Part shown: positions 1-64,000 of the stretch, piece after piece
How the letters are laid out: each line of letters opens with the position of its first letter
Numbering within the stretch: position 1 is the first letter of the stretch
Assembly: GCA_964291315.2 (NCBI GenBank)
Contig: OZ219753.1
Span: 64,001 to 128,000, forward strand
Length of the DNA stretch: 64,000 nucleotides
Origin: Candidatus Poribacteria bacterium
GTDB lineage: Bacteria; Poribacteria; WGA-4E; WGA-3G
Direction: 5' to 3'
Made by a program: the position numbers and the translations under genes
Notes under the pieces: generated by a model
Seen by the model: the letters and a program-made list of their open reading frames with translations, nothing else
The model's database searches: none
What the model was told of the DNA's origin: nothing

Positions 1-2218
1 CGGCGGTGTCTATAACCGTCATTTCTGTCCGCCCGTCTTCGTTAGATTTTGCGCGGAGTTCGAGATGGAATCCAGTGGGACTCAACAAGCGCTGCTCGCG
101 CGGGGTCAGCCCTAGGTCGTTGCGGTGTTTTGCTTGTAGGTTGTAGACGTGGTTTTCAGCTACATCATTCGATCCGCTGTTTGAAACCAGCAGTAATGTC
201 TGATTCGGTAGGATATACGTGCCTGCCTCAAACGTGAACTTGGCATTTACATAGGATTGTGTCTGTGTGTTCTCGTTGCGGATCTCAAATTCCCAGCCCT
301 CAAGGTTCACGGTCTGCATCATAGAGCTGTTGTAGAGTTCTATCCACTGGATCAAGTTCTGGCGCGGTCCTGCGTCATACATAATCTCGCTGATGGTGAC
401 TGTTCCGTCGAAGACGTAATCGTCATCAGTTGATGCGGTGTCTCTATCGTCACTGATCGTGTTAACAGCTACGTTGGGGTATCCTGGTGTACCAGGGGAT
501 GTCATTGTGTCAACGTTTCTGTCGTGTCCGCGATCGTAGCCTGTGCCGCTGAACCCGAACGACTGCCAATCGTTTTTGTGAACGCGGTTCGCCTGCGACT
601 TCGCGACATACATGCCCTTCGTGTTCAGCTGGACCCCCCGGCCGAACGACATGTTTTGAGAGGCGAAGGTGTTCATACCGCCGAAGTCGTTATCATCAAG
701 GTCTCCCGGCTTCGTCCACGCGATGAAGGGCCAGACCTCCGTATTGAACTTCTTATCTTCCATGCGCTTGAAGAACCCGTTGCCTGCGTAGTCTTTGATA
801 TTTGTTGGCTTGCCGACGTCGTCTGCATGATCGCGTGTGCGTAGCAGGATCAGGAACTTGCCTTTGGCGGGGAGGTTTAGATCTTTAATGACGGCGTACT
901 TGTGTGTGGCGCCCTTTTTGGTGTCGGTTTGGGTTGCGGGGTCGGCAACGTTTATGCCTCCTGCGAGTGCGACGCTTTTCCCGGGGTCTCGGTTATAGAT
1001 AACGAGGTAGTCGCCTGGCATCATCTGATGTTCGGGCAGTACGGCGAGTTTTGTGTCGGTGAAGTTGGCGTCGCCTGATTCGTGATAGCCGCTGCCGTCA
1101 GTCTTCATTTTCCCCATCGCCAAGCTGAGCGTATAGTTCTTGACATTGACAGCGGGGTCCGATGCGTTGTCGCTATTGTAGAAGAGCTCTATCCAGTCCA
1201 AGTTTTCATCGGAGGTGTCGTTGCGCACCTCGTTGATGATGATGCCTTTATCGGAGAAGGAGGCGGGAGTCGTTTGAAACTGGACTATATTCGGACCGCT
1301 CGTACTAACCGGAACGTGCCCCGGGGTCCCCCAGTAATAACCACTGAGGTTAATCCGGCCTCCGCTTCTGGGTCCCTCAACGTTAGAGGCTTCCCAGGAG
1401 CTTGCTTCTTCGCCGTCGCCGAGACCGACTAGTTTTCCATCTTTGTCGCGTTTAAACTTTTTCCCTGTGTCATCCACCTCGATTTTCCGATACATGGAGA
1501 CCATATACTCGCGAGGTGCCCCGGTATCCTCGTTTCCGTCGGTATCGCCATTTGTGCCTTTTAGCTCCCACTTCCGGTTCCAACGATCCAAGAGTGAGAC
1601 ACGATCCAAAACGACATAATCGTCCCCGCCCGTACCCTTAAACTTCCCGCCCGCGGCAGGGTAAGTCCGATTCTTATCTATATCGGTATAGAAATAGAGC
1701 CAATCGTCGGGCCTCAAACCGTTGTTATAGAGTTCAACCCATTGTGCGGTTGTTCTGGCCGGGTCGTCTTGCCCCCACATGATCTCTGTGATAACGACCT
1801 TGTGTTTCGCTTTCATCAGATCCTCTGCTGATGGATCAACTTTTATGCTCTGCTTTGGATAACTTGCAAGGTTAGTTCCTGTCACGATGCGCTGTGCAAG
1901 TATGATCGAGCCGCCGCTCTCCAAGGTAGTCTTGAAGTCAGGTAAGTTCGCCCACCCTCTCCCTTTTACGCCGATGCTTATACCGTTATTAAGGTCGGTT
2001 CCATCAGCGCTTTTTGCGATTATATAGAAGCCTCCTTCTGACAAGTCGTGGGTTTTTGGGTCGTCTGCTTTGTACCATGGATGTGTAGCGGTGATTTGCG
2101 TTTTCTTAAATTCACTCCAGTTGCTCTGCCAGCTAAGCTGGGCGTGTGCGGTTGCGCCGGTGAACAGCAGTCCTAATACTCCGAATACTACGAAAATTCT
2201 AATTTTATTTGATAACAT
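1..2218 (-). CDS. Secreted multi-lamin-tail-domain protein (partial; 3' end runs off the left edge)
   Basis: Absent from the ORF track because no stop lies in the window. Both ends were read manually: GAGGAG RBS, then MLSNKIRIFVVFGVLGLLFTGATAHAQ (signal peptide). LTD-type motifs VVITEIMWG...QWVELYN, IIINEV...DWIELFY and TISEIMYD...QWIELYN are present, and the same frame is open at position 2. Confidence 0.8.
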   Translation of the reverse strand, partial: MLSNKIRIFVVFGVLGLLFTGATAHAQLSWQSNWSEFKKTQITATHPWYKADDPKTHDLSEGGFYIIAKSADGTDLNNGISIGVKGRGWANLPDFKTTLESGGSIILAQRIVTGTNLASYPKQSIKVDPSAEDLMKAKHKVVITEIMWGQDDPARTTAQWVELYNNGLRPDDWLYFYTDIDKNRTYPAAGGKFKGTGGDDYVVLDRVSLLDRWNRKWELKGTNGDTDGNEDTGAPREYMVSMYRKIEVDDTGKKFKRDKDGKLVGLGDGEEASSWEASNVEGPRSGGRINLSGYYWGTPGHVPVSTSGPNIVQFQTTPASFSDKGIIINEVRNDTSDENLDWIELFYNSDNASDPAVNVKNYTLSLAMGKMKTDGSGYHESGDANFTDTKLAVLPEHQMMPGDYLVIYNRDPGKSVALAGGINVADPATQTDTKKGATHKYAVIKDLNLPAKGKFLILLRTRDHADDVGKPTNIKDYAGNGFFKRMEDKKFNTEVWPFIAWTKPGDLDDNDFGGMNTFASQNMSFGRGVQLNTKGMYVAKSQANRVHKNDWQSFGFSGTGYDRGHDRNVDTMTSPGTPGYPNVAVNTISDDRDTASTDDDYVFDGTVTISEIMYDAGPRQNLIQWIELYNSSMMQTVNLEGWEFEIRNENTQTQSYVNAKFTFEAGTYILPNQTLLLVSNSGSNDVAENHVYNLQAKHRNDLGLTPREQRLLSPTGFHLELRAKSNEDGRTEMTVIDTA

Positions 2219-2237
2219 CACGTTCGTTCTCCTCTGT

Positions 2238-2504
2238 TGAAGATGCGCAGACTGCGAGTCTATGCTACGCGTCTCTTGCACATCTGTTGTTACAAAGTTA
2301 AACATAGACAAATGAGTGCTGGTCGCAGAGATTGCGGGTCCATACACTGCTTTTCTATTTACACATTTATGCTGAGGGAGATCCTCATACACGGGCTATT
2401 AAGTGTTTCTGATACACGAGAAACTAACAGCGTCTGCTAAAAGTCTCTGTGGAAGTGAAGATGCACAGACTGCGAGTCTATGCTGTGAGTCTCTTGCACA
2501 ACTG
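2238..2504. repeat. ~49-bp direct repeat pair (2238-2286, 2456-2504), each containing a GTAG-type REP-like hairpin
   Basis: tgaagatgcRcagactgcgagtctatgctRYgMgtctcttgcacaWctg occurs twice. Confidence 0.8.
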
Positions 2505-2605
2505 AACAGGTTGTGATGCAACAGAGCGCTCTCAATCTTTATTTTAGTCTCACGTTACGATATTATAACGTAAAAAGTCTGCAAAGAACAACAAAACCTA
2601 TCTAG

Positions 2606-2634
2606 ATTATACCTTAAGTTGTTAGGTATGTCAA
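2606..2634 (-). promoter_or_regulatory. sigma70 promoter for the lamin-tail gene
   Basis: Minus strand TTGACA-tacctaacaacttaagg(17)-TATAAT, perfect consensus; the spacer resembles the promoter at 37641. Confidence 0.7.
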
Positions 2635-2794
2635 ATATTTTTTACTAAAGGAGTGGGGTATCGCTATTTGGCACTCAACTTTTTGGGTGTTTGTATAAGC
2701 GAGTTGCTTTGGTATCTCTATTTAGGTTGCGGGATATATTGGTGTGTGTTAGGTTGTATCTAGAGGTAGGTTTTGTGTTAAGTAGAAAAGCAAC

Positions 2795-2823
2795 TTGACA
2801 TATCGTCTGATTTTCTATAAAAT
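2795..2823 (+). promoter_or_regulatory. sigma70 promoter for the MTase-helicase-DUF790 operon
   Basis: TTGACA-N17-TAAAAT about 60 bp before the ATG at 2883 (RBS AAGGAGG). Confidence 0.65.
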
Positions 2824-2882
2824 AGGGTGAGTTTTATAATTGTTGGGCATATCTTTCTCACGTCATAAGACAAGGAGGGTGC

Positions 2883-3683
2883 ATGATACGTTTAAATGAG
2901 ATCAGGCACGAGAATGGCCTCGATACAATGGACGCGATGGGTGCTGAATGTATCGATCTGGTGGTAACCTCGCCTCCGTACGATGAAATGCGTGAGTATG
3001 AAGGTTACGAGTTGGAAGGTTTTGAACGGATTGCCACTGCACTGTATAAAGTCGTTAAGGTTGGCGGTGTGATTGTGTGGGTGATTGGCGACCAAACGGT
3101 AAAAGGGAACGAATCGGGTACTTCATTCCGTCAAGCGCTCTATTTCAAGGAGATCGGTTTTAATTTATTTGATACTATGATCTACTTGAAACCGCCTAGA
3201 GGGGCGTGTGGGGATAATCGCACGTATTGGCAGTCTTTTGAATATATGTTTGTTTTCAGCAAAGGACGGCCGAAAACGATCAATCTCATTAGAGATAGAA
3301 AAAACAAGGAGGCTCGCAAAGGGGATAGGGGCACAAAACGTTTGCCGGATGGAACGTTGTCCAAGCAGAGTCGCAAGGGCTACACAGCGTATGGTAGGCG
3401 AACTAATGTGTGGCAGTATATGATCGGCAACGGGCATTCGGCGACGGATAAAATAGCATATGGGCATCCTGCGATATTTCCTGAACGGTTGGCGGAAGAT
3501 CATATCCGTTCGTGGAGCGATGCGGGAGATGTGGTGTATGATCCGTTTCTCGGTAGTGGGACTGTGGCGCTTATGGCGGCGTTGAATGGTAGACATTACA
3601 TCGGTTCTGAGATTAACAAGACATACTGTGAAATTGCGGTAGAGAGGCTTCAGAGGTATGGCGGTGCTAAGCATCGACTTTGA
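2883..3683 (+). CDS. Site-specific DNA methyltransferase, beta class (probably N4-cytosine)
   Basis: Catalytic motif IV DLVVTSPPY near the N-terminus, HPAIFP, and SAM-binding motif I DPFLGSGT near the C-terminus. Confidence 0.9.
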   Translation: MIRLNEIRHENGLDTMDAMGAECIDLVVTSPPYDEMREYEGYELEGFERIATALYKVVKVGGVIVWVIGDQTVKGNESGTSFRQALYFKEIGFNLFDTMIYLKPPRGACGDNRTYWQSFEYMFVFSKGRPKTINLIRDRKNKEARKGDRGTKRLPDGTLSKQSRKGYTAYGRRTNVWQYMIGNGHSATDKIAYGHPAIFPERLAEDHIRSWSDAGDVVYDPFLGSGTVALMAALNGRHYIGSEINKTYCEIAVERLQRYGGAKHRL

Positions 3684-5031
3684 CAAAGGCACTCTGGTGT
3701 TACAAAACGTTCCGGAGGCGCTTCAGGCGCTCTTGCCGGATCTGCGTTGGGACGATCGGACGCTTACCTTCCGTGCGCCGGCGTATCGCTATCGGCGCAT
3801 CGTTTCCGAGTTGCGCGCGCACGATTTGCCCTATCAAGACACAGCACGGCAATTCGGCGTTGAACGTTTCACGTTCCAACAAGAGCTGTCACCGTACACT
3901 TATCAGCGTGATGCAATTGATGCATGGCATGCCAACGGCAAACGGGGTGTGATAAGTCTTCCGACGGGTGCGGGGAAAACCTTCATCGCCCTTCTGCTCA
4001 TTGCGGAGATCCAACGGCCTACTCTTGTGCATGTGCCGACAATTGATTTAATGAATCAATGGTACAGTGTGCTAAAAGACTCCTTTGGAGAAGAGGTGGG
4101 GCTTTACGGCGGCGGGTATCACGAATTGCGGCATCTCACTGTCACGACCTACCCATCTGCTGTTGTGCATGTGCCTTACTATGGGCATCGGTTTGGGTTC
4201 GCTATTTTCGATGAATGTCATCATCTGCCGGGTGAACAGTATCAGTACGCTGCGATCAGCAGTATTGCGCCGTTTCGGTTGGGGTTGACAGCGACGCCTG
4301 AGCGCGTTGATGGGAGAGAGCGTCGACTCTATGCGCTTGTTGGCGAGTGTTGCTATGAGGCGCAGGTGCAGGAACTTTCTGGGAAGACACTTTCTGAGTA
4401 CCGCGTTGTGACCATAGCGGTTGAAATGGGAGACATGGAACGCGTGCAGTATGAAAAGTCCCGTCGCGTGTATTTAAACTTTCTCAAGCAGTCGAACATC
4501 AATATGGGCAATCCAGGTGGGTGGCGGCTGTTTCTCTGGAAGTCCTCACAAACGGATGCGGGTCGCGCGGCTTTCAAGGCGTATCTCAGACAGAAGCGTC
4601 TCAGTTTTGCGTCTACTATGAAGCAGGAATGGGTGTGGAAGCTGATTCAGCGGCATCGGGGCGATCGGGTTCTGATTTTTACGCAAGATAACGATACCGC
4701 CTACCAGCTCGGTACCCGTTTCTTTCTGCCGGTGCTGACGCATCAGACGAAGCTGAAGGAGCGGCATGCTTTTTTGAATGGATTTCGAGACGGCACCTAT
4801 TCCATTTTGGTTACTTCAAAGGTTCTCAACGAAGGCGTGGATGTGCCGGAGGCGAATGTCGCTATTATTGTTTCGGGGAGCGGCAGTGTGCGGGAGCATG
4901 TGCAGCGGTTGGGCCGCATTCTCCGTAAACGTGAGGGCAAGCAGGCGGTGCTGTATGAGCTGATCTCCAAGCGAACCGGTGAACACTTCGTCAACAAAAG
5001 ACGAAGACAGCACCACGCCTATCGGGCGTAG
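3658..5031 (+). CDS. XPB/Rad25-like SF2 DEAD/DEAH helicase
   Basis: LPTGAGKT, DECHH, LTATP, EGVDVP and QRLGRILR motifs; N-terminal WDDR...FRAPAYRY segment typical of XPB-like helicases. Confidence 0.85.
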   Translation: MAVLSIDFDKGTLVLQNVPEALQALLPDLRWDDRTLTFRAPAYRYRRIVSELRAHDLPYQDTARQFGVERFTFQQELSPYTYQRDAIDAWHANGKRGVISLPTGAGKTFIALLLIAEIQRPTLVHVPTIDLMNQWYSVLKDSFGEEVGLYGGGYHELRHLTVTTYPSAVVHVPYYGHRFGFAIFDECHHLPGEQYQYAAISSIAPFRLGLTATPERVDGRERRLYALVGECCYEAQVQELSGKTLSEYRVVTIAVEMGDMERVQYEKSRRVYLNFLKQSNINMGNPGGWRLFLWKSSQTDAGRAAFKAYLRQKRLSFASTMKQEWVWKLIQRHRGDRVLIFTQDNDTAYQLGTRFFLPVLTHQTKLKERHAFLNGFRDGTYSILVTSKVLNEGVDVPEANVAIIVSGSGSVREHVQRLGRILRKREGKQAVLYELISKRTGEHFVNKRRRQHHAYRA

Positions 5032-5069
5032 TTCGGCCAGTATCTTGGCTGCCTAATTACAAGATTCTA

Positions 5070-6308
5070 ATGCTCACTAAAGCTCTGCTTCGGTATAACA
5101 TTAAGAACGGGCGAATTCTACCACAGTTTGTGAATCCGGCGGATGAGCAGCTGTTAGCGGTTGCTGGACGGTTAATCGATGTTTTTGAAGACTCGCCGGA
5201 CACCGCACGTGCGACCCTTGTGGAGAGCAGCAAGCGCATTATCGACGGTGCCTCGGGGCCGGCGATAGTCGCGCGCGGGCTCGAAAAGCTCTTGTTGGAC
5301 CGGACGGTGTTTGATACTGCGCCGAACGAAGAGCTCATCGCCTTCCGGCGGAAACTTTTCACCGAGACGAGTAGCCTGCTTTCACAGGAGCGGTTTCAGG
5401 ATTATAGGGCCTATCAGCGGAGAGTGTTTCAGATGACGGGGGATGCGTTCCTGCCGGAGATGGCGGCTACGGTGGAGCGGGATCTCGCGGCCAAGCTCTA
5501 CGCGGATTTACCGAGTCGCCAGCCCGTACTCGCTTTCAGGACGCTTTCGCCCGAGCGCCTGCTGCATCGCTATAACGCTGCGCAAGTGCAAGGGTTGCTC
5601 CTCCATTGTAACGGTATGCTCTTAAAACTGACTGCTTCCATGACAGCGGAGCTGCGTCAACTCTTCAAATACCTTAGATTCAACCAATTGCTATCTACTA
5701 TTCAGAAAGAGGGCGAGTTGTATCAAATTACCGTAGATGGCCCGCTCAATCTGTTTTACAAAACGAAGCGGTACGGCATGAACTTGGCGAATTTTTTTCT
5801 TGCAGTGCTCCATCAACCTAAATGGGAGCTGGCTGCAGATATCCAGTTTCGGAATAGACGGGGTGCCCGGTTGTTGCTCGATGAGTCGTGTGGTATCAGA
5901 CCGACATCACAACAGTTTCTCGCCTATATTCCGGAAGAGATTCAACTGTTTCAGGCGATGCTCGGCAATAAGACAGATGAGTGGCAGATCCGCCCCGGCA
6001 GTCAATTCCTCCCGTTAGTAGGGGATTTTTACTGTTTTCCGGACTACCAACTTTTTCATAAGAGCGGTGTGGAGACGGCTATTGAACTATTTCATCCGTG
6101 GCATCAAGGGCATCTCGTTGCTAGGCTGAATACGCTCGCTGCTCAGACGGAGGTGCCTCTGATTCTCGGGGTTTCAAGGGTATTAGCGAAGAAAACGTTG
6201 ATTGCGGAGGCACTCGCCGCATCTCCCTATTTTTCCAAGTTCGGTTTCACGTTTCGGGAGGTTCCGACTATGCGGGCCTTGCTTCCTATTTTGAATTCGC
6301 TTGTGTAG
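5070..6308 (+). CDS. DUF790 / Bax1-like endonuclease
   Basis: LYADL, LLHRYNAAQVQGLL, DGPLNLFYKTKRYG and FPDY..AIELF (nuclease-like) motifs; follows the XPB-like helicase. Confidence 0.8.
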   Translation: MLTKALLRYNIKNGRILPQFVNPADEQLLAVAGRLIDVFEDSPDTARATLVESSKRIIDGASGPAIVARGLEKLLLDRTVFDTAPNEELIAFRRKLFTETSSLLSQERFQDYRAYQRRVFQMTGDAFLPEMAATVERDLAAKLYADLPSRQPVLAFRTLSPERLLHRYNAAQVQGLLLHCNGMLLKLTASMTAELRQLFKYLRFNQLLSTIQKEGELYQITVDGPLNLFYKTKRYGMNLANFFLAVLHQPKWELAADIQFRNRRGARLLLDESCGIRPTSQQFLAYIPEEIQLFQAMLGNKTDEWQIRPGSQFLPLVGDFYCFPDYQLFHKSGVETAIELFHPWHQGHLVARLNTLAAQTEVPLILGVSRVLAKKTLIAEALAASPYFSKFGFTFREVPTMRALLPILNSLV

Positions 6309-6344
6309 TTGGTCGAAAGAGGGTGTGTGAGCGGCGTTGCAGAT

Positions 6345-6368
6345 GCACAGACTCACAGTCTATGCTAG
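6345..6368. repeat. REP-like hairpin
   Basis: GCACAGACTCACAGTCTATGCTAG. Confidence 0.7.
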
Positions 6369-6483
6369 AAGCATCGAACAATAGGCATTTCCTTTAAGAT
6401 CTGAGGTATTTCGGAAAAGTGTGGATACCTTGATTTCAATCTGAATTTCTGCTAAAATGTAATACAGAGATGGAGGGAAACCC

Positions 6484-7020
6484 ATGATTTTTTTAGACAA
6501 GTCGCGTGCCATTGCGCTCTTGTTAGTATCGGGGTTGATAGTTTGGCTAATGGCGTGCGGTCCGAGACCTATTCCTTATTCACAGCGTACAGCTGTTGAA
6601 CCCAGTGAAGTCGCTGTAGCCCATTATAATTGGGGTATGGCATACGCTGAGCAAGGCAATTTCGGGCAGGCTATTACAGAGCTCACCTTGGCAATCCAGA
6701 GCGAACCGGGATGGGTAATGCCGTTTTTCACATTGGGTGTTATCTATGGCAATCAAGGGGAACTCGATAGAGCTATTCAAGCGTGGGAACGCGCCACGCA
6801 GCTGGATGCCGACTTCGCAAAGGCGCATTACAACCTCGCTGTTGCCTATTCACATAAGGCGGAGAAGATACGTTCAATCGCCTCATTGCGTGAAGCGATT
6901 CGGTTAGACGCGACAGCGCTTGCCGCTGCGAAAACAGAATCTGCATTTGACCTCATCCGCGGTACGACCGAATTCCAAGAATTAGAGAATTCGGTTGAAG
7001 TGGCGCCACCGCAAGAGTAA
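6484..7020 (+). CDS. TPR-repeat lipoprotein
   Basis: Lipobox LMAC and three TPR-like repeats (AHYNWG, FFTLG, AHYNLA). Confidence 0.8.
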   Translation: MIFLDKSRAIALLLVSGLIVWLMACGPRPIPYSQRTAVEPSEVAVAHYNWGMAYAEQGNFGQAITELTLAIQSEPGWVMPFFTLGVIYGNQGELDRAIQAWERATQLDADFAKAHYNLAVAYSHKAEKIRSIASLREAIRLDATALAAAKTESAFDLIRGTTEFQELENSVEVAPPQE

Positions 7021-7037
7021 TGCTCCACCGAAAAGAG

Positions 7038-7985
7038 ATGGCACGTTACACAACTCTTTCATCCTCAGCCCTGGCGAGTATTGTGGCACAATATTCCATC
7101 GGAGCCCCCGTGAAACTTGAGGGGGTTCCCGGCGGGTTTGGCAATAGCAACTACAAATTGACAACTACGGGCGGTGAGTTTCTCCTGAAAATTTGCGATG
7201 AGAAAGCCCCAGCGGAACTCAAGATGCAAAGTTCCCTGTTGCAGCATCTCTATGAACATGCGTATCCAACGGTCTATCCGATTCTAACGAAAAATCAGAA
7301 ACCAATCACACATGAACCAGTCGGCAGCGTGATGCTTTATCCTTTTCTGCAAGGGGATCACCCACGATCTTCCCCGGATACCTCGGCACAGCTCGGTGAG
7401 GCGTTAGCACAGTTGCACCACATCCGGCCGATCAGTGGACTCCCTGGGTTCGCCATGGGCATTTCACAGATGCTTCCTTTTTTCAAGGAGGTTCAAGGCA
7501 CACAATTTGCTGCTCATCCATTTGTTGAATCGCTGAAGGCGCAATTGGCAGCAATGAGATCACAGCTGGATGCCCCACTGCCGAAGGGACTTCTACACGG
7601 AGATCTGTTTTTGGATAACACGCTCTTTAATGGAGATAGCATGGTGGCAATCCTCGACTTCGAGGAAGCGTGTTATGATGTGCTGCTACTTGATATCGGT
7701 ATGACTCTCATCGGGTGTTGTTATACACCGCAGCACAGGCTGAATGTTAAAGCTGCACAACAATTTTTACGCACTTACAACGCGCTGCGTCCGTTGACAG
7801 AAAACGAGTGGGAGCATCTGGATTGCTTCGTTCGTTATGCTGCGCTCTCCATAGCCTTCTGGCGATTTAGACAATTTAACATCCGCCAACCCGATACAGG
7901 CCGCGCAAATGCATATCGGGAGATGCTAACCCGCAGCGAGCAGTGGATGATCGCTGGCATTGGTAAATATGGGGTGAGAACGTAG
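7038..7985 (+). CDS. Homoserine kinase type II / APH-family phosphotransferase
   Basis: MARYT start, GxxNSNY, HGDLFLDN and ILDFEE motifs. Confidence 0.8.
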   Translation: MARYTTLSSSALASIVAQYSIGAPVKLEGVPGGFGNSNYKLTTTGGEFLLKICDEKAPAELKMQSSLLQHLYEHAYPTVYPILTKNQKPITHEPVGSVMLYPFLQGDHPRSSPDTSAQLGEALAQLHHIRPISGLPGFAMGISQMLPFFKEVQGTQFAAHPFVESLKAQLAAMRSQLDAPLPKGLLHGDLFLDNTLFNGDSMVAILDFEEACYDVLLLDIGMTLIGCCYTPQHRLNVKAAQQFLRTYNALRPLTENEWEHLDCFVRYAALSIAFWRFRQFNIRQPDTGRANAYREMLTRSEQWMIAGIGKYGVRT

Positions 7986-8064
7986 ATGTTGCATAAATTT
8001 CTATAGGTCTTTAGTTTAACTACTTGAACGCTAGGCGGCCGATAGCGAATAATAAAACAGAAAT

Positions 8065-9801
8065 ATGTCCTTAATACGATTAGAAAACATTACTAAGTTA
8101 TATGATCCAGAGCTGATTTTGGATGGTATATCGGTTTCAATTGAGCACGCTGACAGAATTGGATTAATTGGCCGTAACGGAACTGGAAAAACAACGTTAA
8201 TTAAAATTATTAACGGTATGATCTCCAATTTTAAAGGTAAAGTCGTCACTGCTAGAGGTTCGCGAATTGGTTACCTGAGCCAAGAACCTGAGCTGGCTCG
8301 TGGGTGTACCTTAAGGCAGGAGATGCTCAAGGTTTTTGAGAAACGGCGCGCCCTTGAGGATAAAATGCTTTTGTTGGCAGAAGAGATGGAGACGCGAGAA
8401 TCAGCGGATCTCCTGACACAGTACGCCCGAATTCAAGAACACCATGAACAACTCGGCGGCTACGATTATGAACATCAGATTAACCGTATTCTCGGCGGCT
8501 TAGGTTTCGAGGAGCTGGATTTCAACCTTCCAATCGGTGTCCTGAGTGGCGGCCAGAAAAGTCGGGCAACCCTCGCCAAACTCCTGCTTGAGCAGCCAGA
8601 CCTGCTGCTTTTTGATGAACCGACAAATCATCTTGACATCAGCGGGATCCAATGGCTCGAAAGTTATCTCAATACCGAGTATACTGGAGCAGTCCTTGTG
8701 GTTTCGCATGACCGCTATTTTTTGGACAAGGTTGTGCGAAAGGTCTGGGAACTTGAAGCGCATAAGATAAAAATTTATCGCGGGAACTATTCCAAGTACG
8801 TTGAAACCAAAAGAGTTGAACAATTGGCCGGTGACCGGGCTTTCAAGAAACAGCAGGCATTTATTGCACACGAAGAGGAATTCATTCGACTTAACATTGC
8901 CGGGCAGCGCACACGAGAGGCGCAGGGCAGAAGGAAGAAATTGGCGCGGTTGGAAAGGTTGGAGAAACCTAAGCGCGAAGCCCCTACCTTCCAACTTGAT
9001 TTTTCCCCTGAAGCGCGAGGCGGTGACGACATTCTCCGATGTGAAGACGTTGGCAAAACCTTCGGCGACAAAGCTATTTTTCAGGGTCTAAATTTTGAGG
9101 TATACCGTCGTGATGTTATCGGAATCATCGGTGCAAACGGCACGGGTAAGACGACGCTGTTCCGTATGATCTTGGGCGAAGAACCCCCTACAGACGGCAA
9201 AATATGGGTGGGACCAACGCTCAAATTTGGATACTATACACAAGAATTGGAAGGCATCAACCCGGACAATCAAATTATTGATGAAATTTGGGCGCTGCGT
9301 CCGCAGCAGACTCAAGAGGAAATCCGCAGCTTCCTTGGCAAATTCTTATTCTCGGGTGATGAGGTTTTCAAACGGATCGGAAATCTAAGCGGAGGCGAGC
9401 AGAGTCGTGTCCTCCTCGCGAAGTTGCTATTAGCGAACGCTAACGTTTTGCTTCTTGATGAACCGACGAACCATCTTGATATTCCAGCCCGTGAGGCGCT
9501 TGAAGTAGCCTTGGCAGAATATCCGGCGACGCTTTTCATTATTTCTCACGACCGGTATCTTTTGAGTAACCTTGCAACCAAGCTGTTGATTTTTGACGGT
9601 GATCCTGGCGGGAGTGCGAGTCTTTTTGAGGGCAATTACGTTGAATATGAGGCGCAGCAGCAGCCAGCGCTTCAAGAAAATCATTCGCCCCGTGAAACCG
9701 TGCAAGAATCAAAATCTCTACCCCCTTCTCAACCGAAACATAGATCGAAATCCAGGCGGAAGCGGAAAATGAAAGCGCAACGGTTGGTTGGCAGCGATTA
9801 A
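8065..9801 (+). CDS. ABC-F family ATPase
   Basis: Two ABC domains (GRNGTGKT/LSGGQ/DEPTNHLD and GANGTGKT/LSGGE/DEPTNHLD), no transmembrane segments. Confidence 0.92.
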   Translation: MSLIRLENITKLYDPELILDGISVSIEHADRIGLIGRNGTGKTTLIKIINGMISNFKGKVVTARGSRIGYLSQEPELARGCTLRQEMLKVFEKRRALEDKMLLLAEEMETRESADLLTQYARIQEHHEQLGGYDYEHQINRILGGLGFEELDFNLPIGVLSGGQKSRATLAKLLLEQPDLLLFDEPTNHLDISGIQWLESYLNTEYTGAVLVVSHDRYFLDKVVRKVWELEAHKIKIYRGNYSKYVETKRVEQLAGDRAFKKQQAFIAHEEEFIRLNIAGQRTREAQGRRKKLARLERLEKPKREAPTFQLDFSPEARGGDDILRCEDVGKTFGDKAIFQGLNFEVYRRDVIGIIGANGTGKTTLFRMILGEEPPTDGKIWVGPTLKFGYYTQELEGINPDNQIIDEIWALRPQQTQEEIRSFLGKFLFSGDEVFKRIGNLSGGEQSRVLLAKLLLANANVLLLDEPTNHLDIPAREALEVALAEYPATLFIISHDRYLLSNLATKLLIFDGDPGGSASLFEGNYVEYEAQQQPALQENHSPRETVQESKSLPPSQPKHRSKSRRKRKMKAQRLVGSD

Positions 9802-9850
9802 AGCTATTGACTTCGCAAAATTACGTGAAGATCGGACATCGTACTTTAAT

Positions 9851-9879
9851 TTGACATTCCGATGAAATTAGGGTATAAT
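9851..9879 (+). promoter_or_regulatory. sigma70 promoter upstream of the MarR-ECF operon
   Basis: TTGACA-N17-TATAAT, perfect consensus. Confidence 0.7.
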
Positions 9880-10029
9880 TGTTATGTCCTATGCGATGGA
9901 AATAGTGTCGTATATAGGAGATATAATTTCAGAATAGATTTTGACGTATACATTGATAATGATTGAGAGTGGGACATGGAAAACGTGTCCTATAATATAA
10001 GCTGTGTAACAGCAAGTTTTGCCTTGTGA

Positions 10030-10920
10030 GTGCTATCAAAGATGTCCAAAGACCGGGAATTCCAAAGTGAAATAGATGTTGTGATGCGCGTGATGCGTCA
10101 TGCGCAGGCAGCTGTCAAATCAAGGTTCATTCAGGAAGTGGTTCCTCATCGTCTGACGATTGTCCAATTTAATGCGTTACGTCACCTTCATTGGTATGGA
10201 AGCGAGGCTGGCATGTCAGTGAGCGAGTTAGGTGAACACTTAGGACTTGCGCATAACACCACATCTGGTTTGGTGAGTCGTCTTGAGCGGCATGGTTGGG
10301 TTATCCGTCGGAAGTGTGACGAGGATCGGCGGCGTTCTCGGATTAAACTGACCTCGCAGTCTGAGGAGCTTTTTCGTGAAAGTGTAAAGCATGCGATGGA
10401 TTTTTGGCGAAGCACTTTTGGGCAGCTATCTGTGTCGGAGCAGGAGAATCTTGTTGAAGGCTTAAAACGTCTGAAACAGGTAATGGCGAAACCGGCCTGG
10501 CCAAGTTATGCCCAACTCCATCCGCGTGATACTGATCATCTGAAAAAGCGGTTTGAAACCGATCTGGATGAGCTTGCACAGGCAAAACTCAAGCTGGTTG
10601 GAATGCGGTTGATTCTTGCGCGGATCGCTGAGGAGCGGGATGAACATGAACTCGCGGCGTATCTAAATCAAGCTGCTTCCGAAGAAATACGTCATACGAA
10701 TCAACTCTTAGTTCTGCTCGGCCATGGTGAAAATTTCAAGACGTTACTCGCTACCCTTGTGCATGAAGACAGAGTCGTCTATGAAGAGCTAGTGGCCTTG
10801 CTTGAAACTGCGCCCTACACGGAAGAAAATGAGGCCTTAAGGCTTCTACAACAGATGGTTCAAGATAAGCAAAGATATAGACGTTGGTTTCGTAGTGTCC
10901 ACAAACAGTCGAATCAGTGA
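10030..10920 (+). CDS. MarR-family regulator fused to a C-terminal ferritin/rubrerythrin-like helical domain
   Basis: MarR wHTH (LTIVQF...SVSELGEHLGLAHNTTSGLVSRLE...DRRRSRIKLT); C-terminal AASEEIRH (ExxH) helix bundle. Confidence 0.75.
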   Translation: MLSKMSKDREFQSEIDVVMRVMRHAQAAVKSRFIQEVVPHRLTIVQFNALRHLHWYGSEAGMSVSELGEHLGLAHNTTSGLVSRLERHGWVIRRKCDEDRRRSRIKLTSQSEELFRESVKHAMDFWRSTFGQLSVSEQENLVEGLKRLKQVMAKPAWPSYAQLHPRDTDHLKKRFETDLDELAQAKLKLVGMRLILARIAEERDEHELAAYLNQAASEEIRHTNQLLVLLGHGENFKTLLATLVHEDRVVYEELVALLETAPYTEENEALRLLQQMVQDKQRYRRWFRSVHKQSNQ

Positions 10921-11023
10921 CTTCTGTTTTGTCAACTGGTGCCAGCGTTTCTGGTTTTCCACAGCATCGGGCTGCGAGAAAGCCATGTCCAATTTCCCGT
11001 CTGATGATCTTTAAGAGGAGAAC

Positions 11024-11638
11024 ATGCAGTCCCAAAGCTCTGAAAACATTCCGCTAGATTGTTGCGATGATGCTGAACTGATTGAGATATTTCAAAATGG
11101 TAATACTGCTGCGTTCGATACGCTCTTTATGCGTTACCAAAAACGCACCTATCGACTTGTACAACGTTTCGTTTCTAACCCGGAAGATGCTTCGGATCTG
11201 ACGCAAGATGCGTTTATTCGCGCCTACCAAGGGCTCCATAATTTCAAAAACCAGTGCCAGTTTTACAGTTGGCTCTACCGGATTACTGTGAACTTGTGTA
11301 TCGATTTTCTGAGGAAAAGGTCGAGATCGGAGGTGCTTTTGTACGAATCCGATGAAACGGGCGAATTGTCGTTGGCGAATATCGCGGATCCCGGCTCAGA
11401 ATCGCCGGCGAAGGCGCTTGAAAATAAAGAACTCAGGGCGCACATTCGCAAAGCGGTTCGTCGACTGCCCCCCAAGCAACGCAGAATCTTTATTTTGCGA
11501 TATTGGGACGGTTTGTCGCTTAAAGACATCGCGGCTGCTGTTGGTAGATCTGATGGAACAGTCAAGGCTCATCTGCTTCATGCCCACCGCAATCTTCGCA
11601 AGCATCTTCGTTCTTACCTACAAGAGACAGGTTTCTAG
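11024..11638 (+). CDS. ECF sigma-70 factor
   Basis: DASDLTQDAF, FYSWLYRITVN (region 2); LPPKQR...SLKDIA...GTVK (region 4). Confidence 0.9.
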   Translation: MQSQSSENIPLDCCDDAELIEIFQNGNTAAFDTLFMRYQKRTYRLVQRFVSNPEDASDLTQDAFIRAYQGLHNFKNQCQFYSWLYRITVNLCIDFLRKRSRSEVLLYESDETGELSLANIADPGSESPAKALENKELRAHIRKAVRRLPPKQRRIFILRYWDGLSLKDIAAAVGRSDGTVKAHLLHAHRNLRKHLRSYLQETGF

Positions 11639-11660
11639 GGTTGTACCTCGGATATTGAAC

Positions 11661-11695
11661 TTTAAAGACCGGTGATGTGCTAACCGGTCTTTAAA
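11661..11695. terminator. Bidirectional intrinsic terminator between the convergent ECF gene and ftsY
   Basis: Perfect 13-bp inverted repeat TTTAAAGACCGGT / ACCGGTCTTTAAA. Confidence 0.6.
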
Positions 11696-11733
11696 TACCT
11701 ACCTGCCAGATCATGAGAGTCTGGCAGCCCGGT

Positions 11734-12726
11734 TTACGGATTCTCGGTCTCGGTGGCGAAGAGCGCCTCAACAAAGTCTGCTGCCTCAAAATCTTGCAAG
11801 TCATCAATTTTCTCGCCGATTCCGATGAGCTTAACGGGTGCCCCAATTTCCGCGTTCACTGCAATAACTATCCCGCCTTTAGCAGTGCCGTCGAGTTTTG
11901 TAACGGCAACGCCTGTAATTGGAACTGCTTCGTTGAAAATCTTTGCCTGCCTCAATCCGTTTTGACCCACTGTTCCGTCAATGACAAGCAATACCTCATG
12001 CGGTGCGCCGGGGTGTGCCTTCCCCATGACCCTGCCAATTTTCGACAGCTCATCCATGAGTGGCTTTTTTGTGTGTAGTCTCCCGGCGGTATCTACTATT
12101 AGTATGTCGGCTTCACGATGTTTGGCTGCGTGAATTGCATCGAACACCACTGAGGCGGGTTCAGCTTTATCTCCGCCGCGAATGATTTCGGCTCCTGCGC
12201 GCTCACACCAAATCGCGAGCTGATCCTCTGCTGCAGCTCGGAATGTATCTCCAGCGGCCACCAGCACACGGTGTCCATCGGCGCGAAACCGGCTTGCGAG
12301 TTTGCCGATCGTCGTGGTCTTTCCAGCACCATTTACACCGAGCACCAAAACCGTGTACGGCTTTTCGTGTTTCAGTTTCAGGGGTGTATCTTGCCCAAGC
12401 AGATTCAAAATTTCTGATTTCAGTACCGATGCTAACTGTGATGAATCACCTAAACCTTCTGCCTTCACCCTGGCTCTGATGTTATCCATTAACATTAGAG
12501 TGGTATCAACGCCTACATCCGACTGGATTAAAATCTCTTCGATCTCTTCCATTAAATCCTCGTCAATTTTTCTGCCGATACGGAGGATCCCTGATAGCTG
12601 AGATAGAAACTGATCCCGTGTTTTGGTCAGTCCAGACTTAAGCCGATTAAACCAGCTTTCTTGTTCGTCTCCAGCATCGGATTTAACCTCGCTTTTATCA
12701 CGATTTTTAAATAGATTTCTTAGCAT
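11734..12726 (-). CDS. ftsY: Signal recognition particle receptor FtsY
   Basis: GVNGAGKTTT, DTFRAAA, DTAGR, TKLDGTAKGG motifs. Confidence 0.97.
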   Translation of the reverse strand: MLRNLFKNRDKSEVKSDAGDEQESWFNRLKSGLTKTRDQFLSQLSGILRIGRKIDEDLMEEIEEILIQSDVGVDTTLMLMDNIRARVKAEGLGDSSQLASVLKSEILNLLGQDTPLKLKHEKPYTVLVLGVNGAGKTTTIGKLASRFRADGHRVLVAAGDTFRAAAEDQLAIWCERAGAEIIRGGDKAEPASVVFDAIHAAKHREADILIVDTAGRLHTKKPLMDELSKIGRVMGKAHPGAPHEVLLVIDGTVGQNGLRQAKIFNEAVPITGVAVTKLDGTAKGGIVIAVNAEIGAPVKLIGIGEKIDDLQDFEAADFVEALFATETENP

Positions 12727-12970
12727 TACTTCTCCTTTAATTCCTTATTAACTTTCGGCTGATCGCTGAAAGACAGAAACAGGTTGCCGACTTGAAGCCT
12801 GACACCTTGTCTGTTATGATACAGTAACGGGCAGGAGAAAGGCAAACGAAAACCAGATGTTTCCCGTTTCGGTTGAGAGATATTATAAGGATCCACACGC
12901 GGTTTTCCCCGCCTTCCTACTTTGGGGACAGGCGCGATCCTACTGACAGTGTGTCCATAAGCTTAGGATA

Positions 12971-13149
12971 TAATGCGATTTTGATAATTATGGGGTCTAT
13001 CTCTTTGGATAGAGATCTCCGTTGCATAGCCTAACAGGTTGTGCTGGCAGGCCCGAAGAGGCACGGACTCACAGTCTATGCTACAAGTCCCTTGCGCAAT
13101 CTAACAAAGGATGCTACAAAAGAGCACGACTAATTTTTTGCTCATGTTT
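12971..13149. mobile_element. Degenerate MITE-like element with internal REP hairpins
   Basis: Left end TAATGCGATTTTGATAATT; internal GCACGGACTCACAGTCTATGCTAC (13061-13084); degenerate right end CTCATGTTT. Confidence 0.5.
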
Positions 13150-13203
13150 AAGGTCTACTATTAAGGGATACTATAGATACTGCCGTGTTCTATACAAATT
13201 TCC

Positions 13204-13232
13204 TTGCAACCTCTTCCCCTTTGTTATATACT
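13204..13232 (+). promoter_or_regulatory. Putative sigma70 promoter for the P460-porin operon
   Basis: TTGCAA-N17-TATACT. Confidence 0.45.
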
Positions 13233-13318
13233 AAAGTTTGTTTTAAACAGACTTCTGTTTTCTTATGTTTGAGATTTTACAAATCCATTTTATGTAGACA
13301 CAAGTTGAGGAATTGATC

Positions 13319-13891
13319 ATGAAAACCGAAACACGACACCTGCTGCGAAGTCTGGCGATAATAGTGATACCATGCCTGATCTTGATCGCCTGCACGAGTG
13401 AGAGGCATCTGGAGGAGCTCCTTCCAAAACCGGTGGAAGAAAAGGAGGTAGAGCTCCCTTTCGAAACTGAGGAACCGGTAGTTCCGCTCCCGGGTTTGCC
13501 TGAAGATGTTGCCGGGTACACACAGTGGTTGAAATTAAATGCGGAACCTATACCACCTGTCCCCGGCGGTGACCCGCACAACGGCACGAAGAATGTTTAT
13601 GTCAACAAAACACGAGAAGCCATCGCACCCCATGGTGAACAGCAGTTTCCATATCCTGATGGCAGTATTGTTGTGAAGGAAGCGTACCGGCCCGGTAAAG
13701 ACTATGTTGGTCTCGTCGCGATTATGCGGAAAAAAGCGAATGTGGATCCCGATCACAACGATTGGGAGTTCATCGAATACACTCGGAACGCTGCGGATGC
13801 GGATTTCAGTGTCATAGCTAAGGACGGCGTCTGTTGGGGATGCCATACCCAAGCCGAAGATATAGATTATGTTTTTACGGAACTTGAATAA
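13319..13891 (+). CDS. Cytochrome P460 / c'-beta family lipoprotein
   Basis: Lipobox LIAC; PDGSIVVKE (Lys position), IMRK, WEF and C-terminal CWGCH...DYVF. Confidence 0.8.
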   Translation: MKTETRHLLRSLAIIVIPCLILIACTSERHLEELLPKPVEEKEVELPFETEEPVVPLPGLPEDVAGYTQWLKLNAEPIPPVPGGDPHNGTKNVYVNKTREAIAPHGEQQFPYPDGSIVVKEAYRPGKDYVGLVAIMRKKANVDPDHNDWEFIEYTRNAADADFSVIAKDGVCWGCHTQAEDIDYVFTELE

Positions 13892-13908
13892 AGAATAAGG
13901 AGGACCTT

Positions 13909-15150
13909 TTGGACATAGATTATAAAAACACCGTGAGCTGTTATAGCGAAACGTTCTTACTAAGCGATCGTTTGTGTGGTGTGGCAGGAACGATCAGGAA
14001 GTTATTCCCGCTGCTTGTACTCATAGTCGGTATGACACTCCCTCTTTTTTTGCCAAATGCAGCTGAGGGGCGTCCGGAATTCGCCACTGAGATTGGAAAG
14101 GAGTGTAATTTCTGCCACATTGATCCTGCTGGCGGCGGTCCCCGAAACCGCGTTGGCGAAATCTTTGAGGAAAACTATTTTGAGTTTCCTGAAGATTTTG
14201 ACATGGACGCTGTAACGGAAGAGGCGAAGGAGGTTGTGAAGCAGCTCACAACTTCGCTTGATTTTCAAACTGCTTTTATCAAAACGCCGCATGTTGATGC
14301 GGAGGAAAACACAATAGCGGGCTGTAGTTCATGCCACTCTTCGATTGACAGATTTCTGCTTATGCAAGCCGAGGTCACCTTCAACGCGCAGGCATCTGAG
14401 CACATTCGGCTTACGCTTTCTAACAACACTGGGACAACGATGAATGCGTTTGCAACGATAGATGCTATTCCAAAGCATCTGTACGCCAAAGTTGGACAAT
14501 TCCGTCTGCCATTTGCTATTAAACAGAAGGACCACAATATTCTTGTTCGCCAGGGTTATGGGCTTGGTTCTAACAAGCGGGATGTCGGCGTTGAGCTCGG
14601 TGGAGCCGCAGGAAGACTTTTTTACAATGCGGCCTTCTTTAACAGCGGCAACGCAGCAGCAAAAGGCGGGCTCGGCACGGTGGGAGCGCAAGTTGGCCCG
14701 GTCCGAGCGGGCATCTCTGGTATAGTTGAAAAACCGAGTGAAGACTGGGAGCGGTTCATCGGCGCATTTCTGACTGTCTCTTTCGCTGGGCTCAGTTTTG
14801 AAGGCGAATTCAATTGTGGGAACAGTGGTGAAGTTGCGTCTTTCGCGCTTGATGCTGTTGATTCAAAAGGTTACTATGTTGGTGCAAAGTACCGCCTCCT
14901 GCCTCGGTTGACCCTTGCCGGCCGGTACGGTCTATTTGACCCAGATAGAAAGATTAAAGGGGACGCAAGCCGGCGAGTGACACTCACCGCGCAATACAAT
15001 TTTATAGAAAATGGGGCAATTTCGCTATTTTATTGGGCGAATCTTGCTAACGCAGACCTCGACCCCAACACTGTTGTCTTTGACAAGGGAACCTTAAGAC
15101 AACTTCAAGGCACGGACCAGATTATTTTGATGTCACACTTCTGGTTTTAA
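13909..15150 (+). CDS. Cytochrome c-porin fusion (Cyc2-like N-terminus, two CxxCH motifs, beta-barrel C-terminus)
   Basis: RPEFATEIGKECNFCH after the signal peptide, second motif CSSCH, KVGQFRLPF, amphipathic strands, terminal HFWF. Confidence 0.7.
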   Translation: MDIDYKNTVSCYSETFLLSDRLCGVAGTIRKLFPLLVLIVGMTLPLFLPNAAEGRPEFATEIGKECNFCHIDPAGGGPRNRVGEIFEENYFEFPEDFDMDAVTEEAKEVVKQLTTSLDFQTAFIKTPHVDAEENTIAGCSSCHSSIDRFLLMQAEVTFNAQASEHIRLTLSNNTGTTMNAFATIDAIPKHLYAKVGQFRLPFAIKQKDHNILVRQGYGLGSNKRDVGVELGGAAGRLFYNAAFFNSGNAAAKGGLGTVGAQVGPVRAGISGIVEKPSEDWERFIGAFLTVSFAGLSFEGEFNCGNSGEVASFALDAVDSKGYYVGAKYRLLPRLTLAGRYGLFDPDRKIKGDASRRVTLTAQYNFIENGAISLFYWANLANADLDPNTVVFDKGTLRQLQGTDQIILMSHFWF

Positions 15151-15383
15151 AGGGGGGAGCACCAGCAGCCAATAAGGCGTGAGATATGTTCAAGAACTTT
15201 GCCCTATATCTATTTCTTCCGATTTCTTAGGAACAGATCACTATATCTGTCCCTATGTGTTTATATTTACACATAATGTTACGTAAAGACACCTGATTCA
15301 TCTCCGATTCGCGCAGATGGAATTTGAGTACACATCTGAACACGCCTTTTTTATTCGCGGCCTCTAACGTAACTAAACGCTAT

Positions 15384-15399
15384 TGGCATAAAACTTGCT
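15384..15399 (+). promoter_or_regulatory. Putative sigma54 (-24/-12) promoter upstream of A2M-pbpC
   Basis: TGGCATAAAACTTGCT matches the GG/GC spacing of TGGCACG-N4-TTGCW. Confidence 0.45.
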
Positions 15400-15666
15400 A
15401 TACTTTCCTAAATATCTTTTTTGCTTTATAAACGAACAAGTTGTGCTACAAGACCTGAAGTGGTGCAGTAAGCGAATAGGTTATGGGACTAAAGAGTCTT
15501 CCTAAATCTTTTTTCAAACTCACGTTAGTTTAGGTTTCTAAAAGCGGGAACGAGACCGTAATAGTCACAGTAAAGCGCGGATGATGAACCATTCCTACTA
15601 GTAGTTCCTTGAATTGAGTCAAAGAAAAAATGAGGACTGATCTTTTAGGGTGAAGGAAACACTTTC

Positions 15667-18600
15667 ATGATAGCTAAACTTTCCAAAAACTTTTTACTTC
15701 GTTTGATTGGACTGATGGCGGTTGTTCTGGTTGCTTGTATCTTCTACATTGTATGGGATAACATTGGTGCGCGGACGCGGTACAGCATCAAGACCTTTAC
15801 CCCGCAGGGCGAGGTGCCGCAATGGGTCGATTTTTCAATTACGTTTTCCGAGGCGATCGTTGACAAATCGCGCGTCGGCACCGAAGTTCCAGCGGAGGCT
15901 TTTCGGTTTACACCGGCTGTTCAAGGCACTGCGCGTTGGGTTGCCCGCGATAGAATCGGGTTTTACTTAGATGCACCTTTGGCACCTGCTGCAAAATATA
16001 GGCTCCAACTTACCCCGGCCCTTAGCTCTTCCGAAACATTTTCACTCACCGGACAGAAAGAGTTCAAATTTGCTACTGAACCTTTCACAGTAGAGCAGGC
16101 GCGCTTGGAATTTACCACCGATGGCACTCGTGAGCAAGCAGCGGGGTCTGGTACAATAGCTTTTAACTATCCTGTAAATATTGCTGATTTAAAGGCGCAT
16201 CTCTCTATTGAATTGAATGACGGGACGGAGATCCCTTATCAAATTAAGACTCCTGCTGCTACGGCGCGAACAGTTCAGTTTGAAACTAAACGGATAAAAC
16301 TCGGCAGTGCAGATCAAAAAATAAAAGTTAAAATTGAAGAGGGATTCAAATGCACAGGTGGACAGATTGGGCTTGAAAAGACGCACATTACGCCGGTAAT
16401 ACTCCGCGGTATAGGAACTCTTGGTGTAACGTACTCGGACGTTTGGGAAAGTGATGGTGCCCCGTATATTTCTGTCAGTTTTAGCGCCCCTGTCCTTTCG
16501 GATATCGTTGAACCGCATCTGGAACTTACACCAGCGGTCGACTATAAAGTTATAGCTGACTATAGGAATATAGAGATCCACGGCAATTTCAAGCGCCGTG
16601 CGACCTATACACTGAAAATTCGGAGGGGGCTGACTGCGCGGAACGATGCTGTTTTGAAACAAGACTATTTCACGCAGTTCAAAATCCCGGATATCCGACC
16701 GCAACTCCGCTTTCTTGGAGACGGTTTTTTTCTTGCAAGAAAAGGCGAGTTAAACTTAGGGCTTGCAACAATTAACATTGAAAGCGTGAAACTTGATATC
16801 GAAAAGGTTTTCGCGAACAATCTCATCTATGTCTCGAAATTAGAAAGGTGGAGCCGCTGGAGTCGCAATTTAGGCAGGTCTATTCATACAGAAGTTTTAG
16901 ATGTTCCATCTCAATTGAACCAAGAAGTCACGGTGCCTATTTCCTTGGAGGAGTATCTCGCGGATGAACATGTCGGTATCTTCAAAGTTATGGCGCGGAA
17001 TGCACACACAGAGTGGGCCACCGCACACCAATGGGTGCTTCTCACAGATTTGGGGATCAGTGCCAAGCGCACTGAAGATAGACTCTATGTTTGGGTGAAA
17101 TCACTTTCGACTAGTGCGCCCGTACCAACTGCGCGCGTCAAACTCATCAGTGACAATAACCAGACTCTGCTTAGCGGTACAACGAACTGGGCCGGGTTCG
17201 CTGAATTTACCGATGTTGATGCGAAAACTGACGGTTTTACGCCGTTCATGATTACCGTCGCGAAACGCGACGACCTCGCCTTCATTCAATTAGACCGTCA
17301 CGAAATCGCAACAGCGGATTTCGACATTGCGGGGCCCGCGTATTTGCAAAAAGGTTATGAAGCGTTTCTTTATACAAGCCGGGGTGTCTATCGACCCGGG
17401 GAGACTGTCCAACTTGCTGGCATTGTCCGCGCACCGAAGCACCGGATCCCGGAACCGATCCCGACCCGCATTGAAGTGCTATCTCCGGACGGTAGGATTC
17501 TACGGGAATTAAGGCAGCACACCACAAAAACCGGGGTGTGTGAGGTGCAAATTCCAATTCCTGAGTACGCACAGACGGGGAACTATATTGCCAAAATGTT
17601 GATTGCTGATAAGGTTGTTGGAAGGGCCCAGTTTCAAGTTGAGGAATTCATGCCAGACCGGATGAAGGTCACCGTCACTACAGACGGATCTACTTACAGA
17701 CTCGGAGATGAATTTGGCGTTCACGTCAGGGCTATTAATCTATTCGGGCCCCCAGCTGTAGGACGAAAGGTTCAGGTTTCATGCGAATTGAGAGCGGTCT
17801 CTTTTGTGGACTCCGACAGTGCTTCGCCAGCGTATATCGACCCGGCGAGGTGGCGTTCCTTCACCTTCGGAAACACCAGACCAAATTCTGCCGAACAATT
17901 TGAGACCCAACGGATCGAATTAGCAGAATCTGAAACTGATGCGGCAGGCAAGGCGGATTATCGATTTACTGTTCCAGCAACGCTAAAAGCGCCGTCTCTA
18001 TTAAACGGGATTTTCACGGCGACCGTCAGTGAGGTTGGAGGCAGAGCTGTCACAGCATCACACCGAGTTGTTATCCACCCCTATTCGCATTATGTAGGAC
18101 TTCGACGCGCTAATAATACGGAGAATGCTAAAATTAATCAACCTGTTCGTGTTGACTACATAGCCGTTGATGATGCTATGGCCGTTGCACCAGGACGTGC
18201 CTTGCAACTGAGCCTCTACAAGGTGCATTGGAACACGATACTTCGGCAAAATACAGCGGGGCGTTATGAATACGTTTCGGAACCGCAGATGACTGAGGTG
18301 GAAACACACGCTTTAACATCGGCAGCGGCAGCGCAAACTGTGATGTTGACCCCTTCAGATTATGGGGAATATCGCGTCCGACTCGTAGATATTGAATCAA
18401 CGGCGCTAGCAGAAATCGGATTCCACGTTAATGGTTGGGGGAACGCGTCGGTGTCTATGGAGCATCCTACACGCTTAGATTTAACGCTCAATAAACCGGC
18501 TTATCGCTCCGGTGAAACAGCGAAGCTGTATGTAAAGGCGCCATTCCCTGGGACACTTCTGCTTACGGTTGAGCGAGAACGGGTTCTGAGTTATCGAACG

Positions 18601-21294
18601 ATTGTCTTAAAAGAGAATACCGCCACTTTATCGATTCCGGTGCGATCGAGTTATAATCCTAACGTCTATCTTTCAGCGACCCTCGTTCGTAAGATTCCTG
18701 CAGATGCTGTTCTTGGGAACCGCCAACAACTGCTTCCGGCGCGGGCGTTTGGCGTGATTCCGCTAAAAATTGATGCGACTCAGAAAAGACTCTCGGTGGA
18801 CATGTTTCTTGCCCAAACAGATGAAGCGGGTATTTCTTCAAAGATTCCCCTCTCCGAAGGGGAGGTAAATAGTGGAAATGGAAAAAACAGTGAAGTTATA
18901 GTCCGCCCCAATAGTGATGTGAGTATTGCATTTCAGGTGCGGGGCAGACGTTCGTGGCAAAAATACGAAGTATGTATAGCGGCTGTGGATGAGGGAATTC
19001 TTGCCTTAACCGATTTCCAAACCCCTAATCCACACGACTATTTCTATCGACAACGCGGATTAAAGACGCGTTCGTTTGACCTATATGGTGGAATTTTGCC
19101 TGAAATCGCGGGGGTTATCGATAATTCAAGCCCGGGCGGCGATGTGGATCCCACAGCATCCCGCAAAAAACGACTTAACACCGGCGCTATTAGACGTGTG
19201 AAACCGGTCTCGCTTTGGTCGGGATTTGTGAAAACCGATGGAAACGGACGCGGCGCTGTGCAATTCAAAATTCCGCAATTCAACGGAAAATTGCGATTGA
19301 TGGCTGTTGTTTTTGCTGGTGCAACTTATGGTGCTACGGAAGCCTATTTAACTGTGCGGGAGCCTATTGTGTTGACACCGACATTTCCGCGGTTTCTTGC
19401 AGGTGGAGATACCCTCCGGGTACCTGTTACTATTTTCAATGGGACGGGTGCTCCGGGCGAATTTACCGTCGGTTTGCAAACGACAGGTTCGGTGGAGTTC
19501 CTATCAGCGAGTCTTTCTAGGGATATGGTTGGAGACACTCCATCGGTTGTCGGAGGGCTTTCCGACTTTCGGGTTGTCACTGTTGGTGCGGGTGCAGAGG
19601 CGCAAGTCTTTTTCGACATTTACGTTCAGGATGCGATAGGGGAGGTCAGTTTCAACCTCTCTGCGCGCGGTAATGCTGAGGCGACTGAGATGGATGTGCA
19701 TCTCCCGTTGCGTTCTATTGCGCCTCCTATTACAAGGACTGGACAGGGCGTAGTGCGTGCGGGGGAGCCAGTCGATTTCATTTTTCCTGCGGATTTGATA
19801 CCGGATTCGTCTGAATTTAGTCTCACGCTCTCACCGTTTCCAAATATCACGTTTGCTGATAGTCTGCGGTATCTTATCCGTTATCCGCACGGATGCTTGG
19901 AGCAGACGACAAGCAGGATTTTCCCACTCCTCTATTTCAGTGATCTTGCCCGAAACGTTGAGCCGATGCTTGCCGGAGATGATTTGGTGGATTACTATAT
20001 TATATCGGGTATCACTAAATTAGAAAGTATGCTGACTTGGGAGAATCGCTTTGCGTATTGGCCCGGTGGGACTTACATCAATGCATGGAGCAGTATCTAT
20101 GCTTCCCACTTCCTCGTTGAGGCCAGAAAAGCTGGCTATGAGGTTTCGGATAGGGTTTACGATGCCATGCTGGACGGTTTGCGGGAACAAGCAAAGTTCT
20201 TATCGGAGGTAGGGGAACTGGATAATTCTAAGAAAATGAGGGCGGATATTGCAGTTGCAACCTATGCGTCTTATGTCTTAGCTGCTGCCGGACAGCCAGA
20301 GCGTGCGACAATGAACTACTTGAAAAATAAAGCTTTGAGCGGGTTGAGAGATTATAGTCACTTTCAGCTTGCTGGTGCGTTTGCCCTTAGCGGTGAGCTG
20401 GAAACCGCCCTATCAATGTTGCCAGTGTCGGTATCCCTGAATGTTAGTCTCAAGGAAACGCCACAATGGGATACAGGGGGTACGCTGGATTCTCCGATTC
20501 GCTCACAGGCCATTATGTTGGATATACTTGCTGAAGTCAATGACAACCATCCGTCAATCCCAATGCTTGTTAAGAATCTCAGAGATGCAGCGTCTGAGGG
20601 AAATCGGTGGCGGACGACCCAGGATAACGCTTTCGCTTTCCTGGCACTCGGCAAGATTATGAAGAAACAGATAGACAAGAACTACGTGGGTATCGTCAAA
20701 CTCAATGGAGAACATTTGGCGGACTTCGATGCGACACAGGTACGCTACACGGATAGCGCCTGGGACGGTGCGCGCGTGCAACTCTCTGTTGAGGGTAAGG
20801 GAAACTGCTACTATTACTGGAGTGCCTTCGGTATTCAACGCGGTTCCTTTATTGAGGAGTACCAACGTGAGATACAGGTGCGCCGGCGCTATTTCAACAG
20901 AGAGGGTGAGGAGCTTGCTCGGCAGTTTAGGCATGGGGATTTAATCATTGCGGAGATAAGCGTTAAAGCGCTTACTGCTAATCTGGAAAATGTTGTCGTA
21001 GTAGATATGTTGCCGACGGGTTTTGAAATTGAGAATCCGCGATTGGAGTCGCGAGCAGGTATTTCGTGGTTAAAAACGGAGGACTTCAAACCGGACTACC
21101 TTGATATTCGCGATGACCGCCTGATTTTCTTCGGTACATTTCCCCGGCAGCGCGAACGCAAATTCTATTACGCTCTACGCGCTGTGACACAAGGCGGGTT
21201 TACCTTACCGCCTATCGCTGTTGAGGCAATGTATGATCCGACAAAATCAACTGTAACGGGTAGCACGCGTATTGACGTGGTTGCGGAGCAATGA
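15667..21294 (+). CDS. Bacterial alpha-2-macroglobulin (YfhM-like)
   Basis: YRPGE, AVDEGIL, thioester motif YPHGCLEQ, DMLPTGFE, EAMYDP. Confidence 0.93.
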   Translation: MIAKLSKNFLLRLIGLMAVVLVACIFYIVWDNIGARTRYSIKTFTPQGEVPQWVDFSITFSEAIVDKSRVGTEVPAEAFRFTPAVQGTARWVARDRIGFYLDAPLAPAAKYRLQLTPALSSSETFSLTGQKEFKFATEPFTVEQARLEFTTDGTREQAAGSGTIAFNYPVNIADLKAHLSIELNDGTEIPYQIKTPAATARTVQFETKRIKLGSADQKIKVKIEEGFKCTGGQIGLEKTHITPVILRGIGTLGVTYSDVWESDGAPYISVSFSAPVLSDIVEPHLELTPAVDYKVIADYRNIEIHGNFKRRATYTLKIRRGLTARNDAVLKQDYFTQFKIPDIRPQLRFLGDGFFLARKGELNLGLATINIESVKLDIEKVFANNLIYVSKLERWSRWSRNLGRSIHTEVLDVPSQLNQEVTVPISLEEYLADEHVGIFKVMARNAHTEWATAHQWVLLTDLGISAKRTEDRLYVWVKSLSTSAPVPTARVKLISDNNQTLLSGTTNWAGFAEFTDVDAKTDGFTPFMITVAKRDDLAFIQLDRHEIATADFDIAGPAYLQKGYEAFLYTSRGVYRPGETVQLAGIVRAPKHRIPEPIPTRIEVLSPDGRILRELRQHTTKTGVCEVQIPIPEYAQTGNYIAKMLIADKVVGRAQFQVEEFMPDRMKVTVTTDGSTYRLGDEFGVHVRAINLFGPPAVGRKVQVSCELRAVSFVDSDSASPAYIDPARWRSFTFGNTRPNSAEQFETQRIELAESETDAAGKADYRFTVPATLKAPSLLNGIFTATVSEVGGRAVTASHRVVIHPYSHYVGLRRANNTENAKINQPVRVDYIAVDDAMAVAPGRALQLSLYKVHWNTILRQNTAGRYEYVSEPQMTEVETHALTSAAAAQTVMLTPSDYGEYRVRLVDIESTALAEIGFHVNGWGNASVSMEHPTRLDLTLNKPAYRSGETAKLYVKAPFPGTLLLTVERERVLSYRTIVLKENTATLSIPVRSSYNPNVYLSATLVRKIPADAVLGNRQQLLPARAFGVIPLKIDATQKRLSVDMFLAQTDEAGISSKIPLSEGEVNSGNGKNSEVIVRPNSDVSIAFQVRGRRSWQKYEVCIAAVDEGILALTDFQTPNPHDYFYRQRGLKTRSFDLYGGILPEIAGVIDNSSPGGDVDPTASRKKRLNTGAIRRVKPVSLWSGFVKTDGNGRGAVQFKIPQFNGKLRLMAVVFAGATYGATEAYLTVREPIVLTPTFPRFLAGGDTLRVPVTIFNGTGAPGEFTVGLQTTGSVEFLSASLSRDMVGDTPSVVGGLSDFRVVTVGAGAEAQVFFDIYVQDAIGEVSFNLSARGNAEATEMDVHLPLRSIAPPITRTGQGVVRAGEPVDFIFPADLIPDSSEFSLTLSPFPNITFADSLRYLIRYPHGCLEQTTSRIFPLLYFSDLARNVEPMLAGDDLVDYYIISGITKLESMLTWENRFAYWPGGTYINAWSSIYASHFLVEARKAGYEVSDRVYDAMLDGLREQAKFLSEVGELDNSKKMRADIAVATYASYVLAAAGQPERATMNYLKNKALSGLRDYSHFQLAGAFALSGELETALSMLPVSVSLNVSLKETPQWDTGGTLDSPIRSQAIMLDILAEVNDNHPSIPMLVKNLRDAASEGNRWRTTQDNAFAFLALGKIMKKQIDKNYVGIVKLNGEHLADFDATQVRYTDSAWDGARVQLSVEGKGNCYYYWSAFGIQRGSFIEEYQREIQVRRRYFNREGEELARQFRHGDLIIAEISVKALTANLENVVVVDMLPTGFEIENPRLESRAGISWLKTEDFKPDYLDIRDDRLIFFGTFPRQRERKFYYALRAVTQGGFTLPPIAVEAMYDPTKSTVTGSTRIDVVAEQ

Positions 21295-23804
21295 GAAAAA
21301 ACAGACACCAATCACCGACTGCGAGCGGTAGGCGGTGGTGTGGCTTACCGGTTTTCTGCTATCGGATCTTGATTATTTTGCCGCTCTCTATTGTCGTTTT
21401 TTTTATTGTTGCTAATTGGTGTTTCCCACTTCCGAGAGCGCGTCTTCAGCCGCCATCATCTCCTATCATTTTGGATAGGAACGGTGAGTGGCTCCGCGCC
21501 TTTTTAGCTGCCGATGGTATGTGGCGAATGCCCGAACCGTCCGCTCTCGGCAGCGGTGATCTCCGAAGTTCGCCCTTTTTTTCTTCATACTTACACCACT
21601 CCATACTCACGTCAGAGGATCGTTGGTTTTACTATCACTGTGGCATTAACCCGGTATCTATTGCAACGGCTCTTTATGACAACCTCACGGCAGGCGAGGT
21701 CGTGCGCGGCGGTTCGACAATTACGATGCAGCTTGCACGACTCATGGAACCGAAGGCTCGAAACGTTCCGAACAAGTTGAAGGAAATGTTCCGTGCCGTT
21801 CAGCTTGAGCTCGCCTATTCCAAATCTGAGATTTTAACCTACTACTTTAATATGCTCCCTTACGGTGGAAATATCGTCGGGACGGCGGCAGCATCGCGTT
21901 TTTACTTCAACAAATCGCAGCGTGCGATGAGCCTTGGCGAAGCAGCGCTCCTCGCTGCAATTCCGAATTCTCCGGAACGTCTGCGTCCAGACAGATTCCC
22001 AGAGAGGGCCAGAAAAGCGAGAGATAAGGTCCTAAATCAACTTCTTGCGCGCCGACAGATTTCCGAACAACAGTGGCGCGGAGCATTACAGGAACCTATT
22101 CCGACGAAACGCTATGCGCTGCCCTTCAAGGCCCCCCATCTTGCGCGTATGCTTGTGAACCAAAGAAGACTGCATACAGCCCCGAAAACAGGCAGCAGAA
22201 TATACACGACAATAGACGTGAGAGTTCAGGAGACGGCAGTGAGTATTCTCCGAGAATATCTGCATGCTTCGTTTGCCGATATTGTTAGCCATGGCTTGCC
22301 AAGTACGGGGGCTATTGTTGTTATGGACACGCAGAGTCGTCAAGTTTTGGCAATGGTCGGCTCACACGACTTTTTCGATCGAAAGGCGTTCGGACAGATC
22401 AACGGAACCCTTGCGCCGCGTTCCCCAGGTTCTACCCTGAAACCTTTTGTCTATGCGCTTGCAATAGAGCAAGGCTTGATTACGCCTGGGACCCTATTAT
22501 TCGATGTTCCTGTCACCTATGCTGGATACGAGCCGGTGAACTATGACGGTAAATATAGCGGTTACGTTACGGCGCGTGAAGCATTGGCTCGTTCTCTCAA
22601 TGTGCCTGCTGTTAATCTTAGCGCGCGTCTAAAAAAAGAGACACTCCCCGCTTTTCTCAAACAAGCTGGCGTTTCAACGTTGACATCGGCGAAGAAATAT
22701 GGGCTGTCTATGGTTTTGGGTGGATGTGAAGTGAATTTGCTTGAACTCACCACGCTTTACGCGGGCCTAGCGAATATGGGAACGTTTGCACCTTATCAAT
22801 TGAGGCTCCGCGGGCCTATTAACACGGAAAATATGTTAAGTCTAGGCACTTCAGGTTCGCTAAAGAGAAAACATGCGCCGGAACGTTTACTCCGGGAAGA
22901 GACGAGTTTCATCATAACCGAGATGCTCACAACTTTACAACTTCCTAGGAATACTATTAGAGATCCTGAAGCCTTTGAAAGCGCTATGAATCTCCCCAAA
23001 ATTGCGTGGAAAACTGGAACTTCGTATGGACACCGGGATGCTTGGTGTATCGGATACTCTCCGAAATTAACAATTGGGGTATGGTTAGGTAACTTTGATG
23101 GGAAAGGTTCTTCAATGATGAGTGGTACAGATGCTGCAGCACCTATTTTATTTGCGCTTTTCAACGCTTTGACGCGCAGAGATACCCACCGGTGGTTCAC
23201 AAAGCCAGAAAAATTGGGAACACGACAGGTATGTGCGCTCAGTGGTGCTCCAGTTTCACCGCATTGTTCTAAGCGTAAGAGCGATGTATATATCCCTGGT
23301 GTCTCTCCTATTGCAACCTGTACAATGCACAAGCGCGTCTATATTGATGAGGCGACAGGTTACAGGCTCTGCTCCCATTGTCGGATCCTTCACAAAGCGG
23401 AGTCTCAGAAACGGGGTGAGCCTGTTATCTTTGAAGAGTGGCCTGCGGAGGCCGCGACTTGGTTAAGAAAAAAGGGGTTTGCAGTGCCTGTTTTGCCGGA
23501 GCATAACCCGTTATGCGACAGGGCAATCGCCGGGACCGCTCCGATCATTTTGTCTCCAGCAAAAGAGACTGTGTATTATATTCGCTCTGGTATCCCCTTG
23601 GAAAACCAAAAAATCCGACTTGCCGCCTCTGCCTCTAACCAGACACAGGCGTTATTCTGGTTTCTGGATGGTGAGTTAATTTTCAGTGGAAACGCTGAGC
23701 AGCAATATTGGCTTACACCCGTCAAAGGGCAACATCTGTTAACCTGTGTAGACGCGGAAGGTCGCTCAGCAAACCTCCCGCTCCACATTTCAGTGATACC
23801 GTAG
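21291..23804 (+). CDS. pbpC: Penicillin-binding protein 1C
   Basis: GT51 motifs EDRWFYYH and GGSTITMQLA; transpeptidase STLK, SLN, KTGT; PBP1C C-terminus; ATGA-coupled to the A2M gene. Confidence 0.92.
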   Translation: MRKNRHQSPTASGRRWCGLPVFCYRILIILPLSIVVFFIVANWCFPLPRARLQPPSSPIILDRNGEWLRAFLAADGMWRMPEPSALGSGDLRSSPFFSSYLHHSILTSEDRWFYYHCGINPVSIATALYDNLTAGEVVRGGSTITMQLARLMEPKARNVPNKLKEMFRAVQLELAYSKSEILTYYFNMLPYGGNIVGTAAASRFYFNKSQRAMSLGEAALLAAIPNSPERLRPDRFPERARKARDKVLNQLLARRQISEQQWRGALQEPIPTKRYALPFKAPHLARMLVNQRRLHTAPKTGSRIYTTIDVRVQETAVSILREYLHASFADIVSHGLPSTGAIVVMDTQSRQVLAMVGSHDFFDRKAFGQINGTLAPRSPGSTLKPFVYALAIEQGLITPGTLLFDVPVTYAGYEPVNYDGKYSGYVTAREALARSLNVPAVNLSARLKKETLPAFLKQAGVSTLTSAKKYGLSMVLGGCEVNLLELTTLYAGLANMGTFAPYQLRLRGPINTENMLSLGTSGSLKRKHAPERLLREETSFIITEMLTTLQLPRNTIRDPEAFESAMNLPKIAWKTGTSYGHRDAWCIGYSPKLTIGVWLGNFDGKGSSMMSGTDAAAPILFALFNALTRRDTHRWFTKPEKLGTRQVCALSGAPVSPHCSKRKSDVYIPGVSPIATCTMHKRVYIDEATGYRLCSHCRILHKAESQKRGEPVIFEEWPAEAATWLRKKGFAVPVLPEHNPLCDRAIAGTAPIILSPAKETVYYIRSGIPLENQKIRLAASASNQTQALFWFLDGELIFSGNAEQQYWLTPVKGQHLLTCVDAEGRSANLPLHISVIP

Positions 23805-23861
23805 GGGCCATTTACAAACGGAATAGCTGTTAGCTGACAGCTAGCGCCTGACAAGTGATAC

Positions 23862-24641
23862 CTATCTGTACTCAGATTTGAGTTTACCCCAGGTTGTTGT
23901 CACTTTGTCTTCTGCCTGCACGTTGAGGGTTTTTGCCATCCGAGATTTGACCTCCTCTTCAGTGAATGCTACGCTCCAAATCTTAAATTCATCAACCATC
24001 CCGTTGAAGAAATTAGCGTTGCCTTGGTTTGCTGCGATGCACATACCTGAGGTACCGAAATCCATACGGGCATCCCCGCCGGCTTCTGCTTCGGAATCAA
24101 GCTCTCCATTGATATACATCTTTGCTGTGTTTTTACTTTGTGCCCCTACAAAATAGTACCATTCTGGCTCAAAGGCATCATAATTTGTGAGAGCTTCCAA
24201 CTCTACGCCTTGGGTTGCGAAGTAGAATCCGAATAACACGCCTCCTCGGTTGAAGGTAATGTGAGGTCTCCCGCCGCCTTGGAGTCGATAGAGCAGGTCG
24301 ATACGGTTACCGCCCTCAATTGTATCGTCGGGTTTGAACCAAAATTCTATTGTCATTTCCTTGGGCTGATCTATGTTCATCGGGTCTAGATTAACACTTC
24401 CGTTATTAAAATGGAGTGCGGATCCGACGACTCCTTCTGCCCATTTTGCATTTTTTATATCACCGACGAATCCATTGGGCGATATATCTTCTGCTTCATC
24501 GCCTTGTCCTTCGTCAAAAGGGAGATGAATGAGCAAATCTTTGTCTGGATCGACTGCATGTCCAAACGTAGCGGTCATTAAGAACAGTGAAACTGCGAAA
24601 AAATATAGTAAATGTTTCATCTTTTTATGTTTTTCGGCCAT
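23862..24641 (-). CDS. Secreted LamG/concanavalin-A-like domain protein
   Basis: Signal peptide, FDEGQG, TIEFW, MYING, FNGMVDEFKIW; C-terminal KVTTTWGKLK tail. Confidence 0.88.
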   Translation of the reverse strand: MAEKHKKMKHLLYFFAVSLFLMTATFGHAVDPDKDLLIHLPFDEGQGDEAEDISPNGFVGDIKNAKWAEGVVGSALHFNNGSVNLDPMNIDQPKEMTIEFWFKPDDTIEGGNRIDLLYRLQGGGRPHITFNRGGVLFGFYFATQGVELEALTNYDAFEPEWYYFVGAQSKNTAKMYINGELDSEAEAGGDARMDFGTSGMCIAANQGNANFFNGMVDEFKIWSVAFTEEEVKSRMAKTLNVQAEDKVTTTWGKLKSEYR

Positions 24642-25107
24642 CAGTTGACTACTGATTGCTTGTACTCCTTAATAAGAATAGTAAGATAGGGGTTAACGAA
24701 TATAGAGCGAACACATTTCCTTGTGCGCGCCCAAGCTGACTTCCCCGTTCCGCAACCACAAAAACAGGCGTGTGCCACAGTTTTCGCCAAGCCTGTGTTG
24801 GGGTCTCAAAGGGGACGTGTTTTGGAATATATTGATTATTGTATGTGAAGTGAGGGGGGGGGCACGACTTGCTAAAAAGCAAGACGAACGAACAGCAGCG
24901 CAGATAGGACGAGCGCTGCACAAGGCAGATATTGCTACAGAACCTTGAAATTCCGAGTAAGGGCTTAAGCGCTAAAGCTTTCGTGCATTTCATGGGTGGA
25001 TACATCAATCCTGATAGGCTTAACAGAACCTATCAATGTTACTTTAGGAAGCATCTTCTTTCATACCTTCTATTTTAATTATACATTACACTCTTAAGTT
25101 GTGTCAA
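24642..25107 (-). promoter_or_regulatory. Conserved promoter/leader cassette with C9 tract, copy B
   Basis: TTGACA-N18-TATAAT (25107-25078), hairpin 25013-25034, MKCTK ORF from 24993 to 24649, TTGCTTTTTAGCAA (24869-24882), C9 on minus (24854-24862); homologous to 37641-38160. Confidence 0.75.
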
Positions 25108-25379
25108 GAGCTTTTTTCACCTATATAGAACCATTCATCGGCAGATCTAATCCACCTGCCCCTTTTCTTTAAGTAATTATACCGTACATCCCATTAAAAT
25201 TGCAAGTTACTTTAAGTGTCTATAAGTGGACATTTTAACCTGATAAACCCGCTGGACGTGTGGTATCATGTCCACACTTGATTAACAGCTATTATTTCAA
25301 GTTTATGTTATCTAATTGCATAACAACAGCGCAGGAAATCGCAATGCCTGAGTCCTGCTTGTGCTGTTTTTCTTTTTCC

Positions 25380-25409
25380 TTGACAGCACCTTCCTTCCTC
25401 GTGTATAAT
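25380..25409 (+). promoter_or_regulatory. sigma70 promoter with no downstream protein gene
   Basis: TTGACA-N18-TATAAT. Confidence 0.5.
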
Positions 25410-25507
25410 ATATCTGTATCCTAAAAAATATGCCAATATTCTTCGTGGATACATTTGCATATAAATATCTATGAGCATCGCAATCTCATGGATACTCCTT
25501 TTTTTCG

Positions 25508-25551
25508 GCAAGCAAGGCAACTGTGGTCGTCACCGCAGTTGCCTTGCTTGC
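25508..25551. repeat. 20-bp-stem hairpin
   Basis: GCAAGCAAGGCAACTGTGGT-cgtc-ACCGCAGTTGCCTTGCTTGC; 19 Watson-Crick pairs plus one G-U pair on the plus strand. Confidence 0.85.
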
Positions 25552-25909
25552 GTTAAATACCTTACCATAAGAAAAATAGAATGTCCATAATGGACACTTT
25601 GCTCAAGCCGTGATTTTGCTTACAAGAAAAGTCTGTCTCTGTGTATTTCCCACCCGCGTGATTGCTTGAATTACATGCCGAGCACTTCGGTTGTGTGAAT
25701 TTAGGCACATATAATATCGTGTCAAATTGCGCCGCGATCGGCACATTGGGGATTATCAAGTTCAACTCCGTTGTTGTCTCTATCATCTTTACATTTAAAG
25801 TCCTCACTGCTGACACATTCATAGTGCGCCCCCTTCCAAACTCACTGTGATACGCCCCAGAATATGATAATATGGCTCTGGGATTGTGGACTGGAGCAGT
25901 GCGGAGGTT

Positions 25910-26278
25910 TCAGCCTTTAATTGCAGCGATCATCAGACATGCCCAGCCCCCGATAAATGCCAATCCACCGATGGGTGTAATTGCCCCGAGCCATCGAGCG
26001 CCTGTGAAACACATTATGTAGAGACTTCCAGAAAAGATCAGAATACCAGCAAAGAAACACCAGCCAGATGCAGTCGTGAGATGATTCTGCCACTGTGATG
26101 CTGCCCATGCGGTTGCGATTATTCCGAGACTGTGGTACATCTGGTACCGGACGGCTACCTCGAACGTCTCAAGCATTTCTGGAGAGAGTTTCGATCGGAG
26201 AGCATGTGCGCCAAACGCGCCAAAGACAACTGTAAGTAAGCTCAAGCCTGAACCGAGGGAAAAGAAGAAATTTGACAT
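25910..26278 (-). CDS. DUF423 (YgdD/TMEM256) membrane protein
   Basis: GAFGAH, RYQMYH, FSGSLY, GAITPIGG motifs; start reassigned to MSNF after GGAGG. Confidence 0.92.
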   Translation of the reverse strand: MSNFFFSLGSGLSLLTVVFGAFGAHALRSKLSPEMLETFEVAVRYQMYHSLGIIATAWAASQWQNHLTTASGWCFFAGILIFSGSLYIMCFTGARWLGAITPIGGLAFIGGWACLMIAAIKG

Positions 26279-26384
26279 AAATGCCTCCTTTGCGAAATTG
26301 ATCACTACAATCAATTATACCTTAAATCATGACGGTTATGTCATGCTTTTTTGGCGTTGCTATGAGGCGTAGAGAAATATTCCC

Positions 26385-26413
26385 TTGACATGTTTAATGC
26401 GGTGTGCTACGAT
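26385..26413 (+). promoter_or_regulatory. sigma70 promoter of the EF-G paralogue
   Basis: TTGACA-N17-TACGAT with TGn extension. Confidence 0.55.
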
Positions 26414-26481
26414 ATAATTTTAAACGGCATAGCTCGCTCTATTCCGTGTGGTTAATAGTAAAAGGAGAAATTTTAGGACGT

Positions 26482-28554
26482 ATGACACAATATAGGACAG
26501 AAGAGATCCGGAACATCGCAATTATCGCGCATTCAGGAGCAGGCAAAACCTCACTCGTTGAATCGATGCTTTACAACGGTGGGGCTATTGAGCGCATGGG
26601 GGCTGTTGATAGCGGGAATTCTGTAGCTGACTATGCCGCTGACGAGATAGAGCGCAGAACAACCCTCAACTGTTCGGTCTGTATCGCGGATTGGGAAGGG
26701 CATAAACTAAATATCATTGATACCCCCGGATCTGAAGATTTTTATGGAGACCTCCATAGTGTGCTTCGAGTTGTAGACGCTGTTATCGTGGTTGTAGATG
26801 CAACAACAGGCGTTGAAGGTGGGACGGAGAAGGTGTGGGAGGCTGCGGACAAATATGAATTGCCCCGCCTGATCTTCATCAATAAAATGGATAAAGAGAA
26901 TGCCAGCTTTGAAAACGCGCTTGCGAGTATTGAAGAGATCTTAGAAACCCGGGCAGTTCCAATTCAGCTTCCGATCGGTAAAGAGGATCAATTCGCGGGT
27001 GTCGTTGATGTCATAGAGATGGCTGCGTATCTGGCACCTAATGGCAACAAGCGTGCGCCAAGAACCGACATTCCGGCGGAATTGGAAGCACAAGCTGAAG
27101 GCGCCCGGGAAGCACTCGTTGAGGTTGCTGCGGAAAGTGATGATGAACTCATTGAGAAGTTTTTTGAGGGCGAACTGTCGCACGAAGAAATTCAGAACGG
27201 GGTGCAGCTCGGCATACTCCACAACCAGTTTACACCTATCCTCTGTGGTGCCGCGCTCAACAACGTGGGGGTACAGCCATTGATGGATATGCTTGTGACG
27301 GGATGCCCGTCTCCTGTTGATGTGGGGCCGGTGACAAGCGTTGAGGATCAAGAGGAGCGGCGTGAGCCGTCAACGGATGCCCCAATGTCGGCAGTCGTTT
27401 TCAAATCTATTGCTGATCCGTTTGCCGGACAGCTGAGTTTCTTCCGGGTCTATTCTGGGGTCTTGCAAGCCGATACCCAGGTCAGCAATTCGACGCGTGG
27501 ACAGATTGAACGCCTCGGCAAAACTATGTTTATGAACGGTAAGAGCTCTATAAGCACCGCACAAGTAGAAGCAGGAGACATCGGAGCTATCACTAAGCTT
27601 GCTGCGACCCAAACCGGGGACACTCTCTCTGATAGAGATGCACAGATTAAACTTGTAGGCGTTGAGTTCCCTAATTCCGTTATCTCTTACGCGATTCGTC
27701 CAACCCGCGAGGGCGATGATGAGAAGTTGATGGCCTCTCTCACACGCATGTCTGAGGAAGATCCGGCCTTCAGAATTGAGAGGAATGAATCGACGAAGCA
27801 ACTCCTCGTTTCTGGGCTTGGAGATTTGCACATCACCGTCAATCGTGAGCGGATGAAGGATAAATTCGGTGTAGAAACGGAGGTTTCCACGCCGAAAGTG
27901 CCGTATCAGGAGACCGTTCGTCGAAATGCTCGTAACATCAATGGACGGCACAAACGCCAGTCGGGCGGCAGAGGGCAATTCGGGGATGTTTGGATTAATG
28001 TGGGGCCTCTGCAGCGCGGTGAAGGTTTTGAATTCATTAATAACATTGTGGGGGGTGCAATTCCACGCAACTATATCCCCGCTGTCGAAAAGGGCATCCG
28101 TGAAAGAATGGCGAGGGGGTTTTTAGTAGGTTTCCCAGTCGTTGACATCCAAATAGATCTCTATGACGGCAAATACCATCCTGTTGATTCTTCAGATATG
28201 GCGTTCCAGATCGCTGGTTCCATCGCTTTTGCTGCTGCCGTAGAACAAGCGTCCCCATGTCTGCTTGAACCTATTATGGAGGTCACGATCACTGTGCCCG
28301 AACAGTTTATGGGAAGTATCATCGGTGACTTAAATGGGCGGCGTGGACAGGTGCTCGGTGTTGAACAGGTCGGGAAAAAGCAGGTGATTCAGGCGAACAT
28401 ACCGCTATCGGAGATGCTCCGCTACTCGATTGATCTCAAATCGATGACGAGTGCCCGCGGCAATTTCACGATGGAATTCTCGCGTTATGAGATTGCCCCC
28501 GACGATGTTGCGCAGAAGGTGATTGCTGAGTCAAAAACCGGGGCAGAAGAGTAA
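26482..28554 (+). CDS. fusA: Elongation factor G (stand-alone EF-G2-like paralogue)
   Basis: RNIAIIAHSGAGKT, DTPG, NKMD, RQSGGRGQFG, HPVDSS, LLEPIM; divergent G1 and switch I (ERRTTL). Confidence 0.9.
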   Translation: MTQYRTEEIRNIAIIAHSGAGKTSLVESMLYNGGAIERMGAVDSGNSVADYAADEIERRTTLNCSVCIADWEGHKLNIIDTPGSEDFYGDLHSVLRVVDAVIVVVDATTGVEGGTEKVWEAADKYELPRLIFINKMDKENASFENALASIEEILETRAVPIQLPIGKEDQFAGVVDVIEMAAYLAPNGNKRAPRTDIPAELEAQAEGAREALVEVAAESDDELIEKFFEGELSHEEIQNGVQLGILHNQFTPILCGAALNNVGVQPLMDMLVTGCPSPVDVGPVTSVEDQEERREPSTDAPMSAVVFKSIADPFAGQLSFFRVYSGVLQADTQVSNSTRGQIERLGKTMFMNGKSSISTAQVEAGDIGAITKLAATQTGDTLSDRDAQIKLVGVEFPNSVISYAIRPTREGDDEKLMASLTRMSEEDPAFRIERNESTKQLLVSGLGDLHITVNRERMKDKFGVETEVSTPKVPYQETVRRNARNINGRHKRQSGGRGQFGDVWINVGPLQRGEGFEFINNIVGGAIPRNYIPAVEKGIRERMARGFLVGFPVVDIQIDLYDGKYHPVDSSDMAFQIAGSIAFAAAVEQASPCLLEPIMEVTITVPEQFMGSIIGDLNGRRGQVLGVEQVGKKQVIQANIPLSEMLRYSIDLKSMTSARGNFTMEFSRYEIAPDDVAQKVIAESKTGAEE

Positions 28555-28624
28555 AGGATAGCCAGGTTCACTCTTGCTGCACTTTTGCGTGTGCCTGTTG
28601 AAACGCCTTCACAAGTTCTATGAA

Positions 28625-28770
28625 TAACGCGAGCTTGATAATTATTTGGATCCTCTTAGGAGTGCGAATGTCCAAGAGACCGACAACCTATGCTACAAAT
28701 CCCTTGCAGAGTAGCTGAACAGGTTATCGGACAAAAGCGTATCGCTAGCTCTACTTTCAAACTCACGTTA
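28625..28770. mobile_element. 146-bp MITE-like element
   Basis: Terminal inverted repeats TAACGCGAGCTTGATA and (reverse complement) TAACGTGAGTTTGAAA, 13/16 identical; internal partial REP (CTATGCTAC). Confidence 0.65.
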
Positions 28771-28815
28771 GTAGTAGCATTTAACTATCGTTAGATGCTC
28801 TTAATAGGGAAGCCT

Positions 28816-29319
28816 ATGGAAAACGAGAGTGACAGATCAACATTGTTTACCACTCGGAACACCGAAAGAGCCATGGTCTTCTTTACGATCGTGGGATGTG
28901 CATGTTTAGTAGGTATCTTTCTGCACGAATGGGGACATGAAAAAGAAAAGTGGTATGATGCACTCCGCACCGTTTTGGGAAATACGCCTAGCGTGCTAGC
29001 GTCTACAACACTATTAACCATTTTCAAGGAGGGTTTGGATATTATGTTTACGCGTTGGGAAGCATATCGCGACGAGCGAAAAAAGAAAATTGAAGAAGCT
29101 AGGAAAGCAGGCTATGAAGAAGGCTACAAGGCAGCAAAAGCCGAAAACTCGGATCTCGCTGCGGTTCAGGAGGGAGTTAAGACAGAAGAAGCGTCTGATA
29201 AAGATCGCGAACATCAGATCGCGACTTTCCTTGAGCTCGCTGCGGTTCAGGGCGAAACACTCCGTGAGATCGCTGAGGCACTCAAGGCGGCGGAAGCGTC
29301 TGATAAAGATCGCGAGTAG
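28816..29319 (+). CDS. Hypothetical membrane-anchored protein with a coiled/charged tail and internal duplication
   Basis: Two hydrophobic segments, EEARKAGYEEG, duplicated LAAVQ...EASDKDRE. Confidence 0.6.
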   Translation: MENESDRSTLFTTRNTERAMVFFTIVGCACLVGIFLHEWGHEKEKWYDALRTVLGNTPSVLASTTLLTIFKEGLDIMFTRWEAYRDERKKKIEEARKAGYEEGYKAAKAENSDLAAVQEGVKTEEASDKDREHQIATFLELAAVQGETLREIAEALKAAEASDKDRE

Positions 29320-29375
29320 TAGGAGGGTGTTGCTAGGAACGTTAATCGGTTTAGCCAAGAAGAGACTGACTTAGA

Positions 29376-29530
29376 TAACGCGAGCTTAATAATTATTGGG
29401 TTTATCTTTGGATAGAGAGAGGCTTGCAAAATCGGCCTGTTTTTGCTGCAAGTGTTGCGAATGTCTAGGAGACCGACAGTCTATGCTACAACTATACCGA
29501 ACAGATTATCAGACAAAAAAAGTCTGCTGT
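29376..29530. mobile_element. MITE-like element (right end degenerate)
   Basis: TAACGCGAGCTTAATAATTATT left end; gcgaatgtctaggagaccgacagtctatgctac is shared with the 28625 copy. Confidence 0.55.
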
Positions 29531-29628
29531 GGCTCTTTTGGAGCATAGACTCTTAGATTGGGCATTCGTATGCCCCTAACTGCAAAGCTTCCCCGGTGGT
29601 GTTCTGTTCTGAGAACTACGATATCCGT

Positions 29629-32600
29629 ATGCCGAAACTCAATATTAGACCTACCCACAAGCCGATCCGCGACTATTACGCCACGCTGCAGGTATATGAG
29701 CAACACAAGGCGACACACGAAGGCGCTGTCAGCAACCCGTTCGCCTTCTTGCTTGATACCTGCGCGAGGCAGGTGAATGCGGCGCTCATCCCGCAGTATC
29801 AGATGCATGCTCCCAACGGAAACCGCATCGTTATTGATGGCGCAATCTTGGATGAATATAGCCTGCCGATCGCTTATTGGGAGGCAAAAGACATGGATGA
29901 TGATCTCACCAAAGCCGTGGCAGACAAGCGTGCGGCGGGGTATCCGTTAGACAACATCCTGTTCCAGAACCCGCAGCGTGCTATTTTGTATCAGAACGGA
30001 GCAGAGGTGCTCGATGTAGACATTACTGCGCCGGTCTCTCTGATCGCTGCCCTTGAATGTCTGTTCGCTTATGTGCCGCCGGCATTGGAAAATTGGCAGT
30101 CGGCTGTCAACGACTTCAAAGAACATGTGCCGGCTCTCGCAGGCAAGTTGAAAGAGCTCATTAACGAACGACACGCGGTGGATACGGCATTCCAAGCAGC
30201 GTTCTCCAACTTCTATGAGACCTGTCGCACGGCAATTGACCCGGCACTCTCACGCGATGAAGTCGAAGAGATGCTGATCCAACACATCCTCACCGAACGC
30301 ATCTTCCGCACGGTGTTTAATAACTCCGATTTCACGCGCCGGAATATCATCGCAGGCGAGATTGAAAATGTGGTGGATAAACTGATCCATAGAGCGTTCA
30401 GCCGGGATGTGTTTCTTGAGCCTTTAGATCGTTTCTACAGTGCTATTGAACAGGCGGCGCTATTCTGCAAAGACTTCTCACAGAAACAGAGCTTCCTCAA
30501 TACGTTCTATGAGAAGTTCTTTCAAGGGTTCTCTAAAGATACCGCCGACACACACGGGATTGTCTACACGCCGCAGCCGATCGTGGATTTCATGGTCAAC
30601 AGTGTGCAACATATATTAGAGGCCGAGTTTGCTCGTTCGCTGTCGGATAGTGGCGTGCATATCATAGACCCGTTTGTCGGCACGGGCAACTTCATCGTGC
30701 GGCTGATGCAGTCCCTGGATCCGATCTCCCTGGAGCGAAAATACACCGCAGATCCGCCTGAACTCCACTGCAACGAGGTGATGCTTTTGCCGTATTACAT
30801 TGCGAGTCTGAACATCGAGCAGGAGTATTTCCGTCGGACGGGTGCGTATCTGCCGTTTGAGGGGATCGTGCTGGCGGATACGTTCGAGCTACTTGAGCCG
30901 GAGCAGGGACAGCTCTTCACGCGCGAAAACACAGAGCGGGTGAAAGGACAGAAGTCATCGGAGATGTTCGTGGTGATCGGCAATCCGCCCTACAACACCG
31001 GGCAGGACGACGAGAACGACAATAACAAGAATAGGAAGTATCCGCTCATGGATGCAAGAGTTCGGGACACCTATTCGCAAGATTCAAAGGCCTCGAACAA
31101 AAAAGCCCTCTCGGATCCGTATGTGAAAGCGATCCGCTGGGCCTCCGATCGTATTGGAGCAGAGGGCATCGTGGCACTTGTGACGAACAATAGTTTTCTG
31201 GACGGCATCGCGTTTGATGGGATGCGGAAGCATCTGGCACAGGACTTCACTAAGATTTATCATATTGACATGAAAGGAGATGCCCGCACCTCGGGCGAGC
31301 GGCGCCGAAAAGAGGGCGGCAATGTTTTTGACGATCAGGTCCGGGTGGGTGTCGGTATCAGTTTCTTCATCAAAAAGGCTGGGTCGCCGGGTGCCTCTGC
31401 GGAGGTTTGGCTCTATGCTGTTGACGACTATATGACATCTCGGGAGAAGCAGGATGTGTTGGTCGAGTTCGGCGACTATACAAGTGTTCCATTGAAGCGA
31501 TCGGTGTTAGATACGAGGTATACTTGGCTCACGGAAGGTCTTCGTTCTGAGTTTGAGACCTTTGTTCCGATGGGAACTAAGTCAGCGAAGGCGGCACGAG
31601 GAACGGGATCGGGCGCGATTTTCAAAACCTATAGCAACGGCGTGAGTACTAATCGTGATGCGTGGGTCTATAATTTCAACCGAGACGCGCTCACTGAAAA
31701 TATAAGTCGGATGATAGAAAATTACAACGCAGAAGTGGCGCGTTGGACACAACGGAGAAATAGAGAGGTGCCCGTTGATAATTTTGTGGTCTATGACGAT
31801 ACAAAAATCAAGTGGAGTTCGACGTTAAAGCAGAAACTACAGAGCGGTCAGACGACAGCATTTACAGATGCGAAAATCCGTTCCAGTCTCTATAGACCTT
31901 TTACAAAATCCAACCTCTACTTTGACCGAATGATGAACCATAGGGTAGCAGGCTTTCCATCTATCTTCCCTACGCCGGAGACGGAATCAGAAAATCGGGT
32001 GCTCTGTGTCAACGGTATCGGCAGCAAGAAACCTTTTCATCCATTGATGGTAGCTGCGATTCCGTGTCTTGGTATAATCGATGCGAATCAGTCGTTTCCC
32101 TTCTATATCTACGACGAAGACGGTACAAACCGCCGCGAAAATATCACCGATTGGGCGTTATTCACGTTCCGCTCTCACTACAAGGACGATGCCATCAGCA
32201 AGTGGGACATCTTCCACTATACCTATGGGCTCCTGCATCATCCCGACTATCGCCAGAGATACGAGGCGAACCTCAAGCGCGATCTGCCGCATATCCCCTT
32301 CACCGCAGACTTCTGGGCATTCGCTACCGCAGGCGCACAACTCGCAGAGCTCCACGCCAACTACGACTCTCAACCGAAATATGAAAAACTCAGGTTGATG
32401 CAGAACGCCGAGGTGCCGCTCAATTGGCGTGTGGAGAAGATGCAGCTGTCGAAAGACAGAACACAGTTGAAATATAACGAGTTCTTGACGTTGGAGGGTA
32501 TCCCTGCCGAGGCGTTTGCTTATCGGTTAGGCACTCGTTCAGCGTTGGCGTGGGTGATAGATCAGTATTGTGTGAAGACGCACAATCGGAGCGGACTGGT

Positions 32601-32745
32601 CAACGATCCGAATTGTGCGGATGCGCCGCGGTATATTGTGGATTTAGTGGCGCGCGTTATCAGTGTCAGTCTTCGGACGGTAGAGATTGTTAAGAATTTA
32701 CCGGAATTGTCTTTAGCCACTGAGTCACCCGGACCTTACACGTAA
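29629..32745 (+). CDS. Single-chain restriction-modification enzyme (nuclease + N6-adenine MTase + Type ISP/LlaBIII-like TRD, no helicase)
   Basis: IDG..WEAK (PD-(D/E)xK), GIVYTP, DPFVGTGNF, IGNPPY, SLYRPF, DIFHYTYGLLH. Confidence 0.88.
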   Translation: MPKLNIRPTHKPIRDYYATLQVYEQHKATHEGAVSNPFAFLLDTCARQVNAALIPQYQMHAPNGNRIVIDGAILDEYSLPIAYWEAKDMDDDLTKAVADKRAAGYPLDNILFQNPQRAILYQNGAEVLDVDITAPVSLIAALECLFAYVPPALENWQSAVNDFKEHVPALAGKLKELINERHAVDTAFQAAFSNFYETCRTAIDPALSRDEVEEMLIQHILTERIFRTVFNNSDFTRRNIIAGEIENVVDKLIHRAFSRDVFLEPLDRFYSAIEQAALFCKDFSQKQSFLNTFYEKFFQGFSKDTADTHGIVYTPQPIVDFMVNSVQHILEAEFARSLSDSGVHIIDPFVGTGNFIVRLMQSLDPISLERKYTADPPELHCNEVMLLPYYIASLNIEQEYFRRTGAYLPFEGIVLADTFELLEPEQGQLFTRENTERVKGQKSSEMFVVIGNPPYNTGQDDENDNNKNRKYPLMDARVRDTYSQDSKASNKKALSDPYVKAIRWASDRIGAEGIVALVTNNSFLDGIAFDGMRKHLAQDFTKIYHIDMKGDARTSGERRRKEGGNVFDDQVRVGVGISFFIKKAGSPGASAEVWLYAVDDYMTSREKQDVLVEFGDYTSVPLKRSVLDTRYTWLTEGLRSEFETFVPMGTKSAKAARGTGSGAIFKTYSNGVSTNRDAWVYNFNRDALTENISRMIENYNAEVARWTQRRNREVPVDNFVVYDDTKIKWSSTLKQKLQSGQTTAFTDAKIRSSLYRPFTKSNLYFDRMMNHRVAGFPSIFPTPETESENRVLCVNGIGSKKPFHPLMVAAIPCLGIIDANQSFPFYIYDEDGTNRRENITDWALFTFRSHYKDDAISKWDIFHYTYGLLHHPDYRQRYEANLKRDLPHIPFTADFWAFATAGAQLAELHANYDSQPKYEKLRLMQNAEVPLNWRVEKMQLSKDRTQLKYNEFLTLEGIPAEAFAYRLGTRSALAWVIDQYCVKTHNRSGLVNDPNCADAPRYIVDLVARVISVSLRTVEIVKNLPELSLATESPGPYT

Positions 32746-32847
32746 CGCTGAAACAAGCAACGTGAGATCGGTTGTTTCGGTTGTGCAAGGTCCCTCTTTG
32801 TTGAAAAAAACGTCAAGTGATTATCAAACTCCGCTTAATATTTACGT

Positions 32848-34266
32848 TTAACTGTCCAAATGGAAGATTGCCATCTTCAATTCGGTCATTTCCTCTATAG
32901 CGTATTTTGGTCCTTCCTTACCCATACCGCTCTCTTTAACGCCCCCGTATGGCATGAGGTCTGCTCGCCACTGTGTTCCCCAGTTGACCATGAGGTTGCC
33001 GGATTCAACTTCTCGGACGAACCGCATTGCCCAGTCGATGTTTTGCGTAAAAATGGCGGCGCTCAGTCCGTAGTTTGTGTCGTTGGCGACGGAGATGGCT
33101 TCGTCAATATCGTTAACTTGCGTCACGCCGACGGCGGGTCCGAAAACTTCGTCACATGAGATTTTCATCTCCGGTTTGACGTTTGCGAGGATTGCGGGTG
33201 TAACGAATTGGTCTTGCTTATCGCCGCCTGTCAGGAGTTCAGCTCCGTCTGCGACGGCTTCTTGGATCCATTCGGTGACGCGGGTGGCATCTCCTTCGCG
33301 GATCATTGGCCCCATGCGTGTGCCTTCTGCCAGGGGATCACCGGTGTTGATTTTGGTGACTTCGGCCTTGAAGGCATCTAAGAAGTCGGCGTAGATTTTC
33401 TCGTGTGCGATGACGCGCTGCGTTGAAATGCAGACTTGTCCTGCATTAGAATAACCGGAGGCGGCTGCTGCGCGTGCGACTTTTTCGGGGTCAGCGTCGG
33501 GCATGACAATAAGCGGTGAATTCGATCCGAGTTCCATTGTAACGCGTTTCAAACCGGCGACACGGCATATATGCTCTCCGACATCCCGGCTGCCGGTGAA
33601 GGTAATCTTCCGGACGCGTGGGTCTGCGCAGAGGGTATCCCCGATTTCGCCCCCGGGGCCCGTGACACACTGAATTGCTTCAGGTGGTGTGCCTGCTTCT
33701 AGAAAGAGTTCGACGAGTTTGAGGGCGGAGAGCGGGGTGTCTGTCGCGGGCTTAATGATAATAGCGTTTCCGCCGGCAATTGCGGGCCCGGCTTTGTGGC
33801 AGACGAGGTGCAATGGGAAGTTAAACGGACTAATCCCTGCAACGACACCACACGGCATGCGAACTGTAAAGCCGAGTTTGCCTTTGGCGCCCGGTGCTCC
33901 TTCGAGGGGAATAGTTTCACCTGTCAAGCGTTTGGCTTCTTCTGCGGAGAGGGCGATAATTTCAGCGGCGCGGGTTGCTTCCATTGTTGCTTCAGCGAGG
34001 ATTTTTCCTTCTTCGCGAGTGATAACTTCAGCAAGTTCGGCTGACCGCTCCATCATCAGGTCTGCGACTTTGTGCAGGATTTCGTAGCGTTCATAGCCGG
34101 TCATGCCTGCCATGATTTTTGCGCCGCGCTCCGCCGTTTGAATAGCGGTTTCAACATCGGATGCATTTCCTTTCGGCACGGTATCAACAACCGACCCGTC
34201 AAAGGGGCTGAGGACTTCAATTTTGTCGGATTTATCAATCCATTTTCCACCTACGTGCATTTGCAT
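32848..34266 (-). CDS. Aldehyde dehydrogenase
   Basis: PFNFP, FTGS, ELGSN, GQVCIS, EVFGP, YGL motifs. Confidence 0.95.
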   Translation of the reverse strand: MQMHVGGKWIDKSDKIEVLSPFDGSVVDTVPKGNASDVETAIQTAERGAKIMAGMTGYERYEILHKVADLMMERSAELAEVITREEGKILAEATMEATRAAEIIALSAEEAKRLTGETIPLEGAPGAKGKLGFTVRMPCGVVAGISPFNFPLHLVCHKAGPAIAGGNAIIIKPATDTPLSALKLVELFLEAGTPPEAIQCVTGPGGEIGDTLCADPRVRKITFTGSRDVGEHICRVAGLKRVTMELGSNSPLIVMPDADPEKVARAAAASGYSNAGQVCISTQRVIAHEKIYADFLDAFKAEVTKINTGDPLAEGTRMGPMIREGDATRVTEWIQEAVADGAELLTGGDKQDQFVTPAILANVKPEMKISCDEVFGPAVGVTQVNDIDEAISVANDTNYGLSAAIFTQNIDWAMRFVREVESGNLMVNWGTQWRADLMPYGGVKESGMGKEGPKYAIEEMTELKMAIFHLDS

Positions 34267-34538
34267 AATGTATTCTTCTCCATTTTTACTACTGCGTTAG
34301 ACTGTATGCAGGTTAATTTTTAGATTTTAGCAGTGTTCAAGGCGTTAAGTTCATCTTCAGAGAGTACGTTGGTAAAAAAATGAGCGGGGCGAAAAGCCCA
34401 AATGAACATCACAAATTTCACAGGTGTGATGCCAATTCCCATCGTAACGTGGCACATTCCCTCTGATAAAGTCAATATGGACAATCTTTATGAGGCCGCT
34501 TTCATGTTTTCATAGTGTGTTCTTTACTCCGCTAGGAG

Positions 34539-35015
34539 TTACTCATCACGGCGGATCCAACTGACGACATCTTCCGCTTCACCGGTTCCGCCTTCAACGC
34601 CATCGCTTCCGAAGGATATGAGGTCGTATCCATATCGGTCGTGGTTGCCTGGACGGATATAGATATAAGGGTTGCCCCAAGGATCTTCTGTAATTGGAAT
34701 TTGAATGTAGGGTGCTACCCAATTTATAGGGCTGGGTGGTGCTTCAGGTTTCTCCCAGAGCGCTTTCAAACCTTGTTCGGTTGAAGGGTAGTCCCCATTA
34801 TCCTTAGCGTATCTATCTAGAGCGATGCCGAGTGTCTCTATATCCTCAGCGGCTTGTGTTTGTAGGGCCCGTCCTGCTTGTCCGAGCAGTCTGGGGGCCA
34901 AAAGCACTGCGGCAATAATTCCGAGGATAACGACACCGACCAAAATTTGTACGGACGTTAATCCTGCTTGTTTAGACTCAATTGATTTCACACATTTCCT
35001 CCACAATCTGTGCAT
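34539..35015 (-). CDS. gspG: Type II secretion major pseudopilin GspG-like
   Basis: Hydrophobic N-terminal helix after QAG, YPSTEQGLKAL, DPWGNPY, SFGSDGVEGG. Confidence 0.85.
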   Translation of the reverse strand: MHRLWRKCVKSIESKQAGLTSVQILVGVVILGIIAAVLLAPRLLGQAGRALQTQAAEDIETLGIALDRYAKDNGDYPSTEQGLKALWEKPEAPPSPINWVAPYIQIPITEDPWGNPYIYIRPGNHDRYGYDLISFGSDGVEGGTGEAEDVVSWIRRDE

Positions 35016-35383
35016 GCATGCTTAATCTGACGTAGCAGAGACAAGAGAGCGTTCCGCTCGGCTCTCAGTTATCAGTACCCCGTTTGTGGTGGTAAAAAGG
35101 TTATTACTCGCTACACGATTTGCTGACTATTGACTGCTATAACGTTGACAACCGTTTTTTTAAGTGTATCATAATTACATGAATTGTGTCAATTTTATTT
35201 GAGAGGTGGATGCTTGCCCTGTACCGCTTGCTAAAAGCTTGGGTGTGAGTCTACGTCTAAAGCTATAGGCGAGCGTGGTTTGAAATTAGCGTTGACTTTC
35301 TGCTAAGAATGGTGTATACGTATAATATAGCGTGTGCTGGATGTAAGCTTCCAAAATCTATAAGGCAAAGGCGGAATTTGGAG

Positions 35384-36592
35384 ATGGCAAGAACAGTTTG
35401 CATTGTTGGAACAATGGATACGAAAGGCGTAGAATTCTCATTCGTCAAATCTCAGATAGAATCGGCGGGCGTGTCAACATGTGTCGTCGATACAGGTATA
35501 TTGGGAGAACCGCGCTTAACCCCGGACGTTTCTGCGGGTGAAGTTGCCCGGGCTGGCGGTTCATCGCTCCAGGCCCTGCAAGCTGAAGCCGATCGAGGTA
35601 ACAGTGTTGCTGTGATGGCAGAGGGCGCTGCTACGCTTGTGGCTGAGAAATACGCCGATGGAGAAATTGATGGGATCATCTCGCTCGGCGGCTCTGCGGG
35701 GACGACGATTGGCACTACAGCGATGCAAGCGGTTCCGGTCGGTGTGCCAAAGATTATGGTTTCAACCCTGGCATCGGGGGATACAGGCCCGTATGTGCAA
35801 TCGAAAGATATTTGTATGATGTACTCTGTCGTGGATATTGCGGGTATCAACCGGCTGTCCCGTCGGATTCTGGCCAATGCTGCTGGTGCAATCGTCGGTA
35901 TGGTGAACACAGCGTTACCGGCAGTCACAGCAGACAAGCCGCTCATCGCAGCGACGATGTTCGGGGTAACAACCCCGTGTGTTACAAGAGCCCGCGAAGT
36001 TCTTGAAGCCGCTGGCTATGAAGTACTCGTTTTTCACGCAACCGGTACGGGTGGGCAGGCCATGGAAGACCTTGTGAGGGATGGTTTCCTTGTGGGGGTG
36101 TTGGACGTGACAACCACAGAACTCGCTGACGAATTGGTAGGTGGAATTCTCAGTGCTGGTCCTGACCGGTTAGAAGCTGCGGGAGAACTCGGACTGCCAC
36201 AAGTTGTGGCGCCCGGGGCATTGGATATGGTGAATTTTGGACCTCCTGACACGGTGCCGGAGCAATTCAGCGACCGGCTTTTTTATCAGCACAATCCGAC
36301 AGTAACACTGATGCGGACGACACCTGAAGAAATGGCTGAACTGGGACGGATCATGGCGCGTAAACTTCGTGAGGCGCGTGGGCCCACAACGGTCCTCATT
36401 CCAACCCAAGGGGTCTCGGCGATTGACAAGACCGGACAGCCCTTTGATGTCCCAGAAGCGCGGTCTGCATGGATTGAGACTCTGAAAGCACATATCGGTG
36501 ATAATGTGAGAATTATTGAGATGGACGCTCACATCAACGATGACGAATTTGCAACGAGACTTGCAGAAACGTTATTAGCGAGCATGGCATAG
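35384..36592 (+). CDS. Tm-1-like ATP-binding protein (UPF0261)
   Basis: GTMDTKG, GGSAGT, MFGVTTPC, FHATGTGG, GALDMVNF motifs. Confidence 0.9.
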   Translation: MARTVCIVGTMDTKGVEFSFVKSQIESAGVSTCVVDTGILGEPRLTPDVSAGEVARAGGSSLQALQAEADRGNSVAVMAEGAATLVAEKYADGEIDGIISLGGSAGTTIGTTAMQAVPVGVPKIMVSTLASGDTGPYVQSKDICMMYSVVDIAGINRLSRRILANAAGAIVGMVNTALPAVTADKPLIAATMFGVTTPCVTRAREVLEAAGYEVLVFHATGTGGQAMEDLVRDGFLVGVLDVTTTELADELVGGILSAGPDRLEAAGELGLPQVVAPGALDMVNFGPPDTVPEQFSDRLFYQHNPTVTLMRTTPEEMAELGRIMARKLREARGPTTVLIPTQGVSAIDKTGQPFDVPEARSAWIETLKAHIGDNVRIIEMDAHINDDEFATRLAETLLASMA

Positions 36593-36603
36593 AGAGGAAA
36601 TAC

Positions 36604-37503
36604 ATGGTGAAGACCTATAGAACACTTGCCCAAGCAGATGTTGATCACTTTGTTGAGAGAGGACATGTTGTCTTGAAAGGCTGCTTCTCGCGCGAGCTGG
36701 CAGAAGAGTGGCGATCATTCGCTTTTGAGCGCTTGGGTTACGATCCAGACGATCCTACGACTTGGGAGCAACCGCGTGTTCACCTACCTTCTATGAACAG
36801 GGTGGTGATTGCAGATGTTGCGCCGAGGGCATGGGCGGCTATCTGTGATCTGCTGGGTGGGGAAGACAGGATTGTCAATCCTTGGAGCGACGGGAAACCG
36901 GGCTGGAGCGACGGCTTTATTATCAATTTTGCATTGGGTGCAGAGACAGCGTGGCAACCGCCTTCGCCAGAAGTAGGCGGTTGGCATAAAGATGGCGATT
37001 TTTTTCGCCACTTTCTGGATAGTCCGGAACAGGGGCTGCTTACGATTGTCGTCTGGTCGGATATCCATCCGAAAAGCGGTGGAACGTTCGTCGCTTGTGA
37101 TTCGGTCCAGCATGTTGCGCAGCGGTTGTATGAACACCCGGAGGGGTTATTACCGGGCGATTTCGGTGGACTCATCGAAAAATGTAAAGATTTTGTAGAA
37201 ATTACAGGCGAGGCAGGAGATGTTGTGTTGCTGCACCCGTTCGTCTTGCATGCAGCTTCACAGAATCCCTCTGGCCGTGCGCGTTTCATAACGAATCCGC
37301 CTGTTGCTCTCAGGGAGCCGATGGATTTCAATCGTGAAGATTCAGGTGATTTTTCACCGGTGGAATTGGCGGTTCTGCGCGGGTTGCAGAAGGAGCGTTT
37401 GGCTTTCAAGCCGCTGGCACCGCGTGAACGCCTTGTGCCAGCGCGCATCCAACGCCAGCAGAAGATGCTTGCAGAGCAGAAAGAGCGGCTCGGAATGGCT
37501 TAA
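36604..37503 (+). CDS. PhyH-like Fe/2OG dioxygenase
   Basis: WHKD facial-triad start, GGT, GDVVLLHPFVLHA. Confidence 0.8.
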   Translation: MVKTYRTLAQADVDHFVERGHVVLKGCFSRELAEEWRSFAFERLGYDPDDPTTWEQPRVHLPSMNRVVIADVAPRAWAAICDLLGGEDRIVNPWSDGKPGWSDGFIINFALGAETAWQPPSPEVGGWHKDGDFFRHFLDSPEQGLLTIVVWSDIHPKSGGTFVACDSVQHVAQRLYEHPEGLLPGDFGGLIEKCKDFVEITGEAGDVVLLHPFVLHAASQNPSGRARFITNPPVALREPMDFNREDSGDFSPVELAVLRGLQKERLAFKPLAPRERLVPARIQRQQKMLAEQKERLGMA

Positions 37504-37640
37504 CAGTTGGGGCGAGGCTTTCTCATCTCGCCCTGTTTCTCCAAAGCGCCACGGCAGTTCACTGCACAGCCACGAAACGTTCTCAACCTCATGCAAATAG
37601 GGTCGGCAATTTGAATGGCTCTGGATTAGAAATAAAGATC

Positions 37641-38160
37641 TTGACATACTTAACAGTTTAAGATATAATTAAAATCAAAAGTATGGGAAAAGACAATCCG
37701 AGGGTAACACCGATGGGTTCTGTTAAGTCTATCAAGGTTAATCAATGAAATGCATGAAAGATTTGTACACCAACATCACATCCGAAACGGTGGCAGTATT
37801 TAGCCCACTAATCCTGCGCAGCGGTTTCCGTATCCCGTCGGTGCTGCTGTCCAGTTGCTTTTTAGCAACTTACCCCCCCCCTCTACTTCACACACAGTAA
37901 GTATTTATTCCACCTATCCCAAAATACGTACAGGTTCCGTCGAGCTACCCACTTTGCGCATGTTTGCCGGCTTTTGCAACAGCACATCGAGCCCCTCCTG
38001 AAGCGCGTCATGTGGGGGAGGATTGATGGAATGAAACTCGATCCCATACTAAAAGAAGCAGGATCCCTCTTTTTTTATACGTTTCATATTGCTGTTTCGT
38101 CTTGACACATTTTAGGCGGCTTTCGGCACTGCTATTTAACCTCATCACAAGGAGATTAGA
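37641..38160 (+). promoter_or_regulatory. Conserved promoter/leader cassette with C9 tract, copy A
   Basis: TTGACA-N17-TATAAT (37641-37669), hairpin 37712-37733, MKCMK ORF 37745-37900, TTGCTTTTTAGCAA (37855-37868), C9 (37873-37881). Confidence 0.75.
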
Positions 38161-38883
38161 ATGAATCCATACACCCATTTAATAAAGTTAACAAACATCG
38201 CAGTGTTAGCTACAATACCGCTGCTCTTCGGGTGCGCCAACTTAACGGAAACCCTCTCCGCAAGTGGTTCTAACCACTTCCGCAAGACACGATGGGGGTA
38301 CACCCAAGAGATGGTCCTCGTTGCAGAGCAAGGCAAACGCTTGTTTCTCAGAAAAGGCAATACGCTCGTTTTCAATCACCGCATTGGCGATGTGCCGCTC
38401 AAGATTGTCTATACGTTCAAGAACAATAGGCTGAGAGCCGCGGGCTATATCACCGATCGACCCGTAAAGGGGGCAGATAAACTCGTAGATCATACCGTTA
38501 AAGAACTCGGGGAACCCTCGAAAAAGCTTGAGGATGAAATGATCTGGCTTGACGATGAAACGCTGGTTTATTTGAACGCTTATACCTCCCAGATAATTGA
38601 CCGAGGGGGGAAATACAAGGCATCGGGAGGTATCTTCAATCTCTTGGAGCCGCCCGAAGAAGAGGAAGAAGAGAAAGAGACCGAAACACTCTGGGACGGC
38701 GTGTGGGCATACATCGATCTAGACTTTTACATAGAGATGCGCGAAGTGGATTTCCCGTTAGATGAGATGTCTCTTTATGAGAAACAGCTGTTTGGTGTGC
38801 TGAAAAGAAGGACAATTAAGACCTATATTACAAATAGTGGGAAACTCTCTATTTCAGGTGAACTCCCTATTTCAGATAGATAG
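38161..38883 (+). CDS. Hypothetical lipoprotein
   Basis: RBS AAGGAG, lipobox LFGC, FRKTRWG motif, acidic EEEEEE stretch. Confidence 0.75.
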   Translation: MNPYTHLIKLTNIAVLATIPLLFGCANLTETLSASGSNHFRKTRWGYTQEMVLVAEQGKRLFLRKGNTLVFNHRIGDVPLKIVYTFKNNRLRAAGYITDRPVKGADKLVDHTVKELGEPSKKLEDEMIWLDDETLVYLNAYTSQIIDRGGKYKASGGIFNLLEPPEEEEEEKETETLWDGVWAYIDLDFYIEMREVDFPLDEMSLYEKQLFGVLKRRTIKTYITNSGKLSISGELPISDR

Positions 38884-38980
38884 GAACCAACGCAGTGGTT
38901 TGATAAATATTTCACTGTCTTCTTCGCCCAAAGAAAACGGGCCAAGTATCCCTAAATACTAAGATTTTTTAAACTTACGT

Positions 38981-39128
38981 TAACGCGATCTTGATAATTA
39001 TTAGGATACAAGAAGAGGCACAGGAAACCAACAGGCTATGCTACAAGAAATGCACAGGCTAACAGCCTATGCTACAGACAGGTTATGCTACAAAATAACC
39101 TGCTCAATCTTTTTTCAAACTTACGTTC
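38981..39128. mobile_element. ~148-bp MITE-like element with tandem REP units
   Basis: Left TAACGCGATCTTGATAATT, right TTTCAAACTTACGTT; three TATGCTAC units, including GCACAGGCTAACAGCCTATGCTAC (39052-39075). Confidence 0.6.
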
Positions 39129-39157
39129 ACTACACTTTCCACCAAAGGAGAAACATT

Positions 39158-42100
39158 ATGAAAACAGCGAGAGGAATCTATAGACTCTTTTGCATACTAA
39201 CGATTTTAGGGTTTGTGTTTACAAGTTGGACGACGGCACACGCGCAACAAAACAGTGCTCAAAAAGCGTTCCTCGTCCTTGAACAGAACTGCCTCAATTG
39301 CCATGGAAAACATGGCTCCTTTACCGAAAATCTCATCATTGACGAAGACGGTCCCGCCAGTCTCATTGAAAGCGGTGCCGTTGTGCCCGGGGTCCCGCTC
39401 GTCTCTAAACTCTATACGCGGTTGACTACGAAAAACCTCGCAAAACGGATGCCTCTCGGACAACCGCAACTCGACGAGGCCTCCATCCGCGCGATCGGCG
39501 ATTGGATCTTACAGGGTGCCCCTAATTGGGTGGTCGAGCACGATGTAACCTTCATCAACACAAGCAAGATACTTACGGTGATGCAACAACACCTTCAGAC
39601 GCTCGATCCGTTCGACCGACCTTACGCTCGCTATTTCACGATGACGCACCTCTACAATGCTGCGGAAACGGGGGAAGCACTCAATGCCTACAAAGTTGCC
39701 CTCGCAAAACTGGTCAATAGTCTCTCGTGGGGGTTTGATATACACAACCCGCAACCCGTTGATGCCGCCGAGACGGTGTTCTACATCGACGTGCGTAACT
39801 ACGAATGGGACAAACAAGATGCATGGTCCCAAATTGAAGATGCGTATCCGTACGGCATGGAATTCGAGGGTAAACCTCAATTACAGGCGAAGCTCACGAG
39901 ACTCCGTCGGCTGACGAAAACGCAGTTGCCTTACGTCTACGCCGATTGGTTTCTGGCAACCGCTGTGCTTCCAACGCTTTATCACGACATCCTCGACCTG
40001 CCGGGGACAGACCGGGAATTGGAACGCAAGCTGGACGTAGAAGTTCAGCGTAACCTCCAGACTGCGCCGGGCGTGCGCGTCTGGCGTGCGGGTATGAATG
40101 ACTCGGGTGTCTCCAATCATAACCGCGTTGTGGAGCGCCACACGTCCCGATACGGTGCGTATTGGAAGAGCTACGACTTTGCAGGTAGCACGGGAGCACA
40201 GAACGTTTTCACGCATCCGTTGTCTTTCCAACAAGACGGTGGCGAAGTGGTGTTCAATCTGCCGAACGGTCTGCAGGCGTACTATATCTCGGATGCGACA
40301 GGCAATCGGCTGGATGATGCCCCGACGAACATCGTATCCAATCCAGCAGCGGATGATCCCGTCGTTCGCAACGGTTTATCCTGTTTCGGCTGCCACACAG
40401 AAGGAGTGAAACGGTTTGAAGATGAAGTGCGCGCAGTTGTTAGACAAACTAAGAACCCAGCGTTTGATAAGGCGCAGGCAGTGCGGCTTTATGTGGCGCA
40501 AGCCGTGATGGATCGTCTCTTAGATGAGGACACGGCGCGCTACAAGGCTGCGTTGGAAAAGACGGGCGGCGTTTTCGGCGGCATTGAACCGGTGCATCGC
40601 TTCTACGAGGCGTATCAGGGCGACGTAGATGGTGCATATGCAGCCGCATCGGTCGGTTTGGAGAGGAAGACGTTCCTATCCAAGATCCGTGAGAAGTCTA
40701 GTCTACAACGTCTCGGTTTAACGCCTTTCCTAAATGGTAAGAACGTAAAGCGCGATGTGTGGACCTCACGGTTTCCAACTGTGGTTTCAGCGTTGCATTC
40801 ACCAGAGCGAGAACCTGAACCAGTTGATCCTGATCCGGTACGACCCAATCCGGTCGCTGGTGACGGAGTCTACATTCCGGACGCGAACCTCCGGACAGCG
40901 ATTGTGGAAGCCCTCCGTCTAGCGCCAAACGAGTCAATTACTGTGGAAGCTATGAAACGTTTGACGCATTTGGTCGCCGATCGTAAAGGCATCCGTGACC
41001 TAACGGGGCTAGAGCAGGCGATAAACTTGGAGCGGATAGAGCTCCGTCACAACGCCGTCTCCGACTTGACCCCGCTGGCTGAATTGCGCAACTTGAACAA
41101 CATTAAATTGCGGGACAATGCCATCACCGATGTATCGCCTCTTTCGAACCTGATCAATGTAGATTGGATGGGGCTTGAGGAGAATGACATCTCCGATGTG
41201 TCGCCGCTAAGCGGACTCGTCAAATTGAACGGGATAGGCATTTCAGGAAACCCCGTCACGGACGTGTCATCTCTCGCCGGTTTAACCAGCTTAGAAGGGA
41301 TAGATGCATGGAACACGCGTATCTCGGATTTTTCCGCGTTAGCCAAGTTACCGAGGCTGAGCTGGATAGAAATGGGAAACGAAGCCTCTATCTCCGCTGT
41401 TCCCTCTCTAACGGGTTTAAAAGCACTGAAACGGCTTATACTTAACAACTGCAGTATCAGGGATGTGTCTGGGTTGGCGGGACTCCCGCGACTTGAATGG
41501 TTGGAACTCGTTAATAACGCAATCACAGATATTTCTGCGTTGCGCTCTCTAACCAGTTTGCGGACATTGAATCTGGATGCGAACGCCATATCAGATGTTT
41601 CGCCCCTCGCAGGATTAACGAACTTAGAGGTGTTGTACCTTGAGAACAACGTCATTTCAGATGTTTCGCCCCTCGCAGGATTAACAAAGTTGCAACGACT
41701 TAGATTGCAGTCCAATCCCAATCTCAGGGGGTTGTCTGCCTTGGCAAAACTCACGCGGCTCGAATGGCTAGACTTGGTGAATACCGACATACAAGATATT
41801 TCTGCGTTGCGCTCTCTAACCGGTTTGCAAACATTGCTCCTGCAAGCGAATGCCATATCAGATGTTTCGCCCCTCGCAGGATTAACCGGTTTAAAGGCGT
41901 TGTACCTTGAAGAAAACGATATATCAGATGTTTCGCCCCTTGCGGGGCTAAAAAACTTGGAGCAACTTGACTTGCGGGACAACGATATATCAGATGTTTC
42001 GCCTCTTGCAGGATTAACAAACTTGAAGCGACTTGACTTGCGGAAAAACGATATAGAAGACTTTTCGCCTTTAGACGCACTCCGGTCTCAAACTTTTATC

Positions 42101-43009
42101 CAGATGCTACACACCTCTGTGGAGGGCTTGCCACCTATGACAGGGCCATGGCTCTGGATGATCGTCCCCACGCTCGATGCTTGGGGCAGCGATGCGGCAC
42201 ATTCCGGCAAGGATTACCTTGCAGCGGCCAGCGGTGGAAAAGTAACGGAGCTCAAAATCGCCAATAACGGCGCAACGGAAGGGAGCCCGGTCGGAGATAA
42301 GGTCTGGACAGTAGGCGAATTATCCCCCACCGGCGGTGACAATCTCAACGAGATGGCGAACGCCACCGGCTTGGGCTCCGGCCGTATAGACACTCACGTC
42401 GCCTACGGTTCGCTCACCTTGAAATCACCGAGAGTACAAAAGACGACCATGCTCGTCGGCAGCGACGATTCCGTGAAAGTCTGGCTCAACGGGACGCTCG
42501 TTCACAACCATGCTGTGATCCGAGGAGCGGATGATTACCAAGAACAGTTCTCCGTTACGTTGAGACAGGGCTACAACATTTTATTGGTTGCTGTCTACGA
42601 AGCTCATGGAGGATGGAGCGGGTTTTTCGGGTTCGCCCGTGGCACCGACTATGAGGTGATTCCCCCCGGCACTGTGAGGGTTGCGGGTAATGGCCCCATT
42701 CGCCCTGTCTTGCCTGAAGAGACAGTCCTCCTCCACAACTACCCGAACCCGTTCAATCCGGAGACGTGGATACCGTATCAACTTTCGGAAGCTGCGGAGG
42801 TGACGGTGCGTATCTACGCAGCCAACGGGGCGTTGGTGCGGACGTTGGATGTTGGGCATCAACCCGCAGGTCGCTACAACACCCGGACTCGTGCTGTGCA
42901 TTGGGATGGCAAAAATGAGGTGGGTGAGTCTGTTGCGAGCGGGATCTATTTCTATACGTTCACCGCACGCAACTTCACGGCTACACGGAAGATGCTCATC
43001 CGGAAATAG
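39158..43009 (+). CDS. Secreted di-heme cytochrome c domain + internalin-like LRR + beta-sandwich + FlgD/T9SS-like C-terminal domain
   Basis: RBS AAGGAG; signal peptide; CLNCH...RMP and CFGCH; about 17 LRRs of ~22 aa (LxxLxLxxNxISDVSPL); GSDDSVKVWLNG; NYPNPFNPETWIPY...RKMLIRK. Confidence 0.88.
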   Translation: MKTARGIYRLFCILTILGFVFTSWTTAHAQQNSAQKAFLVLEQNCLNCHGKHGSFTENLIIDEDGPASLIESGAVVPGVPLVSKLYTRLTTKNLAKRMPLGQPQLDEASIRAIGDWILQGAPNWVVEHDVTFINTSKILTVMQQHLQTLDPFDRPYARYFTMTHLYNAAETGEALNAYKVALAKLVNSLSWGFDIHNPQPVDAAETVFYIDVRNYEWDKQDAWSQIEDAYPYGMEFEGKPQLQAKLTRLRRLTKTQLPYVYADWFLATAVLPTLYHDILDLPGTDRELERKLDVEVQRNLQTAPGVRVWRAGMNDSGVSNHNRVVERHTSRYGAYWKSYDFAGSTGAQNVFTHPLSFQQDGGEVVFNLPNGLQAYYISDATGNRLDDAPTNIVSNPAADDPVVRNGLSCFGCHTEGVKRFEDEVRAVVRQTKNPAFDKAQAVRLYVAQAVMDRLLDEDTARYKAALEKTGGVFGGIEPVHRFYEAYQGDVDGAYAAASVGLERKTFLSKIREKSSLQRLGLTPFLNGKNVKRDVWTSRFPTVVSALHSPEREPEPVDPDPVRPNPVAGDGVYIPDANLRTAIVEALRLAPNESITVEAMKRLTHLVADRKGIRDLTGLEQAINLERIELRHNAVSDLTPLAELRNLNNIKLRDNAITDVSPLSNLINVDWMGLEENDISDVSPLSGLVKLNGIGISGNPVTDVSSLAGLTSLEGIDAWNTRISDFSALAKLPRLSWIEMGNEASISAVPSLTGLKALKRLILNNCSIRDVSGLAGLPRLEWLELVNNAITDISALRSLTSLRTLNLDANAISDVSPLAGLTNLEVLYLENNVISDVSPLAGLTKLQRLRLQSNPNLRGLSALAKLTRLEWLDLVNTDIQDISALRSLTGLQTLLLQANAISDVSPLAGLTGLKALYLEENDISDVSPLAGLKNLEQLDLRDNDISDVSPLAGLTNLKRLDLRKNDIEDFSPLDALRSQTFIQMLHTSVEGLPPMTGPWLWMIVPTLDAWGSDAAHSGKDYLAAASGGKVTELKIANNGATEGSPVGDKVWTVGELSPTGGDNLNEMANATGLGSGRIDTHVAYGSLTLKSPRVQKTTMLVGSDDSVKVWLNGTLVHNHAVIRGADDYQEQFSVTLRQGYNILLVAVYEAHGGWSGFFGFARGTDYEVIPPGTVRVAGNGPIRPVLPEETVLLHNYPNPFNPETWIPYQLSEAAEVTVRIYAANGALVRTLDVGHQPAGRYNTRTRAVHWDGKNEVGESVASGIYFYTFTARNFTATRKMLIRK
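41480..42020 (+). repeat. Nucleotide-level tandem LRR repeats (66-bp unit; 267-bp block duplication)
   Basis: atWtcagatgtttcgccYct recurs at 41588, 41654, 41855, 41921 and 41987. Confidence 0.8.
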
Positions 43010-43276
43010 ACACGGACTATAATACTGGCGCGAGGTTGCTCTAAGAGGTGGTCAGAGCCGTTATGAGGTCGGAAGGCGCTAACGCTCTGATTTTAACCAC
43101 TTCTGCACCCGCGCCAGTTTTTCTGTCACAAAACCGGCATGCACCGATACCCACGGTAGGCATATGGAGAGGCTCTGAACTCAAAAAAGGGAGTTATTTG
43201 ACTCTAATTTTGTCGTGTGTTATACTTCAAAGGAGGCATATACTTAATCTGTAGACGTGGACTGTGAGGAGCGTAG

Positions 43277-44125
43277 ATGCTTAAGATCATTGATACACAC
43301 CAACACCTTTGGGATACTGGGAACTTGGATTATCCGTGGCTGGAAGGGTTTGATCGATTAAAAAAACGGTATACGCTGCAAGACTATCGTGAGGCGGTTG
43401 CGGGTATTAACGTCGTGAAGTCGGTTCACGTTGAAGCGGATCCGGCTGAGACGGATGTCGTCAAGGAGGTTAAATGGTTAACAGGTCTCTCAGAGCCAGA
43501 CGGCATGATAGGGGCGATAGCGGCGGCAGCGCCGCTGGAAAAGGTTAACGTTGAATCTGTGCTTGAGGAATTGGTTGAATTTCCGCTTGTGGTGGCTGTT
43601 CGCCGGATGGCGTGGCATCATCCCGACCCGCAGTTTTATGCGATGCCTGAGTTGATTAATGGCGTAAGGTTATTGGAGAAGTTCAATCTTTCTTTTGAGC
43701 TTTGTGCGAATCAGGAGCAGCTGCCTGCGGCGATCACGTTGGTGAAGGCAACCCCCGGGGTCCGCCACGCCCTCAATCACTGTGGAGGCCCGGATATAAA
43801 AGGGGGGCAATTTGAGTCTTGGGCGGCCCATATAGCGGAACTTGCCTCTTTCGAGAACGTCTACTGCAAGGTATCGGGGATTGTAACGGCCGCAGGCGAC
43901 AGCTGGACGCGTGAAGCCCTTAAGCCGTATATCCAACGTCTCGTCGAGCTCTTTGGTTATGAACGTTTGATATTTGGGAGTGATTGGCCCGTGTGTAATT
44001 TAGCGGCTACCTATCAGGACTGGTTAGCGGCGCTTTTATGGGCTGTTGATGATGCTTCAGATGCGGAGAGAAACAGGTTGTTCTATGAAAATGCTGTGAA
44101 ATTCTATTCACTCTCTATTCTGTGA
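43277..44125 (+). CDS. Amidohydrolase_2 family (L-fucono-lactonase-like)
   Basis: IIDTHQHLWD, NHCG, CKVSG, FGSDWPV motifs. Confidence 0.88.
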   Translation: MLKIIDTHQHLWDTGNLDYPWLEGFDRLKKRYTLQDYREAVAGINVVKSVHVEADPAETDVVKEVKWLTGLSEPDGMIGAIAAAAPLEKVNVESVLEELVEFPLVVAVRRMAWHHPDPQFYAMPELINGVRLLEKFNLSFELCANQEQLPAAITLVKATPGVRHALNHCGGPDIKGGQFESWAAHIAELASFENVYCKVSGIVTAAGDSWTREALKPYIQRLVELFGYERLIFGSDWPVCNLAATYQDWLAALLWAVDDASDAERNRLFYENAVKFYSLSIL

Positions 44126-44128
44126 CAT

Positions 44129-44157
44129 TTGACTTTTTAACGTATCTGTGCTATAAT
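44129..44157 (+). promoter_or_regulatory. sigma70 promoter of the cys operon
   Basis: TTGACT-N17-TATAAT with TGn extension. Confidence 0.6.
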
Positions 44158-44222
44158 TAATCAAGCTGAGTCAACAACCGTTTTGATCATAGCAATAAGT
44201 GTCCCGTGATCCTGCTGAGCAG

Positions 44223-45173
44223 ATGAGAATAGCCAAAAACCTGACAGACCTCATCGGTAATACGCCAATGATTCGTCTGAACGCCTTGCCTGGTAAAGAC
44301 GATGCAACTATTTTCGCGAAGCTGGAATCTTACAACCCCGGTGGTAGCATAAAGGATCGGATTAGTTATGCGATGGTAGTTGATGCGGAAGAGCGCGGCA
44401 TTCTCAGAAGTGGGGATACGATCGTTGAACCTACGGCTGGCAACACGGGTTTGGGTCTCTCTATTGTCGGGATTGCGCGGGGTTACTCTGTAATTTTGAC
44501 GATGCCTGAAAATGTGAGTCGTGAAAAATATGAGCTGCTGTCTGCGTTCGGTGCGAAGATTGTGTTAACGCCTGAGCACGGCGGCATGGCAAGTGCGATT
44601 TGGGAGGCGGAAGAGATTGTCAGGCGGCATCCGAAACACTATATGCCGAACCAGTTCACGAATCTGGCGAACCCGGAGATTCACCGCCGGACCACCGCTG
44701 TCGAGATTCTTAAAGCCGTTGGCAGTGATATCGATTTTTTTGTTACAGGAGTTGGAACAGGAGGCACCTTGACAGGCGTTGGCGAAGTATTAAAAACAGA
44801 GTGTCCGAATGTGAAAGTGATTGCCGTGGAACCTCAGGTTTCAGCGGTGCTCTCTGGAGGTCCCCCCGGACCGACCCGGATTGATGGCCTCGGGGCGGGG
44901 ATGATTCCTGAAGTCCTGAACGTAGATGTGATTGATGAAGTTATTGCGGTTTCTGAAGAAGTGGCATACCAAACCATGAAGTCCATTTCAACAACCGAAG
45001 GGTTATTGGTCGGTATGTCGTCTGGCGCGAGTGTGTATGCAGCATTACAGGTTGCCAAGCAGCACGGTTCCGATAAAACGGTTGTGACGATTCTGCCGGA
45101 CACGGGCGAGCGTTATTTCAGCTTAAATCGTTATTTTGAAGTCGAATCGGACGTTATGGAGATGCTACCATAA
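44223..45173 (+). CDS. cysK: Cysteine synthase (PLP-dependent)
   Basis: IGNTP, NPGGSIKDR, GNTG, GVGTGGT, PDTGERY. Confidence 0.9.
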   Translation: MRIAKNLTDLIGNTPMIRLNALPGKDDATIFAKLESYNPGGSIKDRISYAMVVDAEERGILRSGDTIVEPTAGNTGLGLSIVGIARGYSVILTMPENVSREKYELLSAFGAKIVLTPEHGGMASAIWEAEEIVRRHPKHYMPNQFTNLANPEIHRRTTAVEILKAVGSDIDFFVTGVGTGGTLTGVGEVLKTECPNVKVIAVEPQVSAVLSGGPPGPTRIDGLGAGMIPEVLNVDVIDEVIAVSEEVAYQTMKSISTTEGLLVGMSSGASVYAALQVAKQHGSDKTVVTILPDTGERYFSLNRYFEVESDVMEMLP

Positions 45174-45225
45174 CCTTATCAAGGCCCTGCCTTTAGACGA
45201 GGGATAGTATTAAAAGGCGTTATCA

Positions 45226-45999
45226 ATGACCGAGAACCCAACTAATGAACGCTTGAACCAGTCGGTAGACAATCTGCTCTGCCAAGAAATAGCGTTGACA
45301 GAGACTCCCCAAGAAATCCTTTTTTCTCTCTTTAAACGGTTCAAAGGCCGCGCTGCAATCGTCACGAGCGGGCAGCTGTCAGGTATGGTTTTGATTCACT
45401 TGGCGGCTGAAAATCAGCTGCCTTTCCGGGTTTGCACGCTCGATACCCTGCGCCTCTTGCCAGAAACGTACGCCTTCCTTGATAAAGTAGAAGCGCGCTA
45501 CGGCATTCAGATTGAGCGGATTCAGCCCGACCCACAAGAAATCCGACAAATGATTGCAGAGCACGGTGAGTATCTGTTTTTTGACAGCAAGGCTAAACAG
45601 GAATACTGCTGTAATATCAGGAAGGTGCGTCCCATGCAACGACTCTTGGAGACGCTGGACGTTTGGATAACGGGTTTGCGCCGCGACCAGTCCGATGCCA
45701 GAAAACAACTCCGTAAGGCGGAGATCGTATCATCGGCGGCCCACCCTGTGCTGAAAGTTAATCCACTTCTTCAGTGGACTATTGATGACATATGGCAGTT
45801 TGTTCGTGACAACGATGTTCCTGTAAATCCACTGCTTGAAACTGATGCGGATGGACACTATTATGAATCGATCGGTTGTGTTATCTGCACAACGCCGATC
45901 AAACCTGGGGAACCCAAACGCGCAGGCCGGTGGCGTTGGCAAAACGCTGCTCCGGCTGCGGAAAATACTAAAGAGTGTGGGTTGCATTTCTCGATTTAA
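45226..45999 (+). CDS. cysH: APS/PAPS reductase (4Fe-4S, APS-type)
   Basis: LDT, CCNIRKV, TGLRRDQ, SIGCVICT, RAGRW, ECGLH. Confidence 0.92.
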   Translation: MTENPTNERLNQSVDNLLCQEIALTETPQEILFSLFKRFKGRAAIVTSGQLSGMVLIHLAAENQLPFRVCTLDTLRLLPETYAFLDKVEARYGIQIERIQPDPQEIRQMIAEHGEYLFFDSKAKQEYCCNIRKVRPMQRLLETLDVWITGLRRDQSDARKQLRKAEIVSSAAHPVLKVNPLLQWTIDDIWQFVRDNDVPVNPLLETDADGHYYESIGCVICTTPIKPGEPKRAGRWRWQNAAPAAENTKECGLHFSI

Positions 46000-46132
46000 T
46001 GAAAAGATTCAGTCATGCTGCTGTGGTTTTTAATCGCGCGTATACTTTAATCTACGAAGTAAGACGAAGAATCTTGATGTTCGCAACAATACGTTTAATA
46101 CAAATAATACAAAAAAGGGGGAGATTTATTCC

Positions 46133-46420
46133 ATGTCTGTAACAGTTCGCATTCCAACGCCGCTGAGACGCTTGACGCAAAACTTAGCAGAAGTTGAGAT
46201 GGAAGGTACCAATATTGAGGGAATTATTGACAATCTTGAGGCGAGTTATCCGGGAATGAAAGAGCGTCTCTGTGATGAAGGCGGCAATATCCGTCGGTTT
46301 GTCAATATTTATCTGAACGATGAAGATATCCGCTTTCTTGATGGAAAGGCCACGGTTGTCGCAGATGGTGCTGAAATTTCAATTATTCCCGCGATTGCTG
46401 GTGGAAGCCACCTGTCGTAA
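46133..46420 (+). CDS. MoaD/ThiS/CysO-like sulfur carrier with a capped C-terminus (GG-SHLS)
   Basis: VRIPTPLR, FVNIYLNDEDIRFL, IIPAIAGG followed by SHLS. Confidence 0.9.
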   Translation: MSVTVRIPTPLRRLTQNLAEVEMEGTNIEGIIDNLEASYPGMKERLCDEGGNIRRFVNIYLNDEDIRFLDGKATVVADGAEISIIPAIAGGSHLS

Positions 46421-46494
46421 TGGTTGTTGGGTGTTATTTGTCGGTGGAACGGCTATCGGCAATTAGCGATTTACTGACGGCTGGTGGTTATTCA

Positions 46495-46953
46495 ATGTTA
46501 GCTTTGCAACGTGAAACCCTCACCCATATTTATGCGCATGCAAAATCGGAATTCCCTGATGAATGCTGTGGTGCGATTTTGAGTGACGGAACGCGTGAAT
46601 TTGTCTGGAAATGCCGGAATATACAGAACGAACTCCATCAGAAAGATCCTGATACTTATCCGCGGAACGCGCGCACGGCGTACGTCATACACCCTGATGA
46701 TTTAATTGCTCTTCATAAAGAGACAGAGACTAAGGATCTGCAGATTAAGGTGTTTTATCACTCACACCCGAATCATGAGGCCTACTTTTCTAAAAAGGAC
46801 AGAGGCGACGCGATGATGTGGGGGGAACCGGCCTATCCGGATACTACGTATCTGGTTATCTCCGTTTATAATGCTGAGATACGAGCCGTGAGGGCTTTCG
46901 CCTGGGGTGAAGAAACCAGAGATTTTTTTGAAGTGCCCCTTGCAAAAACTTAA
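46495..46953 (+). CDS. JAB/MPN+ (M67, Mec-like) metallopeptidase
   Basis: PDECCG and YHSHP..AYFSKKD JAMM motif. Confidence 0.9.
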   Translation: MLALQRETLTHIYAHAKSEFPDECCGAILSDGTREFVWKCRNIQNELHQKDPDTYPRNARTAYVIHPDDLIALHKETETKDLQIKVFYHSHPNHEAYFSKKDRGDAMMWGEPAYPDTTYLVISVYNAEIRAVRAFAWGEETRDFFEVPLAKT

Positions 46954-47187
46954 TAGCAAACGTCTGCTAAATAGGCCAAAACGCTACTTGTATTTTCCAA
47001 AACGGACGGGTGGTTTGATTCTGTTGAGCATCGGTGCCTACTAATTCGTGCGTATTTACGAGCGAACTACAAGCTTGCTGTAAATATTAATAACACTGAA
47101 ATCCTATGTGCTAGTGCTCTTGTGAATTGCGAAAAATCAGTAGAAGCGGCTTTCAGTTTTGAGAAAAAACGTTTCCTATCAAGTCTT

Positions 47188-48270
47188 TCATTGCTGAAGG
47201 CTAAAGTCGTTCTGCTGTTTGATAAAAATGCGGTAGATATCCTCAAAAAGTCTGACATCCGTGAGCGTGTCTTCGGCTGAGGAGCGAAAAGGTTCATCGT
47301 TGCGGAGATTCGCAATAAAGTATTCCGCTTCTCTATGATATGCCCAGGTCCAGCTTGGTCTGGGAATCGGATGGGTGATTTCTTGTTCTTCTCCGGCGCG
47401 ATAGATTTCGACCTCTGCTGGGGTATTTTTGAGGAGCAAAGGCGGTGCCCAGGTATGCACCCACCCATTTTCAAAATAGATTTGACTGTGCTCATCCCAC
47501 CGGTAGTGAGAAACATGCCCTGTTTCTAACGTCACACGGATACCGTCCATATCGAAGATAACGATGCCAGAATATCCGTTCTGGTCTAAATCGACTGCTT
47601 TGACGGTGACCTTGTCTCCGGCATCGAGAAACCAACGCATGAGATTGATATTGTGTGTGTATTGCTGTAGATATCCGATGTATGAATCGCGCCAGCGTTC
47701 AGGTATCCATTTTGGGGTTTTGGCAGGGGCGGCGGGTTTATCTTCGGTAGTATTGTCCATAGGAGTGTCGAGGTTGCAGACCCAGTTGCCCCCGAATCCG
47801 TGATTTCTGGCGTACGTCAAACGCCCGAGTTCGCCGGTTTCTCGAAATTGCGCGATTTTTGCCTTGGCGATTTCGTTACCGGCATCGTATCGTTTCATAT
47901 AGCCTACCATTAGTTTTTTGCCGGACGTTTTAGCTGCTGCTACGATGGTTTCTGCTTGTTCGACTGAGACAGCCATGGGTTTCTCCATGAAGACGTGCTT
48001 CCCTGCGAGCAGCAGGTCTTTTGCGATTTCGCCTTGTAAAGCGAAGTCTGCGGATACAGCTACCGCCTCAATATCGGTGTTTTGTGCAAGTTCGTTGTGG
48101 TCTCGATAGCGTTTGGGGATACCGAAGCGGTTTTGTACTTTTTGCCCGAGTTCAGATCGTACTTCGGCGAGCCCGATGAGCTCACAGTCTGGAATGCTCA
48201 CAAAATTTGGGATGTGGACCTTCTGTGCCATGAATCCACATCCGATATAACCGAGTCGAATTTTTCCCAT
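47188..48270 (-). CDS. Gfo/Idh/MocA oxidoreductase
   Basis: GCGFMA, EKP, VGYMKRY. Confidence 0.9.
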   Translation of the reverse strand: MGKIRLGYIGCGFMAQKVHIPNFVSIPDCELIGLAEVRSELGQKVQNRFGIPKRYRDHNELAQNTDIEAVAVSADFALQGEIAKDLLLAGKHVFMEKPMAVSVEQAETIVAAAKTSGKKLMVGYMKRYDAGNEIAKAKIAQFRETGELGRLTYARNHGFGGNWVCNLDTPMDNTTEDKPAAPAKTPKWIPERWRDSYIGYLQQYTHNINLMRWFLDAGDKVTVKAVDLDQNGYSGIVIFDMDGIRVTLETGHVSHYRWDEHSQIYFENGWVHTWAPPLLLKNTPAEVEIYRAGEEQEITHPIPRPSWTWAYHREAEYFIANLRNDEPFRSSAEDTLTDVRLFEDIYRIFIKQQNDFSLQQ

Positions 48271-48421
48271 TTTTTTATAGGTTGCCCCTTCTGGGTTCCA
48301 CGCTCCATATCTGCTGAGGGTTCTTTTTCTTCAATCTTGGTTCAATCAGCGGAGAAGATAGCACTACTCAATAGGCGGCGCGATACCTCTATCGCTGATG
48401 TCGGAAATTAAGTACCGGTAA

Positions 48422-48859
48422 CTATAAGAGGCGGTGCGATTCTATCTGTTCGACGGCTGTTTTTGCTCCCTCCCGGACGAGCGCTGAGACATCGTCTCGG
48501 GCGAGTTGTTTGAGTTTACCGAGGCTGATATTCGCTGCCAATTTGCCGAGGGCGACGGCGACGAAATAACGGACATCGGCATCCTCGTCGTCTAGTGCCT
48601 CTAGCAGTACTTTTGCATCGTTCTCGGTGGCGAAGTGTCGGTCTGTGTCGCCAATATTAATCAGTGCTTGCGCGGCGATCCGGCGCGAGTGAAGGTCGCC
48701 GTGACGAAGAGAAACAAGGACTTCGTCATGGTTTCCATTAGGAATAACTGGCAGGTTGTCCCAGTCGCAATCCAAGCAGAACCATGAATTTTCATTTAAC
48801 CGTCGGAGATTCATGTTTTCGCAAGCTGGACATTTCCCAAATTCCTGTTTCTGGCTCAT
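48422..48859 (-). CDS. Zn-ribbon + HEAT-repeat protein
   Basis: CPAC...CLDC N-terminus; LDDEDADVRYFVAVALG HEAT repeats. Confidence 0.75.
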   Translation of the reverse strand: MSQKQEFGKCPACENMNLRRLNENSWFCLDCDWDNLPVIPNGNHDEVLVSLRHGDLHSRRIAAQALINIGDTDRHFATENDAKVLLEALDDEDADVRYFVAVALGKLAANISLGKLKQLARDDVSALVREGAKTAVEQIESHRLL

Positions 48860-48973
48860 GATTTTATCCTTTGTGCTTCTGAGACAGGCCGTGGTAGGTG
48901 TGGCATCAGTTTGTGGTTTATCAGTTTCTCACTGTGATTGTTAAATATAAGAGAGAAGAGGTGTTTTCCGAAA

Positions 48974-58875: not shown

Positions 58876-59796
58876 ATGGCAATACACCACTTTGAACCGA
58901 ACGTCTATTACACAGCAATCGGTGCCCACAAACCGGTACTCCATATCGAGAGCGGGGACACCGTTTTCACAACGACCGTGGATAACGCAGGCTATGATGC
59001 CTCGGATACACAAGTTACCGCAGGTGGCAACCCACAGACGGGTCCTTTTTATGTTGAATCGGCAGAACCGGGCGACACGTTAGCCGTTCATTTGGATCGG
59101 ATCGTCCCGAATCGTTTAATTGGACGGACAGCTATGACCGTTGCGCCCAATGTGCTTGATCCACATTATGTAGTTTCTGAAATGCCCGAACGGGGGAGCG
59201 CAGAATGGCATGTGGATGTCGAGAAGTGGACAGCGACATTGATGACTCCAGAGACGCAGTTAGGTAAGCTCACACTGCCACTTGAACCGATGATCGGATG
59301 TTTTGGGGTTGCGCCACCACGTGGACAAGCGATTTCGACGGCGACCTCTTCTACCCACGGTGGCAATATGGATTATCGCGGTTTTCAGGCGGGGGTTACC
59401 GTCTACTTCCCTGTTTTTGTTCCCGGCGCGCTTTTTCACCTTGGTGATGGCCATGCGGTACAAGGCGACGGTGAGATTGTTGGGACTGGCATTGAAATTT
59501 CTTTTCACGTACAGTTTACGGTTGAAGTGATCAAGGGAAAAACCATTAATTGGCCCCGTGCGGAGAACATCGATTATATTCTCGCGACTGGCAATGCACG
59601 TCCGTTGGATCAGGCGGTTCAACATGCAACAACCGAGCTTCTCCGGTGGTTAGATGAGCTCGGTTTGGAGAAACGCTCAGCGCATATCTTATTGGGGCAG
59701 GCGGTAGAATATGATATGGGAAACGTTTTTGATCCCGCGTATACAATGGTCTGCAAAATTAAAAAGTCAATATTACGCCAGATTGGGGTCATGTAA
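58876..59796 (+). CDS. Acetamidase/formamidase family protein
   Basis: TGPFYVESAEPGD, HGGNMD, GDGHAVQGDGE. Confidence 0.9.
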   Translation: MAIHHFEPNVYYTAIGAHKPVLHIESGDTVFTTTVDNAGYDASDTQVTAGGNPQTGPFYVESAEPGDTLAVHLDRIVPNRLIGRTAMTVAPNVLDPHYVVSEMPERGSAEWHVDVEKWTATLMTPETQLGKLTLPLEPMIGCFGVAPPRGQAISTATSSTHGGNMDYRGFQAGVTVYFPVFVPGALFHLGDGHAVQGDGEIVGTGIEISFHVQFTVEVIKGKTINWPRAENIDYILATGNARPLDQAVQHATTELLRWLDELGLEKRSAHILLGQAVEYDMGNVFDPAYTMVCKIKKSILRQIGVM

Positions 59797-60046
59797 TTAG
59801 TTATACATTTGTATAATATCTTCCAAAGTTCGGTTATGATTGTATTGCCAACGTTTCTTTAATGTTCGCAAAATTATAGATTGTCCGTCGTGAAGCTTTG
59901 AAGAGGCGTTCAGCCTCGGCTTTACTGCTCCAGCTCTGACAAAGTTTAAGACGCGTTTGCGGGAATCTGTTGAATATTTCGTAACTGTAAAGACTCACAG
60001 GCATGCCGTAATATCTAAGCTTATTTATACAATTTACTATATTTGC

Positions 60047-60874
60047 TCAGGGTTTGTTCATGTTCAGTCCTGACATGGATCTAAGATTCAACAGCGGGGT
60101 CGTCACACCCCCGGTAGCGGGGATAACAACGCCAGTGTCGTAAAGTTTCATGGCAGAAATAGTGGCGTGTGCGACATCTTCAGGCGTTCCAGATCGGACC
60201 ATAAAGATGTAGCCCTGTCTCGCTGCTTCCTCATAATCTGGGATACGGACGCGCGATAGGTCGGTGTTAATCACCCCGGCGGCGATGCCGTTTACTTTAA
60301 TGCCGTGCTCTGCAAGTCGTCCGGCGTAAGCGCGCATGCTCATCTCTAATCCTGCTTTTGAGATACAGTAGGCGGTTCGGTTGTCGGATGCCGTTGTGTC
60401 GGAAATAGAGAGCGTGTAGATAATGCATCCGCGGATATTTTTGCCTACCATGTAGTTAGCGATGCGTTGTGTAAGAAAGTGGGTTGCTTTGAGGTTAGTG
60501 TTGATAATAACATCGAACTGCTCCGGTGTCTCCTCAAGAATGTCTGCGATACGTGTGATACCGGCGTTATTGATGAGGATATCTACTTTCCCAAAGGCAT
60601 CGTGTGCGGTGTTAAGTAGTTTTTCGTGTGCATGGAGGTCGCTGATGTCGGCTTGAGTGATAACCGCTTTTCTGCCGAGCGCTTCTATTTCTTGTTGCAC
60701 GGATTCAGCAGCATCGCGGTTTTGGTTGTAATTGATCAGTACGTCGGCCCCTTGGCGTGCCAATTCAATTGCGATTGCTCGTCCGATGCCGCGACTGGCT
60801 CCGGTGACGATTGCGGATTTGTCTATGAAGGAAACGTCTGTTTCAAAAAAACCGAGGTCTGTGTGTATTGACAT
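60047..60874 (-). CDS. SDR family oxidoreductase
   Basis: TGASRGIG, NNAG, YCISK. Confidence 0.9.
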   Translation of the reverse strand: MSIHTDLGFFETDVSFIDKSAIVTGASRGIGRAIAIELARQGADVLINYNQNRDAAESVQQEIEALGRKAVITQADISDLHAHEKLLNTAHDAFGKVDILINNAGITRIADILEETPEQFDVIINTNLKATHFLTQRIANYMVGKNIRGCIIYTLSISDTTASDNRTAYCISKAGLEMSMRAYAGRLAEHGIKVNGIAAGVINTDLSRVRIPDYEEAARQGYIFMVRSGTPEDVAHATISAMKLYDTGVVIPATGGVTTPLLNLRSMSGLNMNKP

Positions 60875-61008
60875 CTATTTTCCTTTTTTCGTGGTTGTTT
60901 GTTGTCAACTGTGGGTTAAAAAATGGTTTGCTTAAGTCAAAACCTCTTTAACCGACAACAGCAAGAAATCTACGGCGTAGACTCCCGTATCGACAGCTGA
61001 TAACTAAT

Positions 61009-62115
61009 TTAATCTGAATATGGGTCTGCTGCATCGCGAAGGGCATCTCCGAAGAAGTTGAAGGCGATGACGACCACGAGCACCGGTACTGCTGGGAGAA
61101 TCAGCCACGGGTAATGGAGCAGAACAGTGACGCGCTGTGCTTCCTCTAGGAGGACACCCCAGCTCGTCATCGGTGGACGGATCCCCAACCCTAAGAAACT
61201 GAGTGCGGTTTCGCCCAGGATCATGCCGGGGACAGCGAGCGTGGCGATGACAATAATATGGCTGTAACATCCCGGTAGTAGGTGTTTTGTGATGATGTGC
61301 CAATGCCCTGCACCAGCAGCGCGCGCCGCCATTACGAAATCGCTTTCACGATATGCCAGGACCTTTCCGCGTACCTGTCGTGCTAGTCCGCCCCATCGGA
61401 TAATTGATAAAATAATTGTAATGCCGAAGTATATCTGAATACTTGACCACCCCGGTGGTAGAGCTGCCCCGAGTGCCATCCATAGTGGAATGTCTGGGAA
61501 TGCGGAAAGGATTTCGATAGTCCGTTGGATCAGGTTGTCTACCCATCCACCGCAGTAGCCGGAGATAGTGCCGAGAATCGAGCCGAGAACGATGCTCAAG
61601 AAAACGCCAACCAAACCGATTGTCATTGAGACGCGTGCTCCGTACATAATGCGTGAAAGCATATCGCGGCCCATCCGGTCGGTGCCTAAGAGGAACATAG
61701 GGCCGGCGGAGCTGAATAGGTGGTGCTTGCCGTTTGCGTCCTTGAAAAAGAATGTGGCGGGGAGTTTTTGGGACATATCCCTAGTGAATTCTAGTTCAAG
61801 ACTTTCTGGGTTCCGCACGGATTTCAGAGCGTGGACGTAAAATCCATCTTGGAGTGAGAAATGAAGCGATTGAGGAGGTACGTGGCGGAGCTGCATGTTA
61901 ATTTCACTATAGTGATACGGCGCGAAAAAGTCCGCACCAATAGCGAGAATGTAGAAAAGAATTAAGACCGCCCCGGAGATGATACCCATCCGGTTTTTGC
62001 GAAAGCGATGCCATATTAGTTGGCGGTAACTGAGTTGCCCTGCCTTGTTTGTGGTCTCCATTTCTTGGGCAGCCTCGGTTGTTTGATTGGATGTGCTTCT
62101 TTGCATTTCATTCAT
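61009..62115 (-). CDS. Peptide/oligosaccharide ABC permease (DppC-like)
   Basis: LGTDRMGRD, FVMAARAAGA, LSFLGLG, GDALRDAADP. Confidence 0.92.
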   Translation of the reverse strand: MNEMQRSTSNQTTEAAQEMETTNKAGQLSYRQLIWHRFRKNRMGIISGAVLILFYILAIGADFFAPYHYSEINMQLRHVPPQSLHFSLQDGFYVHALKSVRNPESLELEFTRDMSQKLPATFFFKDANGKHHLFSSAGPMFLLGTDRMGRDMLSRIMYGARVSMTIGLVGVFLSIVLGSILGTISGYCGGWVDNLIQRTIEILSAFPDIPLWMALGAALPPGWSSIQIYFGITIILSIIRWGGLARQVRGKVLAYRESDFVMAARAAGAGHWHIITKHLLPGCYSHIIVIATLAVPGMILGETALSFLGLGIRPPMTSWGVLLEEAQRVTVLLHYPWLILPAVPVLVVVIAFNFFGDALRDAADPYSD

Positions 62116-63094
62116 AGCGAATCCTCGGATCGACCCAAGCGAGGGCGATATCGGCAAGTAGGTTGCCGATAACTAAAAGGAGACTCAGCATCATAATTAG
62201 CGTCCCAGCGAGGTAGATGTCTTCGTTCAGTAAACTCCGCAAGAGGATCGGACCGACTGTGGGCAGACCGAGCACGATGGAGACAATTGCTGAACCTGAA
62301 AGAATGCCGGGTAGACTCATTCCCAAAATGCTGATAAGTGGATTGATTGCGATTCGCGCTGCATGCTTGCTCACGACGATAATCTCTTTAAGGCCCTTTG
62401 CCCGTGCGGTTTGGACAAAAGGTTGTCCCAAAACGTCAAGTAAATTGCCTCTCATGATACGCGTCAAGCTCGCGGTTCCATTGATTCCGACGACGATGAC
62501 AGGAATCCAGAGATGCTTAAAAAGATCGTTGAGTTTGCCCCACGTCCACGGTGCCCCTTCATAGTAAGCCGAGAAGAGCCCGAATAACGGAACCCCGAAA
62601 ATGTCAAATGCGAACACCATCATCGATAGTGCTAAAAGAAATGCAGGTATTGACATACCGACAAAACTCAGGAAGGTCAGAAAATGGTCTGACCACTGAT
62701 ATTGATGCGTTGCGGAATAGACTCCCAATGGGATAGCGAGAACATAGGTGAAGATGAGCGATCCGATAGAAATAAGGAGTGTGAAGGCGATTCTATCCCA
62801 TATCAGTTCGTGTACTTCTCGTTTATATTCAAACGATTCCCCGAACTTACCGCGCACAAAGCCACCTATCCAAATAAGATAGCGTTTCCACAAAGGTTCG
62901 TTCAACCCGTAGCGTTCACGCAGTTCCTCGACCTGTGTCAGCGAACTGCTATCACCGAATTCTTCCTCTAATCGTTGGATTTCACGGTCGAGGTAGTCCC
63001 CTTGCGGAAGTTGGATGATGATAAAAGAGATGATAGAAATCGCCGCGAGCGTCGGAATTGCGGTCAAACATCGGCGAATGATATAGGTGATTAT
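62108..63094 (-). CDS. Peptide/oligosaccharide ABC permease (DppB-like), apparently starting at ATA
   Basis: TARAKGL EAA-type motif; the conserved N-terminus ITYIIRR lies upstream of the track's TTG and follows AAGGAG-N8-ATA. Confidence 0.88.
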   Translation of the reverse strand: MITYIIRRCLTAIPTLAAISIISFIIIQLPQGDYLDREIQRLEEEFGDSSSLTQVEELRERYGLNEPLWKRYLIWIGGFVRGKFGESFEYKREVHELIWDRIAFTLLISIGSLIFTYVLAIPLGVYSATHQYQWSDHFLTFLSFVGMSIPAFLLALSMMVFAFDIFGVPLFGLFSAYYEGAPWTWGKLNDLFKHLWIPVIVVGINGTASLTRIMRGNLLDVLGQPFVQTARAKGLKEIIVVSKHAARIAINPLISILGMSLPGILSGSAIVSIVLGLPTVGPILLRSLLNEDIYLAGTLIMMLSLLLVIGNLLADIALAWVDPRIRYE

Positions 63095-63334
63095 CGGTCT
63101 GTCTCCTTGTTATCGGCTATCAGTATTCAGCGGCTGGCTTTTAATCTCTATTATTAGATAGCTCATTTCCCTGTTATAGTAAGAACCTACATTTTACTTG
63201 AGTAAGATTCGCAAGTTAGCGTGTAGATACAAGACTCGCAGCATGTTAGAAACTCGCTCCGGTATCTGTCGTTAAACCGTTGTCCTTTATCAAGAGTAGG
63301 AGGTTTTTGACGATGGAATGCTGACTGCTGATGG

Positions 63335-64000
63335 CTACTCCTTAGATATCCAACACTGTTCGGGGTAGCTGGTTGCGGGTGTAACGATCGCCCAGGGCCC
63401 CAAAATCCCGTCTTTTGGGACGTTGTGAAAGTGGTTCGCTACGACTAAGAGTGATGGTGAGCGTGCTGCGGAACCGAGGTGGAAGGGGCCCTCGTCGATG
63501 TGGATTCTAACAGCATCTCGGACGTATTGGTGTCGTTGTTTTTCGTCGGGTTCCTGCTTAATTTTATCGTATAAATCGAGCAACCGCTTTAGCGGTCCGG
63601 TGGGCGGTTCGCCCTTTTCTCCACCTGTTTCGTACCATTTTCCAACCTTGGGATGCCAATACTTAGGGAGTGTCGGAAACACCCAGTCAGGGTAAGTAAA
63701 AAGGTCCATTTCTGCTTCGCCGTGCATGCTGATTGTGAATTTGCCGAGTGTGCGCCGCAGACTTAATTCTGCTCCCGGGGGGGTATAGAGAAGTGTTTTT
63801 AGGCCCAGTTGCTCCCATCCTTCCTGAATAATTAACCCGATGTCGTTCTCTTGACTGTTGAGGTTGGAACTCGGCACATCCATGAGTATTTCAATCGTTT
63901 TGCCATCTGGACGGAGTCTGTAGTCGTCTTTATCGCGTTCTGTGAGTCCCATTTCGTCAAGGAGGCGGTTTCCTGCGTCAATGTCGAAGTTCGCGTCAGC
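63335..64000 (-). CDS. Family 5 ABC substrate-binding protein (C-terminal part; 5' end off window)
   Basis: AGNRLLDEMGL..RDKDDYRLRPDG motif; frame open to the window edge. Confidence 0.85.
   Translation of the reverse strand, partial: ADANFDIDAGNRLLDEMGLTERDKDDYRLRPDGKTIEILMDVPSSNLNSQENDIGLIIQEGWEQLGLKTLLYTPPGAELSLRRTLGKFTISMHGEAEMDLFTYPDWVFPTLPKYWHPKVGKWYETGGEKGEPPTGPLKRLLDLYDKIKQEPDEKQRHQYVRDAVRIHIDEGPFHLGSAARSPSLLVVANHFHNVPKDGILGPWAIVTPATSYPEQCWISKE

Follow-up and report, generated by a model that had tools for sequence, protein, structure and literature searches.

A portable promoter-plus-leader module of a sponge-symbiont Poribacteria with the predicted frame logic of a phase-variable, translation-coupled attenuator

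Envelope proteins and defence methylases are the usual phase-variable gene classes. In Campylobacter, Neisseria, and Helicobacter, surface and restriction-modification genes undergo phase variation through homopolymeric G/C tracts, and the fim promoters of Bordetella carry a C-stretch. Proline codons are a feature of the Salmonella mgtA and mgtCBR leaders (mgtL and mgtP). ON and OFF states of Campylobacter tracts are described in the accessible part of 10.1101/2022.11.09.515450, and homopolymeric-tract phase variation is treated further in the accessible parts of PMC1891110, PMC2831843, and PMC5084427.

Other related systems are leaders in which translation decides on transcription termination. 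According to the available text of PMC5021804, ribosomes translating the pyrL leader ORF have to keep pace with RNA polymerase as it crosses the terminator, and in Escherichia coli reporters lacking EF-P, termination increases if a PPPPPP stretch precedes a rut site or the pyrL terminator. In the Rho attenuators tnaC, speFL, and cruR, which depend on an upstream ORF (uORF), a stalled ribosome masks the rut site (PMC12360218, available text). Finally, prokaryotic promoter reuse, including putative mobile promoters, is described as highly similar upstream regions preceding non-homologous genes of one genome (PMC3575422, available text).

The window analysed here is a stretch of 64,000 nucleotides from a Poribacteria genome, in which two homologous leader copies (A and B) precede unrelated genes (Table 1). 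The original prediction had recognized this pair, and every block that it listed was found in place. The alignable region begins about 35 nt before the -35 box and extends some 75 nt beyond the C run, where the similarity fades; the match is far above chance. The homology of copy A to its closest copies extends from 25138/25120 to 24689/24698. The block ATGAAATGCAYGAAAG lies at 24993 in copy A and at 37745 in copy B, and ACTTCACAYACARTAA is found 3' of the C run in both.

Table 1. Positions of the two cassette copies and their downstream genes in the window
Feature	Position	Strand	Remarks
Copy A, whole cassette	24673..25138	-	UP-like A-rich stretch, promoter, and leader, ending immediately ahead of the LamG gene's native ribosome-binding region
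Copy A, promoter	25078..25107	-	TTGACA, 18-nt spacer, TATAAT; 12/12 consensus matches
Copy A, 5' hairpin GATAGGTTCTGTTAAGCCTATC	25013..25034	-	Upstream of the uORF start; fold -8.1 kcal/mol; subfamily feature
Copy A, uORF	24649..25005	-	ATG at 25005 or 24993; stop TAG 24651-24649; 119 codons; 24649..25008 in the ORF list
Copy A, poly-C run (C9)	24854..24862	-	Read as Pro-Pro-Pro
Copy A, out-of-frame TAA	24836..24838	-	Conserved; 15 nt past the run; stop of the short frame; the same TAA ends the copy B uORF
Copy A, terminator-like hairpin and T-run	24760..24795	-	Hairpin 24795-24765, TTTTT 24764-24760; within the long frame
Gene behind copy A	23862..24641	-	Exported Laminin_G_3 (LamG) protein; Pfam PF13385, E 3.4e-21; signal-peptide-like N-terminus
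Copy B, cassette	37641 to ~37960	+	Homologous to copy A
Copy B, promoter	37641..37669	+	TTGACA, 17-nt spacer, TATAAT; 12/12 consensus matches
Copy B, 5' hairpin GATGGGTTCTGTTAAGTCTATC	37712..37733	+	-2.8 kcal/mol; two G-U pairs
Copy B, uORF	37745..37900	+	51 codons, ...YPPPLLHTQ*; short frame as assembled, stop is the conserved TAA
Copy B, palindrome TTGCTTTTTAGCAA	37855..37868	+	Inside the uORF; TTGCTTTTTAGCAA also in copy A
Copy B, poly-C run (C9)	37873..37881	+	Pure C
Gene behind copy B	38161..38883	+	Lipoprotein-like exported protein; N-terminus ...LLFGC; no Pfam family

Around 27 copies of the cassette, A and B included, are present in the source genome, together with at least nine further, more diverged ones. 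Iterated nhmmer gave 30 matches in this genome, of which 25 span more than 200 profile positions, and 39 of 60 other genomes in the genus carry related elements, which excludes a mere pair of copies decaying uniformly. The shared anatomy consists of a consensus sigma-70 promoter (a block kept in nearly all copies), a uORF of about 40-45 codons, a pure C run at its 3' end some 200 nt past the -10 box, and, closely behind the run, stops in one or two frames, while one frame stays long. No cassette was found at any of 50 LamG orthologue loci, nor an upstream C run of at least 7 at any of 28 loci of copy B gene homologues in the genus; the cassette of this sponge symbiont is thus a portable promoter-plus-leader module, as had been proposed. 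In related-strain contigs, about 316 nt stand in place of window positions 24672-25907, the copy A region. The same type of leader also precedes DUF4007 genes in six relatives and in the source genome (C4:1812615). The cassette loci are related and not independent of one another. As with putative mobile promoters, highly similar upstream regions stand before non-homologous genes of one genome, and orthologous loci lack the cassette, but its unit of about 300-450 nt goes beyond a promoter alone and includes a whole regulatory leader.

The spread of the cassette might nevertheless be that of a mere strong promoter with a long 5' UTR, distributed by gene duplication or recombination, with uORF, C run, and hairpins as passengers. 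Most copies precede two expanded gene families (LTD and FGE-sulfatase), whose expansions could have carried the upstream regions along; promoter reuse before unrelated genes is widespread in prokaryotes, according to the available text of PMC3575422, and the constraint on the uORF peptide is weak (pN/pS 0.52-1.13). However, a passenger frame would be expected to gather stops, whereas between the conserved ATG and the C run none of 23 copies of the source genome has a stop in the uORF frame; the two alternative forward frames hold 65 and 63, and those of the reverse strand 50-67 (two degenerate copies, one with a stop, had been dropped beforehand). Moreover, the anatomy recurs genus-wide in very different sequences: among 30 sampled loci with C12 or longer, one per genome, 20 of the 26 assessable ones have a frame of 103-181 nt that starts with ATG and finishes in the run, stops following soon after. 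Since terminator placement and frame logic are conserved as well, and a homopolymer decays without selection, we regard the passenger explanation as quite improbable.

A single stop-free frame is a signature of translation, here read from the sequence. The relatives agree with it: at 25 of 25 loci, the run closes an open frame that starts with ATG and spans 109-219 nt, the least interrupted of the frames having been selected at each. Copies that lack the second ATG retain an ATG or GTG in frame 6-9 nt upstream of it, and the Shine-Dalgarno sequence before the uORF is weak in many copies. Predicted leader translation and a candidate slippery tract form the core of the module, as the original prediction had suggested, but the supposed MKCxK micro-ORF turned out to be the start of the 51- and 119-codon ORFs of copies B and A, and it had been overlooked that the frame is an ORF of about 45 codons with the C run at its end. 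It is highly unlikely, in our estimate, that the uORF encodes a functional small protein with its own promoter, or that the element is the remnant of an insertion sequence or MITE. ORFs of 48-191 codons exist, their N-terminus M-K-x-L/R-x-x-N/T-T recurs with some synonymous changes, and the element is multi-copy and portable; against this stand pN/pS values of about 0.5-1.1, C-termini that vary with the frame between copies, and the lack of any Pfam family for the uORF peptides, those of copies A and B included. No transposase was found nearby, the 800 nt upstream of copy A are unique in the genome, and terminal inverted repeats or target duplications were not noticed in an unsystematic look.

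If the open frame were incidental, the conserved blocks could be motifs of a structured non-coding RNA, either a riboswitch-like leader or a small RNA. The column entropies by codon position (1.15, 0.98, and 1.03) reveal no third-position excess in conservation, and indels shift the frame between copies. Furthermore, a helix of 13 pairs within the uORF reaches 74 % pairing versus 30-44 % in slid controls and shows 22 double-change cells versus 10.4 in shuffles (0 of 500), the sole helix with covariation, although it was derived from one member and the test is therefore biased in its favour. RNAalifold, in contrast, found no consensus structure in the 23 copies, and the proposed structured RNA is thus not supported as a family-wide fold. 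As predicted, no Rfam family matched at gathering score anywhere in the window, with only two chance-level hits (E 2.5-5). Of the 23 aligned copies, just six form the full stem of the 5' hairpin and 13 have part of it or none, and the hairpin is thus no core part, contrary to what had been assumed. Together with the translation signature, this makes an RNA-only element very improbable. The other blocks are of mixed reach: TTTTTAGC is conserved across the family, while the palindrome TTGCTTTTTAGCAA is present in copies A and B but only in some copies of the family; the proposed operator is a subfamily feature, and so is the ACTTAASAGT spacer block, which is likewise real in A and B.

The "exactly nine C" noted at first applies to copies A and B, whereas the run comprises 6-10 C across the family in the source genome and 8-17 C in relatives. 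All 20 family runs of at least eight are C on the sense strand. Between genomes, all five distinct pairs with flanks at least 85 % identical differ by 2-8 C, while all five close paralogue pairs within the source genome are equal in length; these lengths come from metagenome assemblies, and the frame may be misrepresented by errors in homopolymers or by a consensus of the population. The C9 of copy A shows no difference in a covering contig of run X1, while a contig from another sample (run X2), nearly identical to the copy B region apart from three letters and two gaps over 891 nt, has C7 in place of the C9 of copy B. The genome holds 45 other G/C runs of at least eight, 28 of them within four repeat families (8, 7, 7, and 6 copies); at the one locus inspected per family, a restriction-modification methylase reading frame contains the run internally or at its 3' end. 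The cassette resembles known G/C-tract phase variation in that its homopolymer length differs between close relatives, that it serves envelope proteins and DNA methylases with about a third of the copies in an "open" frame, and that G8-9 runs lie within methylase genes of the same genome. Unlike the known tracts, which are located in the coding region or promoter spacer of the regulated gene, its run ends a separate uORF, with a putative read-out via a terminator or coupling. A full-text literature search found no description of a repeat inside a bacterial uORF.

How such a switch could be read is suggested by the different fates of the three post-run frames. Copy A and 22 of 25 relatives' leaders carry an intrinsic-terminator-like hairpin 55-130 nt past the run; these 22 have a hairpin with a T-run within +40 to +150 of the run, 18 of them at -14 kcal/mol or better. 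In the same span, hairpin and T-run occur in three of 18 main-family copies of the source genome, A included, versus 5.3 % (0.2 %) of shuffles, and also in seven of its nine further diverged leaders; many copies there have lost the proximal terminator. The hairpin of copy A has an MFE of -13.7 kcal/mol but a z-score of only -0.18, i.e., it is not stabler than shuffles. All 25 leaders that have such a terminator keep one frame open beyond the T-run, although the post-run region is generally stop-poor, which makes a long open frame only moderately improbable at any single locus (shuffle P 0.002-0.7). Both remaining frames stop before the hairpin in 19 of the 25, and the long frame ends no more than 40 nt from the main start at 15 of 32 loci versus 3.9 expected. 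The interpretation first given thus holds in part: the repeated promoter-leader module is real, but the terminator-like hairpin of copy A and these differing frame fates had escaped notice. Copy A has the full proposed design and is assembled in the putative read-through (long) frame, its uORF ending 7 nt before the LamG ATG.

The run could also matter solely as polyproline and/or as a C-rich Rho loading site in a purely physiological leader-peptide attenuator, where Pro-Pro-Pro stalling would reflect how active EF-P is, how much proline is available, or how great the translation capacity is, and would thereby set Rho-dependent or intrinsic termination, and where run-length differences would be mutational noise instead of a heritable switch. 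The run always encodes 2-6 prolines near the uORF end, it is predicted to be unpaired (pairing probability at most 0.28) in 15 of 21 leaders, and over the 60 nt from its start G falls to 2-11 % with C at 19-61 %. Rho and EF-P genes are present in the genome, and the EF-P-dependent reporters (PMC5021804) and uORF-dependent Rho attenuators (PMC12360218), as the available texts describe them, offer precedents. Yet mixed codons could encode proline and a rut site needs no homopolymer, while the runs are pure C up to 17; stops in specific frames and an open frame through the terminator would have no role if the frame were fixed; the assembled states are about 1:2 long versus short (7 of 25 long); and run length differs in every close between-genome pair. 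We therefore consider a fixed-frame attenuator rather unlikely.

We favour, with moderate confidence, a phase-variable, translation-coupled transcription attenuator that depends on the frame. A strong sigma-70 promoter would drive a leader whose first part is the translated uORF, and it is this step that rests on sequence conservation. The uORF would then enter the pure C run, whose length would set the frame of the ribosomes leaving it; the length may vary via slipped-strand mispairing in DNA, and slippage of RNA polymerase, or of the ribosome on CCC-C, may contribute too. In one or two frames, ribosomes would meet a conserved stop 6-30 nt past the run and be released, after which the terminator hairpin could form and transcription would stop (OFF). 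In the remaining frame they would cross hairpin and T-run, often to the main gene start, so that a ribosome trailing the polymerase would block termination and may couple translation (ON). Since the run is read as polyproline, stalling that depends on EF-P or proline may further tune the coupling, and the G-poor stretch past the run could load Rho.

Such a device would share with pyrBI/pyrL, tnaC, speFL, and cruR a promoter-proximal leader ORF in which the ribosome decides on a terminator just behind or inside it. Those systems, however, sense a metabolite or nucleotide pool, whereas the input here is probably the frame set by the homopolymer; no alternative antiterminator pairing was found in the cassette, which also differs in being multi-copy before unrelated genes. 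As in mgtL, mgtP, and EF-P coupling, consecutive proline codons stand upstream of a termination signal in the leader ORF, but here they form a pure CCC homopolymer whose length varies, followed by frames organized with stops.

Copy B, which is assembled in the short frame, shows no clear terminator after the run, and its read-out is therefore less certain; this copy and the large LTD and FGE subfamilies would need another one. In the source genome the module has expanded to some 36 genes, mostly for exported proteins, and the genes served encode envelope proteins as well as defence methylases or DUF4007 proteins. With run length setting the frame, this sponge symbiont would probably switch envelope and phage-defence genes on and off at random.

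The two regions of the window in which a shared promoter-leader cassette had been predicted both contain all of the listed blocks, and the genes that follow are indeed unrelated: copy A precedes a gene for a Laminin_G_3 (LamG) protein (PF13385, E 3.4e-21), and copy B precedes a gene for a lipoprotein-like protein that matched no Pfam family. The A/B alignment spans from approximately 35 nt 5' of the −35 box to approximately 75 nt past a poly-C run, after which it fades. The cassette consists of a sigma-70 promoter, an upstream open reading frame (uORF) leading into the C run, frame-specific stops, and a terminator-like hairpin. The uORF frame that stays open through the hairpin and its T-run is called the long frame here, and the one that ends at a conserved TAA soon after the C run the short frame. 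Copy A carries the full design, i.e., the uORF, C9, the short-frame TAA, and the hairpin followed by TTTTT. The assembly places copy A in the long frame, whose end lies 7 nt 5' of the LamG ATG, and the hairpin of copy A by itself is no stabler than shuffles (z −0.18). For copy B, the assembled frame is the short one, and its 51-codon uORF ends at the conserved TAA; no hairpin passing the terminator filter was found in copy B, and visual inspection shows just one weak stem of 5 bp, followed by a T7 run near 38070.

Positions of the cassette features in the window and of the run-bearing methylase loci (C1 and C4 are contigs of the same genome; L106–L109 are extracted loci)
Feature	Position	Strand	Remark
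Copy A cassette	25138->24673	minus	before LamG gene 23862..24641
Copy A promoter	25107-25078	minus	12/12 consensus matches (promoter scan)
Copy A uORF	25005/24993->24649	minus	
Copy A C9 run	24862-24854	minus	
Copy A short-frame TAA	24838-24836	minus	
Copy A hairpin	24795-24765	minus	
Copy A TTTTT	24764-24760	minus	directly after hairpin
Copy B cassette	from 37641	plus	before lipoprotein-like gene 38161..38883
Copy B promoter	37641-37669	plus	12/12 consensus matches (promoter scan)
L106, repeat-family locus	C4:1078112		run at 3001-3008/9 of locus
L107, repeat-family locus	C4:2470476		run at 3001-3008/9 of locus
L108, repeat-family locus	C1:431360		run at 3001-3008/9 of locus
L109, repeat-family locus	C4:1873430		run at 3001-3008/9 of locus

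A search of the whole genome and of other Poribacteria, as had been proposed, recovered more than two copies. In the same genome (4.4 Mb, four contigs), BLAST with copy A gave 10 matches, iterated nhmmer returned 30 hits, of which 25 cover more than 200 profile positions, and 27 places were identified by a covariance model that used sequence alone and was based on 23 copies. The covariance model also matched 39 of 60 other genomes of the genus at E ≤1e-3, with at least 1–7 matches per genome among the best 30 candidates scored in each. BLAST of copy B against 40 genomes of relatives only gave two weak short hits, so that a profile was needed to find the relatives' copies. A metagenome pattern scan with the flanks of the run yielded a single chance hit in an unrelated AT-rich contig. 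Nearly all copies share a promoter consisting of TTGACA, a spacer of 17–18 nt, and a TATAAT-like hexamer, with an A-rich stretch on its 5' side. Despite very different sequences, 25 loci from relatives show the same layout, and these, like all cassette loci compared here, are kin of one another rather than independent. Moreover, 30 loci of the genus with C12 or longer were sampled, four of which were poly-C at contig ends; 20 of the 26 assessable loci show the uORF layout, and two lie inside methylase reading frames. Genus-wide counts of the C12 pattern were set aside as inflated by overlapping windows and contig-end poly-C, and only the sampled contexts were used.

From the conserved ATGAAAG to the C run, the reading frame contains no stop in 23 of 23 copies of this genome, compared with 65 and 63 stops in the other two frames and 50–67 on the reverse strand; one truncated and one degenerate copy, the latter with a stop in the frame, were left out of this count. 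In some copies the conserved ATG is mutated, and an in-frame ATG or GTG 6–9 nt upstream persists. In the relatives, an ATG-started frame of 109–219 nt (mostly 118–133 nt) ends in the C run at 25 of 25 loci, a count that is biased by the choice of the most open frame; neither the uniform length nor the N-terminus that these loci have in common is subject to that bias. Selection on the peptide itself is weak, with a pN/pS of 0.52–1.13 in seven groups; column variability shows no third-position excess, and the uORF peptides matched no Pfam family. What is conserved is not the peptide but the openness of the frame, its length (approximately 40–45 codons up to the run), and, loosely, an M-K-x-L/R..T motif at the N-terminus. 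Shine-Dalgarno sequences before the uORF are weak in many copies. At three loci of relatives (L062, L064, and L082), the uORF ATG lies 6–8 nt 3' of the −10 hexamer, and these leaders may be leaderless mRNAs.

The C run is a pure homopolymer of 6–10 C in this genome and 8–17 C in the relatives' 25 loci, all lengths being assembly consensus values, and all 20 runs of at least 8 C within family members of this genome have C on the sense strand. Such a long uninterrupted repeat at a fixed place is one of the traits expected of a simple-sequence-repeat contingency locus. Among pairs with flanks at least 85% identical, five of five distinct between-genome pairs differ, by 2–8 C, and five of five within-genome paralogue pairs are equal in run length (these counts exclude three pairs of self-duplicates and two repeated entries of one pair). 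Copy B has C9 in the window versus C7 in contigs from another sample (run X2), which differ in three letters and two gaps over 891 nt; a different assembly, of run X1, again gives C9 in both copies and may derive from the same sample. The contigs compared come from four sequencing runs of one study. The run is predicted to be unpaired (probability ≤0.28) in 15 of 21 leaders and starts a G-poor zone of approximately 60 nt (G 2–11%, C 19–61%), which is shorter than typical rut sites. Pairing of the poly-C with a G-rich ribosome-binding site was considered as a general mechanism and rejected, since the run is mostly predicted to be unpaired and such G-rich sites are only found before DUF4007 genes.

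Past the run, the three frames behave differently. One frame always hits the conserved TAA 10–20 nt further on; in the relatives, a second frame usually stops too, within 36 nt of the run. One or two frames thus have stops 6–30 nt 3' of the run, and the third frame continues for 130–270 nt. A hairpin with T-run is present 40–150 nt 3' of the run in 22 of the 25 relatives' leaders (18 at −14 kcal/mol or better), and mononucleotide shuffles scored with the same simple custom scripts yield one at a rate of 5.3%, or 0.2% at −14 kcal/mol or better. Of the 18 main-family copies in this genome, three have the same signal, namely copy A and the copies at C4:1000441 and C1:489718, and the scan found no proximal terminator in the other 15, copy B among them; seven of nine further, more diverged leaders of this genome also have the signal. 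One frame is open beyond the T-run in all 25 terminator-bearing leaders, and both other frames end before the hairpin in 19 of them. The assembled run length corresponds to the long frame in 7 of 25 leaders, about one third. Furthermore, the long frame comes within 40 nt of the main start codon at 15 of 32 loci versus 3.9 expected, or at 8 of 25 versus about 1.2 expected when seven related DUF4007 loci are left out; because the loci are related and the region is stop-poor, single-locus probabilities are modest (0.002–0.7). In this genome and in six species, the first stop of the long frame overlaps the TTG or GTG start of a DUF4007 gene. In its canonical form the cassette has its predicted terminator behind the leader ORF and ahead of the structural gene, one of the features expected of a leader-peptide attenuator.

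Folding of the RNA into a shared structure is a different explanation for the conservation, and RNAalifold on 23 copies gave no consensus structure. A 13-pair helix inside the uORF is supported by covariation and has 74% of its cells paired compared with 30–44% in slid controls, and 22 double-change cells versus 10.4, the helix having been taken from a family member, which biases the test in its favor. The 5' hairpin of the original prediction does form in 6 of 23 copies and is not a family-wide feature. The accompanying view that no Rfam family is involved was borne out, with no match at the gathering score in the whole window and only chance-level hits (E 2.5–5) around copy A at E up to 10. 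On these searches the cassette does not qualify as a known Rfam family or riboswitch.

The same two genes in other organisms inform on the origin of the cassette. Fifty LamG-relative loci were examined, with 43–81% identity in all but one, the outlier being only 24% identical and located in a non-Poribacteria MAG. Many of the 50 retain a neighboring DUF423 gene, their intergenic spacers measure 132 to about 1350 nt, and none has a C run of at least 6 in the relevant place. Likewise, no C run of at least 7 was found within 1 kb upstream at 28 loci with homologues of the copy B lipoprotein, and the family model found nothing at E ≤0.01 in these 79 LamG- and lipoprotein-relative loci. In two related strains, contigs link 24672 to 25907 via approximately 316 nt. 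Copies A and B were therefore acquired by this lineage, and the acquired stretch reaches as far as the native ribosome-binding region. The 800 nt 5' of copy A (25116-25910) occur only once in the genome, and, as to signs of an IS or MITE, ORFs of the cassette or beside it gave no Pfam hit. A repeated word near copy A interrupts the Logan contigs, a break that is uninformative. The lineage-specific 1.2-kb stretch (24672-25907) also contains another promoter that fits the consensus throughout (TTGACA, 18 nt, TATAAT; 25380-25409, plus), the third after those of copies A and B, which points away from copy A and has no long ORF directly 3' on the plus strand.

The served genes are diverse. The largest group encodes exported Lamin-tail proteins of approximately 950 aa, at least 12 copies by N-terminal likeness, with the domain confirmed in the four members scanned. 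Proteins with an FGE-sulfatase domain form another group (four scanned, about seven sharing the N-terminus), next to Laminin_G_3 proteins (domain in two of three candidates), a TonB-dependent receptor, a TonB_C protein, lipoproteins, and DUF4007. The diverged leaders precede proteins of 929–961 aa and approximately 480 aa whose N-termini are DNA methyltransferase-like by eye, another protein with an FGE-family N-terminus, and two lipoproteins. Among the other G/C runs of at least 8 in this genome, 28 of 45 belong to four repeat families (8, 7, 7, and 6 copies), which share the motif CTTATCA[CG]AGATTA-C8/9-GCTT of approximately 30 nt in either orientation and in different genes. At the one locus examined per family, the run is located within, or at the end of, the reading frame of a restriction-modification methylase, the types being Eco57I/MmeI-like, Type III mod-like, and N6_N4_Mtase. 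The Type III mod-like gene consists of two overlapping frames split exactly at a G8 run, the run at L108 separates two overlapping frames of one gene, and stops follow G-oriented runs of the motif in two of three frames. Phase-variable restriction-modification systems are the likely identity of these loci. In well-studied bacteria, Campylobacter for example, phase variation affects envelope proteins and restriction-modification genes.

The window contains further repeats. Direct repeats of ATAACGCGAGCTTGATAATTATT... lie upstream of several genes at 28624-28661, 29375-29412, 12970-13007, and 38980-39017. Contigs of the sequencing runs X1 and X2 join approximately 28642-28661 to approximately 29467-29470 and skip approximately 805–826 nt, which indicates a variant without the ORF 28795..29319 between two of these repeats. 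In each of the four runs, the summed contig depth from 29481 to 32777 is 10–50 times that of the flanks and loose ends are numerous; the 1049-aa ORF 29596..32745 probably consists of a domain that recurs many times in these metagenomes. Within the long ORF 39038..43009, a 264-nt unit is present in tandem copies (77% and 62% identical) at 41452-42048. Finally, a short upstream block ending ...TTTTTTCAAACTCACGTTAGT precedes three different genes (15467-15529, 28710-28772, and 39103-39127) and may be a second shared regulatory element.

The promoter, the open frame, the variable homopolymer, the frame-specific stops, and the terminator-like signal inside one frame are directly visible in the cassette, which can be grouped with two known kinds of element, simple-sequence phase variation and leader-peptide attenuation. 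In the proposed mechanism, the uORF would be translated, and the run length would shift heritably, or slippage of the polymerase or ribosome would mix the frames. A ribosome in the long frame would suppress termination, as in pyrL, and release at the early stop would let the terminator act. In pyrL, according to a published study, translation has to keep up with transcription while the terminator is being crossed, and in cells lacking EF-P, a PPPPPP motif placed ahead of a rut site or of the pyrL terminator leads to more termination (PMC5021804). Polyproline stalling could modulate termination here as well. As the ribosome would read through the hairpin in pyrL-type logic, mutually exclusive antiterminator and terminator pairings are not required. 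Rho attenuation was first preferred as the main read-out and was demoted once the intrinsic terminators were found; in copies without a proximal terminator, Rho polarity or translational coupling are candidates. This genome encodes both Rho and EF-P, and uORF-dependent Rho attenuators (tnaC, speFL, and cruR type) as well as a Rho-based read-out of invertible phase switches are covered in a review (PMC12360218).

Our tentative reading, which we place somewhat short of probable, is that Poribacteria own a plug-in stochastic switch, a cassette of 300–450 nt that can be recombined before any gene and makes that gene phase-variable via translation-coupled antitermination. In this genome it would stand before some 36 envelope and phage-defense genes and, together with the G-run methylase genes, form a large "phasome" of an uncultured sponge symbiont. 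Because the run also encodes polyproline, a physiological input (EF-P or proline) could be combined with a heritable ON/OFF state in one device. In studied phase-variable loci, the repeat lies within the regulated gene or its promoter. A search of article full texts on phase variation in uORFs and leader peptides found no account of such a repeat within a bacterial uORF. To our knowledge, work on phase variation has been confined almost entirely to cultured pathogens. For annotators, long C runs in this genus would offer a recognizable signature, being mostly such leaders in the sampled loci. If the reading is true, a repeat in a separate uORF that is read via an attenuator would be a modular route to making any gene switchable, which would explain how one cassette serves unrelated genes, and it would point to bet-hedging over surface proteins and phage defense in an abundant, uncultured sponge symbiont.
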